A stretch of 51,283 nucleotides of DNA, counting the filler, from Jimgerdemannia flammicorona (lineage: Eukaryota): assembly GCA_003990765.1 (NCBI GenBank). It is 2 parts of 2 records of this genome, joined end to end, with 100 filler letters (N's around TTAATTAATTAA, not from the genome) between each part and the next. Parts side by side here need not be neighbours in the genome. Positions count along the whole stretch, not along the records: positions 1 to 25,592 come from RBNJ01000814.1; 1 more part is not named here. One strand, written 5' to 3'. Of the stretch, positions 1 to 51,283 are shown piece by piece. The translations under genes and the position numbers were made by a program. The first letter of the stretch is position 1. Each line of letters starts with the position of its first letter. A model generated the notes under the pieces. It saw only the letters and a list, made by a program, of their open reading frames with translations. It was not told the DNA's origin and searched no databases.

Positions 1-844
1 GGGGGGGGGGCGGGGAGGAGAGCGACTTTAGATGACGATGAGCTGCTTTAAAAGAAGTATACCAATTTTCTCGCATCGTAAGTTGTTCGCCACTTATCTG
101 GGGACCCCGTCAGACGAGGCTTTGCTTATTATTTTATCTTTATTTTATTTTTTTCATGTTTTCAACAACTATACGTTTAACCCCGTTCGTTGACTATACG
201 ATTATACTCCTGCCCTCTTCCATTCATCGAAGGAAGGGGTGCAATGTCCCACACTGAAACTAGCGTAACTAGACGAACATCCAAGGGGAAGGGTTAGATG
301 GGATTGGTGGTTGAGAATCTTCGTTTGGATGATTGCTATAAGATCCTCGATGTTGAACTACGTTTTTGTTTGGAGGTGCGAGCAATCAGCTCGCCACAGC
401 CCCCACCAAGCCATCGGGTCTCCAATCTGCGGTTGCGTCATACCACGGCACAAAATGTCAACGTAAAACGTCCGGCCTGTGAACGAATCTGGGCCCGATT
501 CGTTCGGAGCGTGCACTTGATTCACTAGAAGACTACACCTGCAAGTTCGACCATCATTCCGACTCGCTTGGCCTGCAGCTTCGATGAGCTCCAGCCAGCC
601 ACGAACGTTGAACAACTCTTCAACCAGAACAAACGACAGAATGAACAAGCTTCATAACCTTTTTCACAAAATATTATATATTGATATACTCGAGCAAACA
701 TAGATAATATACAAACATAAACTGTGCTCACGATGTTCACAACAAGCTATTTCCCACTGATGCACAATGGCTTTTCAAAAAGATATGTATGAAGCGTGAA
801 TAATTTGGAAAGCCACCGTTCCGGCCGCAACCATCGTGCCTTTC

Positions 845-3800
845 TTACGGAGACCGGATCATGTTCTCCAGCTCCACGCGGATGCCCGCGGGACTCCAAT
901 TGTAGTCAGAAGGAACATTAGGGCAGGGAAGCAGCAAATACTCGCTTGCTATTGTCGCTTGGTAATTATAGAAGATATACTCCCTCAGTTTGAGACGGTG
1001 AACGATGCTGGGCAACTTCCAATCTGGATAGACACTTTCGAAAGCAGTGTATTTGTACGATTTCTCTTCATGTTTCATCCAGTGGTCTCGTTGAACGTTC
1101 CGTGTGCACGATTCAGCGGCTACTGTCATGTCGCCGCTCCAATATACGCCCATTAAACCCTCCGGTTGATGGTACGTGTCATGTTTCAAATTGTCAGCTT
1201 CATGATTGGCGGAGAGTATACAGGGGCTCCTGCATCTTGGACATGGATGGCCACACCGCGGACGAATATCTTGCGAGTTTTGTCTGTCGATCAGGTATTG
1301 CAAGACTTTCGAACACAGCTCCTCAAGCTTGGCAGACGAAATCGTGGGCATGTGCTCGCCTATACGATTCGCCACGTCTTGTTGGACTCTATCGAAGACG
1401 TCCGGTGTCTCACCGTCGCACGAGTCAAAATCGCTGCCACCGCTTTGTACTTTGAGAGACAGATACGTAGTCATTAAAAGGTTCGCTAATGACGTTCGTA
1501 ACGCACTGAGAAACTTGGCCGCTCGTTGGGATTCCGCTCGTTTTGCCTTGACGGCTGCATCTTTCAAGCTGCTGATTACTTGGCTTCTAAATAAATTCCA
1601 CTGAGGCTGCAGAACTGATTGCATCGTCTTGCAAATGAGATTGTGTTGGACCTTCTGGTAATGCTTACGGCTTGCTTCTGGGTTGAAAATCTCCAAAACT
1701 CGCGACTCCTCGCCTCGTTCGAGCATGTTTAGCAGGTCTAGGTCGAGGTGAGCCTGCATAATCTTTGGGTCGAGCACCCATTGTCGGGTTTTGAGAACAG
1801 CGGCAACGAAAGGAATAAGCTCGTGTTCGAAAGCATTAGCCATGTGCAGCTGGAATATAGAATGCAGAGTTGCCGTGAGGAGCTCGGCCCCTGCAACGCC
1901 TTTGGAGACGTTGTCAAAGAAAATCCACATTTGGTTTTGTTCGTTCTTGAGGCGCACCGAAACACTGTTGTGCATGTCCCAGTTGTCCTGTGCGGTTTTC
2001 AGTAGGCTGACAACTAACGAATAGGCGTGCTCGTGTCCTTTCTGTCGCAGGCCCTTGCTCGCTCCTCTTAGTATTAAATTCGTCGAGTCTATTGCCTCTA
2101 TGACAAGCCTATCAGAGTAGCGTTGCACCGAATGTAGATCGCGATTGATTTTGGCAGTAAGGCGGTTCAGAACCTCTTGCTCATCACTTCGCGAATTGGG
2201 ACCAGAGACCCAGCTGTGGATGATATCATTCACGACAGTCACACCTCTTTGCCAGGAAGATGACAATTGCGATGCGCTCTTGGTAAGCTTAATATTGTCG
2301 GCAATGATACTCTGGTGATTCTTATAGATATTCAGCACAATCTTATCAACCTCGCTAGCCATAGGCGGATGAGCTCCTTTGGCTTCTTGAACAAAGGCAC
2401 TGAAAATGTCCTCAAACATTTTTTGTTTTACCTCCTTGCTCCCCTCGCGGTTGTGCCGTGCCTCCAGTGTGTCACCTTGGAAGAGCTCCCGAATTATTTT
2501 TCTCATGCGTTCCTGATACTTGGCGACATAGGCACCAAACATGCACTGGTTGCTGATAATGTCGCCAAGCATTCGATTCCAAAAGTTCTTTTGATCCAAT
2601 AGTACCCGTTCCCAACGGATCTTCTGGTCGGTTTGCCATTTTTCCCAGCGAGGCTCGGAAAGGTATCTGCGAATTCGCTTGTCGAGCTCGGTGATCTCGT
2701 ACTCGACTGAGATTTCCAGTCGGCTCTCAAACTCCTTTTGCATGCGGTTAACCAACTCTGCATCCATTGCCGCCTTGTTATCGCCGTGACTCACAAGTTC
2801 CTTCTCGAGTTTGCTGAAATTTTCGTCGTAGTGTTGTGTCAGCGACCGTTGCGCCTCCGACATCTTCTTCTCGAGGTCGTCGTGAGCAACGCGTTCAACT
2901 GCTGACTTGAAATTGAGTTGGAAGTTGGACGACAGGATGCACTGCCATACCGTCTCCAAATAGTCTGAGAATGTCTGAATATTTCTTGTGCGCCATCCCC
3001 CAGATGCCGAGGAAGTGAGTCGAGAGTGAATGTGCTCGCGAAGTTGCATCAAATCTTCGCCATATTGCGTAATGGGGAGATCGTTAGGTGGTGCGTGATC
3101 GCGTTTGATGTTTCCAAGCACTTTTATATCGCTATCTCCGTCCTTTGCGGCGTCATAACGGAAGTCTCGGAACGCGCTGTTGACACTCAGCTGTGTTGAA
3201 GATACTCGGACCCCATCATCATAAAGATAATCGTCTTCCCTTTGTGTCGCTGCTGTCTCCCCAAGTTTCGATACCTGTTCAAATGCCTCCCGAAGAGCCA
3301 AGATAAGGCTTTGCTTGATTTCTGAAAGCTTTCCAGTTTGAGTGGTATCGATACGTGTGTACACAAAAAACATCATGGAGCTGAGTTGGCCACCGTTGCT
3401 CTCGGCCAGCTTCGAATCTTGATATGCCGATAGAACGATTGGCAAGATTTCCTTAACGGCTTTGTCGTCTTCGCCGTTGTTGACGACAATCGTCGCATCG
3501 GCCGGGAGAAGTGCAAATGTGGCCATGCGGTTGTCATGGATCTTTAACGTTAAAATGAAAATGCGTCGTTAACATGAGCTGAATTGAAGTACATTATTTC
3601 CACATGCGACGCGTCAACAACGTACCTCACTTTCAGGTAACTCCGAATATTCGGGAGCTCGAACACCCTCGGTGTCCAGCAAAAGTATGTAGTCGTACTC
3701 TGCGCGGCCTTCAACTTTGAGAAGCTGCATGTTGACGCCACGAGTGCACTGGCCGACGCTCGTGCGCAGGCGAACTCCAAACATGATATTCAACAGCGTA

Positions 3801-6800
3801 GACTTCCCGCTGCTCTGTACCCCCATCACGGATAGCACGAATATACGAGGTCGGACTACGGAACGACCATTGTCGCATCTACTGCCCAAGTCTTGCTGTA
3901 CCTCATGGCTCGGTAATTCTTGCTCAATAAGCATGGTCTCCAATTCTCTCAAGACCGCCTGAATCCATGGCAAATTCATCATGCCTGCATCTCCGTCCAT
4001 AAGTTCGAGCGCAAATCCATCTATAAGATGCTGCGCCGCTAAGCGGGGAAGCAGGGAGTAACGATTCGGCTCAGCAACATACAAATGGCTAACCTCGCGC
4101 CACAGGTGCTCCAGCGAGACGACGGTAAGGTTGTAACTTTGTTTGGCTCGTCGCCAATGATCCATGAGTCGTGTCAAATTGTAGCCACGGCTTGAGTAAT
4201 TTCCTGAACGCCTTCGCTCTTCCTCGCATGCCGTCCATGCCGCCTGTTCTGCTTCCTTTCGCTGCCGTAACGCCGTGGCACACTCTAAAACGAGCAATTC
4301 CTCTAGCTGACGGATACCTAGCACGCGCGACACGGGGTTTGGCTGCCGAAGAACTCCAATAAACAGTCGGACAAACTCATGCGTGGACACGTCGTAGGCT
4401 TGTTCGTATCGCCTTCTGCGCTCGGCATCAATTTCCTTCCCGATCCTCGTCTCCTCGCCGGGGTTGTTGCGGTTTTTAATTGAGTGCAAGTTGTTCACGG
4501 CAGCGGCTTCTTTGACGTAACTAAGCTGCATTTTGAAATCCTCCAGTCGCAGCTTTTCAAAAGGCTGCCGCTTCACAACTGACTGGAGTTCTATCAGATT
4601 GACAGGATCAACATCAAGAAGGCCGGGCAATGAGAAGCGAGCGAGCGGAGTTCGCGAATATCCTTCGACCTCTTTGATTTCCTTGGAAAGTGCCTTGGAT
4701 GCATTGACGAGCAATCGCGCGATCTCAGGAACTGTCGATCCGAGATTTCCAGTGAAGCAACGGTGCTTGAACGGTTTGGTTATGACCTTTGACTTTTCCG
4801 TGATCGGGCTTGGTATCCATTTCACAATGCCTTTGATGGTGTGTTGATTGGGGGGGCTAAATGCGCGGGTTGGATCGGGATCGCTCTCAACTAACAAGCA
4901 ATCTGTATATTGCCGCAGGAATGGCCACAGCGGCGTGAAATCACCGATGACGTGAAGAACCATACAAGGTGTCGTGGTGCGTGCCTGCGTGCCAACGTCG
5001 GAAGACACAATGAATCCACACCCAAGTTCTGCCACCGATGTGCACTCAGTAAGCTTGCCGCCAATAGTGTTTCGATCGATGGCGTGCACAGAATGAATGT
5101 TGAACAGCTCCTTCATCCACGCAGCCGTCTGACTTTGCTCGATCGTTCTGCACGAGATGACGGCGATACGCAGCATGGATGTATCCTTGGATAGGCGCAC
5201 AGTACCGCCAACTGTGGTAGTCTCAATGAAGCTCAAAGCAGAAATGTTGAACATGAAGGGCGAAGAGTCACGGTTCGATGGTGTGATGAGAGGCACAGCG
5301 TTACGGCGGTTGAGCAGCAGGCGAAATATTTCCATCTTGCCAGTCACGTCGAACGAGTTGACAACGCCCAGCATTATATCGAAGAGACTGCTGACAGGAA
5401 CAGTTGAAGATGAAACTAAGTTTTCTGCCTCGTCGAACCAGTCGAAAGAAGTCTCATCTTCGGCATTTTCCTCTTCCATATGTTCTTCTGTATGCTCTTC
5501 TATATAATTGGCCGTGAGAGGCGGTAACGCAAGATCCAGCCGATGGCGCAGACAATCCAGAATGTACGTATCTGCTGCCTTCTGTGCAAGCACCAAAGGC
5601 CTGTCAACCAACATGGACGAGTAAGAGTGCAATGCTGCGGATAGTGACGTGCTTTGTCGTTCAGTGCTGCTGTTGTTTTCGTTTATGTCATCTTGAGCGA
5701 TACTAATCCAATCGGCCTCCTCTGGTTGACGAGCTCGTGGCTTGGTCAAATTAGCTTCTGGATGCGTGATATTCCTCACATCTTCAATCAACGAATGCAT
5801 GCCTTCATCAGTGAGCGGTACAAGAAACCCATCTTCAGTCCAGCCGTAGTAGTTGATGAGTCTTTCTGCGACGGCCGCGTGTGAACCTATCGATTGGGGT
5901 TGTTGTCCAATGTTTTTTGCCAACACTTCCGACACGCGCTGATTTAGTAAAGTCAAGTCGATGGCTTGAACACCGTCCATTATCTCCGATTTCAGACAAG
6001 AAAGAGACTCGGCGAGATCGCTAATGTCGACAGACGGAACATCCCACGAGCGAGTTGTGTCGCCTACTTTCGAATTACCTATCACGCCGACCGGTGCTAC
6101 AACAATCTTGCGCAGCTTCGGTGTCAACACAATGCTCGCCTGTTCAAGTTGTTCTCGTGTGGTGGCGTCAAATACCTTTCGAAGCAGATGGTGCGACTCC
6201 GGTTTACCTTCAAGCTCAGCGACTCGGTCCAAGAAGTTTGGCAAATAACTGCGCTGCATTGCTTCGAGCAAGGTTCGACCAGATTCATATCTGCAGCGAG
6301 AAATAATATAGAATATTGTAACAAGAGTTGTCATGAGGTCACTATCTGTCGCGGATATAAGATCCAAGTTTAGCGTCTTAACTAGTATTCTATCCAACTC
6401 ATCGAATGCTTCGTTGAAAGGTAGCCCGCACTCAAAATTGCGGATTTGGCTGCTGAGATGGCACGCATTGTTCTTCACCGCATCGGCAATCAAGGCATCC
6501 ATCTTTGCGCGCTGTATTTCAAACTGCACAATCGGGATGTAGTTGTATTGGCCAGCATTCTGGAGCCACGCCGTGCGAAGTAGCTGAGCCGCAGTGCGAA
6601 TCTCCGCGCTCGAGTCATCTTTCAAGAGGTCCCAGATTGGCACAAGTGAACCGAAGTCATCTCGATCGATGATATGCCAGGTGCGGTTGTTGGACTGCAG
6701 CACTTTGTAGAAAAGATCGGGATTCGTGGTGTTCGGTCCATGCGCCTCGGCTTTCAGACTAATTTCTGCATCGCGTCTTGCGTTTTCTGAAGTCGCCGTC

Positions 6801-8605
6801 TCAGATTCAAAGTTGAAGCTCGTATGCTTAACAGAAGTGCCGGCTTCGAATCCAAAGCCAGAGAAACCGAGTGACTCCTCATTGCTTATCTGACGACCGG
6901 CCAGAGTTTGCAAAATCGAAGCCTCCGTTTCATCGTTTGTCTTCACCTCGACGATGCGCCACAGGATGCCTCCGAGGTGATGCATACCACTCGAAACATG
7001 CGAACCGTATTCGGAAAGAAATTTACGTGCCCGCTCCATGTTGATCACTGCACGTGCGTCGCCTTCAGCTTCTCTCGACAACCTCATCTGATCTCGGGGA
7101 ATACAAAATGCTTTCGTGTAAAAAAGGTTGAAGTGCATAGCGGCCGCGGTTGCCGTTAGAGTCTTCGAGTTCCCGCCACCAAAAACACATCCGTCCGCTC
7201 TCAAGCCGGAAGCCAAGGTGTAGCCAGATGATATCGCGATACGACGGAATTCCGCGCCCGTCTCAGCGCTTGAGAACGATACCGAATCACATTTGTTGGC
7301 GTGCAAAGGAGGGACCAGTTGGCAGTAAACTGGCTCGCGCAACAACGGACGTCTAGCTTGGTGGCCAAGTAATTCAGGATTTCCGCCAAAATACATGCCG
7401 TGGAGGGCCAGCCCGGCGCTGCATCGTGCGATGAGTTGTTCGTCCGGCTCGACCGAAACTGACGAAGGGTCGAGATCGGAACATGCACCAATCAAATCGT
7501 TCTCGATGTTGCTGAGGCTGTTTTTCAGCGCCGTAGAGTCCCACTCAGTTGGCCAAGTAAGACCGTCCGTCTTAAACATGCGATGCAACTCTTGAACGCG
7601 ATCTTTCAGATTGTCTCTTTCGGTTGGGTGATCGGTGGCCGCTTCAATTTTGAGATCTCTCACGGTTTTTATTGCTTCCTCGACGCGCACCTTGTTCGCC
7701 AGCCTGCTTTCTTCTGCGCGATTCTTCTCCTCTCGCGCGGTAGCGGTCTCTTCGTGAAACATACGAGACAACTTGCTCTTGGCCTTTGGGTCGCTCTCTT
7801 CAGCAATCAATTGCTCTATGCGACGTTGGTCGATGTCGTCAATGCAATTGATACCTTCACTTTCGAGTTTGTCGGTAAAAATAGGAGGAAGTTTGTATTT
7901 GAAGACGGTGCACCTGATATCGTTTCCGGCAGCCCATAACTCGGTTATGATTCTTTCATTGACCGTGGAAGTACCGCCGCTCGATGATATTTGCCACTGA
8001 ATGTCCACCCAACGTTGCTGCTGGAGTTGCCTTCTTGTTGGAAATCGCCGACAAAACTCGTCGAGCCAGGAGGGATTGCCGACACCTGCAGCCTTTAAAA
8101 GGCCACGAACTTCGAGCCGATCTTTAAGCCGACTTAGCGCCGCAGTCTCAATACCGAGCTCCTGCGCTCGATTCGAGTCTTGAAGTGCCTGTGCGAGGTC
8201 ATCTTGCTTGAAAGAATAGTCCATAATGAGCGGTATAGCCAGATCCGTCATGTGGAGATCCTTCAGTAAGTCTTGGAGCCCGGGTTCAAGCGAAAGTAGG
8301 GCGGCATCGCACAACAAAACACGATCGGCGGCGCTCAACGACGAAGATTGGCCATAGTTGTCATCCTCCAAGATCCTGCGGACAATACCCGCCAATTCAT
8401 GCAACCTCTCGGGCTCGTTCATGGCCCTGTCGAGCTCGGAGCGCCAATCATCTAAATATAAAAACAGGTGATGCAAGGCGTAAGTCAATGGAATTGAGAC
8501 GCCGAATCCGAATATATATATATACCGATCTTTCAAACTATAATCACCAAGAATGTTTTCTGATGTATGAGAGCTTTCAGAATGATTATCTGGTTGTACA
8601 ATCAT
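845..8605 (-). CDS. Very large inducible GTPase (GVIN1/VLIG/URGCP-like), ~2,550 aa, with N-terminal MACPF-like segment; exons ~8605..3626 and 3541..845
   Basis: ORFs 3614..8659 and 845..3526 join through a phase-0 intron at 3625..3542 (GTACGT...TTAAAG), giving DTEGVRAPEYSELPESE|IHDNRMATFALL, which matches the VLIG pattern DTEGLRAPE...HDNELATF. Motifs: G1 GVQSSGKSTLLN, G2 GQCTRG, G3 LLDTEG, the GVIN-type LRHLWRE-like motif (LEHLWREVSHLY) and a C-terminal Cys/His cluster CGHPCPRCRSPC...HDTYHQPEGL. The 5' end is uncertain: the track start at 8659 is TTG, the first ATG is at 8605, and 8452..8525 looks intron-like. Confidence 0.9.
3542..3625 (-). other. Spliceosomal intron (84 nt) in the VLIG gene
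   Basis: Donor GAG|GTACGT and acceptor TTAAAG|ATC. The intron contains the in-frame TGA that ends the upstream ORF, and splicing restores the conserved HDN motif in frame. Confidence 0.9.
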
Positions 8606-9220
8606 GGCGTACACACTTCGATGTAGCTGCAATAAACGCTCTACCAAAATAGCGTCCAAGTTAGTATGTATCTTTGCGCGTCAAATAGATTGTCAGCGAA
8701 TGCAAGTTCTTCACTACTCACATTTGTATTTGGTTATGAAATCGAATTGCTTTCAATTTTTAGACAGAATGTAATGTTCAGAGTCCAGTTCCAAGATCTC
8801 AGTCCCGCGAGAATCCCTGATCCACAAAAGCCCTCAGAAAGTTTTTTTTTTTTATTGAGCCTCACCAGATATACTAACGTAGCTCTTTAGTTCTTCAGAG
8901 CCTTCAGAGTCCTTCTAGGCCGTAACGTTCCCTAACAGGTATTGTTCGTGATATCGTTCGAGTCTTGCGCACAGTGTGATACGAATTCTTGTTATATATA
9001 GTTGTATAATAGCGAGAAATCTGGCACACTTAGTTGGGGATATGTTGTCCTTTCGAACAACGAAGAGGCATAATTTAGATTTGCAGCTCTCATAAATAGA
9101 GCTCGCATATGTGTGGGAATTCTTTACACGACTCACGAAACCTTGGGTTCAGATTGCAAGCCACAATCGACAATCGCGAACTATACCAAGATCAGTGCGC
9201 TGATATAAGCGACTGTTTCT

Positions 9221-9361
9221 CGACGCGACATAACTTTGAGTAGTGAGCTTCATTTCATGCACATAATGCTCCCAAACGAATCGAATCAATTCGACGCGAC
9301 ATAACTTACAATATGAGCTACATTTCATGCACATAATGCTCCCAACGAATCGAATCGAATT
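9221..9361. repeat. ~71-bp tandem duplication spanning the left MITE junction
   Basis: CGACGCGACATAACTT...CATTTCATGCACATAATGCTCCCAA(A)CGAATCGAATC begins at both 9221 and 9292. Confidence 0.85.
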
Positions 9362-9608
9362 GATGTCAAAAATTTTATCCTAACTTTAAAATACAATAAC
9401 TCAATGAATCTAAATCTAAATATAATATTCTTTGTTGTACTAGATTTGCCTTAATAAAGCGAATCCAATAAACTAAAATTCATTAAGTTTGGACATGTTT
9501 TTGTTGAATTATTGAATTTTGAAAAATTAGGTTCCAATCGAATATTTCAAATCGAATCGAATTGGGGTCAAATTCGATTCGCTTCGATTCGATTCGTTGA
9601 GAGCACTA
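9334..9608. mobile_element. Non-autonomous hAT-type DNA transposon (MITE), 275 bp
   Basis: ~26-bp TIRs: TAATGCTCCCAACGAATCGAATCGAA on the left versus TAGTGCTCTCAACGAATCGAATCGAA as the reverse complement of the right end. Perfect 8-bp TSD CATGCACA at 9326-9333 and 9609-9616. AT-rich noncoding interior. Confidence 0.85.
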
Positions 9609-10227
9609 CATGCACAATTGCCCCTCTGAAATACAGTGACACTCTTGCTTAGCCAACCGAATCAGACTGTCACTAGTTGGGTATATGCCGAAATTAAAGG
9701 GGTAGGGTAGTCAGGCAGGCCCTCAGCAAGTGATACAAAGATCGCAAATTTACTATCTAACCACTAAAAACAATAGAGAATGCTTACTTTGCTATCCATA
9801 TTATTGTAGGAAATGAAGAGAGCTCTCTACACCAATAACCTATTCCCTCTGAGCAAGGTGCCAGAAGTATTGTTGCTTGCTTGATCGTAAAAATGACGCT
9901 CTCGGCTCAATCCAGAAGCGTAATCGATGAACGCGAACAGGCTATAAATTGATCGCTCAAATGGGCTACTTTGGTAATGCATAGCGTTTCGATCCGAAAA
10001 GCCTAGTTCGATTTGGAGCACGGGATCTCGACATGGCTCTACGATCCAACCCAGTGCGATAATCCAGTCTGACACAAGAGAGTATTTGTAGGCATGGGAT
10101 GATAGGATTTACGTGACCTATCATGTGTACAAGTTCGAATTGGAATCATTAATAGTGTGTTCAAATCAAATCCGACCTTATTTTTGAGCTAATGGTCTGT
10201 CAATCAGTCCACGGGTTCCAAATAAAG

Positions 10228-10306
10228 TTCCGCAAATTGGCCTGATTTAGACACGAGTCATCGTCCACAATTCCGCAAATCGGCCTGATTAGACATGGGT
10301 CATTGT
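10228..10306. repeat. ~43-bp imperfect tandem duplication
   Basis: TTCCGCAAATYGGCCTGATT(T)AGACAYGRGTCATYGT at 10228 and 10271. Confidence 0.7.
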
Positions 10307-11129
10307 TTAACAGTCACGTTTATCATCTCGTATCGTTTGGCCCCAGTGAAAATAGTGCGTGAATAAAGGTGTCAAAAAATGAGAGATTGTGCTGATGTAA
10401 TGTTATCACACTGAAAATGAGACAGCGATTTCTCTACATTTCGACTTTTCTATTCTTTTCGCATTACATAAACTTAACTTTTGTGGATGTATATACGCGC
10501 GGTGTGAAGTGGGGCTAAGGGTTTTACTATGAAATGCATCTTAGCCGCCTGGCCTGAAAAGCGACTGCAAGCATTGTCATTCCACAACCGGGCTGTACCC
10601 AGCACCTTTGGCAATGTCGATCAATGATCGTTTGGTATGTTTTTACATGATTGACTGAACCAATCATGTTCTTTTATGCCTTTTTATGCCTCGGTACCGT
10701 CGGCACCGCAAGGTGTCCCAAATTTTTGCAGGACGATACAGGTTTAGCTTCCCTACTGCGGTAAGTAATTTGATTCCATACCCATGTTCCGTTATTACAC
10801 AAACGTCTCCAAGTACTTCGTCTTTGTTTCACTGTCATTGTTGTAAGGGGTTTCAGCTGAATAGGGTACAGTCGGAATTTGCGTGCACTGAACGGCTAAG
10901 GGCTGAATGACGGCTAAGTGCAGAACGACTCGACTCTGCCTGTAGTGAAAACCCCCCATAACTGCGGAACTGTGTGTGACGTTACATACCGTTCAAATGA
11001 TATAAACAATTATTTGTCCAACATCTTGGAAATCATGTGTCATGTTGCTGTGGCACAGATACGCTCCATAAATACCTCCGTCAACAGATATGAATGGATC
11101 GTATTTCTCTCGAACTATTTCCAAAACAA

Positions 11130-12248
11130 ATGAACAACTTCACCAAGGGTTACGCTCTGTTGATCGGCACCGGTGTAAACGCATCCGGAGAGCCTGATCC
11201 TGCCTACGACAGCACCATCAACGATACGAATTGGCTCCACGAAATTCTGACGGACCGTAAACGGTGTGCCTACAAGCCAGAACAAGTGATCAAGCTGACC
11301 GGACCAGAAACAACTCGGGGCAACATTCTCGATGCAATGGATAGTATGTCCAGGGACGCCAACGAAGACTCCACCGTCATAATCTTCTTCTCTGGACACG
11401 GCGGGCGTGCCAAGGATGACAAAACGTTCCTCATTCCATTTGGGTATCAAGACGGTCAAGACCCAGCAAAATTCGCCGTCGACGCAAAATGCCTCAAGGA
11501 TTGTCTGGCCAAATTTGATGTCAAAAAACTCGTTCTCCTCATCAACTGCTGTCACGCCGCCGGCGTCGTCACCGAAACCACCTTTACTCCCACGCTTTCT
11601 TCCAATGAAGAGCAAGAGCAAGAGCTTGGCTTACGAAACATGGTTTTGAACGAGAGTCAGATCAATAGGCTCAACCAAGGAACCGGGTTCGTCGTTATGT
11701 CGTCGTCGCTTGCCAGTGAGGTGTCATATACTGGATATCTGAGGAACGTACGTGGCAAAGAAAAATACAGCGCCTTCACCATCGGTATCGGGAATGCTCT
11801 GTCTGGCCGTGGTCAGCAAGGAGATGGCTTGGTATATGTCACCGACCTGACGTCGAAATGCCGATCATTCGTGGTGGAGAAGACAAAAAATAAGCAGCAC
11901 CCTTACTTCAAGCTCTGCTGTGACGATTTTCCGATCGCCTATTACAATGGCGGCCTTTCCACCGGCGCATCCGTGCTGGGAGACGATTTTATAGAGGCAG
12001 AACCTGATGAGGCCGAAGCGGCGCCGGAGCCGGCGCCGAAAAGAGTACGGCAGCAGCCGAATATAATAACGACAAACAATATCAAAAACATGAAAGTCGG
12101 TGGCAATGCGTACTATGCACCCATAACCACTACCGTTACAGGTGGGGCTATACATTTCGGAACAGTTAACCATGGGCCAATTACCAATACAATTAGCGGT
12201 GGGTCATTTGGCAATGGGGCATTTAACAGTGGGAGTAACCCCCAATAA
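11130..12248 (+). CDS. Caspase-family (peptidase C14, metacaspase/orthocaspase-like) protease with C-terminal amyloid-like repeat tail
   Basis: Intronless ORF with GYALLIGTG first strand, IND, catalytic His in FFSGHGG, catalytic Cys in LINCCHAAG, and p10-like SSSLASEVSY / SAFT / QHP. The ATG at 11130 has an A-rich context (CAAAACAAATG) downstream of CATAAATA (11067). An upstream in-frame ATG lies at 11094. Confidence 0.9.
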   Translation: MNNFTKGYALLIGTGVNASGEPDPAYDSTINDTNWLHEILTDRKRCAYKPEQVIKLTGPETTRGNILDAMDSMSRDANEDSTVIIFFSGHGGRAKDDKTFLIPFGYQDGQDPAKFAVDAKCLKDCLAKFDVKKLVLLINCCHAAGVVTETTFTPTLSSNEEQEQELGLRNMVLNESQINRLNQGTGFVVMSSSLASEVSYTGYLRNVRGKEKYSAFTIGIGNALSGRGQQGDGLVYVTDLTSKCRSFVVEKTKNKQHPYFKLCCDDFPIAYYNGGLSTGASVLGDDFIEAEPDEAEAAPEPAPKRVRQQPNIITTNNIKNMKVGGNAYYAPITTTVTGGAIHFGTVNHGPITNTISGGSFGNGAFNSGSNPQ

Positions 12249-12714
12249 TTGGGAGTAGGTTTGCTGCGTTGTTGTTTCTCAAATGTATTGTTATTTATGT
12301 AATTATAAATATACCCACAATTACGATATTGCCACCGAAAGTTCCTTGAGCGCCTGGTACACTGTTCAATGTCGACAGTATTTTTATATCTAGCCAACGG
12401 GGCTAGTTGCGGGTCTTTTCTCGCATAGGTTTGGTCGCCTGAAACCGGTAAAATCGAGAAACCACAAATGTGTCATATTGAGCAAGCGAACTTCAAGCAG
12501 TCGAAGGGTAAGCAATACGATCGGACTTATACGTCAAGCACCATGTCAGATACACATTGAAATGCTTCCAAAACTTACGCGACTATATCGCTCACGATAA
12601 TCTTTGAGATTTTTAATAAATTAACAGGAAACACGACTTTACGATCGACTCCACACTACGCCAGAGTATGTAAAGTGCGCACTCCACAATCCAAACTCTT
12701 AGCTTCTAATACTT

Positions 12715-12717
<3 letters not shown>

Positions 12718-12746
<29 letters not shown>
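12718..12746. repeat. Poly(T) tract
   Basis: Uninterrupted T homopolymer. Confidence 0.9.
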
Positions 12747-13339
12747 CATCACACTCGTTCATTCTCATCAGCCCGCAACTCTCGGTGTGGCCGCTTAAAA
12801 ACCGAACTTCCGCTAGGCACCAGTCTCGGCTACTCTAGAGCCCCTCCAATAAGCCGCGAAACGATATATTTTTTTCAAGGCTTCTGAGCTCACGTCGGCC
12901 ATGCGGAAAATTATCAGTCGTTCTCCTTGAACCATTTTGGTATGCATTGTACACCAATCTCTTACTGTCTAAGAGCAGGGAATTGCGGGAATTGCGGGAT
13001 CTCTAAGCGGGTTTGGTGTGCTAGAATAGTTGTTTGGGCGTAGTTTTGTGAGCGTCGTTTTATGGCTTTTCTGTGTGATATTGAGGTGTACGCATTTTCG
13101 GATAGCATGTCGGCTCCATTCCTCGACTCATTTACATGCCCTACATTCCGCTTTACTATTCAAAGTATTGTTTACACAATTCTGTGAAATAGTCGGACTC
13201 CAGCAAATTGGAACAATTCGCGCGCCGTCGTAGAAAATGTACAGAAATTCATTGAACGAAAACCGCACATAGTAGGTCATCAACCTTTGATTATCTCCGG
13301 AAACGAACCTCCTTCCTTCAGTACGGGGGCCAGGAGCCA

Positions 13340-13790
13340 GGATGAGCATGCGGGAGTCGGGCACGGCGACTACCGGTAGGGGGTAGGATCGACTATCAGC
13401 ACGGCAAGGTCGGCAATAACGACGAGCAGCATGAGAGGACCGGGCACAAGGACCATCGGAAATCATCGATGCTAGATGTAACAATAAGCAGCAAGGGTGA
13501 GGCTAAGCGCGACGACCATCAGTACGGGAGAACCAGAAATGACGATGAGCAGCACGGAAGAAGCGACATTTGGTAGCGCGGGAGGGCCGGGCATACCAGA
13601 ATAACAATTAGTAGCGCGGGAGGGCATACCGGACAACAATGAGAGAGGTTGGGAGCAAATGACAATCAGCACAAAAGGAGGGCCAGGCACGATGACCACC
13701 AGCGCGGGAGACGGGCACGCGGGAGACGGGCACGCGGGAGAGCCGGACATGACGATATGCAGTATGGGAGGGCCAGACTATCATCATGGG
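13340..13790 (+). repeat. Degenerate ~30-bp minisatellite (consensus ~GACGACCATCAGCACGGGAGAGCCGGGCAC), including a 14-bp triplication CGCGGGAGACGGGC
   Basis: Recurring GAC-GAY-NAN-CAG-CAC-GGG-AGR-RCC-GGG-CAY units, for example at ~13390, 13511, 13541, 13691 and 13751. Confidence 0.6.
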
Positions 13791-14473
13791 GGCTACGGTT
13801 TATTGTGGACTTCGAAAATTCATCGAAACGAGCGAAATTTTTTGCTATTGTAAATTATTTTATCCCAGTACCATCTTCTAATCTAGCGTCGGTTAGTAGC
13901 AATCGATATATTTTGTGTTATCGGATTGTCCCGATACGGTGTTTATGTTATATTCCTTTTTCTTCTACATGTATGTATATACAGGACATGAAGCGTGACA
14001 TAAAGATCGACACGAAAGATATTGTTAGCAGCCTCGACGAACTTCACGGCAAAGTTGGTCTGCCTAAGCTCCATGAGAATACAATCCCGCTACTCTTCAA
14101 CTTTTCCAATTGACACATATCACCCCGTACGCGTTACCAACGCACCAGGTCTGCGCCGCCACATGAGTGTGCTTCGAGAACCACAGTTCGCGGGTGGCGG
14201 TGGCGGTGGCGGTGACAGTGGCAGTAGTGATGAGGCCAAGACCGGTTCGGCTCGTATCTCAAAGTTGATAATTTTCCCGAATACTTTCTTGGGACTAGCG
14301 CGACAGGGTTTCGTGTGTAAATAGTTGTCGCATCTACAAGCACAGCAAAGAATATATATATATATATATATATTACATAAGAATGAAATAAATAACCGTA
14401 ACAATTCACTATGTAAGCGCTCTTTCTGATCAGGGAAATTTAAATTACGCCCCACCGTCAAACGTTGACATGA

Positions 14474-14537
14474 CGAAACCAAACCAAACCAAACCAAACC
14501 AAACCAAACGAAACGAAACGAAATCAAACGAAACCAA
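14474..14537. repeat. Pentanucleotide microsatellite (ACCAA/ACGAA)n
   Basis: Direct reading. Confidence 0.9.
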
Positions 14538-15486
14538 ATCTACCTTCTCAATCACGCCCCTATACATTATTCACGGCTCTGCAAAGCGCGACCAGCCCTC
14601 GATGACACATCTGAGACGCATACGGTAATCACCCGGTAGGGCTTGCGTGAGTGATGTCGGTGGGCGTGAGATGCGGCATCGGCAACAGGGAGGTGAAACG
14701 AAGCCAGAATCCGAGTATAAGGGGGTGACAGGAGGAGAGAATGAAAATATTAATTTGAATGTATATATTGCTAGGGTAGCTTACGCTCTCATCTCAGCTC
14801 GCAATATATATCCTTAGCTTAAATCCAACACAATGCACACACCTCGCCTTTCATCATAGGGCTCTAGGATACCATCTACCCATTCAGAAACATTTGACAT
14901 ACCTCAAATCGTGCCACCATATTCGTTGGGCTCGCGACCGGATCCTGCGCGGCCATCTTGAACGGAAAAACTCTGGAGGATAATAAATTTCGGCTGGAAT
15001 GGGGCAAAAGCATAGGGAGTGATTTCGGCATTGTCATTGCAGCAGGGTGTATAGGGTGGCCGTGGAGGGCATTCTGGGGACTTCAGCGGCAGTGAAGTGG
15101 GAATCTCGTCGGTCGGAATTTCGACGGAGCTACTTCGGCAGAGTGATTTCGTCCATACTGAACGTCGATGGCTTCAGCAGCTTGCGTTTTCAGCAGGGGT
15201 CGATTTATTTGCGTGACGTTTAGATACGTCATGTGACGTTTGCAATGAAATCAGAGCGCCTTTGTGTTCCTTTCTAGTCAATGGTATTGGCGGGAAGCAC
15301 TGAGCCTACAAAGTTCTAATCCATACTGGATGTAGCGTATTATATTTTTGTTAATAGTTGATCAATACACAACCCGCAGCCGTAGCATACCTCAAAGATC
15401 ATGTGCGTATTGTATAGGACTGGGCAAATTGAACCAGAGGGTTTAGCAGGTCACACAGTCAATTTGCCCCCCAACAGACCGTGATT

Positions 15487-15920
15487 ACTTTTATCCAATA
15501 CCAATGAAGACCAACCATCAGCGTGTTCTCCTATATTATTCCCGTCGCGGTATCCTCGAGCAAGGTACCAAGACGGTAAACATCAGAGGCGTGCGCCGAC
15601 AGAAGGTATGCAAGCCAGCCGTACAGACCCTCTGAGCCGTGTAACATGTTGATGATGCCTTCGCCATTATCGCCATTAATTTTCAACTGTATACTTTCAT
15701 AATATGTATCCAAATACAACTTTTCTGCTATATATATATAAAATAATAATAATAAAAAATACATATATAATTATATGTCACTGGGCTGGCCCAACCACTT
15801 TTATCCTAATTTCGGATAAAGACGAAGAACCACACACACCGCCAACCATCAGCGTGTTTTCCTATTCCTTGTTATCCATTCCCAGGGCCGCGGTATCCTC
15901 GAAGGTTACCAGATGAGCTA
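15487..15920 (-). pseudogene. Degenerate fragments of a paralog of the neighbouring kinase, partly duplicated
   Basis: IINMLHGSEGLYGWLAY...ASDVYRLGTLL (~15550-15660) matches kinase TINMLHGLDGVYGRLAY...ASDIYCLGTLL. The block CCAACCATCAGCGTGTTYTCCTAT...CGCGGTATCCTCGA occurs at both ~15511 and ~15842. Confidence 0.75.
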
Positions 15921-16488
15921 TGCACGTCGCGTCGGCGTTTTCGACGTTGGCGGAGGCGGGCCACTGGGGAGCGCGTTCGTCGGGACGGAGCGGAGACGCG
16001 AGGCGGCTAGGTTGGCAGAGAAGTGGTGGAGGCAAGCGATGTGTTTTTTGGTGGCCCCGGACGGAGGTCGTGGGGAGCTGAGATGTTTTCCACATTGCCA
16101 GAGAAAAAGGCTGTTCCATCAAACGAAATTATGGAAAAGTTCTCATGGCTCCGACATACTGATGTCAATCAACGTCACCCATGTTATATTAAGCGGATTA
16201 TGGTGTAGCCCGTTCGTCGTCAATTCATTAAATTATACAAAGTAAGGGGATACTTCTAACGAATAAATATAAATATTTGTTTATTGTCGCAAAGGAAAAG
16301 TTGAGAATGCTAGATGGTACAATTTGGCTAATCATTGGGATATTCCGTCATGATAGATATGTTTGTTGGATGTACCCTCACACTATGTAAGCCAAGCCAA
16401 CGTCACAAAGACAAGGCGGCGGCCAAAGAACGCCGAATTGAAGCTGATATTTTTGATACACGACTTCGCTGAGTCAAAGCTGATATAT

Positions 16489-17971
16489 TCAATATAAGAC
16501 TTTGCCGATTCGAAGCCAACACATTCGATACACTACTAAAGCCTCGCCGGCAAAAATGAAAATATGACGAGTAAGTATTGATTTGAGCGTGTGATAAGGA
16601 AATTTGAGAATGAGATGAACATCATGCATATGGGCGAAAACATACCTATTGTCCTCTGTGGCTCCCAGAATACTTAGATTCCTGAGAGAGACATACGTGT
16701 GAAATTCACTGCTCGTAGTAGATGCTTCGCCAAAGACAAAAGATGTGTTTGTGCTTGAAGCCTTGGATTGAGAAAAATGCAATTGACGTCTCTTATTTAT
16801 GAAGGCGCTTGTCTTGCGAGACAAAGGTAACATCAAAGATGACACATATGGTGCTTGATACAAAAGTTCATCCCTGATAAAAGTCCCAGACAATCGCTCG
16901 AGGGATTCATATAAAAAACTAGCGGTAGGTCGCCTGTCCGGGTCAACTTTCCAACAATTGCATAATGCCCGTTCAAGCGCCACTGGTATATGCGGTATCA
17001 TCTCTTCTCGCAGACAATTATTTGAACTGGCGATACCCCGTGGAGGCACACCAGTTATGAGATGCCACAGCAGGGTACCAAGACAGTAAATATCAGAGGC
17101 TTGTGTATAAGGCGCGCCGTTGAAGACTTCCGGCGGAAAGTATGCAAGCCGGCCATAGACGCCATCCAAACCGTGTAGCATGTTGATGGTGCCGCTGAGT
17201 CCAACGTCGATGATGCGTAGCTGGCGCCATCTGCCCCTTGTGACAATGTTTCCTGGGTGAAGGTCGCCATGGATGACACCTAGTTTATGCAAAACCATGA
17301 TACCTCGTGCCAAGTCGACCGCAGCAACCATAATTTCTTTCCAGTTTGAGAAATCAAGCGGTTCTTGTTCAATGTTTCCATTCGCGCACTCCATGACAAG
17401 GAGATAGTTGTTTGAGGTAGGGTCGGGGTTAGGAGAGAGTCCAATCACAGGCATTGTGATGGCATCGCCAACGGATGTTTGTGTATGATATGAGATGTGT
17501 GTTGCCACCATCAGCTATACCGACAAGTAGAAGGTTCGGGATCAATAATAAGATACAATGTAGGTATCAATGTTGGAGAGAAAAGCTAGGATCCTGCAGT
17601 CAACTCACCTCGTGGGCCATATTGATATCAATCGCTTTCAATGCATATTTCCGTCTAACGATGGCTTCCTTATGTCGAATGGTATGAATGGTTGGAAAGG
17701 CAAAGCCAGTCGGCCACTCGACGATCCCAGTGTATACGGTCGAGTATCCGCCTTTCCCCAAAACCTTCAGGTTGCCACTGAATCTTTCAATTGGTATCCA
17801 CACAAGGTACTCGAGGAGCTCGGGAACATCTGACCTTGCCAGGTGGAAGCGCAGTTGTTCGTCGTTGCTCGGAAAGTTGAGTTTGTTGGCTTGTATCACC
17901 AAAGCTCGCTCTTGGGCAACGATGCCTTTCGCAAAGAGTTGCTTAAACGTTTGGAGTTTGTCGGTATTCAT
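16489..17971 (-). CDS. Tyrosine-kinase-like (TKL) protein kinase; intron 17608..17515 and a probable second intron starting at 16645
   Basis: WIPIERF, Gly-loop LGKGGYSTVY, YALK lysine, alphaC Glu at the splice (NMAHE|LMVATH; GTGAGT...TATAG), catalytic loop IHGDLHPGNI, DVG (DFG position), YFPPE, SDIYCLG, CWKVDPDRRPTA. The 3' end is uncertain because of an AG|GTATGT donor at 16645. Confidence 0.85.
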
Positions 17972-20900
17972 GATTAAGGGTTGGTTAATATTCACATTCG
18001 ATGGATTAAAGAAAATATGTCCGACCCATGCGCGGTAGCTTATTACATTATATAATGCAGTAATTTATTTTATGCCCAAGTTTGTATACTCAAAGATCAT
18101 GTGTGTATTGTAATTAAGTAATTGCGTTGCAATAGAAATTGATGACGTTGATTGATGACGTAACACTGAAGATAGTATAAGCCACAAATTACTTGATAAT
18201 CGAGTTGCATAAAAAAGTTTACAGATGTAATTATAGGAAAGGTGAACTGATATGGTTATAAATAAATAGGATATAGGCGTGCGGTGAATAAACAACAGTG
18301 ATGTAGTTCAAACATTTGAAAAAAAAAAAAAAACCTTGCTGAAGTGACAACGGTAGTCGCGTGACGTTGACATTTCTCAGCCACCTCAAGAAGCTTCTTC
18401 ACCCTCACAATCGTCTTGTCTCTCCGCACTGACCAACCTTTCCGCGAGGTCCCACAAGCGACCCGTTGCTGCATTGATGACCATCTCTAACGTCGCTCCT
18501 TCTCATCGCACCCATGAATGGCGACATGAGGGCCTCATGGGATGGGAGATAGAGGCATGGAGTGAAATACAAACGGAGAACGAGGGAGCTAAGGTGAGCT
18601 CTTCTGGTATATATATCCTGTACGGTGGCAGCACTCTTTGTTTATTCCCGTGGCTCACCAATGTTCAATTATTTCTACGTCTTGATACAGCACGCATGGC
18701 AGCCGAATTGCTGAGCGAGTTGCTTAGGATAATGGAGGAGCTTTATTAGGCACGTATCCACGATTACCACCACCTTATTACCGGATATTATCACACACTT
18801 GATCTAAATTGTAACGCCTATTCCCGAAACAGCTCGAGAACAAGAAGGCGAACCGTGCAAACGACCTAGGTGACGCTCTCAGACGAAGAATATCGGCCCT
18901 CCGCTTCTAACAACATATCACCCATCTTGCCTCTCTAAAAAACGCCATGACTGCCATCTGCACATTACCTCCATGCATTTGGACACAGCAGCTACCGCTC
19001 CTAGTTCGGCTCAAGCAGCCGTACGCCGGAGACTGAGTTCGAGTTCCACCGGTAAGACATAGGCAGTTTGGTCTTGGTACTAAACACAATCTCTATTGGT
19101 ACTCGCTGCTAAGCTCTTCCACCCTTCTTCCCTGCAACCCACTTAATGAACCTCCTACGTGCGATCAGGAGCATCGTGATGGTGCCGGCGGGCGCAGAGA
19201 ACGTTACGGCATGGGGAACGGGGCAGGCGTCGGAGGCAGATCTGGTGTGTCTTCGTTTGTTTGGATTTGGTTGGGACGTGTCAGGTCCTCGTTCTCGAAA
19301 GAGCTCACAGGCCACAATCTCTCATATCACAGGACCGCTTCCTCGCCTCAATATCGGCTGCTCTCGCTGCCTATGGCAACTATGCCGATGGGGTCGACCG
19401 ACTCGGACGAACCGTGCGCGAGATGCAGGCGAGGGTTGTCAGTGGAGGGTTTTGATGTTATTGGATGTCCGCTTGGTTGGGCTTATTGAAACACTAATCA
19501 GAAAAACCCATATGATCTATTCGGTGGTGATCGCAGAGCCAAGCCTTCGAATACCAGTCTCCAGAGTTCAGGATCCAACCTAAGTGGGTTGTATAAACTG
19601 TTCTTGCGATTCCGACATTATTCAGGGCTAAAAATTTTGATCGTTATGCGATAAGCGTACGGGCGGAGATGTTTCGGTTTCGGGTGACGTCGCCTGGTTC
19701 GCCAAAAATTTTAATGGGCAAACTCCTTGATTAATCCCATTCCATTCGCATGGGTATAAATAAGCTCAGTAATTCGGTACTTTTTTCCGCACACAATGAA
19801 ATGCATAGGCTTCCAGATTTATTCTGGACTGCATGTAGCCCTTTGCATAAGAAGGCTTCCAGGCTTAAAAACCTGAAAGGCAAAATGGGTCCGAAAAAGG
19901 AGTCCCCGGGCCAATGGCGCTCGTCTGTGGCATACGTTCCCAACCTTCTTTAAAATTAGAATTAAACGAAAAAAACTCGAAAAACTTATTTTCGATAGCA
20001 AACGAAGCCTTTTGTTGACCCCGAAATGGATATACGAGCAGTCGCGTCTAAGCCTCAACAACTTCGAACTTTATTATTGAAATTGTTTCGCTTACAGCGG
20101 GAATCTCAACACCACGAGGTTGTCGGGAGGAATAGGTGGGTGGTCGTAGTGTGTGTGTTTCGGACTGTGAACATAATTGCGAACGTAAGCAGTCTCTTAC
20201 ATTATCCTTCATTTACTCTACAAGACATTCCGGCGGGCCAATTCACGGACGATCAGCTCCACTCGTCTCCCGCATCGAGCATCTCATTGCGATGTTAAGG
20301 TGAGCAGGCCGTGCACCTCATCGGCAGTCTCGTCGATAAGGGAGGGTTGGGTACGAGGAGGAGGAACAAGGTTTTAGATTCGCTTTTGTTTGGCGCGTTG
20401 CCCTTGTGGATGAGTTTCCGGTTTCTAATGAATTTCTAATCCTCTTCAGATGTTTCAGACATCAACACTCTTCGCCAATATCTCATGTGAAAGTGCTGTG
20501 CCATCCAGCCGGAAGAGCCGGGCCACGATGCCCCCGTCGAGGCCGTCGAGGCCATCGAGGAGCGCAAGGAGCGCCACGACTGGGCTCTCGACAATTTCAT
20601 CGAACTGGCCGTCGGGTCGCGGAGGCGGCAAAGTGGGCGGTGGGTGTTTTTTCTTTCCCGTCTTCGCAGTGGGGTGGGGCGAGAATCAGATAACTGACAT
20701 GTTTGTGGGCACTCTTCTCGTCTTCATATTCTCGGGCATTCAGGACCTTCTGATACCTACCCCTCGGTGACACCTACTGGCTCTTCTCGAACGACCTATT
20801 TCGGTCGCCTGACTCGCCGAACATGTGGCAGCTGTGCTTGATCTTCCTGACGGACGTGCAGAGTAGACAGGTTTGAGGCGGGTGAGGGGCGAGAGCGGGA

Positions 20901-22059
20901 GAGCAGCGGGGATGAGAGGAGGAAGCTGGGGGAGAGTAGCAAAGAGAAGAAGACAACAGCGGGAAAAGAGGAGTGGGATATAGGTGGGTTTTGTGAGGGC
21001 CATGTTTTTTTCCTTGATTTGAGGTTCGTAAAAGGAGATAAATGCTTTAACACGTGTGGTCCATTGTTCCACAGAGGCAACGAACGCCGCTACCGCAGAC
21101 ACCGTCAGATCGATCGTGTTTTTCCATTTCAAGACTACCCTGAGTACGTTCGCGAAGCTCGTCATACTGGCCGTGTTTGATTGCGTGGCCCTCCTGGCGC
21201 ATTACGGCAGGTTTGGGTAGGAGGTTGACAACGTCATCAAGCAACTCGTGGAGGCCTTGCGCTTGGTGGTCTGAGGCCGTGCAGGCAGCCGTTTGTAGTG
21301 TTTATATGAAGGCAGTTAAGGAGGTTTGTATTCGCTGTCATTCTTCGGTTGGTTGAAGATGTTTTATTTAGGAAGAAATCTCCTATCCAAGAACACTCGA
21401 TTGACATTTCAGAGGGGTCAAGTCGTTACAAAGCCTGGGTTACAATTCGGTAAAGGCCTCTTTTTCATCATGGTATATTTCCCTCTTTGACATCATGTTT
21501 ACATCCATGATCACACTGTTCACAATCATTTTAGACGATCCCAAGCGTTTCGGTGCCGCTATCCGATGCGCCGCAAATCGATCGCTGCCGTCCGCTCCGA
21601 CGACGAAGGAGATGACGGTGAGCCTGGCGCGGCGACGCCGACCTTCGCCAAGAGTAAACCTACGGTTGTTTGGGACTTGAGGATCCGTGTGGCGCTCGGG
21701 CAGCAACTGTTCTCGGATGATGAGGAAGAACGGCTTGCACCCGGCGCGGACGACCACTTCGGATCGCCGAGTAAGAGGAGGAGGAGGAGGGGGAGGCCGG
21801 ATCGTGGATTGCACACGAGCTTGAACCGGAGCTGGAGGGGGAGCAGGAAAGGGAGCTGGGCCGGACGACGGCGACGTGCGGGAGGACCGGTCGCAGCCAC
21901 CTCGGCGTTCCGAGAAGCGCAAGCTACCGCCCATACAGGACTAGCGATGACGAAGAGGGGGAGCCACATCACAACGAACACTGCGTGGTTCTCGTCTCGC
22001 AAACAAAGATTGATTTATTTCCAATAAAGATGCATTGTAATTTTTTACGCGCAGGACGC

Positions 22060-22676
22060 GGCAGTCAGTATCTGACCAGCGTAGGAGGTCTAGCCCGAAC
22101 AGTTTGTTCACGAACGAATTTTTGACAAAAGTCTGCCTCGCGACGCAAAGACCAGAGAAGTAAAACAATAGTGCGCCGAAGAACCTATGGTCGACGTGCA
22201 CGCCGAACGGTACACTCGCGAAGCAAGACGCGAGCATGACGGAAATGGCGGAGGTGTAGGCGACAACGACAATGCGCATAACACCCTTGACGTGAGGCTT
22301 GAGCCAGTAGAATACGATGAATGCTGGGACGGCGAGGACGTTTCTGGCGAAGACGAAGAGATTGAACTCGGTACCGAGGGTGAGGAAAGCGAGAGTGATG
22401 AAGACGTGGTCGTCAGGAAGGTGACAAGGCCGATGAGGAAGGTGGACTTGTGCGGGATGAGGAGGACGTCGCCGATGAGACCGAGAACGAGGCCGTAGAA
22501 GATGAGGTGGTGGTAAGTGGAGTCCAGCTTGCATTACCAGGCACCAGAGAGAACAAAGCCAAAGGAGGCGGCGGGCTTGGTAATCCAGATGCCCGGGCGG
22601 AACTGGAGAGCAGGAGGAGGAGGAATGAACCGGCGGTGACGAGAACGGGATATGTTGTGAAGTCGGATTGAAACAT
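22060..22676 (-). pseudogene. YhhN/TMEM86 (lysoplasmalogenase-like) membrane protein, frameshifted
   Basis: Across frames it reads GLVLGLIGDVLLIP...FLIGLVTFL / H, then VVAYTSAISVM and GALLFYFSG(D)LCVARQTFV...NKLFGL, which are YhhN hallmark motifs. The frame switches at least twice and the conserved SD is SG. Confidence 0.7.
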
Positions 22677-23159
22677 GGTAGCAGAGATGGGGTTTAGTTC
22701 TAAAGAAGAGGGTGGGGAGTTGAAGAGGGTAGGATGTTGGAGAATAAGGAGGTTGGAGAGCAGGGAGAGGATGGGGGCAGAAAAGTGTGGGGAAGTGGTT
22801 TTTTTGTATGTTTTATATGCAACACCTACACGGGTTGAGACTTGGCATAATGAAAAATCTCACGTCTACAGTTGACTCGTAAATGGCAGTATATCATGTA
22901 ACGAGATTTCGGCAGTTCGATATTGCAGCAACATCTCCATGGGTCTTTTTGTACGTTAGAGTGGTCGTGGGGTGCAAGGGAATCTCATCTGGTCTGGTCG
23001 TTGCGGCGTGTCTAAAGGAGTGTTTTCGAGCCTTTAGAGTGGTCGTGGGCGTTCTCAGTGGAAGGAATTCGGCATAGCGACTTTGGCGTTCCGCCATTAC
23101 GGATGCAAAGGGAGTATGTGGAGATGGAAAGAAGAAAGTTTCGGTGATGGAGAATTCAT

Positions 23160-24175
23160 TTTAAAGTCATGAGACATACTTCACCATCATGCGCCAAGCT
23201 ATCTCTTTTTATGTTTCCCTTTCCACCTATAGAATGTGCTACCACACTGATTTTATTTTATTTTATTTTATTTATTTTTATTTTTATCTTTCAGGGCTCT
23301 CACCTGGTCTCCTCCACACTCTCTATATCACCCTGCCTCCCCAATGTCCAATGTTCCTAATGTCCTCCTTGTCCTTCCAAACCAACATGCCCACCTGACC
23401 CTACTATATGACTACACCCCCCCATTCTCTCATCCAGTCTAGCATATTCAAGTTCTCATCACATCTTACATCCTATAGCAAGAACAGATCCACATCCAGC
23501 CCTTTCAATCAGCTGAAAATATTCTGATACTGTACTGTACCCTGCAATCTATTGATATTCAAAGAGAAGATTCTAGTTATACTATTCATTTTGAATAATA
23601 ATTTTTAAGGACCCATTATCTGCTCTACAATTCTATACTCACTATATTACCAGAAATATCCAGATTTCTCTCTTCTACAAGTATATCTGCCTCTCCCTAC
23701 TGTACATCCAGGGCTTTTAATATATATCTCCTGATAGTCCTCACTATCTATAGCCTCTATATTAGATCAATACTTCTTATATACTACCTACTACTTCACC
23801 AACCCCTTCTTAGGTTCCTACAAATAAGCTGCATAGTCATTTATTATTACTAGAAGTACTGCTTCTCTGTTGTCATCCATTTTACATTTCTCCACCTTCA
23901 ATAAGTTCACCAATAGCTTATTTTGAAGCTTCTGTACCACTAGTACTCTAAATAGATGCAATTTATCTGAATGAGATTTAAATCAGATTCATTATATAAT
24001 GGATTCAAATCAACTTGGATTGGTCTTATGATCTGATCTAATTGATCCAGATTAATTCAGATTGATCTAGATTAATCTATCTGAATTGATTATATAAAAT
24101 ATTTAGTAATATTACTCTTTCTTTTATTCTGTTTTTTTTTTTCCTGCTATACTTTGGTAATATCATTCTTTTTTT

Positions 24176-24234
<59 letters not shown>

Positions 24235-25592
24235 CTCTTTTTCTTTTTTAATATTATTTTTTTTTTTTTATTTCTTCTCTTCTTTTGTTCTTTCTTTATT
24301 CTTTTTTTTTTGTTCTTTTTCTTTCCTGCTACATCATAAGCAAACAAAACAGTAGTTCTTAATCATATGTTGGTTAGTCTACTCATTTTTTTACCCTGCA
24401 ATGATCATCAAAAGAGAGAGTATTTGAGGTAGAAATATACTCTTTGCTGACAATGTTAGATTCTTTCTCATATGAGCAGTACATAAGCTACTTATTGAGA
24501 GTAGTAGCAGTAGTAATAGTGATAGTAATAGCAAAGATGAGAGAGAATTTCAGCAACAACTCATGGTGGCCCTTTAGACCTTGGAATTCACAGACCTCAT
24601 AGCTATATATATGGCAGCCTTTTTGGAGCAGCCAATAGTAGATATAGGTTGCTCTTTTCTGCTACTACTTGTTTAAATTCCCTCAGTATGATCTAATTCA
24701 TCTCATGCTCTTCTTAGGGTCCACAGCTTACTACTTGTTTTAAATTCCCTCAGTATGATCTAATTTACCTTATACTTTTCTTAGAGTCTACAGCTCTATA
24801 ATGAGATTTGTTAACTTTATTTACAATATCTAGTCAAGATGAAGAAAGGCTTAAGGATATTACAGAGCATATCTTTGATAGCTGAGCTGTTGAGTCAATA
24901 TATCATATAGCAGAGGTCTTAAAAGAAACAGAAGTAAGCCTTCATGAGCAATCTTGTATAACTTATTAGCATATAACTCATCAGTATATAACTTACTTAC
25001 ATATATTCTTTTCTGAAAATACTCATTTCTATATTTTATTTAACTTTATTTTTATGTAGTCTCTCCTAAAAACTTCTATGCAATATCTATATGCAACTCA
25101 TCTATATATAATCCATCTGCATATAACTTAGCTTCTCAGATTAGAGCTCAGTTCTATTAGAAGAGAGAATTCAAAGTTACCTGAGTTCAACTATATCTAA
25201 TATCTGATCAAATAGAGAAGTTTGAGAGTAAGATATTCAGCATATATAGTATCAGTATCACTATCAAGACTTGGGGGTCTATATTTGAATTAAAGCTAAT
25301 TATTTTTGACTAAGGAGTCTATTGGTCAGTAGGAGTATTTAATGATGAAGAGAATTATATCATTATTAATAATTATAGAGAGATGGTTGTAATAGTGGTA
25401 AGGAATCTCTATAGTGATAAGCTTCACTATTACATCAATGAGGTTTGTGAGAATTGTATCAAATATTAGGTGGCAGGAAAGAGGGGGCAAAAAAAGCAAG
25501 AAGGGGAATTTGGATAGAAATTGAATATATCACAATACTAATAAAGGATGGGTTCCAGAGTTCTGAAGTTCTTACTTATCTTTCTTTTTTTT
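23160..25592. repeat. CpG-depleted decayed repeat relics, including a long poly(T)/T-rich tract (~24130-24325) and a ~66-bp tandem duplication (~24661-24795)
   Basis: Abrupt loss of CpG, a poly-T run typical of a minus-strand retroelement tail, and CTACTTGTTT(T)AAATTCCCTCAGTATGATCTAATT present twice. Confidence 0.55.
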
Positions 25593-25692
25593 NNNNNNNN
25601 NNNNNNNNNNNNNNNNNNNNNNNNNNNNNNNNNNNNTTAATTAATTAANNNNNNNNNNNNNNNNNNNNNNNNNNNNNNNNNNNNNNNNNNNN
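25593..25692. other. Assembly gap spacer (N44-TTAATTAATTAA-N44)
   Basis: Exactly 100 bp with a six-frame stop linker inside the Ns, so it is artificial. Confidence 0.97.
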
Positions 25693-25836
25693 TGCTGGAC
25701 AATATAGTAGCCTAGGTTAATAGGGGGATATTGTTTGGTGGGTGGTGGGGGAGGGTTTTGGCCTATATAGTATAGGTTCCATTCAAATAAAAATCTGCAG
25801 AACTATGAGTCTGTTTAAAAAAAAAAAAAAAAAAAA
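25693..25836 (+). mobile_element. 3' end and poly(A) tail of LINE family B
   Basis: Closely similar to 51148-51283 (TGCTGGACAATA...GGTGGGTGGTGGGGGAGGGTTTTGGCCTATATAGT...AATAAAAATC...poly A). Confidence 0.85.
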
Positions 25837-27560
25837 GAGAACTAATATAAAAATCTAAAAAGAATACTTCTTTGAATCTGAATTATAAGAAATTAAATTT
25901 ATATTTAGAAAAAATAAGTCACTTATAACTATAGTTATCAAAGAAGAATAATATCTTTATTCTACTATAAGAACTATACTTTCTTAATTTTAGTACAACT
26001 ATATAAAAGAATAATTAAAAGGCTTCTTAATATATAAGTATCAAGTCTCTAAGTAATATCTTATTATCTGAATTATATATCTAAAAATAAGCTTGGAGTA
26101 ATAATAAGTATTATTATAATAAAAAAGTTATAAAGTTAGTAGTGGTGAAATTTTGAGCTATAAGAGTATTAAGAATAAGACTAAGAAACTCTTTATAAGT
26201 TAGAAATAAGACCTAATCTTAGATAGAAGACAATTAGATATTTATAAAAAATAATCTAAACCTCAACTTATAGATTAGAGCTAATCTAGTACTATTTACT
26301 GAAATTAATAGAATCTAAAAATATAGATTGAGAACTCTACAGACAGATTGCTAACTAGATTTATGAGAAATTATATTAAAACTTTAAAAACTTTTATCTA
26401 GCTCTTAAGAATATATAAGTAGAATATTAATTTACTACTCTTATTAGATATCAAATATATAACTGAATAAAAATTACTGAATTTATAATAGTAATAAAAT
26501 AACTTCTTAACTACTTTATAAAATATCACTCAATAGTTAGATAACTAGTTAAAGAGTTAATTAACTCATTAATATACTATTAGATCTAAGCTTTATACTT
26601 TAGATAGATGTTTTTATTCTTAGAATTCTCTTAGAGATAGTAAATATTTTATTAAGTTCTTTATTAACTTATATTCAAATTACTGACTAATAGTAATTTA
26701 TTCACTTAAATTATAAGATATTTATATAAATTAGTTAACTATATAAGTAATATTGATAATATCAATATTAAAATAAGAGATAATAAGATATAGAGATAAT
26801 ATATAAATTATAAGATTATAGATATAGATGATATAATAATTAATCTTAGAAATAAGAACTATAAGACTATCTAATTATCTAATAATTAATTCTTTTATAT
26901 AACTATCTATTTTCCTATATCTTAGAAAAAATATTATTATCTATCTAAAATATAAATTAGATTTCAGAATAGCTTGTAGAAGTGTGAAACTGTGAAATAA
27001 ATATAATAAAAATTCTATAAGTATTAGAAATAGAGATAAGTATAATAATTATATAAGTATTAAGAGTACAAAGATAAGAATAGATGAAAAATAAACTATA
27101 GAAATAATTATATAAGTGAATAAAGAGAGAAATTAATACTAAATTAGATTTAGTTATATTTTTAATTATCTTCATTATTAGGATTAGTTATCATAGATAT
27201 GAGGATATATTTTTGAATTTTTTAAATAGAGAAAGAGCTAATTAGGTAATCTATAGATAATACTCTAATCAATTATTCTCTATAATAAGTTTCAAACCAA
27301 TAGAGATCTAAAGGCAGATATACAACTAGTAGACTCTGGGTCTGGAGGTGAGAATATTTTCTTTTAGTTCAGATTTATAGTTATTCTCAGAAGTTTTAAA
27401 ATAAGAAGGTTCTTTAGTAGCTTTTTCTAAGAGAGAAGCTTCTTTTTCTAATACTGGTGACTTATATACTTAATAGTTAGATTTTTAAACAATATATTGA
27501 TTAGAGTTATTGACTGAGTAATATATAACTTAGATGACTTATTGTAGTACTTCTATGATA
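25837..27560. repeat. Extremely AT-rich hypermutated repeat relic; continues at 33503..34976 after the LINE insertion
   Basis: Essentially no CpG, few CpA/TpG, abundant TpA and no readable ORF. The LINE TSD shows that 27576 and 33503 were contiguous. The family cannot be identified. Confidence 0.55.
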
Positions 27561-27648
27561 TATATATAGTACTCCTCGGTAACATTCAGGTTACACAACC
27601 CTTTGGCAACACTTTCGACACAGTTTCTGAAGAAAAGCTACTAGTATT

Positions 27649-29679
27649 ATGGTGACCAACAAGCATCCGGAGGTGCATACTGGGTAGGGTGGCCCTGGAG
27701 CGTTTGACTGGCAGCAAGTGGGGAGAGGCCCCGGCCTGGGGGGAAGTATGAGGGGCCTGCTGGCGGGGGGCCGCGGTGGAAGAGGGGGTGGAGCTGGAGG
27801 TCAAGGGTCCGGCAGGGTGAGCTTTGCAGAGAAGGTGAAGGGGGGTCGACAGAGAGCTGGACTGGAGAGCTGGCTGAGAGGGGGGAAGGTACCGGTGGTG
27901 GCTTCCAGGCAGCAACCACTTGGAGGTGCCTCTCTGGAGGGCCATAGGAGTGGAGCTGGGGGAGTAGCGGCTGGGGCGGGGACTGCTGATGGGGGTGTGA
28001 CGGGTGATCTGGAAAAAAATCTAGATGGGACTGCTGATGGTGAGCCGAGCAGTGGGAAGGGCATGAGGCCCGGGGACCTGGCGGATGGTGTAACGGGACT
28101 GGTGGTGGCTCCGTTACTCAAGAAGTCGATCTCGGCATTCGCAGTTACGCTGTGCTTCAGGGGCTTAGCAGTAATGGCAAAAATGGTGTTGGGGCTTATT
28201 GCTAAGCAGGTGGCAGGAGCGGCTTCAGTGAAGTTTCTGAAGGGACTGGAGGGGGTGGAGGTGGGATTTGAGGAGGTGGAACCGCTGGAGGAGGCGCTGA
28301 AGGTTGGGTTAGTGGTTGGGGAGGTGTATGTTCCAATGGCAAGGTGCTTGAAATGGGATCCAAGGGTGGTCCAACTGCTGGTGAAAGGAGTACCCACGGT
28401 GATGGCAATGGAGACAAGGAAGAGAGTGGAGGATGTCATGGCAGAGTATGGCGAGGTAGTGGATATCGGATTCAGGGTCTGGAAAGGGACCGCGCTCAGG
28501 ACTGGGGATGTGGATGTGAGGATTCGGCTAGCTGGGAAAGAGGCTACTGGGAAGATGAGGGACTGGCCTTCGGTGTTGGTCTGGGGGGCCTTTCTATGCA
28601 AGGTGACGTGGGTGAAGGGGAGTAAAGAAGAGGAGGAGGATTTATTGGAAGTGCTGGAGGAGCTGGATGGGGCTGTGGAACGGCGAGCTAAGGCTTGGAA
28701 GACTTTTGAGGAGTCGACGCTTCTGGAGGTGGTGGATGGAAAGAGGATTCGAGTGGACAAGGTGCAGTGGGAAAGGGCTCAAGGACGGAAGAGGCAGAAG
28801 GATTTGCTGGCCAAGCTGGGGGGTGGTCATCAGAAGGATGCGAGCATGAAGATGGGTATAGAAGGGGCCGGAGCGAGTGTCTGGGCTGGTGAGAGGAGTG
28901 GGAATGAAGGGGCAGGGTCCGGAAAGGCTAAGGAGGTGGAGATTAGAGACCTATATGCTGACAGCACCTTGGAGATTTGGGATGCCGGCTGGGAGAACTC
29001 CCCCACCCCTTTCCCTCTAATCAGGCATGGCCCGGCTTCCAGGAACAAGCCTGGGGAGGACGTGACGATGCTGGGAACCCAGCAGGTGAAATTCAGCGTT
29101 CCGGAGGTGTTGGATGGGGACCAAGTGGGGGTAGCAGGGGAGGAGGAACTGGTAGATGTCCCGGAGGTGTGGGATGAGGACACGAGCGCGGGAGCGGACA
29201 CCACAATGCTGGATGGAGGGAGGCCGGCGACCCCGGGTGGTAAGGAGGTGGGGAACCTACTTTGGATGTGCCGGATGATGAATAACCTGGTGGCGGACGA
29301 GCTGGGGGAGGTGGACTTGCATGGGATGAGTGATGAGCACTGGACGAGAATTTTGCAGGGGGAAGGAGTGGTGATGGCGCTGAAGGTGGAAATTCTCGCG
29401 GTGTACCTGGCGGAGGAAGGGTATGAGGTGGATAAGGAGAGGGAGGCAGAGTTGGCAGTGGTCGTGGGGGAGAAGGCTGAATACTGTTGGAACAGGCGTC
29501 ATGGGTTGTAACTTTGGCAGGAGGCTTGCATCGAGTACCGTGAGGAGTTTGAGGAGAAGGCTGATGAGGAGATGAATGAGCTGTTGGCTGGACTGGAGGC
29601 TCAGAGGGCCGAAGAGGAGGAGGTGATGGCTGAACATAATCTGGACACGGCATGGGAGGAGAGGGGCATGGAGCAGTAG
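27649..29679 (+). pseudogene. LINE ORF1 (Gly-rich N-terminus, RRM-like core, acidic helical C-terminus)
   Basis: ATG at 27649 (MVTN..., also in copy 2). Premature stops at ~27685 (CAG in copy 2) and 29509. RRM-like VKGVP...MAEYGEVVDIGFRVWKGTALRTGDVDVRI. Confidence 0.8.
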
Positions 29680-29709
29680 GGATTGATCGAGAACAAACCG
29701 TATTTCATT

Positions 29710-32700
29710 ATGAACAGTACAACCAACATTTTTTCTTTAAACGTGAATGGGCTTAGGGGCACAGCTAGACGCAGGAACATTTTTCTTTGGTTGAAGGGAT
29801 TGGAGGCCGATCTCTTCCTCTTGCAGGACGTCAGGTGCGAGGATGATGCTGATAGGATGGAATGGACTAAGGAATGGGGTGGTATGGCGATTTGGAACAG
29901 CAAGGTTGGGATTCTGGTTCGGAAAGGCAGAGGGGAGATAAAGGATGTGAGGAGCTGGGGGGAGAGACTGGTCTGGGGTGAGTGGATTCGAGCGGGTTGG
30001 GAGCCGGTCACAGTTGGCTCCTGTTATTGCCCTGCAGTACGGGGGGAGCATGTGGAATGGGTGAAAGGATTACTGGAGAGTGGGATACTTGCTGAAGCTG
30101 GGTTGGATATGCATGGAGGAGATTTCAATATGGTTCGGGATGTATGACTGGATAGAACTGATGGAGGACGGGGTGCGGAGAGCAGGAGTGGGGGGTTAGC
30201 GATGTGGGAGGAGGTTGAAAGGCTAGGAGCACTGGTGGATGCTGGTAGGGAGTACTGGGGGGACAGGAGAGTATATATGCATTGGGCTGGAGGTCTGGGG
30301 ACGAGGATTGACTGGATTCTGATGGCCGACTGTTGGGGCCGCGATGTCTGGAAGGTGTTAGAGGTTGAATGGTGCCCGTGGTCGGATCACTGGGGTCTCT
30401 TGGGACAGGGGTTTTTTGGGGGAAGTAGAGATGGGCCTGGACATTGGTGCCTGAATTCCTCCTTGTTGGATGATGAGGTCCAGTGGGAGGAGTGGGCGAA
30501 AGACATTCAGCTGAAGGTGGCGGATTGGCGGCAGGAAGGGGCAGTGATTGGGGTTCAGTGGATGAGGATGAAAGAGATGGCCAGGATGTATTGGAGCGAG
30601 GTTGGCAGAGTGGCTGGGAAGCAGCAAAGGCAGAAAGTACATTGGGCTTCTACTAGGTTGGCTAGACTCCTGGAAGAATGGGCGAGACTGGCTACAGTGG
30701 AGGGAGAAGAGGATTGGAGACTTACAAGGGTGAGGATGGAGGTTGGGGAACTGCAACAGGTGCTGCGGGAAGAGGAAGAGTCAAGGGTGCAGGGCCTGGT
30801 GGCTCGGCTTCGTTGGCAGGGGGTGGAGGAAGGGGAGAGGCCTTCCAAGTTTCTCACAAGGACACTTCGGGTGAGAAGGGTACAACAGCGGTGGGAAGGG
30901 GTACTTGACTCAGATGATGTACTAGTGCATGGTGTACAGGACATCCTTGGAATGCTGAAGGCGCGATGGAGTGGATTGTGGAGTGAGGAGGAGGGTGGGA
31001 CAGATGCTACAGCCATTGACCAAACGTTAGAAGATTGGCACCCACCGAGGGCTGAGGGACTAGGTGATCTGGTGATGCCAGTAAAGGAGGATGAGATCCA
31101 CCAGGTTCTTGCCGCGACAGCCTCAGATACAGCGCCTGGGGAGGATGGCCTCCCCTGGGATTTCTGGAAGCGAATGGTTGGAGTCCCGGGTATATTGGGG
31201 GAGTTGACAGCACTGTGTGACTCTATATTGCAGTCAGGGAGATGGGTGGGAGAGCAAGACCTTGGGCTGGTGATGCTACTCTATAAGAACAAGGGTAGGC
31301 GAGAGGATTGGAGGAACTGACGGCCGATAATGCTGTTAGATATGGATAGGAAGTTGGTGACTAAGGTGGTGGTGGCAAGGCTACAGAAGGTGGCCCAGCA
31401 GATTGTGGGTGTTGAACAGAGGGGCTTCATTGGGGGTCGGCTCATTAGAGATGGCATGGCCTGGGTGCATGGAGTTATCGAAGGTGCTCGAGCCTGTGGA
31501 CTAGATGGGCATCTTGTCTTCTTGGATCAGGAGAAGGCTTATGACCGGGTACGGCGGGTCTGGCTGGTGAAGGTATTGGATAGAATTGGAGTTCCAGCCT
31601 CATTTCGGTCAGTGATGATCAGCCTTCTGGAAAGGAGTAGGGCTGCGCTGGTGTGCAATGGACATCGAGGGGTGGCTTTCCCTCTGGGCAGGGGAGTGCC
31701 CCAGGGGGGACCCACTGTCCCCCATTCTGTATGCTCTTTCTTTGGAACCCCTCATGGACAGGATTCAGCAGAGGATCGTGGGGCTATCTATCTATGGAGT
31801 TGCCTGGAAGGTCGGAGCCTTTGCAGACGACATAGTGGTTGGTCTGGGGGTGACTGTGGATGTCGAGGAGCTCCAGAAGACAGTGGAGTGGTATGAGGCG
31901 AACTCGGGGGCAAAGCTGAATTGGCACAAGTGTGAGACAATGGTGCTGGGCAATGGCTTGGTGGGTGGGGAGGTTATTGGAACAATTGTCCCCACCGGAG
32001 AGGCAGTGCGGTACTTGGGCATCTATCTGTCGGTCTATGGGTCTGTTTTGCCCAGGCTGTAGTGGGAGCAGAGGATTGGAATTTGGGAGGAAGACCTACG
32101 GGGTTGGGGAGTTAGACACTTCTCTCTGGCAGGAAGGATCTCGATTTTGAATGTTTACTGGCTGCCGAAGCTGTGGTATTTGGCCTATCATCTGGACTTC
32201 CCAGCCTGGGTGGTGAAGAGATTGGTAAAGGTGGCCAAGGGATGGATTTGGGCTGGCAGACAGAGCCAGATTGGTTGGGAGACTCTGTCCCTACCGGTGA
32301 CAAGAGGTGGTCTTGGGCTGGTGGACTTCCCCAAAAGACTTCACTGCTTGCGGGCATGGTGGCTGAGGAGGGCGGTGGGGTTGTGTGGAGGGGGCTAGGT
32401 CCCCTTGCTGCAGAAGATATGGGAGGGGAGGACATCACCTAGAGGCTTGACTGGCGATCTTCTTTCATTAGTTGGGCTTCAGAACACTGCGCAACTGAGA
32501 TATAAAGGCTTCTGGTGGGGTATAGCTGAGGGGGCACACCGCATTGGTATTCGTTGGCGAGGGGATGAAGGGGAGAGGGATTGGGGCCCAGCAATGTGGA
32601 GGTGGGATTGTATTCTTCTGGGGGGCATGCCTTTACTGGAGTTCAACATTAGTGATGGCATTGAATGCCAAAGGGGACCAGGCCAGGATCTGTGGCCTAG

Positions 32701-33367
32701 CGGTTGGCAAGGAGTTGGAATTGGTAAGGAGTGGGACTGGCATGGGGTTTGGACCTGGAGTGCCGTGGTGAAAAGTTGGATGCTGCTGAGGTACTGGATA
32801 GTCTGGTGGCGGGTGCTGAGGAGGAATGTGATGCTTAACTTCCGCTCTGGACACCTTGTGGTCAGAGGCTGCTTTGACTGCGAGGAATACCATAATGTAG
32901 GGCAGGAAGGGGGATTGGTACAGACGCCAGAACATTGGCTAGGGGAGTGTGAGGTGTTGGGAGACTTTTGGTGGGCCATTGGGGACCGCTTGGGGGTAAG
33001 GCGTAGGGGGGATGATGTACGGGGGAGGTGGGAGGACCTGAGGGACTGATTGATAGGAGGGGTAGGGGAAGAGTGGATTACGTTAGGCTGGGCATTGGCT
33101 ATTTGGGTAGGGCTGGCCGGTCACTGGCTATTTGTATTTGAGGAGGAGAAGCGACAGGGCTTGGGGAGCAGGTTAGCAAGGTGGCAGTTCCTTATGGAAG
33201 ACACCTTGATGGGATGGTGGCTTGGCTGGGGGCTGCAGGGGGGTCGGAGGCGTCGCTTAGTGGTGAAAATCTGTAGTCAGAGTGGTGGGAGAGTTGGCAT
33301 TGTTGGTGAGAGGGTGGTCTTTGTATGTGAGAAGGTAGGGTGGGGCTCCCCGATGGGGATTGGTTAG
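29710..33367 (+). pseudogene. LINE ORF2: apurinic endonuclease plus reverse transcriptase
   Basis: APE motifs SLNVNGLRG, GGDFN, RIDWIL, SDH. RT motifs APGEDGLP, (W)RPIMLLDMDRKL, DQEKAYDRV, GVPQG/DPLSP, FADD, RYLG. Several TGA/TAG stops and a +1 frameshift in a G run near 31705. Confidence 0.92.
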
Positions 33368-33429
33368 TGGGTGGTTATATTGTATACTTACTCATAGACT
33401 GGTAATAAAGACGGAGTCCAAGAGACTAT

Positions 33430-33460
<31 letters not shown>

Positions 33461-35069
33461 TAAAAAAAAAAAAAAAAAAAAAAAATTATATATAGTACTC
33501 CTTTAAAAATCTCTATAATATCTATAAGATATTTTATTAATTATCTTATAGAGAAGAAAAATATTATTCTAATAAGATAAGTTCAGTATCTTTAGTTCTT
33601 ATAGTAACTCAGATACTTCTGATATAGTTAGCTACCTTGGTTTTAAGCTAAGTATAGTCTTTCTCAGAGAGATAAATAATATCTCAGAAGGTTATTTTTT
33701 TAAAATAAATAAATATATATATTTTTTTCTATTATATAGATATGAGATTTCTTTATTAACTAATATATAACAAATATATAATTCTCATACCATAACAGTA
33801 GCCTCAATCTAATCTACTCTACTTTATTTTCTCAATATATCTCTCTCTCTCATCCTTACTCTCTCAAAAATAAATATATATACTATTAACTACTATGACC
33901 CACTCATGACTCTTCTTATAAATCTCTTCTATTAGGTATCAACAGTGACCTCTCTAATAGCTCCACTCCTTCCACCAGTCAGATAGAATATCCACTATCA
34001 GTCTCTTCTATCTCACTATCTTTTCTTCTAAGAATATCTGCCTCCTATCCTTAAACATATATATAGCCAGTATCTAACCAACCACACCCATACTGCTAAT
34101 ATCCACTCAATAGTGAGTTACTCATTACTAATATATCCAACCAATCACAAAATAAATAATTATTCAGAGTAGATATCAGAATATCTAATAAATATAAAGA
34201 GTCTTCTCAATTTAGTTCTAAGTAATCAGAAGCTTTCTAATGAGATTTTCTTAGTTATTATTACTGACTTCATTATAGAGATAGTGATCAATCTCATAAT
34301 TATACAAAAGAACAAGATATATTTTGCTAATTTTGAGCTTATATATTATAGTATTATAATAGTTAATAAAGTAGCTTAGATCTTCTATAAAGAAGTTGAA
34401 ATATTTAACAATATTTGGATGATAATAAGCTATATTGATGGTCTTGAAGATATGTGCTTTAGAGCTAAGAATTGGAGAAGAGCTGTAGACTATTTAATAG
34501 ATAGAGACTATTGAGATAATATTAATCTAAATAGTTTTTATAGAGATCTTAAATAATAAAAACAAGATTACTAATGATCTGAAGTTCTTGAAAATTTGAA
34601 GATAATACTATTTAGTAGTCACTTTGTCTCATTACTGATAAGACTATATTTAATAGTTATAAAGCTAAGTATCTTTTATTCAAATTCTTGAATAATATTA
34701 TATTAATATATTATAATATATATTTTTATTTAGAAATTAGTATAAATAGTATACTATATTTTATTTTATATTTCTACTATTATGTACTAAGTAACATAGT
34801 ATAACTAGATGATATAAATATTATAGTTATTTATTACTGCAGAAATTATATAAATAATCAGTTAACTAGGAAGAAAAATGGACAGCTAATATCTACTAGA
34901 TAGTAAATATCTACCAGATAGTAAATATCTGCTATATAGTAGATATTTATTATACAGTCAATATCTGCAAATCTATTGTGACATATGCAATCGACAATGG
35001 AGTACCGGTGACTGCTAAGATCAGATGATATAATGATGTGACAATCAAATAGACAGTCTGACCCATTAG

Positions 35070-36170
35070 GTGATCATCCCAAAAGAAGACAAGAAGATCC
35101 GAGCCAAAATGAAGACCACGTTATTTAAGGAACCATACTCCGCCTCAGAGATCGGCACCAAAGAGCCAAGTACCCACCACACAATACCTCCCATTTGCCG
35201 ATCCAACCAGACCTCCCGCCGCTCTATCCCTTTGCCTGGCCCAAAGACCCTGATCTTTGAAGCTATCAAGAAGGCCATCTGGCGCCCAGATACTTCCAAA
35301 CACTTGAACTTCTACACCGAGGACCTTGGACACTTCATCAACTACTGGTATATAATGACCCAATAGCTCAAAGATACTACCAAATGAATGACCCTCTGGC
35401 ATGACTACGAAATCAGACACCACCTTTGCAATGAGACTCAAGAAGATGACTGGGAAGGCCTTATTACCAAATTGATAACCACTAGCCAGCTAATCAAGAG
35501 AGCCCTCCATGTCCACCAAATCTTCTGCCATATTCCCTAGGCCATAGCATACTTGCAAGGAGTAATGGCTGGCAGCCTCTCCCACCTTTCAACCGAAGAT
35601 GCTGACTGGATAGAATCTGAAGTAGCCAACTCTATTGGCAGCAACCACGTCGCTGTAGGAAGCCAACAAACTGAACCTACTCAGCCAGGTTTCCACACCA
35701 CCCCACTCTGAGACAACCATCAAGGTCACCTAATGAGTCTTATGGAGATATTTGAAGGACTACCCATTACTATAGAAGTACCCATTGGAGCTACCCCAAC
35801 CACCCACCACCCTGCCAGCCACAATTCACATCTCATCATTTGGGAACCGAATTAAGAAGAAGCCCAAGAGGTCCCTGTCTTTGAAGAGGAAGCCCAAGAA
35901 CTCCAAGACCCTGCCCCTGAAGAAACCCCCTCTGAGACTGAAACTGATGAGTCTTCAGAAGAAGAAGAGGAGCAACAGAGAGTCTACCAGTCCTCTGTCC
36001 ACATTCAAGCTGTTCAAGGGTTGGAGAATGTTGTTGAAGATGACTGGCCACTTGTCTACCCCCTCACCTCTTGGCTGGCACTTCCCCCTTTTGAGGAGAG
36101 GTATGACGAAGAAGAAATCTTAACCCAGCAAGATTTGTCTGCCGTGGATGAAGGGTACTATTTCCTCTAG
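35070..36170 (+). pseudogene. LTR (U3)-encoded protein of unknown function, ~360 codons with 5 premature stops
   Basis: A single frame reads IFEAIKKAIW...HFINYWYIM...LWHDYEIRHHLC...RALHVHQIFCHIP*AIAYLQGV...DNHQGHLMSLMEIFEG followed by an acidic tail, and aligns by eye to the ORF in the Gypsy LTRs. Confidence 0.75.
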
Positions 36171-36218
36171 AAGTACCACCTGTCAGCCATGAGAATTGTG
36201 CAGCCTTCATGTCAGTAA

Positions 36219-36430
36219 GTCAGCAAGTCTGAATCCAGTGTTGCTACCCAGCATAACTGTTTCCAGCATTGCTATCCAGTGCAACTGTTTTCAGTATTTT
36301 GTCAGCAAGTCCAAATCCAGCGTTACTACCCAGCACAACCATTTCCAGCATTGCTATCCAGTGCCACCATTTTCAGTGTTTTGTCAGCAAGTCCGAATCC
36401 AGTGTTGTTACCCTCCACAACCATTTCTGG
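36219..36430. repeat. 82-bp tandem repeat (~2.5 copies) within the solo LTR
   Basis: GTCAGCAAGTCYRAATCCAG starts at 36219, 36301 and 36383. Confidence 0.85.
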
Positions 36431-37784
36431 CAACAATCATTGTATCCATATCTGTCTGTGTCAGCAAGTCAGCCCTTCACATCATGCAAGCCAATAGCAT
36501 AGCAAAGTCTACCACAATGTAGTATACCTTAGCCCCCCCCCATAGCCAGCAAATTTGTATAAATAACCCATAACCTTAGAGTGAATAAACCTCAGTCAGT
36601 TTGTGTTTAAAAGTAAAAAGGATTACAGAGAAACCACTGCCTCCAAGAGACCAGATAAATTCTGAGAACAAGATAACTAGAGCAACGATCACTCGAGGTT
36701 TGAGTTAAAGAATTTTCTCTTGCCATGGAAAGAAAACATTACCCAACTACTGCCATTCGACTGCCATTCAAGACCCAAGACCCAGCCAAGGAATTCAAGA
36801 CCACGACTACTGCACATTCAGACCACCATTCAGATCATGCATTCGACCGCCATTCGAGATTCAAGACCCAGAAACCCAAGGATACCCTGCCAAAGGATAC
36901 TAGAGTGCCAAAGACCGACCCGCCAGCCTACACAAACAACCGCCCAGAACCTTTCAAGTTAACAAGTCAAGATGGACGAGCGAGCCGTCAACCTCCATTT
37001 TTCTGACCTACTGTGCCATGAACCGCTTAAAGCCAAGCCCGTCATCGCTGCATAAATTCAAGTTCGCTGCCAAGTTAATCGCTGCCAGGAAACACCCTTT
37101 TCCACTGGATATTGAGCCATTGAACAATCGAACGACCTCCCTATCGAACAATCGAAGTCCCGCTATTATCAATTATCACATGTTTTGAACGACCTGATCA
37201 CATGACCAACGACCTGCAACCATCGCAAATGCACTCAGACATATACCGCGCGCTCCACCAAGTAGCACATTGAGCCGTGCTTGAAGCAACTAGGGATACA
37301 AACTGAATGCCACACTATATATAGCTAGATAGCAACCAGATAGCAACTAACTTATATAAAATACTCCAGAGATAAGAGTAAATAAACCTCAGTCTGAAAA
37401 TCAAAAGTAAAAGCCAATTGTCTAGTAGACTTCTGTCAAATATTTAAATATTCTTCCTCAATCTGCTACAGGCTGCTTATATTTCTTTCATCTTACTATC
37501 TTCTGTCTAACTATATTAATAAATCAGTATCTTTTTATCTATCTTCTTAGTAATGCTATATTCAGATACCAGTTCCCTCTACTACTACCAATTATCTGGA
37601 ATCTGCCTCTCATCTCTACACTCCAGTGATCAGACCAGAGATATTATTGTACCTCTGCAGTATCTAGTATATTACTCCAGTATTTAGCAACTAGCACTCA
37701 GTCAATTCTCATCTCCACTAGTCTATCTCTAACAGTATACTATTTAGAGAAGAGCTCTAACTCATCTCTACTTTATAGCTAATG

Positions 37785-37786
<2 letters not shown>

Positions 37787-37853
<67 letters not shown>

Positions 37854-40800
37854 GTCACTTGGACTCTGCCATTTATTACCCTTCTATTAATAAGTTTACA
37901 GTATACCCTCCCACTATCTGATCCCCATAGGGGTGCCACTCCCTCCACCTACACAAACAAAGACCACTTTCTCACCTGCAACTCCAACCCTCCCCCCACT
38001 CTGCCTACAGATTTTCTCTACCAAATAATGTCTTCAACCCCCCTGCAACCCCCAGCCAAGCCACCATCCTGTCAAGGTGTCTTCCATAAGGCTACACCAC
38101 CTCAGCAGCCTGATCTCTGAGCCAAGTCTCCTTCTATCCTCAAAGACAAATAATCAGTGACTGGTCAGCCCCACCCAAATGGCCAAAGCCCAGCCTAATG
38201 TCAGCCATTCCTTCCCCACCCCCCCCTCCAATCTATCTCTTAAATCCTCCCATCACCCCCACATACCAGCTCCCCTACACACTACCCTCAAATGATCCCC
38301 AATGTTCTGCCAAAAGATACTAAGTATCTCACACTCTTCTAGCCAATGTTCAGGCATCTGCACATATCCCCCTTCTTGCTCTACATTATAACACTCTTCA
38401 CAGTTAAAGCAATCTCCCTCAATAAAGGTGACCTGAGTGAAAGTTGAGCATGACATTCTGCCTCAGCATATGCCACCAGACCACTCAGTACTTCAGCAGT
38501 AGCCACCTCCTCACCTTGGCACTCTAGACCCAAATGCTTTACCAGTCCCACTTCTTGCTGATTCCTACTCTTTGCCAACTGCTAGGCCACAGGTCCTGGC
38601 CTGGTTCCCATTGGTATTCAATCCCATCACCAATATCAAACTCAATTAAGGGAATGCTGCCCAGTAACACTTGGTCCCATCTCCATATTGCTGGGTCCCA
38701 AGCTACCTTCCCTTCATTCCCCTACCACCTAATTCCAATGCAGTGCACCCCCTCTGCCACTCCCTACCAGAAACCTTTGTATTACAATTGTTCAGTGTTC
38801 TGAAGGCCCACAAGTGCTAGGAGATCGCCAGTCGAACCCCAGGGAGAGGACCTCATCTCCCAGACTTTCTGCAATAGGGGGACCCAACCACCCCCTCTCA
38901 ACTCCACCACTCTCTTTAGCCACCATGCTCTCAAGCAGTGCAGCCTTTTAGGAAAGTCAACCAGCCCAAGTCCCCGACTTGCCACTGGTAAGGATAAGAC
39001 CTCCCAGCTGATCTGACTCCACCTTCCAGCCCAGATCCACCCCTTGGCCAGCTTCATCAATCACTTCACCACCTAAGCTGAGAAGTCCAGATGATAAGCC
39101 AGATACCACAACTTCGGCAGCCAATAGACATTCAGAATCAAAACACATCCTGCCAGAGACAATTGGCAGCCCCCCCAACTCCACAAGGCCTCCTCCCAGA
39201 TACCAACCCACTGCTCCCACCAAAGTCTGGGCAGAACCGACCCATATACTGACAGATAGATACCCAAGTACCATACTACCTCACCAGCAGGGACAATGGT
39301 ACCAATAATCTCCCCTCCCACCAGACCATTGCCTAACACCATCATTTCACACTTATGCCAATTAAGCCTAGCCCCAGAGTTCACCTCATACCACTCTACT
39401 GTTTCCTTAAGCTTCTCAACATCCACAATTGATCCCAGACCAACCACTATGTCATCTGCAAATACCCCTACTTTTAACCCAATACCAAAGATAGAGAGCG
39501 CCACTATCTTCTGCCTGATTCTGTCCATTAAGGGCTCCAGAGAAAGGGCATACAAAATGGGGGACAGTGGGTCCCCCTAGGGCACCCCTCTACCTAGGGG
39601 AAATGCTACCCCTCTGTGTCCATTACATATGAGAGCAGCCCTGCTTCCTTCCAGTAGGCTGACCATGGCTATTCTGAACTGGTGCAGGACCCCAATCCTG
39701 TCCAATACTTTCACCAGCCAGATCCATCACACTCAGTCATAAGCCTTCTCCTGGTCCAGAAAGACCAGATGCCCATCCAGTCCACTGGCTCATGCCTCTG
39801 CAATAACTCCATGAACTCATGCTGTGCTATCCCTGATGAGCCAGCCTCCCACAAAGCCCCTCTGCTCATCACCCAAGACTTGCTGGGCCATCTTTTGCAA
39901 CCTTGCAACCACCACCTTAGTAACCAACTTTCCATTCATATTCAGTAGCCTAATCAGCCTCCAGTTCTTCCAGTCCTCTCGCCTTCCTTTGTTCTTATAA
40001 AGCAATGTCACCAGCCCCAGATCCTGTTCTCCCACTCATCTCCCTATCTGTAGAATCCAATCACACAGTGCTGTCATCTCTCCCAGTACTCCAGGGACTC
40101 CCACCATCTTTTTCCAGAAGTCCCAGAGCAGACCATCCTCTCCAGGCACCATATCCAAGGTTGTCTCAGCAAGAACCTGGTGGATCTCCTCCTCTTGCAC
40201 TGGCAGTACTAAGTCACCCAGCCCATCTGCTTATATAGGGTGCTAATCTTTCAATGCTTGGTCAATGTCCTCAATATCTGCCCCACCCTCCTCCTCACTC
40301 CACAATTCACTCCAATGCTTCTTTAATGATCTAAGAATGTCTTGTACACTATGCACCAATATACCATCAGCATTAAGCACCCCCTCCTATCTTTGTTGCA
40401 CCCTTCTTGCCTGAAGGGCTCTTGTGAGAAAATTTGAGGGCCACTCTCCTTCCTCCAACCCCTGCCAATGAAGCCATGCCACCAGACCCTAGACCCTTGC
40501 CTCTTCCTCATTCCACAGCACCTGTTGTAGTTCAACTACCTCTATTCTTACCCTTATCAATCTCCAGTCCTCCCCCCCCTCCAACATCACCAGTCTTGCC
40601 CAGTCCTCCAAGAGTCTAGACAGTCTACTAGATGCCCACCACACCCACCACCTCCTCTGTTTCCCAGCCTCCTTACCAGCCTCACTCCAGAAGGTCCTGG
40701 CCATCTCTTTCATCCTCATCTACCAAATACCAACTGAGGCACCTTCCTGCCTCCAGTACTCCACTTGCAGTTGAATATCTTCAGCTCACTCATCCCACCG

Positions 40801-43713
40801 GATCTGATCATCTAGTAAGGAGGAATTGAGGTGCCAATGTCCAGGCCCATCCCCACTCTCCCCAAAATACCCCTGCCCTAAAAGCCCTCAATGATCCAAC
40901 CAAGGATACCATTCCACCTCCAGTGACTTCCAAACATCCAAGCCCCAGCAGCTAGCTGTCAGAATCCAATCAATTCTCATCCCCAGGCCCCCAGCCCAGT
41001 GCATGTACACCCTCCTATCTCCCCAACATTCTCTACCCACATCCACTAGAGCACTCAGTCTTTCCACTTCCTCCCATACTACCAGTCCTCCACTCTGACC
41101 CTCAGCTCCTCATCCTCCATCAGTTCTATCTCTCAATATGTCTCAGACCATATTGAAGTCCCCACCAAGCATATCCACCCCAACCTCTGCAAGAACTCCA
41201 CTCTCCTGTAGGCCCTTCACCCAATTCACATGCTCACCCCATACCGCAGGGCAGTAACAGGAGCTCACTGTGACTAGCTCCCAACCTGTACATATCCACT
41301 CTCCCCAGACCAATCTATCCCCCCAGCTCTATATATCCCTTATCTCCCCTCTGCCTTTCCTCACTAGAATCCCAACCTTGCCCTTCCAGACTGCCTCACC
41401 TCTCCACTCCTTCATCCATTTCAGTCTATCTAAGTCATCCTCACATCTGACATCCTACAAGAGAAAGAGATTGGCCTCCAATCTCTTCAGCTAAGTAAAA
41501 ATGTTCTTACATCAATAAGTACCCTGTAACCCATTCACATTCAAAGAAAAAATATTGGTTGTACTATTCATAGTGAAGAATGTTGTGTTATCAAGCTTTC
41601 TCTACTGCTCCATATTCATCTTCTCCTGTGCCAAGTCCAGATTATGTTCTATGGTCACTGCCTCCTCTTCAGCCCTCTGAGCCTCCAGTCCAGTCAACAG
41701 CTCATTCATCTCCCCATCTGCCTTCTCCTTGAATTCCTCTCAGTACTCTAGGCAGACTTTCTATCAGAGCTACAGTCTATGGTACTTGGTCCAGCAGTAT
41801 TCAGCCCTCTCTCCCACAACTCCCACCATCTCTGCCTCCTGCTCCTTATCTACCTCATAGCCCTCCTCCTCCAGATACACTATAAGAATTTCTGCCTTCA
41901 ATGCCATCACCACCCCCTCCCCCTGCAGTATCCTTGCCCAATGCTCATCACTCATTACCCTCAAATCCACCTCTCCCAGCTCCTCGGCCACCAGGTTGTT
42001 CATCATCCTGCACATCCAAAGTAGGTTCCCCACCTTCTTTCCTCCAGGGGTCACCAGCCTCCCACCATCTAGCATTGTGGTATCAGCCCCAGCACTCGCA
42101 GCCTTGTCCCATTCCTCTGAGACTTCCACCAGTTCCTCCTCACTGACTGCTACCATCTGTCCCCCTTGTGCTACCTCCAGAACTCCAAATTGCACTCGCT
42201 GGGCCCCCCACATTAGCACATCCTCCACCACACTGCTTTGGGAAGCTGGGCCCCACCTGATAAGAGGAGTAGGAGTAGGGGAGTTCTCCCACATCTCATC
42301 CCAAACCTCCAGCATACCATCTATATATGGGTCCTTGCTAGTTGCCTCCCTGTTCTTGCCCATCCCCTTTCCAGCACTCCCACTTCCCTTGCCAGTCCAG
42401 ACACTTGCTTTGGCTCCCCCTGTATCCACCATCCTACTCATATCCTTCTGAGGCCCACTCTTCATCTTCACCAGCAGTTTCCTCTGTCTCCTACATCTCT
42501 GATCTCATTCCCACTGCTCCTTGCTCACTCGAATCTGCTTCCCATCTACTACCTCCAAGTGCATCACCTCCTCAAAGGCCCTCCAAGCCTTCACCCACTG
42601 TTCCACTGTACCACTCAAGTCTTCCAGCACTTCCAATAGGTCCTCTTCCTCCTCCTCACTCCCCTTCACCCTCATCACCTTACACACGATTGCCCCCCAA
42701 ACCATACCGAAAGGCCAGTCCCTTGCCTTCCCAGTGGCTTCCTTCCCTGCCAGCTGAATCCTCACATCCACATTCCCAGTCCTGAGTGAGGTCCCCTTCC
42801 AGACTCTGAATCCAATATCCAATACCTCTCCATACTCTGTCATGATCTCCTCAACTCTCTTTCTTGTCTCCATCACCATCACCATAGGCACCCCTTTCAC
42901 CAGCAGTTGGACCACTCTGGGATCCCATTTCAGGCATTGTGCCATCAGAACACACACCTCCCCAACTATTAATCCAATCTTCAATGCTTCCTCCAAAGGC
43001 TCAGTCTCCTCAAAGCCCACCTCTACTTCCTCCAGGCCCTTCAAAAACTTTATGGATGCTGCTCCAGCCACCTGCTTAGCAATTAGCCCCAGTATCATTT
43101 TCACCATCACTGCTAGGCCCCAGAAGCACAGTGTCACCACAAATGCTGAGATTGATTTCTTGAGTAATGGTGCTACCACTAGACCTGTCACACTATCTAC
43201 CAAATCTCCTTGTCTCCTAAGCCCTAGTTGCTCAGCCACACCATCCACAGTCACATCTGGATTTTTTTCCAGATTAGCAGTCCTGTCTCCATCAGCCATC
43301 ACACCCCCCCCCCAGCCACTATACCTCTAGTCCCACTGCCCTCTCTGCCAAGGGCTACTCCCCTATGTACTGTCGCCTTCTCTGTTTCCTTGCCTTTCCT
43401 CAACCAACCCTCCAGCCCCAATGTCTGCCTTCTCCCCTTCACTGTCTTAGCAAAGCTCACCCTCCCAGATCTCTATCCTCCACTACTGCCTCCTTCCCTT
43501 CTGCATCCACCTGCCAGCAGCCCCCTCATACCTCCCCCCAGGCCAGGGCCTCTCCCCACATACTGCCAATTGAACATGCTCAGGCCACCCTGCCCAGTAT
43601 GCACCTCAGATTGCCTGTTAGTTACCATGTTGCTAGTCTCTTTTCTCCAAAAACGATATTGTAGTTGCTTTCCAAAAGTTGTGTAACCTGAGAGATACCA
43701 GAGAGAGATGCTG
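37787..43713 (-). mobile_element. Full-length LINE family A, copy 2 (more decayed)
   Basis: Poly(T) at 37787-37850, ORF1 and ORF2 fragments collinear with copy 1 (e.g. YALSLEPLMDRIR...FADD; LLKKSISAF), and a 15-bp TSD TTTATAGCTAATGTC at 37772-37786 and 43714-43728. Confidence 0.95.
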
Positions 43714-43724
43714 TTTATAGCTAA

Positions 43725-45196
43725 TGTCATGTAGTGGTCACTGAGTCCTTCAAATATGCCAGATTCTCTTCAAGATATATCTCTTAGACTAACTCAAGTT
43801 TTTTATAAGTAAGTTCTTATTGGAGTGCCTTCCCAAGGTCTTATAGTCCTCAAACATCTTTATCTTTAACTGTCTTGTTATCTCTTATATTGCTTGCAAG
43901 AAAGTGTGTATATTGTACTAAGAAGACTGACTTTATTTCAGAGGAAATAAGAGGGGTATTTATACAAAATATAATTTAATGGTTGCTAAGATATAAAGCT
44001 AAATATAAATTCCAATAACTAAAACTACTAAGTTCCAGGGTCAGTACTGATGGTTGTACAGGTTCAGGATACTGGTATAATTCAGTATCACATCAGAATA
44101 CTGGTGCTGGAACAATTCTGCATCACCTCAGAATGCCAGTGCTGGTATTATCCAGTGTAATAAGGGACTTAGAGCAGAATGTTCAAGACCATGGGGGCTT
44201 CATCCTCATCATCAGAGGTTGGGATATCTTCAAAGGAGATGAGGTCCATGAACATTTTGTCAAGATCACATAGGTTGTATAGGATGATATCATTGCCAAT
44301 GATGTCATTACATTTGGCAGTAGTAGGAATAAGGAGATCTGGAGCTCTCCAGTCTATGAGATTCTCTTCCACAAAATAGGGGACAAATGTGGGATCTTGG
44401 AAAGGTTTAACCTGGATGCTTGGGCCTTGGAATACTGAGATTAATCCTTATAAGAATTGATCTGAGTTGTCCTGGAGGATGGAGTGCCAGAAGTCTTCTA
44501 CTTCATCACTATTGAGGGTGATAGTGGACTGGGCTTCTGTAGCCACTCTGGCTTCTAGTGCATTGATATGGTGGGATGACAGATCTCTGAAATCTGAGAC
44601 TCTAACATACTCCAAGTTGGGGATCAACTATGGTGCATGCCTGAAGATCTGATGGATCTTCTTAGCTGTCCTCATTTCACATATATCCATGAGAGTGGCA
44701 TCTTGTAGCTCTTGAGTGCTGGCCTGTAGAAACTCCCAGCAGAGGAGGTTTCCTATTTTGTACTTCTGCCATATTTGGAGGCATTCAGTGGCAATAGTGA
44801 TCCTTGTTTCCATTTCATGGTAGTAGAGAATATAATGATAAGGGTCACCAGTACCCAGGTTGACACTAAGAGTCCTTCTTGAGTGAGTCCTCATAGCTCT
44901 TCTGATGTCTTGGAACATCCTTTCTTCAACCGAGGTACCTTAGTGGTTCCTTGACCTTGAGGTTTGGTGGACAGTAGACATTTTGTTTGTAGTGAGTCTT
45001 GTTGGTTACTATTACTGTGGTTCCTTGATCCTTCTTTTATATTCCTCAAGATGCTTATACTGTAGTCACAATGACTCATAGTTGATCATCATTGCTCATC
45101 TCATATGCCATATGGTCTTCTTGTGCTCTGATCTGGTGGCTTGCAAGGAAAGGCTGTCTCCTATACTGATGTCATCATTCTGAGGTCACTGTTACA
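43725..45196 (-). repeat. 3' LTR (~1,472 bp)
   Basis: Minus-strand termini TGTAAC...ATGACA. TATA-like and AATAAA signals at ~43930-43965. Matches 48982-50099. Confidence 0.85.
44169..44918 (-). pseudogene. LTR (U3)-encoded protein, 3' LTR copy
   Basis: MFQDIRRAM...YHYILYYHEM...IWQKYKIGNLLC...TAKKIHQIFRHAP* continues in frame to ...EDEAPMVLNILL, with a few stops. Confidence 0.75.
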
Positions 45197-45559
45197 TCTT
45201 CTTCCTGAATAAGGATCTTCCTGAGCATCCTTATTCATTGATCCAGTCTTGAAAAATTTGCTGATCCCATAACCTCTGGCAAGGGGTCAAAAAGTGATAT
45301 TTATGGGCTGATATCTTTCCTTTGTGTTTTGGCATAATGGTGAAGGGTTGCTCCCTTCATATAGAGCAAGGGCCTGATTCTGATCTTGACTAATCAGTTG
45401 ATGGTTTGAACTCCTCAGACTTCGAAAGTCTCATGGATGAGTAGTTACCAGTTAGAGAATGGTCCAGACAGATAGCCTGCTGGTTATGGGACATAATGTT
45501 ACAATTCACAGACTAGAACCTCATGGACAATCATCATATTTTGCTTCTCTTATATAGGT

Positions 45560-47600
45560 TCATGGTACTTCTTGAGTCTGTTCCTGTGTACTATAGTAGA
45601 CAGTATGGTCCCTGAGATTTTTCTAAGCCAGAAGGTGGTTCCCTTGATATCTTGTATGTAGAAGGGTCCTTCTCATTTGGGCTCCAGTTTTCGCAACCAT
45701 GAGACTTCTACCATATTTTGATACAGTAGAACCTTTTCACTGATTTAGATGGGTTCTAGGGTCTTATAATTCTTTTCCACATTCTTTTTTATCAGCACTT
45801 GTGACTTAGTGATGTAATCTTCAGCCTTCTTTCTGATTTGGTGTAGTCTCTGGATTTCTGCATCAATCTATCTCCAAGTTAGGTCTAGATTTGTGACTGA
45901 GATTCCATCAGAATCTTCTTCTCCAAAGAGCAGCTCCTTTGGGGTAAAGTGTGTGCTCTGTGACCATATGTCTTATAGAACAGAGAGGGTGGTTGAGAGA
46001 TAGTTATCCCAATTCTCATATATCTCTGAGATCTTCACTAGGATGTTCTTGAGGGTCTTATTGGTTCTCTCTATCTGTCCATTTCCTTGAGGGTGGTACA
46101 CAGTGGTCTTGATGTGCTGGATCTTATATTTCTGATATATTATCTCATGGAATCCATTGACAAATTCTGTGCCATAGTCTGTTGTGATTTGCTTCAGTGT
46201 CTTATAGTGGCAGATGATTTCTTGGTGCAGGAAGTCAGTTATAGAGAGGGCATTGGCCTCTTGCAATGCTCCTGCCTCTATCTATTTGGTGAAGAGGTCT
46301 ATAATAACTATAATATAGTGGTTTCCTGATAGTGTTACTGGTAGTGGCCCAATGATATCCATCACAATGTGGTAGAAGGAGATAGGCTCGATTCTTGATG
46401 ACCCAGGTACCTGGTCTTGCTGATCTTGTTTTTGTTTTTGGTACTTGTCACATCCTTTGACAAATTGGTACAGGTCTTCTTCCATTTTGGGCCACCACAT
46501 AGTTCTTCTTACTTTGTCATATGTATTGATTCCTCCTAAGTATCCTTGCTCATGTACTTTCTTTATTACTTGATACTTCTTATGTTTGGATATTACTAGC
46601 TTTTCTCCTTTTCTGAGTATAGTGTTGTCTAGTTCAAACTATTTCTAAGTCTGGTTGATGATGGTGATTATCCAGGGTTTGAGATGGTTGGACATCTTCT
46701 GCTGTCCAAGATAACTGATTAATCCATAGTATAGCTCCTTATTCATATTGAATAGTCTTGATGAGGATGTTTCAGGGTATCCTTGAGAGTGTATCAGTAT
46801 TGGTATTGGTCTTTTCTGAGTGGTACTTGATAGTATAGTCATACTCTTGCAACCTGTAGATCCATCTGGCATATATTCCTTTGGGGTTCAGAGTGTGGAA
46901 TAGCCAGGCAAGAGCAGAGTGGTCTGTTTGAATAGTGAAGTATTTCCTGACTAGGTAGTAGTGGAACTTGTCTATTGCCCAAACTACTGCTAAGCATTCA
47001 AGCTTGCATGACTCATAGTTCTGTTCTGCTCTATGGGTATCTTGGCTTGCATAGGAGATGACATATTCATGTCCATCTTTCTTCTGAGCTAGGACTGCTC
47101 CAAGTTCTATAGTACTTACATCTGTCTGCAGGATGAATTCTAGGTTCCAGTCTGGTCTTCTGAGGATAGGTACTTGGGTCAACTTGGTCTTGAGTTCATT
47201 GAAGGTTTCTTAGCACTCCTTGGTCCATTCAAATTTGGTTTCCTTCTTCAGTAGCTTGTAGATAGGTGCTGTAATGTTGAAATATCCTTTGATGAATCTT
47301 CTGTAGTAGCTGGTCAGTCCAAGGATGACATGGATTTCTGTGGTTGTTCTGAGTCTCAGGTAGGCTGCAATAGCCTCAATCTTTATGGGGTCTGTGTGGA
47401 TTCCAGTCTGGTTGATGAGGTGTCCTAGGTAGGTGATTTCTTGAGCTACAAACTTGTATTTCTTGGGCTTGATGTAGAGGCTATACTCCTTGAGCTTCTT
47501 GAGGGCTAGCTGTATGTGATTGATATGTTCAAATACAGTGTTGCTGAAGATGATCATATCATCAACATAGACAAAGAGCTATTTTTCAATCTCATTGCTG
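45560..47600 (-). pseudogene. pol: pol remnant: RT C-half, RNase H, integrase
   Basis: VYVDDMIIFS, YLGH, YYRRFIKG; RNase H LQTDVS...ECLAVVWAI...TDHSAL...DTLSR; zinc-finger region WWPKM...VKGCDK; core DIIGPLP, TDYGTEF, YHPQGNGQIERTNKTLK; GPF motif. Confidence 0.9.
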
Positions 47601-47619
47601 AAGAGCTGTCTGAAGGCAA

Positions 47620-48861
47620 GGACTTTGGCTAGCTGTCCAAAGGTAGTATTGATCTTCTGTTTCTTGAGGTCCTTGTAGATGTCATACTGGTGGATCTTGG
47701 CCTTGTGCAGCTTCTTTCCTTCTTGCTTTCACTTTCTCCTGAGACTGGAGTAGTGCCTTCAATAATTTGGCAGACAGCTTCATCTAACTCCATGTCTTGA
47801 TCAATTTCCTTGGCTTGAGTCTTGCTTTAAATAGTGACAGCTGGGGTCTTCTTTGGTCTTCCAACTGGCTTGCTGTTGCTCTTCTTGTCATAGGGCTTGG
47901 ACCAGGTTCTGGTACCTTCAGTAGCAGAGTAGAATTCAAGCTTCTCATAGTATTCTTCATCATCAGTATCACCAATCTCCTCGATGACTACTGCATTGAT
48001 TTGTTCTCTGGTTCTGCTACCATTACATGGTTGGGCTTTGCATCTTGTTTCAGTCATGCAACTCTTTGCATAGTGGCCTTCTTCTCTACATCTAAAGTAT
48101 GTGATATTGCATTCTTCTGTAGCAGCTGCAAATCTCTGCACTGGTCTCCTGTTGGTGCTTTGGACTTCTCTAACAACATCACCAAGATGTGCAGTCATCT
48201 TGACAAACTGCTTGGCAAGTTCCTCCACTGGGTCAGCTTTGGCTGTCTTGGGGATAGGTGGGGTTGGTTGTCTGTTTACAACTGTGGTAGGTATGATACT
48301 AGTTGGCTTTGATGGCTCCATCTTGATGCTGGTTATTTTCTCTATTGAGTGTTTGGCAGGGTGTCTGGCAGTCCAATATCTCTGTGCAAAGACCACTTTC
48401 TGATCAAGGGTCAGTGCAGCTGGGGTAGACTGGATTGCTAGGGCAATTTCAGGGTAAACTCCTTTGAGGAAAGTTGAATCCACTATTTGTTCCTTGAGGC
48501 AATCATCATAGCCAGCCAAGACAATCTAGTAGCAGATTCAGGTATAGAATGAGTTGAGATCTTCACTAAATCTCTGGCAGATAGTATTGAGTTAATCCTT
48601 GAGAGCTTGCTTGATCTCTTCAGTATAATATATTGTTCTGAAGAAGGCCTTCATATTGGCAAGTTTGGCTGCACCAGCATCAGCAATGGTGGCTACATTG
48701 AACTTGTCTCCAGCAGATCCTCTGAGGCTGACTGGTAGAAGAGCCAATTGAGCATCCACACTAAGGGCTTGTATGGCAGTGAATTGTTCAAAGTCTTCAA
48801 TGAAGATCAGAATTGACTCTTCAGTAGTATATCTATAGAATGTGGAGGGATATATTTTCAT
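47620..48861 (-). pseudogene. gag: gag remnant with degenerate zinc knuckle
   Basis: FIEDFEQF...LRGSA, FLKGVYPEI, and (C)FRCREEGHYAKSC knuckle, followed by the pre-protease-like YDIYKDL...TTFGQL segment. Confidence 0.8.
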
Positions 48862-48981
48862 CTTGTTTTGAATTCTTGCAGGGGTGACTCTTGTAGTTAG
48901 AGTAGTTGTTGTGGGAGTTGTTCATTTTTCAGCTTGAAAGTGAGGGATTTATCTTGAATCACCAGCCAATGGGCACCAAGT

Positions 48982-50099
48982 TGTTATGTAGTGGTCACTG
49001 AGTCCTTCAAATATGCCAGATTCTCTTCAAGGTGTATCTCTTAGATTAACTCAAGTTTTTTATAAGTAAGTTCTTATTGGAGTACCTTCCCAAGATCTTA
49101 TAGTCCTCAAACTTCTTTATCTTTAACTGTCTTATTATCTCTTAGATTGCTTATAAGGAAGTGTGTGTATTGTACTGAGAAGACTGACTTTATTTCAGAG
49201 GAAATAAGAGGAGTATTTATACAAAATATAATTCAATAGTTACAAAGATATAAAGCTAAATATAAATTCCAATAACTAAAACTACTAAGTTCCAGGATCG
49301 GTACTGATGGTTGTATAGGTTCAGGATACTGGTATAATTTAGTGTCATATCAGAATACTGGTGCTGGAACAATTCTGTGTCACCTCAGAATGCCAGTGCT
49401 GGCATTATCCAGTGTAACAAGAGACTTAGAGCAGAATGTTCAAGATCATGGGGGCTTCATCCTCATCATCAGAGGTCAGGATATCTTCAAAGGAGATGTG
49501 GTCTATGAACATTTCATCAAGATTACATAGGTCATGTGGGACGATGTCATTGCTGATGATATCATCATGTTCAGCAGCAGTAGGAATAAGGATATCTGGA
49601 GCTCTCCAGTCTATGAGGTTCTCTTCCACAAAATAGGAGACAAATGTAGGGTCTTGGAGAGGTCTAACCCAGATGCTTGGGCCTTGGAATACTGAGATCA
49701 ATTCTTGCAGGAATTGGTCTGGATTGTCCTGGAGGATGAGGTGCCAGAAGTCTTCTACTTCATCACTATTGAGGGTGATAGTGGACTGGGATTCTGTAGT
49801 CACCCTGGCTTCTAGTGCATTAATATGGCAGGATGACAGATCTCTGAAATCTGAGACTCTAATATACTCTAAGTTGGGGATCAACCATGGTGCATGCCTG
49901 AAGATCTGATAGATCTTCTTAGCTGTCCTTGTTTTGCATATATCCATAGGAGTGGTATCTTGTAGCTCTTGAGTACTGGCCTGTGGGAACTCCTGGCAAA
50001 GGAGGTTTCCTATTTTGTACTCCTGCCACATTTGGAGGCATTCGGTGGCAATGGTGATCCTTGTTTCTATTTCATAGTAGTAGAGAATATAATGATAAG
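48982..50099 (-). repeat. 5' LTR (truncated at the LINE B insertion), containing the 201-codon open stretch 49426..50031 of the LTR-encoded protein
   Basis: Collinear with 43725-44842 up to AATATAATGATAAG, after which it switches to unrelated sequence. Confidence 0.85.
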
Positions 50100-51283
50100 C
50101 AACCCTTTCTCCGCTACCTTACCAGTCACAAGGTTTGGTAGGTGCCCTTCCAAGTCCCCTTTCTCCTAATATTACCCCCTCTACCTTGGATTAGTTTGCT
50201 GTGCCTGCAGGGGCATGGTGGGAGGTGGGCAATGGTGATGAGTTGCCTCTTTATCAGTGTCAGATCAGTGCTTTCTCCACTTTTTCGCAGATTCTGGTGC
50301 CTTCAGCTGTGTCTGGAGTGTACCCATTTTGGTGCGGTGCCTTCTTACTTTTGCCGTCGCCAACAAGGAGTTGTCTCGGTATGTCTCAGGCTACATAGGG
50401 AGTCAGCCGACCTTGGGCGTCAAGTGCTTAGTGTAGGTTACCTGTAGGTCCTCGGTGCCTGTGGTGGGGCCCTCTGGCTTTGGCGAGCTTCCTGGCAAGC
50501 ATGGTTCTGGCGTAGGTGACTGCTTTTCGGGTGTTGTCGGGTTGGGAGGGGAGATGGCCATCACAGATAGGCAGAAGGGCAATTACGGTGAACCAGTAGG
50601 GTGCCAGGCTGGGGGTGGTCATCGGGACTAGGGCAGGTGCTGCTTCAGTGGGGCCTTTTGATTGGTGCAGTGCAGTTAGGTGGTAGGTATCACTATCAGC
50701 TTCTTTTGGCAGTCAGTGGGGTTGGACCCCAGTTGTCAGGGGGGGTCAGGAGGCCTGAGGCTACCCATTTCAGGTGTCTTGGCTACACTCAACTGGAACC
50801 GGGAGCTGACATGGCAACATGATCGAGGCCCACAGGCTTGAGTAGTGGGGTATTGGTGGTTTCCTCCCACCTCACGTGTAAGTTCTTTACTCACCTCAAC
50901 TGGGAGAACCAGGCCCTACTCACCATGTTGTACTTTGATGAGGGTTTTTTATTTGCCTGTCATTCTCTTTGGGGTGGCAGGGGCTATTCTATTTGGCTTG
51001 GACATGGCCTTATACATATGTTGGGTTCTCAGGCATGCGCTTTCGGTCGTTGGCATATGGTTGGGTTTCCCCTGGTGGTAGAGAGAGCATGGTGTGCAGA
51101 ATGAGGTGCGGACTTATTAGCCCTGCTGCGCCTGGTATGGTCGAGCTGCTGGACAATAGCTAGCCTAGGTTAATGGGGGGACAGTGCTTGGTGGGTGGTG
51201 GGGGAGGGTTTTGGCCTATATAGTCTAGGTTCTCTTCTAATAAAAATCCACAGGACATGAGTCCGTAAAACAAAAGAAAAAAA
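50100..51283 (+). mobile_element. 5'-truncated LINE family B, 3' end with A-rich tail at the window edge
   Basis: G/Trp-rich decayed coding-like sequence, 3' UTR shared with 25693-25836, AATAAA at ~51239 and an A-rich tail. The second TSD would lie beyond the window. Confidence 0.7.

Follow-up and report, generated by a model that had tools for sequence, protein, structure and literature searches.

The genome of the root-associated fungus Jimgerdemannia flammicorona carries a giant gene coding for a MACPF domain joined to a VLIG GTPase (minus strand), back to back with a C14 caspase gene (plus strand), and the arrangement raises the question of whether the two genes form a single cell-death module or are neighbours with separate roles. 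The answer that we guardedly favour is that two genes of immune or cell-death type, each recognisable in its own right, lie here as independent neighbours, one for a MACPF-VLIG effector and the other for a tail-signalled caspase. The window, i.e. the whole stretch of DNA analysed (51,283 nucleotides, filler included), had been described in an initial annotation as containing two intact, nearly intronless genes that diverge from a spacer of ~2.5 kb, and all of the described items were found where they had been placed, with the start codons of the two genes 2488 nt apart.

The divergent intergenic region (8606..11093) was mapped from splice joints, loose ends, contig pieces and splice dinucleotides. 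It contains two introns in the GTPase 5'UTR (8641-8721 and 8750-8865, minus strand), evident from the RNA contigs of X2 and X4 and from their splice dinucleotides, a fragment of a dispersed repeat (about 9267-9581) and the caspase 5'UTR (plus strand), which according to the RNA contigs starts at 10746 at the latest. The GTPase 5'UTR extends to at least 9023 and the caspase RNA contigs begin at 10746, which leaves the two transcripts no more than ~1.7 kb apart, and both genes are found among the RNA contigs of four runs. The term nearly intronless was roughly right, since the giant gene has only a few short introns (two in the CDS and two in the 5'UTR) and the caspase gene has none. The contig with both genes also carries a kinase gene and retroelements.

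The CDS of the giant gene (845..8605, minus strand) was reconstructed from ORFs and RNA splice joints as three exons, 8605..8548, 8451..3626 and 3541..845, the last including the stop codon. Two ORFs, 3614-8605 and 845-3526, are linked via an 84-nt GT..AG intron (3542..3625, minus strand; GTACGT..AAAG) that interrupts the GTPase domain directly after the DTEG (G3) motif; it is skipped in the X1 and X3 contigs, while at the same position the X2 contig skips 85 nt instead. A further GT..AG intron, in frame and 96 nt long, lies near the N-terminus (8452..8547, minus strand), as seen from the X2 contig and the splice dinucleotides. Removal of the 84-nt intron alone gives, letter for letter, the J. 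flammicorona protein P0060 at NCBI (2558 aa), and translation with and without the 96-nt intron revealed that this deposited model retains it as 32 hydrophobic residues. As the 96-nt intron is removed in the X2 RNA contigs, the protein was corrected from 2558 to 2526 aa; the spliced CDS is 7581 nt long, in frame and closed by a single terminal stop. No signal peptide, transmembrane segment or hydrophobic segment was found by a hydropathy scan of the 2526 residues, the highest Kyte-Doolittle mean over 19 aa being 1.45.

The closest named relative of the giant protein outside the species came from Adineta steineri (35% identity over 94% of the query) and no other fungus was named among the 40 matches listed, as might be expected if the gene were foreign DNA in the assembly, for instance from a rotifer. 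Such an origin is very improbable. An identity of 35% is far from that of a recent contaminant, and the gene shares its contig with the caspase gene, whose named eukaryotic paralogs are all from Endogonales, as well as with the kinase gene and retroelements. Proteins 99-100% identical to it have been deposited under two J. flammicorona locus-tag series, on different contigs, and its short GT..AG introns have been spliced out in RNA contigs from organism A as well as from root metatranscriptomes.

The VLIG/URGCP-type GTPase domain (3233..3853, minus strand), which spans the 84-nt intron and includes the P-loop GVQSSGKS and DTEG, matched PF25683 (URGCP_GTPase) with 128.1 bits on the exon ORF P0001 and 156.3 bits on P0060 (cut-off 55); exon 2 alone accounts for the score of 128 bits. 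Both motifs were invariant in all 11 aligned sequences. With a score so far above the cut-off and the P-loop and DTEG in place, the earlier identification of a giant GVIN-type GTPase stands: judged by its sequence the protein is a member of the VLIG/URGCP family, and it is predicted to bind and hydrolyse GTP. Vertebrate GVIN1/VLIG-1 have in common with it the G-domain family PF25683, a similarly giant size (about 2400-2500 aa) and conservation in the C-terminal region, but the fungal protein carries MACPF at its N-terminus and lacks the URGCP domain (PF25496) of vertebrate-type members; the protein being fungal, interferon control does not apply. Metagenomic ORFs of 2064 aa in the loci L009-L012, which are versions of a single locus type, combine Lipase_3 (43.2 bits, cut-off 22) with URGCP_GTPase and align with residues 1075-2537 of the fungal protein. 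A new observation is that these VLIG relatives have a class-3 lipase where the fungal protein has its MACPF domain, which fits an N-terminal module that would be an exchangeable membrane-attacking effector with the GTPase as its regulator. In the literature combining VLIG/GVIN and MACPF no description of a MACPF-VLIG fusion was found.

The MACPF (perforin-like) domain (6533..7459, minus strand; ~residues 383-691 of P0001) was located from homologs, conserved residues and an AF2 model. Against PF01823 (MACPF) the window protein itself scored 16.4 bits (E 0.01), below the gathering score of 21.5, which was passed by three of the nine family members scanned (P0007 29.7, P0008 30.1, P0020 29.4), and these three align with the window protein across the MACPF region. 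The MACPF signature has the form Y/W-G-T/S-H-F/Y-x6-G-G; the corresponding stretch in the window, YGSHVSSGMHHLGG, has Val at the Phe/Tyr position and seven, not six, residues before the GG. Within this YGSH...GG stretch G195, S196, H197, G201, G206 and G207 were invariant in 8/8 aligned relatives. The best of five AF2 models, built on an alignment of eight rows, reached a pLDDT of 72.7 (the other four 41.7-51.5) and has the bent central beta-sheet and two flanking helical clusters that characterise the fold. A Foldseek search with this model gave 50 matches at E<=1e-3, all listed rows being MACPF/perforin-type and the best being 4oej (pleurotolysin B, 2.7e-10); TM-scores to solved MACPFs were modest (0.3-0.4). 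The initial annotation had noticed a MACPF-like signature in the GTPase; homologs, conserved residues and predicted fold together support a real MACPF domain despite its sub-threshold Pfam score.

Pore formation by this domain is a plausible reading of its relationships. It might instead be non-lytic, binding or remodelling membranes in the manner of astrotactin, and the whole protein would then be a membrane GTPase resembling dynamin or atlastin, with no role in immunity; the low MACPF Pfam score and the weaker RHD3, dynamin and GBP matches on the G domain would suit such a role. We regard this as rather doubtful, however, as the best structural matches found by Foldseek and VIA-align are lytic (pleurotolysin B, MPEG-1, C8, C9 and perforin), the two helical clusters flanking the bent sheet probably correspond to the membrane-inserting hairpin positions of MACPFs, the alternative N-terminal module of the relatives is a lipase and likewise membrane-attacking, and the sole VLIG of known function is described as antimicrobial (10.1101/2025.03.24.645074). 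The lytic MACPFs (4oej, 6u2l MPEG-1/perforin-2, 3nsj perforin, C8/C9) are secreted or lumenal and stand alone or with small binding domains, whereas the fungal protein has no signal peptide, is fused to ~1800 aa of GTPase and is 11-17% identical to them.

Under the preferred reading, that of a MACPF-VLIG effector, the giant protein would be cytosolic, with its MACPF domain tethered to the VLIG/URGCP GTPase. The VLIG part may self-assemble in a GTP-dependent manner on a target membrane, a coat suggested by analogy with human GVIN1, which is described as coating cytosolic bacteria (10.1101/2025.03.24.645074), and once assembled would position and release the MACPF part, so that the target membrane would be perforated. 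That target could be an intracellular bacterium, e.g. the Mollicutes-related endobacteria of Endogonales (endobacteria are reported in Endogone; PMC5729711), or the fungus's own membrane in regulated cell death.

The second gene of the pair is an intronless C14 caspase gene of bacterial type (11094..12248, plus strand), recognised from its ORF, Pfam, NCBIfam and RNA contigs that run contiguously over 10746-12332. Translation from the first ATG yields 384 aa; the match to the protein record P0044 (372 aa) begins at residue 13, read as M by the Atlas. PF00656 (Peptidase_C14) scored 57.2 bits (cut-off 21.4), H102 (SGHG) was invariant in 13/13 aligned sequences and C153 (CCH) was kept in at least 90%, all of which confirms the C14 protease annotated at this position. 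Metacaspase-1 in the PDB (7qp0) matched at E 3.4e-6. The caspase fold with its His102/Cys153 dyad covers residues 19-283 (11148..11942, plus strand; alignment A1 and AF2 model), over which block-mean pLDDT was mostly 66-95 except in a disordered loop at 160-184.

Searches found 16 relatives of the caspase; all five other named eukaryotic ones belong to J. flammicorona or Endogone, while bacteria account for the remaining named ones, the closest of which show 30-39% identity. In an ML tree of 69 rows, obtained by a quick search with midpoint rooting and no eukaryotic caspases beyond these, the six from Endogonales formed one clade (SH-aLRT 100) that was sister to L017 (SH-aLRT 99). By sequence, then, the fungal caspase belongs to an otherwise bacterial clade and its sister is the Dehalococcoidia caspase L017. 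A 37-aa motif occurs in L017 both at the C-terminus of the caspase and at the N-terminus encoded by an overlapping upstream gene of AAA_16/NB-ARC-like plus TPR type (score 68 vs 22.0 +/- 4.3, reached by 0/1000 shuffles), and on these sequence grounds the caspase and the adjacent STAND/TPR NTPase are a bacterial pair of amyloid-signalling type. Both the bacterial placement of the fungal caspase and this motif-sharing pair as its sister are new.

EAD1 or EAD7 is present in other bacterial relatives, which are neighboured by vWA, iSTAND or AAA genes, or by GAP1-N1/EAD1 and Double-GTPase genes: the operons of L042 and L044 include GAP1-N1/EAD1, and that of L044 a Double-GTPase gene as well. In the Nostoc relatives a coiled-coil C-terminus takes the place of the tail. 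NF047832 (caspase_w_EACC1) of NCBIfam scored 63.7 bits (1.6e-17) on the fungal caspase, short of its cut-off of 140, and no Pfam family matched the tail, so that the protein is best called related to the EACC1-associated type and is not filed under NF047832. Taken together the bacterial relatives support the view that in bacteria the clade contributes the protease arm to conflict systems based on NTPases. Caspase effectors that bacteria use in NTP-dependent conflict systems, in association with EACC1, EAD1 and EAD7, were reportedly treated by Kaur et al. in 2020. These caspases are the closest sequence relatives of the fungal one and have, as it does, a C-terminal module after the protease domain, but the latter stays below the NF047832 cut-off, contains no EACC1 or EAD domain, has a eukaryotic host and belongs to at least four paralogs.

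What follows the fungal protease domain is a G/N/T-rich tail (residues 325-384; 12066..12245, plus strand), a candidate signalling or amyloid-like motif. It includes two adjacent 19-aa repeat units (12120-12233, plus strand) with a repeat score of 49 against 22.8 +/- 4.4 for shuffled sequences, and none of 300 shuffles reached it. Of the doubled amyloid-like tail proposed initially the doubling thus holds, while amyloid-like is an interpretation and not an observation. The pattern of the unit (hydrophobic at 2, 6, 11 and 16; Gly at 8, 9, 14 and 19; Asn at 17) may be that of stacked beta-arches, and the last 60 residues are placed as amyloid signalling motifs typically are, in a short stretch that closes the effector protein. 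In the 51-kb window neither a regex nor Smith-Waterman comparison with the ORFs of all six frames brought up a partner with the tail motif, and tblastn with the L017 NTPase revealed no gene like it; database searches, of low power for a ~30-bit motif, gave no partner either.

It is possible, though we think it the less probable account, that the tail is a low-complexity disordered extension (a linker, a localisation or degradation signal, or a self-cleaved peptide) and that the protease is of an ordinary, regulatory, metacaspase-like kind. The tail gave no Pfam match at E<=10, no partner was found for it in these searches, it is disordered in the monomer AF2 model (pLDDT 22-38), and tails vary among the paralogs, with a hydrophobic segment instead in P0049 and P0050. 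Likeness of the fungal tails to the L017 motif was also not significant (P0003 scored 30 vs 26.6 +/- 4.7, reached by 76/300 shuffles). Against this, the internal 19-aa repeat greatly exceeds what chance would give and its pattern suggests beta-arches, a related core persists in paralogs (53-74% overall identity) and in Endogone, and at this position the bacterial relatives hold adaptor or effector modules and L017 the motif shared with its STAND NTPase. For the tail-signalled caspase that we favour, the disordered, twice-repeated, G/N/T-rich tail would be a homotypic amyloid-like signalling motif, possibly capable of amyloid templating, through which a sensor NTPase encoded elsewhere would cluster the caspase and render the protease active, as in the bacterial sister pair.

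In the fungal HET-S/NWD2 and the bacterial Bell/BASS-NLR pairs the effector likewise ends in a short G/N-rich motif. The HET-s prion domain has two pseudo-repeats, and in this it resembles the doubled caspase tail. These pairs differ in that no motif-bearing NTPase lies in the window, the tail matches no described motif family, the effectors are HeLo or Bell pore-formers as opposed to a C14 caspase and the present fungus is in Mucoromycota; the terms caspase, C14 and Mucoromycota have no occurrence in a survey of fungal NLR motifs (PMC9815663). In bacteria BASS motifs are reported next to CHAT metacaspase domains (bioRxiv 10.1101/2020.01.06.895854).

The initial annotation had joined the two genes in a candidate cell-death module in which amyloid-triggered caspase activation could process or regulate the GTPase. 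That both genes are of immune or cell-death type is now better supported than the annotation could have known; the processing has no direct support. In its full form the caspase, activated via its tail, would cleave the neighbouring MACPF-VLIG protein and release or license the pore-forming part, or else the GTPase coat would recruit and activate the caspase. The logic is that of HET-Q1/HET-Q2, where a fungal pore-former gene also adjoins a protease gene, although that pair has a gasdermin fold and not MACPF, and a protease other than C14, HET-Q2 being subtilisin-type. Cleavage, shown for HET-Q1/HET-Q2 (PMC8851545), is putative here.

Such a module is unlikely on present evidence, yet several observations point towards coupling. 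The genes lie head to head with no more than ~1.7 kb between transcript ends, and the same four runs yielded RNA contigs of both. The caspase scores as EACC1-associated (63.7 bits, though below the cut-off of 140), and bacterial EACC1-linked caspase-like proteases are reported to cleave a linked latent pore-former (PMC12642450). The GAP1-N1/EAD1 operons of L042 and L044, the latter with its Double-GTPase gene, provide a bacterial precedent for pairing a caspase with a GTPase system, and the ~380 N-terminal and ~1800 C-terminal residues around the MACPF domain could be autoinhibitory. On the other hand, none of 16 metagenomic VLIG loci had a C14 gene (the window as positive control gave 1.6e-154), so that the proposed linkage was not seen outside it, but this is a weak test as the flanks are short, most of them < 4 kb, and the loci include L009-L012, which represent one locus type. 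None of 80 bacterial caspase loci had a VLIG match. No adaptor or motif common to the two proteins was found, and the likeness of tail to GTPase was not significant (36 vs 31.1 +/- 3.8, reached by 25/200 shuffles). The partner of the bacterial sister is a STAND NTPase and not a GTPase, a cleavage site in the giant protein cannot be named, and the species holds at least three caspase paralogs besides the window copy, at least four in all, for the one MACPF-VLIG gene found. With no tail partner in the window and 0/16 in the linkage test, processing of the GTPase by the caspase is unproven. Neighbourhood is the sole link seen between the two genes and any joint action would be putative; their independence, argued from the weak linkage test, appears the better description.

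A protein kinase gene of at least two exons (16489..18064, minus strand; N-lobe 17600-18064, C-lobe 16489-17514) was recognised from Pkinase (4.2e-21), PK_Tyr_Ser-Thr (2.9e-16) and its translations. It lies 4.2 kb past the caspase stop, in keeping with the TKL kinase annotated ~4 kb further on; as to its group, the best solved relatives are TAK1, MLK4, MLK1 and ZAK (E about 1e-14), with EGFR, FGFR and CDPK close behind. TAK1, MLK and ZAK belong to the TKL group, and with these as its best solved relatives the kinase may be TKL-like.

In an early-diverging fungus, this locus combines a MACPF-VLIG fusion, not found in the literature searched, with a caspase of bacterial type that has an amyloid-like tail. 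The giant open reading frame has its best database match (99%) in a hypothetical protein of J. flammicorona (Endogonales, Mucoromycota), and translation of the window minus an 84-nt intron is identical to the deposited model, P0060, of 2558 aa. The gene lies on the minus strand as reading frames at 3614-8605 and 845-3526, joined by this intron (3542-3625, minus strand, GTACGT..AAAG), which is skipped exactly in contigs of X1 and X3 (the latter a root metatranscriptome), two of the four public sequencing runs whose contigs were compared with positions 1-19000 of the window. Exact skipping of the 84-nt intron shows that runs X1 and X2, both labelled 'RNA?', are RNA-derived; parts of the window lacking RNA cover, such as most of 15.2-18.4 kb in X1, were given no evidential weight. 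A further in-frame intron of 96 nt (GT..AG, 8452-8547, minus strand) is read in P0060 as 32 odd hydrophobic residues, but is removed in an RNA contig of X2, which supports a protein of 2526 aa. Two introns upstream of the start codon on the same strand (8641-8721 and 8750-8865) were seen in X2 and X4, and the first in-frame ATG after them is still that at 8605. The corrected coding sequence of 7581 nt, with no internal stops, encodes 2526 aa. No hydrophobic segment was found in the product (highest 19-aa Kyte-Doolittle mean 1.45), which should therefore, as predicted from its sequence, be cytosolic.

The URGCP/VLIG GTPase domain of the giant protein scored 128 bits in the exon reading frame, P0001, and 156 bits in P0060 against a Pfam cut-off of 55. 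The MACPF match of the window protein was below its cut-off (16.4 against 21.5 bits); three of the nine family members scanned (P0007, P0008 and P0020) passed it with 29.4-30.1 bits. Alignment of the region with seven relatives showed that the YGSH residues G, S and H, a later G and a GG are invariant in 8/8, and the stretch YGSHVSSGMHHLGG is close to the MACPF signature. Because relatives pass the cut-off and the signature residues are invariant the domain was accepted, and it is very probably real. Forty relatives of the giant protein were found, among them those of rotifers (Rotaria, and Adineta steineri, 35% identical across 94% of the query), the oomycete Saprolegnia diclina and several from Daphnia, as well as vertebrate, sea-urchin and flatworm VLIGs; none of the 40 was named as coming from another fungus. 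One family member, P0020, combines MACPF with a vertebrate-type URGCP domain. Contamination with animal DNA was considered as the source of the gene and rejected in view of its spliced GT..AG introns and of the 35% identity to the nearest named relative.

A scan of JGI metagenome contigs yielded 16 VLIG loci. Three of these (L002, L006 and L013) align with the fungal giant protein from about residue 113-180 on, the MACPF region included. In four others (L009-L012) a single reading frame of 2064 aa, at L009:8180-14371 on the plus strand in the first of them, has a class-3 lipase (43.2 bits, cut-off 22) ahead of the VLIG part, and L008 shows the same arrangement split in two. The replacement of MACPF by a lipase in these metagenomic relatives indicates that the N-terminal module is exchangeable, and both versions of the module would act on membranes. 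No description of a MACPF-VLIG fusion was found: 0 papers combined 'very large inducible GTPase' with MACPF, and among the matches listed in a wider search VLIG-type and MACPF terms occurred together only in a fish transcriptome review. A review from 2025 on regulated cell death in fungi has 0 occurrences each of the terms MACPF, GTPase, metacaspase and Mucoromycota, and among the matches listed for Jimgerdemannia and Endogonales MACPF and VLIG terms were absent.

To our knowledge the VLIG/GVIN GTPases are the least understood of the interferon-type GTPases. The non-vertebrate fusions to MACPF or lipase suggest that what these GTPases control is how an effector that attacks membranes is delivered, and the MACPF-VLIG fusion offers a tractable protein on which this is testable. 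Coating of cytosolic bacteria by human GVIN1 has been reported only recently (10.1101/2025.03.24.645074), and by analogy the giant protein would undergo GTP-driven assembly on a target membrane followed by insertion of the MACPF part. The membrane might be that of Mollicutes-related endobacteria, which Endogone is described as able to harbour (PMC5729711), or the fungus's own in regulated cell death. This sequence of events, like the activation proposed for the caspase, is inferred; the anatomy, transcription and comparative context are what was observed.

The caspase gene (11094-12248, plus strand) is intronless, with contiguous RNA contigs extending from 10746 to ~12332, and pieces of both this gene and the giant gene, 95-99% identical, occur in two root metatranscriptomes. 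The caspase matches Peptidase_C14 at 57.2 bits (cut-off 21.4); His102 is invariant in 13/13 aligned sequences and Cys153 retained in at least 90%. Residues 19-283 are modelled with confidence by AlphaFold2, apart from a disordered loop at 160-184, and the tail is also disordered (pLDDT 22-38). Sixteen relatives were found, of which the named eukaryotic ones are all paralogs from J. flammicorona or Endogone with 34-71% identity and the remainder are bacterial or metagenomic; an ordinary fungal metacaspase-1 is a distant match (E 3.4e-6). The nearest NCBIfam type is that of the 'EACC1-associated' caspases, at a score below cut-off (63.7 against 140 bits), and EAD1 or EAD7 adaptor domains are present in bacterial relatives.

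Of 602 candidate stretches in prokaryote genomes, 249 were confirmed as caspase relatives, and most of the best 80 belong to Nostoc and other filamentous cyanobacteria, Chloroflexota, Sorangium and Streptomyces. Among 45 same-strand neighbouring reading frames scanned were vWA (VWA_CoxE), iSTAND and AAA_5 genes, the last of which we read as MoxR-like. At two loci from Streptomyces and Variovorax genomes (L042:3382-7053 and L044:2658-7125) a caspase-EAD1 gene follows a GAP1-N1...EAD1 gene, and L044 has a Double-GTPase gene ahead of both; each is a GTPase-centred bacterial system whose effector is a caspase. Such caspase neighbourhoods reportedly belong to the NTP-dependent conflict systems that Kaur et al. 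described in 2020. The six Endogonales rows grouped as one clade (SH-aLRT 100) in a quick maximum-likelihood tree with 69 rows; this clade was sister to the bacterial locus L017 (SH-aLRT 99) and nested among bacteria. The tree was midpoint-rooted, and its named eukaryotic caspases were those of Endogonales. The other rows were four metagenome proteins and 59 of 93 bacterial reading frames, the 34 left out having an HMM score below 120 or fewer than 200 aa. A bacterial origin of the fungal gene family is likely on these sequence comparisons, the caspase probably having been acquired from bacteria.

Amyloid signalling from NTPase to effector is known in Ascomycota, Basidiomycota and filamentous bacteria. 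The most informative comparison for the tail is with the sister locus L017, a 4.9-kb contig of a Dehalococcoidia MAG. The pair on it spans L017:1460-4542 (plus strand) and consists of a gene for a 706-aa NTPase, whose end overlaps with the caspase gene (3559-4542). The NTPase combines an AAA_16/NB-ARC-like domain with TPR repeats (TPR_12 1.6e-35; NB-ARC 9.3e-5, just under cut-off). A 37-aa motif is common to the N-terminus of the NTPase and the C-terminus of the caspase, with a score of 68 against 22.0 +/- 4.3 that was reached by 0/1000 shuffles and was the top one among all comparisons of caspase C-termini with neighbour N-termini over 93 caspase reading frames. The arrangement is that which defines NLR-associated amyloid signalling motifs, and L017 is read as a bacterial pair of the amyloid-signalling type with a C14 caspase as its predicted effector. 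Such motifs beside CHAT metacaspase domains in bacteria are mentioned by Dyrka et al. (10.1101/2020.01.06.895854).

The tail of the fungal caspase, its last 60 residues, is rich in G, T and N and contains two adjacent 19-aa repeat units (12120-12233, plus strand), whose alignment score of 49 compares with 22.8 +/- 4.4 for shuffled tails and was reached by 0/300. Hydrophobic residues occupy repeat positions 2, 6, 11 and 16, Gly 8, 9, 14 and 19 and Asn 17, a layout that would fit stacked beta-arches. A related tail core is kept in paralogs at 53-74% identity, one paralog pair having a hydrophobic segment instead. No partner with a matching motif turned up in the window or in the databases searched. 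The tail scored 30 with the L017 motif against 26.6 +/- 4.7, a value reached by 76/300 shuffles, and tblastn of the L017 NTPase gave matches in the window at E>5 only. Comparison with the GTPase and all six-frame reading frames of the window gave nothing above shuffles, regular expressions matched the tail alone, and no NLR-type gene was found among 43 window reading frames scanned. For the tail and five paralogs there was no Pfam family at E<=10; an Atlas search gave no usable feature match and structure rows of TM <=0.36, and a word-indexed search found no longer protein sharing residues 325-384 at E<=10 among 294 candidates. An exhaustive phmmer search of 1.84 billion representatives, with 67 aa of tail as query, recovered the caspase itself and three tandem-repeat proteins, a null that is no evidence of absence because a ~30-bit motif cannot reach E<=1e-3 in 2.4e11 residues; the three proteins were dismissed as spurious, being cadherin-like repeats with summed stretches. 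The chance that the fungal tail is a signalling motif is put at even or slightly under. The caspase would become active through proximity, once an unlinked sensor has templated or clustered its tail. It points to amyloid-type, or at least motif-mediated, signalling from an NTPase to a protease effector, and would extend that mechanism to an early-diverging fungus.

The GTPase, the caspase with its doubled tail and the kinase of the initial annotation were all confirmed as observed. Its interpretation, in which the caspase processes or regulates the GTPase, was supported only in part, direct coupling of the two genes in function being judged improbable. They do stand head to head with transcript ends no more than ~1.7 kb apart, and both were found in the same four RNA data sets. 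The caspase is linked to recently described bacterial protease/pore-former modules, in which EACC1-module caspase-like proteases are reported to cleave a linked latent pore-former (PMC12642450), and two caspase relatives lie within operons centred on GTPase-associated proteins. However, conserved linkage of VLIG and C14 genes was not recovered: the caspase HMM, which gave 1.6e-154 in the window, matched 0/16 metagenomic VLIG loci at E<=1, a weak test since the flanks are short (~72 kb in total, partly the loci's own 5' gene parts) and partly redundant, four loci being versions of one type. Neighbours at those loci were a methyltransferase, TMEM120, a septin, a chromo-shadow domain, a helicase and one trypsin fragment, and a VLIG relative was present in 0/80 bacterial caspase loci. 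At least four caspase paralogs exist in the species against the one MACPF-VLIG gene found, the tail is unlike the GTPase (its score of 36 compares with 31.1 +/- 3.8 for shuffles, 25/200 of which attain it), and the partner of the sister caspase in L017 is a STAND NTPase.

Improbable too is the fuller reading, that both genes form one cell-autonomous defence or cell-death module, assembled from components that differ in origin, with a tail-activated caspase under an unlinked sensor and the MACPF-VLIG protein as latent pore-forming substrate or assembly platform. Its possible use would be control of the Mollicutes-related endobacteria or killing of infected hyphal compartments. If true, it would give eukaryotes a counterpart to the bacterial modules combining protease and pore-former and the first effector mechanism assigned to any VLIG GTPase; were the genes to act together, they would provide a perforin-type analogue, outside animals, of the caspase-gasdermin axis.

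Within the divergent intergenic region, RNA contigs of X1 and X2 match 9267-9581 and run into unlike sequence on both sides, which suggests a dispersed repeat. Beyond the caspase gene, X1 and X2 both have RNA contigs from 13100-15000 (minus strand), with a CT..AC intron of 261 nt (minus-strand GT..AG) at 14642-14902; none of the reading frames there has a Pfam match, and the gene may be non-coding or encode a small protein. The protein kinase (16489-18064, minus strand) is probably TKL-like by its best solved relatives, and a YhhN-family reading frame (2.8e-9) lies at 21941-22693 on the minus strand. Elsewhere the window consists of retroelement debris and of an AT-rich stretch (24000-28000, GC 0.27-0.29) that spans the record joint, with filler N runs at 25593-25636 and 25649-25692. 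An element bearing a reverse transcriptase is present as two inverted copies of ~5.8 kb (27578-33409, plus strand; 37872-43699, minus strand), 71-78% complementary in six collinear pieces, with RVT_1 at 31321-31896. GC skew is extreme, from +0.3 to +0.47 in one copy and from -0.27 to -0.50 in the other, the sense strand of the element being C-poor, as after strand-specific C-to-T change. Degenerate Ty3/gypsy-type remains (46282-47578, minus strand) retain an integrase zinc-binding domain, RNase H and reverse transcriptase in separate frames.

Follow-up and report, generated by a model that had tools for sequence, protein, structure and literature searches.

The window, that is, the whole 51,283-bp stretch of DNA analysed here, carries on its plus strand the Peptidase_C14 protease gene of a root-associated fungus of the Endogonales, which encodes a caspase-fold domain followed by a flexible linker and a short, repeat-bearing C-terminal tail (Table 1). 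The product of the open reading frame (ORF) is identical to protein P0001 (record from M13), and its caspase domain, in which the His-Cys dyad is intact, is matched by the PADLOC 'caspase' model (E 5.4e-12), modelled by AF2 with a pLDDT of 80-97 across the core, and linked by Foldseek to metacaspase 9, MALT1 and GSU0716 (E ~1e-10). The tail is present in two root-metatranscriptome runs, and transcript-like contigs cross it unspliced; contig X2 record 9 spans 11260-12332 unbroken with 0 differences (four runs without joints), and the root-metatranscriptome contigs X3 and X4 cover repeat unit B, where an S to T exchange at 12204 is the sole non-synonymous difference. Read depth is 277-1290 within the gene and falls to ~2-10 past 12358.

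Table 1. Features of the caspase-like gene and its C-terminal tail, with positions counted along the window.
Feature	Position	Strand	Evidence and remarks
Caspase-like protease gene with repeat tail	11094..12248	+	Single exon; 384 aa (372 aa if counted from the annotated start Met, 11130)
Peptidase_C14 (caspase-fold) domain, residues 19-273	11148..11912	+	Pfam PF00656, E 2.5e-15
Catalytic His102, motif SGHG	11397-11399	+	Invariant in 16 homologs
Catalytic Cys153, motif NCCHAAG	11550-11552	+	Nearly invariant in 16 homologs
Acidic/Pro-rich flexible linker EAEPDEAEAAPEPAPKRVRQQ, basic KRVR patch inside	11994..12056	+	Sequence; AF2 pLDDT <50 from residue 293 onward, numbered on the 372-aa form
First tail segment PNIITTNNIKNMKVGGNAYYA, 21 aa	12057..12119	+	Missed by the two-unit HMM; 13/21 identical in P0002
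Repeat unit A PITTTVTGGAIHFGTVNHG, 19 aa	12120..12176	+	Two-unit HMM, 35.2 bits
Repeat unit B PITNTISGGSFGNGAFNSG, 19 aa	12177..12233	+	Two-unit HMM, 33.7 bits
C-terminal SNPQ and stop (stop 12246-12248)	12234..12248	+	NSG-x-NP also present in P0004 and P0005

The last 63 residues of the protein consist of the first segment, units A and B and the terminal SNPQ, and the initial annotation had placed this region correctly, in position (12057..12248) as well as in sequence. It had also described a doubled 19-residue unit, which the shuffle tests bear out: units A and B align gap-free with 9/19 identities and a BLOSUM62 score of 49, a score that was reached in 0 of 100,000 shuffles of the 38 residues of the two units (nine identities arose in 4e-5 of these trials) and, when the whole 63-residue tail was shuffled and the best pair of 19-mers at any offset was taken, in 0 of 5,000 (0.0032 for the identity). 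The doubled repeat is thus genuine and far beyond composition-matched chance. The duplication is also old at the DNA level; the two units are identical at 35 of 57 nt and use different synonymous codons at four of the nine conserved residues, hence they are no recent slippage duplicate. The reading of PNIITTNNIKNMKVGGNAYYA as a looser third unit, on the other hand, found no statistical support, as the HMM of units A and B picks up the ORF at residues 343-361 and 362-380 alone and misses this segment.

In composition and layout, the tail resembles the amyloid-signalling motifs (ASMs) of fungi and the BASS of bacteria. Bacterial and fungal motifs of this kind are enriched in N, G, V, I and Q and depleted of K, P and L, with two or three pseudo-repeats on the effector side, according to section 9 of the BASS preprint (10.1101/2020.01.06.895854). 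Glycine (17.5%), asparagine (15.9%), threonine (14.3%) and isoleucine (11.1%) dominate the 63 residues of the fungal tail, leucine is absent and two residues are charged (2 Lys counted), which agrees with the ASM/BASS bias (G, N, Q, V and I up; K, P, L and charge down) despite 4 Pro and only 1 Gln. The arrangement of two 19-aa units and a 21-aa segment at the C-terminus, after an acidic/Pro linker, likewise corresponds to the ASM/BASS layout. In the AF2 model of the full protein the core is well modelled and the tail has a pLDDT of 25-30, while the tail alone is predicted as all-beta with low confidence (pLDDT 51.7, pTM 0.29), with strands drawn at 3-14, 17-28 and 31-34; Chou-Fasman, a crude indicator, marks unit A and the first segment as beta-prone. 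The low pLDDT of the tail, obtained with a 5-sequence alignment, would fit an amyloid motif and ordinary disorder alike.

Pfam includes models for the HET-s prion domain, NACHT_sigma and Ses_B/PP. Of the comparison with described amyloid-motif profiles that had been suggested, the part covered by Pfam gave no match; the tail hits no Pfam family even at E<=10, including EAD, TIR, pentapeptide and bactofilin-like repeats; EAD1-EAD10 and TIR profiles are thus absent from it at this threshold, whereas bacterial relatives match EAD1, EAD7, EAD10 or TIR_2. Neither a Pfam match nor a confident model (pLDDT 25-30 in context, 51.7 alone) points to a beta-helix repeat family or solenoid. A sequence search of the PDB with the tail gave no relative and one chance match (E 1.4), and a search of the ESM Atlas by features gave no usable match, its structure rows being meaningless for a disordered tail. 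Among longer proteins, a word-index search with the tail (224 candidates) returned only the protein itself, and exhaustive phmmer against 1.84 billion representatives returned the protein and three repetitive bacterial proteins (P0018-P0020), with no true carrier; the latter were rejected because each of them reaches its score by adding up 6-9 weak repeats, which give 7-9.5 bits apiece. A further copy on another signalling protein, as the initial annotation had envisaged, was hence not recovered by the phmmer and word-index searches, which are weak for a 20-aa motif, as the tail of P0002 itself scores only 29 bits.

In the window, six-frame scans gave no second copy of the motif (best other match E 1.6-4), in agreement with the earlier remark that no partner motif is visible there. 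A giant URGCP/VLIG-like GTPase gene lies 2.4 kb from the caspase gene in divergent orientation; it was considered as a motif-sharing partner and rejected, as no segment of it is similar to the tail. No NACHT, NB-ARC, gasdermin or NLR was found by Pfam near the caspase among 108 ORFs of at least 90 aa and the large ORFs, a set from which intron-split genes may escape. NLRs are scarce among sampled Mucoromycota, down to one per species (PMC12258605).

Within the Endogonales, P0001 and its closest paralog P0002 are identical at 212 of 275 positions of the caspase domain and 15 of 19 of the linker, and at 13/21, 9/19 and 7/19 positions of the first segment, unit A and unit B, respectively, the first segment being the best-conserved part of the tail. 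The conservation of the first segment and unit A in this pair was reached in 0 of 2,000 shuffles. Beyond this pair, the similarity of the tails is marginal (P 0.0125 to 0.26 against shuffles), and the linker has diverged in P0003-5. The only tail columns invariant in five Endogonales paralogs are a V and an H, both in unit A; P0004 and P0005 have a single unit only, P0006 and P0007 have a quite different, hydrophobic tail, and a run of xVNxG with period 5 in the tail of P0002 brings beta-helix repeats to mind. Lack of conservation among homologs had been named beforehand as evidence against an amyloid motif, and on this point the tail is conserved towards P0002 but marginally so in the more distant paralogs. 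A metagenome scan for close fungal relatives gave 79 loci, which are all bacterial-like and at most 32% identical and therefore uninformative on fungal tails or synteny.

The next relatives of the fungal protease are bacterial, with 33-39% identity in the caspase domain. Among 100 bacterial relatives with a complete C-terminal tail of at least 25 aa, 58 have a tail that matches another ORF of its own locus (E<0.01), compared with 6 of 100 for reversed and 1 of 100 for shuffled tails. The C-terminal tails of this bacterial caspase clade are thus, as a rule, homotypic adaptors that match a neighbouring sensor. Most of the pairs are globular or coiled-coil adaptors rather than short motifs; among them, an EAD1 tail is paired with the EAD1 of a GAP1-N1 GTPase-system protein, a TIR tail with TIR-nSTAND1 and a coiled-coil tail with the N-terminus of an iSTAND. 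In L035 and L047 the caspase is the effector of GTPase-centred systems, and P0021 is an all-in-one STAND ATPase-caspase. The principle of coupling by adaptor and sensor is described in excerpts of Kaur et al. 2020 (PMC7159879).

The L001 locus is of particular relevance here, as its caspase is sister to six Endogonales caspases (UFBoot 100/SH-aLRT 98). In L001, the caspase tail TQTNIAGDVNGPILSGVFRGSVNIG finds its match in SQTIVRDVDGPVLSGQFPGSLTFN, the N-terminus of the adjoining 706-aa AAA_16/NB-ARC and TPR protein, and these two are the only matches to the motif across the 1.9-Mb genome. Judged by the anatomy of the two proteins, the caspase and the NB-ARC/TPR protein would form a BASS-type pair. 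When four fungal tails were compared with the six-frame ORFs of 159 bacterial loci by phmmer, nothing significant was found (best E 0.44-4.7). By eye, the ITNTI of L124 also occurs in unit B, 'TITISGSTIHG' of L042 is similar to the fungal 'TTTVTGGAIHFG', and 'VNGPI' of L001 is similar to 'VNHGPI'; these apparent resemblances between fungal and bacterial tails are unproven.

Taken as a homotypic, beta-rich recruitment and oligomerisation tail of the amyloid-signalling type, the C-terminal 63 residues would serve the proximity activation of the caspase, a reading that we hold tentatively, with a confidence only a little short of even. It is plausible but unproven, and is suggested by a tail that is uncharged, rich in G, N, T and I, free of known domains and located behind an acidic/Pro linker. 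The initial annotation had spoken of a new amyloid motif that oligomerises a caspase; the anatomy of the tail and the evidence from the bacterial family speak for this proposal, while the lack of a partner in the window, of a Pfam match and of similarity to the bacterial motifs speaks against it. We infer that the tail folds as a beta-arch or amyloid, that a partner exists and that clustering activates the protease; these elements could be combined as follows. In the resting state, the tail would be disordered and the protease monomeric and inactive. Templating would then start either from spontaneous nucleation or from a sensor (an NLR/STAND or another NTPase with one related motif) whose gene lies elsewhere in the genome and which has become activated. 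The tandem units, two or three in number, would stack as beta-arches and thereby cluster the caspase domains, which could be activated by dimerisation through proximity or by autoprocessing in the disordered loop between the subunits. A bolder version is somewhat doubtful: the tail would open a new family of amyloid motifs, hitherto without example in Mucoromycota or on a eukaryotic true C14 caspase, inherited together with the protease from an L001-type bacterial NLR/caspase pair with a short motif, and the protein a minimal 'inflammasome' effector switched on by a sensor-templated beta-solenoid fibril.

Alternatively, the tail might be a disordered appendix of low complexity that evolves fast and lacks a specific partner, with an old duplication persisting under weak constraint (solubility, turnover or non-specific condensation). 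This would explain its pLDDT of 25-30 in AF2, a divergence much faster than that of the domain with marginal similarity among distant paralogs, the quite different, hydrophobic tails of P0006 and P0007, and the absence of a partner or other carrier in the window scans and database searches. We consider this fairly unlikely, as the units keep the positions of G, N, P, I and T despite their synonymous divergence, P0001 still recognisably resembles P0002 in its first segment and unit A (0/2,000 shuffles), a specific adaptor occupies the equivalent position in 58/100 bacterial loci, and near-zero charge with a regular spacing of hydrophobic residues and Gly is atypical of neutral linkers. The bacterial pairs, being mostly globular or coiled-coil, also allow for a specific adaptor that is not amyloid, acting by beta-strand addition or by folding on binding, whose partner would be the giant GTPase or a sensor devoid of the motif. 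The proximity of the URGCP/VLIG-like gene (2.4 kb) would fit such an arrangement, since bacterial relatives serve GTPase-centred systems (L035, L047; excerpts of PMC7159879). However, the giant GTPase has no stretch in common with the tail and belongs to a GTPase family that differs from the bacterial DO-GTPases, the tail shows neither an EAD, TIR or other Pfam match nor a confident AF2 fold, and tandem pseudo-repeats typify motifs that stack, not 1:1 adaptors, which makes this explanation unlikely in our view.

The three tandem segments of 19-21 residues, with their regular Gly and Asn, could also provide three rungs of a small intrachain beta-solenoid or beta-sandwich cap that regulates the protease, for example by auto-inhibition, with no intermolecular assembly. 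The strands that AF2 draws in the isolated tail (3-14, 17-28 and 31-34) and the xVNxG run of P0002, which recalls beta-helix repeats, are in line with this, but the confidence is low both for the tail alone (pLDDT 51.7, pTM 0.29) and in the full protein (25-30), Pfam at E<=10 gave neither a pentapeptide or bactofilin match nor one to any other repeat family, and P0004 and P0005 have one unit, too little for a stand-alone solenoid, so that we regard such a cap as very improbable.

Amyloid templating from NLR to effector is established in Ascomycota, has been proposed in Basidiomycota and is described in multicellular bacteria. The effectors in this process are mostly pore-formers and hydrolases, with CHAT proteases in bacteria. 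If the amyloid-signalling reading of the tail is correct, templated signalling of this type would extend to the Mucoromycota, an early-diverging, plant-root-associated fungal lineage, and would be linked to a protease of apparent bacterial ancestry; it would also offer a simple, testable model of how a beta-arch polymer could activate a caspase through proximity, in functional parallel to the filaments of ASC/caspase-1 or BCL10/MALT1. The bacterial data stand on their own in showing that the C-terminal tails of the caspase clade are, as a rule, address labels for the neighbouring sensor, and the short-motif pair of caspase and NB-ARC-TPR protein newly revealed in L001 is itself testable. Our literature search found no work on a Jimgerdemannia caspase, and in the excerpts available on amyloid signalling in Mucoromycota no such motif is described; PMC9815663 does not mention Mucoromycota, C14 or metacaspase, and excerpts of PMC8195603 contain nothing on fungal caspases of this sort.

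Among known systems, the fungal ASMs (HRAM of HET-s/NWD2, PP, sigma and PUASM) share with the tail a doubled, uncharged, G/N-rich motif of ~20 aa which follows a flexible linker and forms the C-terminus of a cell-death or immune effector; the architecture of the NLR-associated motifs and the doubling on effectors are covered in sections 19 and 24 of PMC9815663. In contrast to these, the effector is here a C14 caspase-fold protease rather than HeLo, HeLo-like or PNP_UDP, the host belongs to the Mucoromycota (Endogonales) rather than to the Asco- or Basidiomycota, the units abut with no loop between them, and the caspase is without a known NLR partner. The pattern PITxTxxGGxxxxGxxNxG fits neither the G-hydrophobic-Q-hydrophobic-G of PP nor the FxGxGxQxxGxGxF of PUASM, as given in the same paper (PMC9815663). 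BASS, including those next to CHAT metacaspase domains, likewise combine a caspase-superfamily effector with a short C-terminal motif of biased composition in two to three effector pseudo-repeats (10.1101/2020.01.06.895854, in excerpts), and the L001 pair, sister to the fungal clade, has this anatomy. The protease is C14 here and CHAT there, the host is here eukaryotic, and the tails of L001, L042, L082 and L124 have no significant similarity to the fungal motif.

In bacterial NTP-dependent conflict systems, the EAD-, TIR- and coiled-coil-coupled caspases have a homologous caspase domain and, in the same position as the fungal tail, a C-terminal adaptor that matches a sensor or core component (Kaur, Burroughs, Iyer, Aravind 2020; excerpts of PMC7159879). 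Their adaptors are globular or helical and ~60-120 aa long, whereas the 63 aa of the fungal tail form a repeat and contain no domain of this kind, and the putative partner of the tail is not adjacent. The yeast metacaspase Mca1/Yca1 is also a fungal caspase-fold protease with an aggregation-prone, N-rich region, as described in excerpts of PMC2847904. That region is N-terminal, prion-like, Q/N-rich and of low complexity, with no defined repeat, on a type I metacaspase, whereas a defined 19-aa pseudo-repeat lies here at the C-terminus of a bacterial-type caspase.

In animals, the CARD filaments of ASC/caspase-1 and the BCL10-MALT1 filaments are polymers of an adaptor that cluster a caspase-fold protease and thereby lead to its proximity activation. 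If the amyloid-signalling reading is right, the fungal tail would act alike, as an adaptor polymer that clusters the protease, and the core has MALT1 as one of its best matches in structure. The adaptors are unrelated in sequence, and those of animals are helical death folds, whereas the fungal one would be a beta-arch motif.

The caspase gene of Jimgerdemannia flammicorona encodes an intact protease followed by a repetitive C-terminal tail, and from the Met at 11130 on the open reading frame product is identical to a database protein (P0001, 372 aa). His102 and Cys153 are conserved over 16 homologs, the core is predicted by AlphaFold2 with pLDDT 80-97, and Foldseek matches it to metacaspase 9, MALT1 and bacterial GSU0716 (E about 1e-10). 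Contigs from two runs with one organism label, the kind of data being guessed as RNA, span 11124-12332, of which 11260-12332 lies on a single contig with 0 differences and no joint seen; depth is 277-1290 within the gene versus about 2-10 past 12358, and adapter sequence is found in contigs at 12311 and 12332. Two root-metatranscriptome runs yielded near-identical tail contigs (11964-12270 and 12070-12220), with one synonymous and one S-to-T change as the only tail differences. This cover fits an unspliced transcript whose end lies about 65-85 nt past the stop, the contigs proving neither level nor strand. Two gaps look like allelic length variants: 11 bases missing from one run X1 contig at 11056, within the 5' leader, and 6 bases missing from a root-metatranscriptome contig at 11608, where the acidic inter-subunit loop EEQEQE of the protease is encoded. 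At 11148, where run X1 has loose ends, a low-depth contig continues into the N-terminus of a P0003-type paralog (MLDSNIFEQ...), hence several caspase paralogs appear to be present in one organism, where they are probably also transcribed.

Features of the window and of the related bacterial locus
Feature	Position	Strand	Remarks
Giant GTPase gene	845-8680	-	two open frames, 1688 + 907 codons stop to stop; divergent to caspase
Caspase ORF	11094-12248	+	384 aa; stop after SNPQ
Peptidase_C14 domain	residues 19-273	+	E 2.5e-15
Linker	11994-12056	+	EAEPDEAEAAPEPAPKRVRQQ; precedes three tail segments
Basic patch PKRVR	12036-12050		in linker
First tail segment	12057-12119	+	PNIITTNNIKNMKVGGNAYYA
Repeat unit A	12120-12176	+	PITTTVTGGAIHFGTVNHG
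Repeat unit B	12177-12233	+	PITNTISGGSFGNGAFNSG
AT-rich stretch	24-28 kb		GC 0.27-0.29
Retroelement remains	27700-33400	+	
Retroelement remains	38700-43330	-	
Retroelement remains	45900-47600	-	
NB-ARC/AAA_16-TPR + caspase pair	L001:1460-4539		motif of about 25 aa in common

The doubled 19-aa repeat that the initial annotation placed at the caspase C-terminus is borne out, as units A and B share 9 of 19 residues with a BLOSUM62 score of 49, a value that none of 100,000 shuffled versions of these 38 residues and none of 5,000 whole-tail shuffles (best pair, any offset) reached. At the DNA level 35 of 57 positions are identical and four of the nine conserved residues use different codons, which argues for an old duplication whose shared residues have been retained. 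The first segment, previously read as a looser third unit, is missed by an HMM of units A and B and lacks statistical support as one. Among the 63 tail residues 2 are charged and none is Leu (G 17.5%, N 15.9%, T 14.3%, I 11.1%), and the tail is the sole G/N/T/S-rich, charge-poor 40-mer in the window in all frames. The basic patch of the linker, kept in the paralog P0002 as TPKRVRQQPN, resembles a monopartite nuclear localisation signal.

Six Endogonales paralogs were found, all hypothetical proteins of J. flammicorona and Endogone sp., with 71% (P0002), 57% (P0003), 56-57% (P0004/P0005) and 41/34% (P0006/P0007) identity; the rest of the 16 matches with E<=0.001 are bacterial or metagenomic. 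The C-terminal module is exchanged between fungal paralogs, as it is in the bacterial relatives, since P0006/P0007 of Jimgerdemannia carry a hydrophobic, transmembrane-like stretch (AVFVLVILLGYLLHFWL) instead of a G/N-rich repeat. Phylogenetic analysis by maximum likelihood used 63 caspase domains (6 from Endogonales, 57 near-full-length from loci L001-L080), omitting partial matches, loci L081-L159 and P0007-P0016. In the resulting tree the Endogonales caspases nest in the bacterial radiation with L001, a Dehalococcoidia MAG locus, as sister (UFBoot 100, SH-aLRT 98), a position for which the program issues a warning of adjoining long branches. Together with the bacterial or metagenomic next relatives and the intronless gene, this suggests acquisition from bacteria, the tree being without other eukaryotic sequences and not a formal test.

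Among 159 loci with bacterial caspase relatives (80 from a prokaryotic genome scan, 79 from a metagenome scan), 100 had a match reaching the domain end together with a full C-tail of 25 aa or more. Their tails matched another ORF of the same locus in 58 cases at E<0.01, 54 at E<1e-3 and 47 at E<1e-5, against 6, 4 and 1 for reversed and 1, 0 and 0 for shuffled tails, in loci that are non-independent, many being Nostocales or EAD1-type. According to Pfam, caspase-EAD1 follows GASH, DO-GTPase2, DO-GTPase1 and GAP1-N1...EAD1 (L035, L047), caspase-TIR adjoins TIR-nSTAND1 with WD40 repeats (L023, L034), and coiled-coil tails match the iSTAND N-terminus in iSTAND/AAA/VWA operons (L010, L012, L044), while P0021 is an all-in-one ATPase-caspase. 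These pairs follow the effector-coupling principle in the available text of Kaur et al., 2020 (PMC7159879). L045, much like L001, has a short shared motif, '...RDINAP...', which lies in the caspase tail and recurs in a P-loop protein (residues 83-105). G/N/Q/S/T-rich tails are found in 5 of 117 bacterial relatives (L001 and four others), and some resemble the fungal units by eye, without significant similarity.

Given its composition and position, and since the corresponding tail acts as an adaptor in relatives, the best-supported reading of the tail, tentatively and at a little short of an even chance, is that of the address label of an effector protease, a homotypic beta-rich motif of the amyloid-signalling type that would cluster caspases. 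Its assembly would start on a template, namely a sensor encoded at another place in the genome, or by self-nucleation, and the assembled tails, presumably folded as beta-arches, would bring caspase domains together for activation by proximity. An unconstrained low-complexity appendage is the first competing account, a less likely one beside the retained A/B residues. Between P0001 and P0002, 212 of 275 domain residues are identical versus 13/21, 9/19 and 7/19 in the tail segments, the first being the best kept. When the five Endogonales proteins whose tails are of the G/N type are aligned, V and H, within V-[TF]-x-G-x-[IL]-H, are the sole invariant columns of the tail; P0004 and P0005 have one unit each, ending NSGANPNWG, and P0002 an extended run. 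Local alignment scores were reached in 0 of 2,000 shuffles for P0001-P0002, and gave P = 0.0125 for P0001-P0003, 0.03 for P0001-P0004, 0.046 for P0002-P0004, 0.11 for P0003-P0004 and 0.26 for P0002-P0003. The tail type is common to these paralogs, with marginal sequence conservation past the P0001-P0002 pair, as expected of motifs that co-evolve fast or, equally, of a weakly constrained tail. An intramolecular mini-solenoid would also use repeated units, and is improbable; the tail has no Pfam match even at E<=10 and no related PDB sequence, and AlphaFold2 gives pLDDT 25-30 within the full protein and a low-confidence all-beta hairpin for the tail alone (pLDDT 51.7, pTM 0.29), weak evidence in either direction because only five sequences cover it.

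Somewhat less probable than the low-complexity account is a specific adaptor that is not amyloid, perhaps directed at the giant GTPase encoded next to the caspase gene, 2.4 kb away. The frames of the GTPase gene are interrupted near 3568-3617, probably by an intron, and the junction holds a URGCP/VLIG-like GTPase domain (PF25683, E 4.9e-37). That the two genes are neighbours may be more than coincidence, because bacterial caspase relatives serve GTPase-centred conflict systems; as a motif-sharing partner the GTPase was rejected, having no segment in common with the tail. For the preferred homotypic motif, the earlier statement that no partner motif is visible in the window stands: six-frame scans of the whole window (unit HMM, regular expressions, tail phmmer) revealed no second copy (next-best E 1.6-4), and Pfam detected no NACHT, NB-ARC or gasdermin in the large ORFs and 108 ORFs that are 90 aa or longer. 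This survey also identified a protein kinase, a YhhN protein, a RAB3GAP2 fragment and retroelements. The latter comprise a Gypsy-type RT/RNase H/integrase and, on either strand, LINE-like endonuclease/reverse transcriptase ORFs whose GC skew is strong (up to +/-0.5) and strand-specific. Database searches with the tail returned only the protein itself or spurious repetitive proteins and are underpowered, as just 29 bits are scored even by the P0002 tail, from a paralog with 71% identity. NLRs are sparse among sampled Mucoromycota (PMC12258605), which makes a classical NLR partner less likely a priori.

Fungal motif families comprise HRAM, PP, sigma, PUASM and basidiomycete motifs, with HeLo, HeLo-like and PNP_UDP effectors, and Mucoromycota, C14 and metacaspase are all absent from the main text of that source (PMC9815663). 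Our literature searches found nothing linking Jimgerdemannia with caspase, and the available text of the papers found on amyloid signalling and Mucoromycota describes no such motif. If real, the tail would bring to amyloid signalling a motif, a class of effector in eukaryotes and a phylum of fungi that are all new. In L001, the best bacterial match (39% identity), the caspase has a 64-aa C-terminal tail containing TQTNIAGDVNGPILSGVFRGSVNIG and lies directly downstream of a 706-aa AAA_16/NB-ARC + TPR protein with the N-terminus SQTIVRDVDGPVLSGQFPGSLTFN; in the whole 1.9-Mb genome the tail matches these two proteins only. A bacterial amyloid signalling (BASS) pair is built in just this way, and by its sequence L001 looks like one with a C14 caspase effector. 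In the available text of the BASS preprint, such motifs already stand beside CHAT metacaspase domains, and the effector side carries two or three pseudo-repeats (10.1101/2020.01.06.895854).

Follow-up and report, generated by a model that had tools for sequence, protein, structure and literature searches.

A previously undescribed protein gene in U3, with apparent decayed copies in two LTR families

A protein gene that is real, selected at the protein level, and located in U3 was found in the LTRs of a 51,283-nucleotide stretch of DNA (the window, meaning the whole stretch that was analysed). Judged from sequence, the U3 of each of two LTR families is the site of a decayed copy of this same, previously undescribed gene. 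Because the decayed copies sit in two unrelated-looking LTRs, the element lineage seems to keep an extra gene in its repeats. The best explanation overall, to which we give about half of our confidence, is a U3-housed accessory gene with its own promoter that would encode a trans-acting regulator of the element.

The LTRs and their open reading frames

The solo LTR occupies positions 34977..37314 on the plus strand (2338 bp), begins at a sharp jump in GC content at 34977, has the two ends TGTGACA...TGCCACA, and carries CTAT on either side (34973-34976 and 37315-37318). When the whole window was searched for the pattern TGYCACA+CTAT, the sole sites were 37308 and 43186. Since the 4-bp target duplication and the inverted ends enclose the ORF, the latter lies inside the LTR. 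This ORF (35184..36170, +) runs in a single frame to a final TAG at 36168-36170, and the frame from 35109 to 36170 carries five in-frame stops (in order TAG, TGA, TAG, TGA, TAA). The conserved start codon at 35184 is ATA in the window copy and ATG (M) in P0010, an intact relative of 325 aa with 75% identity to the ORF; a further in-frame ATG is found upstream of it, at 35109. By its motif, TATA-like TATTTAA (35122..35128, +), 62 nt upstream of the conserved start codon, is a candidate ORF promoter. The main LTR TATA box, TGTATAAATAA (36556-36566, +), and AATAAA (36584-36589, +) mark the U3/R boundary region (36556..36589). Three tandem 82-nt repeats (36219..36464, +; family D2, with 87% and 61% identity to the reference copy) follow the ORF stop and precede the LTR TATA box, a position that suggests an enhancer role. 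The first-pass annotation had spoken of two Ty3/Gypsy-like families; pol domains support this for the element at 43725-50099, whereas the solo LTR, which has no internal region in the window, is therefore assigned to Ty3/Gypsy only through the shared ORF.

The element at 43725-50099 has the features of an LTR retrotransposon, namely direct repeats ending in ...ACA and primer-binding-site-like and polypurine-tract-like sites at the expected places. Both of its LTRs had been described as 1.47 kb long, which is correct for the complete 3' LTR (43725..45196, -; 1472 bp, beginning TGTAACAG and finishing ...CATGACA) but not for the 5' LTR (48982..50099, -), which is cut at its 5' end to 1118 bp. A gap-free alignment of the pair is identical at 1017 of 1118 positions (91%); 95 of the 101 differences are transitions, and the observed/expected ratio of CpG is 0.02-0.07. 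The sequence TTGGTGCCCATTGG (48966..48979, -), 2 nt past the 5' LTR end, is a putative primer-binding site. In the decayed internal region (45207..48981, -), gag has a CCHC knuckle and is accompanied by RNase H, integrase (H2C2 + rve), and, of RT, only the C-terminal part (YVDD); neither a protease nor the N-terminal RT part was detected. Pfam matches there are RVT_1 (1.7e-10, covering profile positions 142-203 of 205 only), RT_RNaseH_2 (1e-31), Integrase_H2C2 (1.1e-12), and rve (4.1e-8). Their succession on the minus strand, RVT_1, RT_RNaseH_2/RT_RNaseH, Integrase_H2C2, and rve, is that of Ty3/Gypsy elements (RT - RNase H - integrase). A stop at 45552-45550 closes the pol frame, and a non-coding spacer of ~340 nt separates pol from the 3' LTR.

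Because the truncation of the 5' LTR falls within the ORF, the start of the Gypsy 3' LTR was inferred from a purine tract followed by TG. The polypurine-tract-like AGGAAGAAGA (45197..45206, -) is directly 5' of this start, such that 45206-45189 reads AGGAAGAAGA then TGTAACAG. There are 20 purine runs of at least 9 nt, of which five, AGGAAGAAGA among them, are followed by TG; the identification of AGGAAGAAGA as the polypurine tract is suggestive, and the site is not unique. That a purine tract then TG is found ~210 nt ahead of the start codon speaks for a Gypsy LTR that also encloses its ORF, while an alternative tract at 44927-44918, followed by TGTTCC, would set the ORF start upstream of the LTR.

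Sense ORFs that had been noticed earlier in the solo LTR and in both Gypsy LTRs were all found at the places given, in the frames 35109-36170 (+), 44918-44169 (-), and 50097-49426 (-). The 3' LTR copy was correctly placed, but its conserved ATG is further upstream, so that the ORF spans 44169..44981 (-; 271 codons, ATG at 44981, TAA at 44171-44169) and has three in-frame stops (44942, 44630, and 44450) against two in 44918-44169. Its N-terminus, MSTVHQTSRSRNH*GTSVEERMFQD, matches that of the relative P0006, MPAARQTSRSRNHQGPSVQERMFQD. The TATA-like TATAAAAG (45034..45041, -), 60 nt upstream of ATG 44981, is again a candidate ORF promoter by motif. The main TATA box of the 3' LTR, TGTATAAATAC (43966-43956, -), and its AATAAA (43937-43932, -) fall within 43932..43966. 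The 5' LTR copy of the ORF (50097-49426, -) is open and has lost its N-terminus to the cut at 50099; here the TATA box is at 49223-49213 and AATAAA at 49194-49189 (both -). In every copy, the main TATA box and AATAAA are downstream of the ORF stop codon, which agrees with the earlier placement of the ORFs in U3, and each sense ORF lies between the LTR start and these two signals. A third ORF relic (34188..34475, -) lies in heavily AT-mutated DNA; its tblastn match to the solo ORF covers 96 residues at 36% identity (63.2 bits, E 1.5e-13).

Conservation of the encoded protein

The solo-LTR and Gypsy-LTR proteins align collinearly in blastp with 56.6 bits (E 7e-14), 48/177 residues being identical (27%) and 84/177 positive, and the motifs quoted by the first-pass annotation fall in this alignment. 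The score exceeds that of shuffled controls, since among 500 shuffles of the Gypsy-LTR protein, 255 yielded any match and the best reached 22.3 bits. The impression that the two LTRs have no obvious DNA similarity also held: blastn (word size 9, E <= 1e-3) returned nothing, and a local DNA alignment of the two ORFs scored 16 versus a shuffle maximum of 17, which is not significant. The sense frame pair 0/0 scores 147 (z 18.5), the other eight sense frame pairs have z of at most 0.7, and the in-register antisense frame gives an expected echo (z 6.0). Codon-position identity between the families in the core is 0.41/0.56/0.35, a measure that is partly circular because the alignment was built on protein.

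The two families share the N-terminus (MP..) and the point at which the ORF ends, and the start codon follows the LTR start by 207 nt (solo LTR) and 215 nt (Gypsy LTR). At the DNA level, the first ~210 nt of the two LTRs do not resemble each other significantly, as 34 of 1000 shuffles score at least as high as observed. In neither family is there an ATG between the TATA-like motif, at 60 and 62 nt upstream, and the start codon. TATA-like motifs are frequent in such sequence, and two at -60 are weak evidence. In soil-metagenome contigs of run X1, the depth of the ORF bins is like that of the rest of the LTR and ~1.6-1.9x that of the internal bins, a weak hint of LTR location given that contig depth is not copy number.

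Intact relatives are present in public protein sets, such as P0006 (271 aa), P0010 (325 aa), and P0013 (342 aa), all of which begin with MP and have the core motifs in common. The family comprises 12 matches at E <= 1e-3 among 1.84 billion representatives, the longest having 342 aa. These intact relatives are an ascertained sample, as protein databases contain called ORFs only, and some members are themselves fragments or mutated copies (e.g. P0014 and P0018). All eight in-frame stops (five in the solo LTR and three in the Gypsy 3' LTR) face Q, R, or W in the intact relatives and are one transition away from them; therefore, the window copies are hypermutated pseudogenes of a real gene. C-to-T and G-to-A repeat hypermutation would have made stops from Q, R, and W codons, leaving the three window copies dead. 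The proposal of a selected protein is thus supported by similarity confined to one frame, conserved ends, and intact relatives.

Predicted fold and comparison with known systems

AlphaFold models of both families have the same helix order, a confident helical core (97 and 77 residues with pLDDT >= 90), and a disordered acidic tail, so that two models concur with the helical core and acidic tail expected by the first-pass annotation. The last 60 residues of P0004, P0006, and P0010 contain 13-19 D+E versus 3-4 K+R, and their first 30 residues contain 6-7 K+R. No Pfam-A family (E <= 1, viral families included) reached its cut-off with three ORF proteins, the top match being ATG5_HBR with 15.4 bits versus a cut-off of 21.3. 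A PDB profile search with the ORF protein gave 0 matches at E <= 10, a BFVD search gave 0 at E <= 1e-3, and tblastn matched the ORF protein neither to the gag or pol of this element nor to the LINEs. A fragment of gag, env, or a host domain, raised earlier as a possible objection, was rejected, as Pfam, tblastn, and PDB sequence searches found no such match. Structure comparisons of the models with the PDB likewise gave no clear match, and no function was indicated by any fold, domain, or motif match. For P0006, the matches to helix-turn-helix DNA-binding domains of the ParB/SopB/KorB type, namely VirB (3vwb_A, Z 4.0, rmsd 4.0, 76 aligned), SopB (3mkw_B, Z 4.0), ParB (1zx4_A, Z 3.5), and KorB (8qa8_A, Z 3.1), are all below the noise level for helical models; for P0010, these four are absent among the 50 matches listed, and the top Z of 4.3 is also below noise level.

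Mouse mammary tumour virus (MMTV) carries sag, a superantigen gene in the U3 of its LTR whose product is a membrane glycoprotein. As with sag, the ORF described here is a complete sense ORF inside U3, and therefore duplicated in a provirus and 3'-most in the genomic RNA; by analogy, its expression would need something besides the genomic mRNA. Unlike sag, it is carried not by a retrovirus but by an LTR retrotransposon from a soil eukaryote that is not an animal and is plausibly a fungus, and its product is predicted to be soluble, helical, and acidic-tailed. HIV/SIV nef and foamy-virus tas/bel are 3' accessory genes that begin ahead of the polypurine tract and merely overlap U3. Tas of foamy virus binds DNA as a transactivator; it has an acidic activation domain and is driven by an internal promoter of its own. 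Like nef and tas/bel, the present gene may be a 3'-terminal accessory or regulatory gene of a retroelement, and Tas serves as a working model by analogy; unlike them, the whole ORF appears inside the LTR, and neither in sequence nor in fold is it similar to them. Pfam-A and the PDB profile search gave no homology to any known family of accessory proteins.

Additional ORFs (aORFs) of plant and rotifer LTR retrotransposons (e.g. Retrosat2/RIRE ORF0) are likewise extra, lineage-specific ORFs on Ty3/Gypsy elements, conserved within lineages and fast-evolving. Described aORFs are internal and sit either ahead of gag, past the 5' LTR, or after pol, short of the 3' LTR; Retrosat2 ORF0, for example, is upstream of gag-pol according to PMC3485330. 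Term searches of a plant aORF review (PMC7264820) and a rotifer paper (PMC5408684) found no passage on an ORF placed in an LTR. In contrast to aORFs, the ORF studied here is in both Gypsy LTRs and survives in a solo LTR. Membership in the internal aORF class was rejected, as the ORF is in both LTRs and inside a CTAT-flanked solo LTR with inverted ends. In the fungal retrotransposon Tca5 of Candida albicans, coding sequence similarly overlaps an LTR, as the gag-pol ORF may begin inside it (PMC4139406); there, the overlap appears to be the start of gag-pol reaching into the 5' LTR, not a separate U3 gene.

Proposed mechanism, alternatives, and meaning

We propose that an LTR retrotransposon lineage, of which one window member is Ty3/Gypsy, keeps an accessory protein gene wholly inside U3. 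The common layout would be LTR start (TGT.ACA), ~210 nt, start codon (MP...), an ORF of 271-330 codons, 200-380 nt, main TATA, AATAAA, and U5. A gene inside U3 would therefore be present twice per full element and once per solo LTR, and in the genomic RNA it would be the last ORF, after pol. Expression may start from a second, U3-internal promoter (TATAAAAG or TATTTAA) ~60 nt upstream of the start codon, and a short monocistronic mRNA ending at the LTR's own poly(A) signal would let every LTR act as a gene in itself. The most likely role for the product, which we put forward tentatively, is that of a regulator acting in trans on the element. Its parts would be a short N-terminal basic stretch, a core of compactly packed helices, and an acidic, hydrophobic-rich tail as in activation domains, and its effect would be to increase transcription from the LTRs or to protect copies against host repeat silencing.

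The same gene in the same place could instead be expressed from a spliced or subgenomic mRNA that starts at the main LTR promoter and is 3'-coterminal with the genomic RNA, with the 5'-LTR and solo copies as silent passengers. This alternative is possible but on balance doubtful. The ORF is the 3'-most in genomic RNA, downstream of pol, the spacer, and the purine tract, a position that retroviral sag, nef, and bel also occupy; yet no leader-to-ORF joint was present among the 15 of 42 joints listed (from DNA contigs), and the conserved position of the TATA-like motif, with no ATG between it and the start codon, is explained no less well by an own promoter. It is unlikely that the ORF is real but useless to the element, either as a captured host or foreign fragment that hitch-hikes in U3 or as a rider that benefits the host. 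Such a passenger would suit a very small, patchy family and three window copies that are all pseudogenes, but ORF position, orientation, start, and end are the same in LTR families whose DNA no longer aligns, which needs long-lasting selection during LTR residence. Moreover, no longer non-TE homologue is found among the 12 matches, no Pfam domain was detected, and the decay of the ORF parallels that of the whole element, with its transitions and CpG depletion.

Still less probable is an internal, env-like ORF between pol and a short true LTR, in which case the copy at 50097-49426 would be part of a tandem element that is truncated, and the solo LTR would be an element that has lost its 5' part. 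In favour of this reading, the cut inside the ORF of the 5' LTR hides the true start, the second purine tract is followed by TG (44927-44918), and contigs from three runs leave the window sequence at ~45000 to share one alternative sequence. Against this, the solo unit has TGTGACA 207 nt before the start codon, an inverted TGCCACA end, and CTAT flanks, which would be unexpected for random truncation; the stretch from the ORF stop to the main TATA has no purine tract of at least 9 nt; and the start codon is almost equally far from the LTR start in both families. That there is no gene, and that open frames and similarity arose by chance or from conserved regulatory DNA, is hardly credible, as a z of 18.5 in a single frame without DNA similarity contradicts chance, and intact relatives of 271-342 aa exist whose predicted core is confident and concordant.

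Under the preferred reading of a U3-housed accessory gene, each LTR might be a complete gene, and solo LTRs, which arise by LTR-LTR recombination, might persist as expressed trans-acting copies of a regulator with a new fold; we regard this extension as rather speculative. If it is true, the regulator would switch on the LTRs of its family or blunt host repeat methylation and hypermutation, and the retrotransposon would in effect plant copies of its helper gene across the genome.

Protein similarity between the two LTR families

A selected gene resides in the U3 region of two LTR families in the window, is present in two copies per element and is kept in solo LTRs. All three ORFs described by the first-pass annotation are present: one in the solo LTR (34977-37314, +), and one in each LTR of a decayed Ty3/Gypsy element, at 44169-44918 (-) in the 3' LTR and 50097-49426 (-) in the 5' LTR. 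Both Gypsy LTRs do carry the ORF as claimed, with the correction that the 5' LTR is truncated inside it. The proposed alignment of the proteins across families was recovered with 56.6 bits (E 7e-14; 48 of 177 residues identical) and withstood a shuffle check, in which the best of 500 shuffles reached 22.3 bits. The absence of DNA similarity was likewise borne out, as blastn with 9-nt words gave no match between the two LTRs.

In a frame test, the comparison of ORF frame with ORF frame scored 147 (z 18.5), the remaining eight sense frame pairs stayed at z 0.7 or below, and the in-register antisense frame gave the expected weak echo (z 6.0). Local DNA alignment of the two ORFs scored at shuffle level. 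Because only the ORF frame scores and the DNA alignment does not rise above shuffles, the similarity is a one-frame protein similarity, which, judged from the sequences, is the trace expected of long purifying selection on a protein. Identity by codon position in the core (0.41/0.56/0.35) fits protein selection, and is partly circular since the alignment was built on the protein.

Likeness outside the ORF was also considered. By eye the two LTRs resemble each other over their first ~70 nt; this resemblance was dropped, as 153 of 1000 shuffles reached the observed score. Nor was the top local match across ~210 nt of the LTR starts significant (34/1000 shuffles).

Location of the gene within the LTR

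Decayed retroelements lie nested in the right-hand part of the window. A LINE (27580-33486, +) with a poly(A) tail at ~33430-33486 is directly followed by an extremely AT-rich relic (33487-34976), the solo LTR of 2338 bp and a short LTR-like piece (37319-37790, +) that has its own TATA box (37353-37363) and AATAAA (37381-37386). Next come a second LINE (~37790-43700, -), with the RT motif FADD and a poly(T) run at ~37782-37860, and the Ty3/Gypsy element (50099-43725, -), recognized by its Pfam domains and LTR pair. Both LINE-like copies show a very strong GC skew, up to +/-0.5, and CpG observed/expected ratios of 0.03-0.57; Pfam named no family for their two long ORFs (607 and 390 aa). The short piece shares 73% identity over 51 nt with the TATA/AATAAA region of the solo LTR, and is probably the R/U5 remnant of an older related LTR that was the target of insertion by the solo LTR's element. 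The segments 23000-27500 and 33487-34976 (19-29% GC, CpG observed/expected 0-0.34) look like repeats mutated far past the neighbouring elements.

The Gypsy element contains a gag with a CCHC knuckle, and its Pfam matches run in order from a C-terminal portion of RT through RNase H and the zinc domain of integrase to the integrase core. Its internal region (45207-48981, -) is only 3.8 kb long; RVT_1 was matched at profile positions 142-203 of 205 only, and Pfam detected neither a protease nor the N-terminal two thirds of RT there. This copy probably suffered an internal deletion on top of point mutations. The LTR pair is identical at 1017 of 1118 positions without gaps. The 5' LTR (48982-50099) is cut off at 50099, and a PBS-like TTGGTGCCCATTGG lies 2 nt past its ...ACA end. 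The 3' LTR (43725-45196) is complete if it starts with TGTAACAG (45196), abutting the purine tract AGGAAGAAGA.

The solo-LTR ORF truly lies within its LTR. The LTR starts with TGTGACA and ends with TGCCACA, an inverted repeat with one transition difference, and has CTAT on either side; this 11-nt pattern of end and duplication has only one other occurrence in the 51-kb window. A short CCAGATAG(C/T)AA motif was read by eye in both flanks. The ORF starts 207 nt inside.

For the Gypsy family, the LTR start rests on a purine tract followed by TG (45206-45189), because the cut end of the 5' LTR falls within the ORF. A start at this point puts 215 nt of LTR ahead of the start codon, close to the 207 nt of the solo LTR. 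Such a mark is not unique, since TG follows 5 of the 20 purine runs of at least 9 nt, and a Gypsy LTR starting at an alternative run with TG, at 44927-44918, would exclude the first 21 codons and leave them upstream. The lack of any purine run from the ORF stop to the main TATA argues against a short LTR beginning after the ORF. In all copies the stop codon is followed, after 200-380 nt, by the main TATA (TGTATAAATA) and AATAAA, which places the ORF in U3, as the first-pass annotation had it.

The sequencing runs listed with partial matches to the stretch are five DNA runs from four studies (soil metagenomes and one organism), and no RNA run is among them. In four runs, both LTR families and the LINE occur as multi-copy short contigs that differ mostly by transitions, and no clean LTR boundary was seen in these contigs. 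The depth of ORF bins in soil-metagenome contigs is like that of other LTR bins, and in run X1 is ~1.6-1.9 times that of internal bins, which is a weak hint in support of the LTR location. At ~45000 (-), contigs of runs X2, X4 and X5 depart from the window just upstream of the ORF start and share a common alternative sequence, which was not found in a search across the window. It may come from a subfamily whose U3 has another 5' part, or from another junction.

Relatives, decay and predicted fold

Word-indexed searches returned six relatives with 63-75% identity to the Gypsy-LTR protein and two with 75-76% identity to the solo-LTR protein. Each of them sits on a contig of 0.8-1.6 kb, and for two the source gives the name 'hypothetical protein'. 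When 1.84 billion representatives were searched exhaustively with a profile, only 12 proteins reached E <= 1e-3. These include a third family (P0012, P0013), with 40-46% identity to the Gypsy-LTR relative P0006, along with members further removed (P0015, P0016, P0017, P0019, P0020). No fused form was seen among the 12, since none exceeds 342 aa. A pattern search of metagenome contigs with the family alignment gave 115 matches, none of which was confirmed by tblastn.

Three members are full-length and intact: P0006 (271 aa), the solo-LTR relative P0010 (325 aa) and P0013 (342 aa). All three start with MP and then a short stretch rich in S/T/R; QTSR is common to P0006 and P0010. Alignment with the intact members places the start of the Gypsy-LTR ORF at ATG 44981 (271 codons) and that of the solo-LTR ORF at 35184, where the window copy has ATA. 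In the two long window copies, all eight in-frame stops stand opposite Q, R or W of intact relatives, one transition away. The window ORFs are pseudogenes of a gene that lives on in intact relatives, and their decay is of the same kind as that across the whole repeat block: transitions make up 95 of the 101 differences in the Gypsy LTR pair, and CpG observed/expected is 0.02-0.07 in the elements vs ~1.1 in genes at 1-22000. A third relic of the ORF (34475-34188, -) lies in one of the far-mutated AT-rich segments, in DNA of ~24% GC.

The gene-rich half of the window, also with CpG observed/expected of ~1.1, holds a caspase-domain protein (11094-12248, +; Peptidase_C14, 2.5e-15) and a protein-kinase-domain ORF (16489-17514, -). 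Two frames without introns at 845-8680 (-) are very long (907 and 1688 aa) and may form one gene; the longer has a URGCP-like large GTPase domain at its end (Pfam, 4.8e-37), and the shorter matched no Pfam family. The compact genes with few introns, the hypermutated repeats and the matches in soil metagenomes would suit a soil-dwelling fungus.

The LTR-ORF proteins matched no Pfam family at or above the cut-off, and a profile search of the PDB with the family gave no match. As to a gag, env or host fragment, tblastn with 17 family members placed none in the element's gag/pol or in the LINEs. AlphaFold models built from a 16-sequence alignment reached a mean pLDDT of 70.7 for P0006 (97 residues >= 90) and 65.9 for P0010 (77 residues >= 90). 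The helical core with an acidic tail proposed at first reading is predicted in both models, which share the same helix order (one short, one of ~40 residues, then five or six short) and a disordered C-terminal third; the tail is acidic by composition. The last 60 residues of the protein hold 13-19 D+E vs 3-4 K+R, with F, W, L and I interspersed, and its first 30 residues are basic. The tail, a hydrophobic core and then S/D/E, may resemble phospho-regulated SUMO-interaction motifs.

Foldseek gave no match at E <= 1e-3 against the PDB (best 1.2) or BFVD (best 0.093), VIA-align found none of 48,161 chains at Z >= 5 with either model, and the best feature score in the ESM Atlas was 0.83, below the lead level of 0.9. 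With the first model, a helix-turn-helix lead of ParB/SopB type reached Z 4.0, within the noise, and it was not seen again with the second. Homodimer prediction for residues 15-215 of P0006 returned 'no answer' (score 0.00), which is evidence neither way.

Proposed expression, role and known systems

The LTR-borne ORF is the last ORF of the genomic RNA. In both families, the conserved start codon is preceded by a TATA-like motif at a distance of 60-62 nt (TATAAAAG, 45041-45034 (-), in the Gypsy LTR; TATTTAA at 35122-35128 (+) in the solo LTR). No ATG falls between motif and start codon in either family, and all other upstream ATGs precede the motif. A second, U3-internal candidate promoter at this motif would express the ORF, and the transcript would stop at the LTR's own poly(A) signal. 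The alternative is expression as in retroviruses, through a spliced mRNA that is 3'-coterminal with the genomic RNA. A role as trans-acting regulator of the family's own LTR (Tas-like logic), or as a counter to repeat silencing, is a tentative proposal, more doubtful than probable, and the computed results favour neither of these two roles over the other. It is favoured because the protein combines a basic N-terminus, a compact core and an acidic, hydrophobic-rich tail.

In a few retroviruses a gene lies in U3 or overlaps it, as do MMTV sag, nef and foamy-virus tas/bel. These are the closest analogues of the LTR-borne ORF, and homology of its protein to them was not found. To our knowledge, LTR retrotransposons seldom carry extra genes, and those described all lie in the internal region. 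Retrosat2 ORF0 is described as an internal additional ORF (PMC3485330). Term searches of a review of plant aORFs (PMC7264820) and of a paper on rotifer LTR retrotransposons (PMC5408684) found no ORF placed in an LTR. In Candida Tca5, the gag-pol ORF may begin in the LTR (PMC4139406); there gag-pol itself reaches the LTR, whereas here a separate gene lies in it. The full-text literature searched, with its incomplete coverage of subscription journals, yielded no account of a retrotransposon LTR that holds a protein gene of its own.

Genome annotations call LTR-borne ORFs 'hypothetical proteins', and LTR finders take LTRs as non-coding. If the reading is true, a conserved, orphan-fold gene wholly within an LTR would give retrotransposons a novel route to an accessory function, with the gene doubled in each element and preserved in each solo LTR. 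It would also be a concrete candidate for an element's response to host methylation and hypermutation of repeats.
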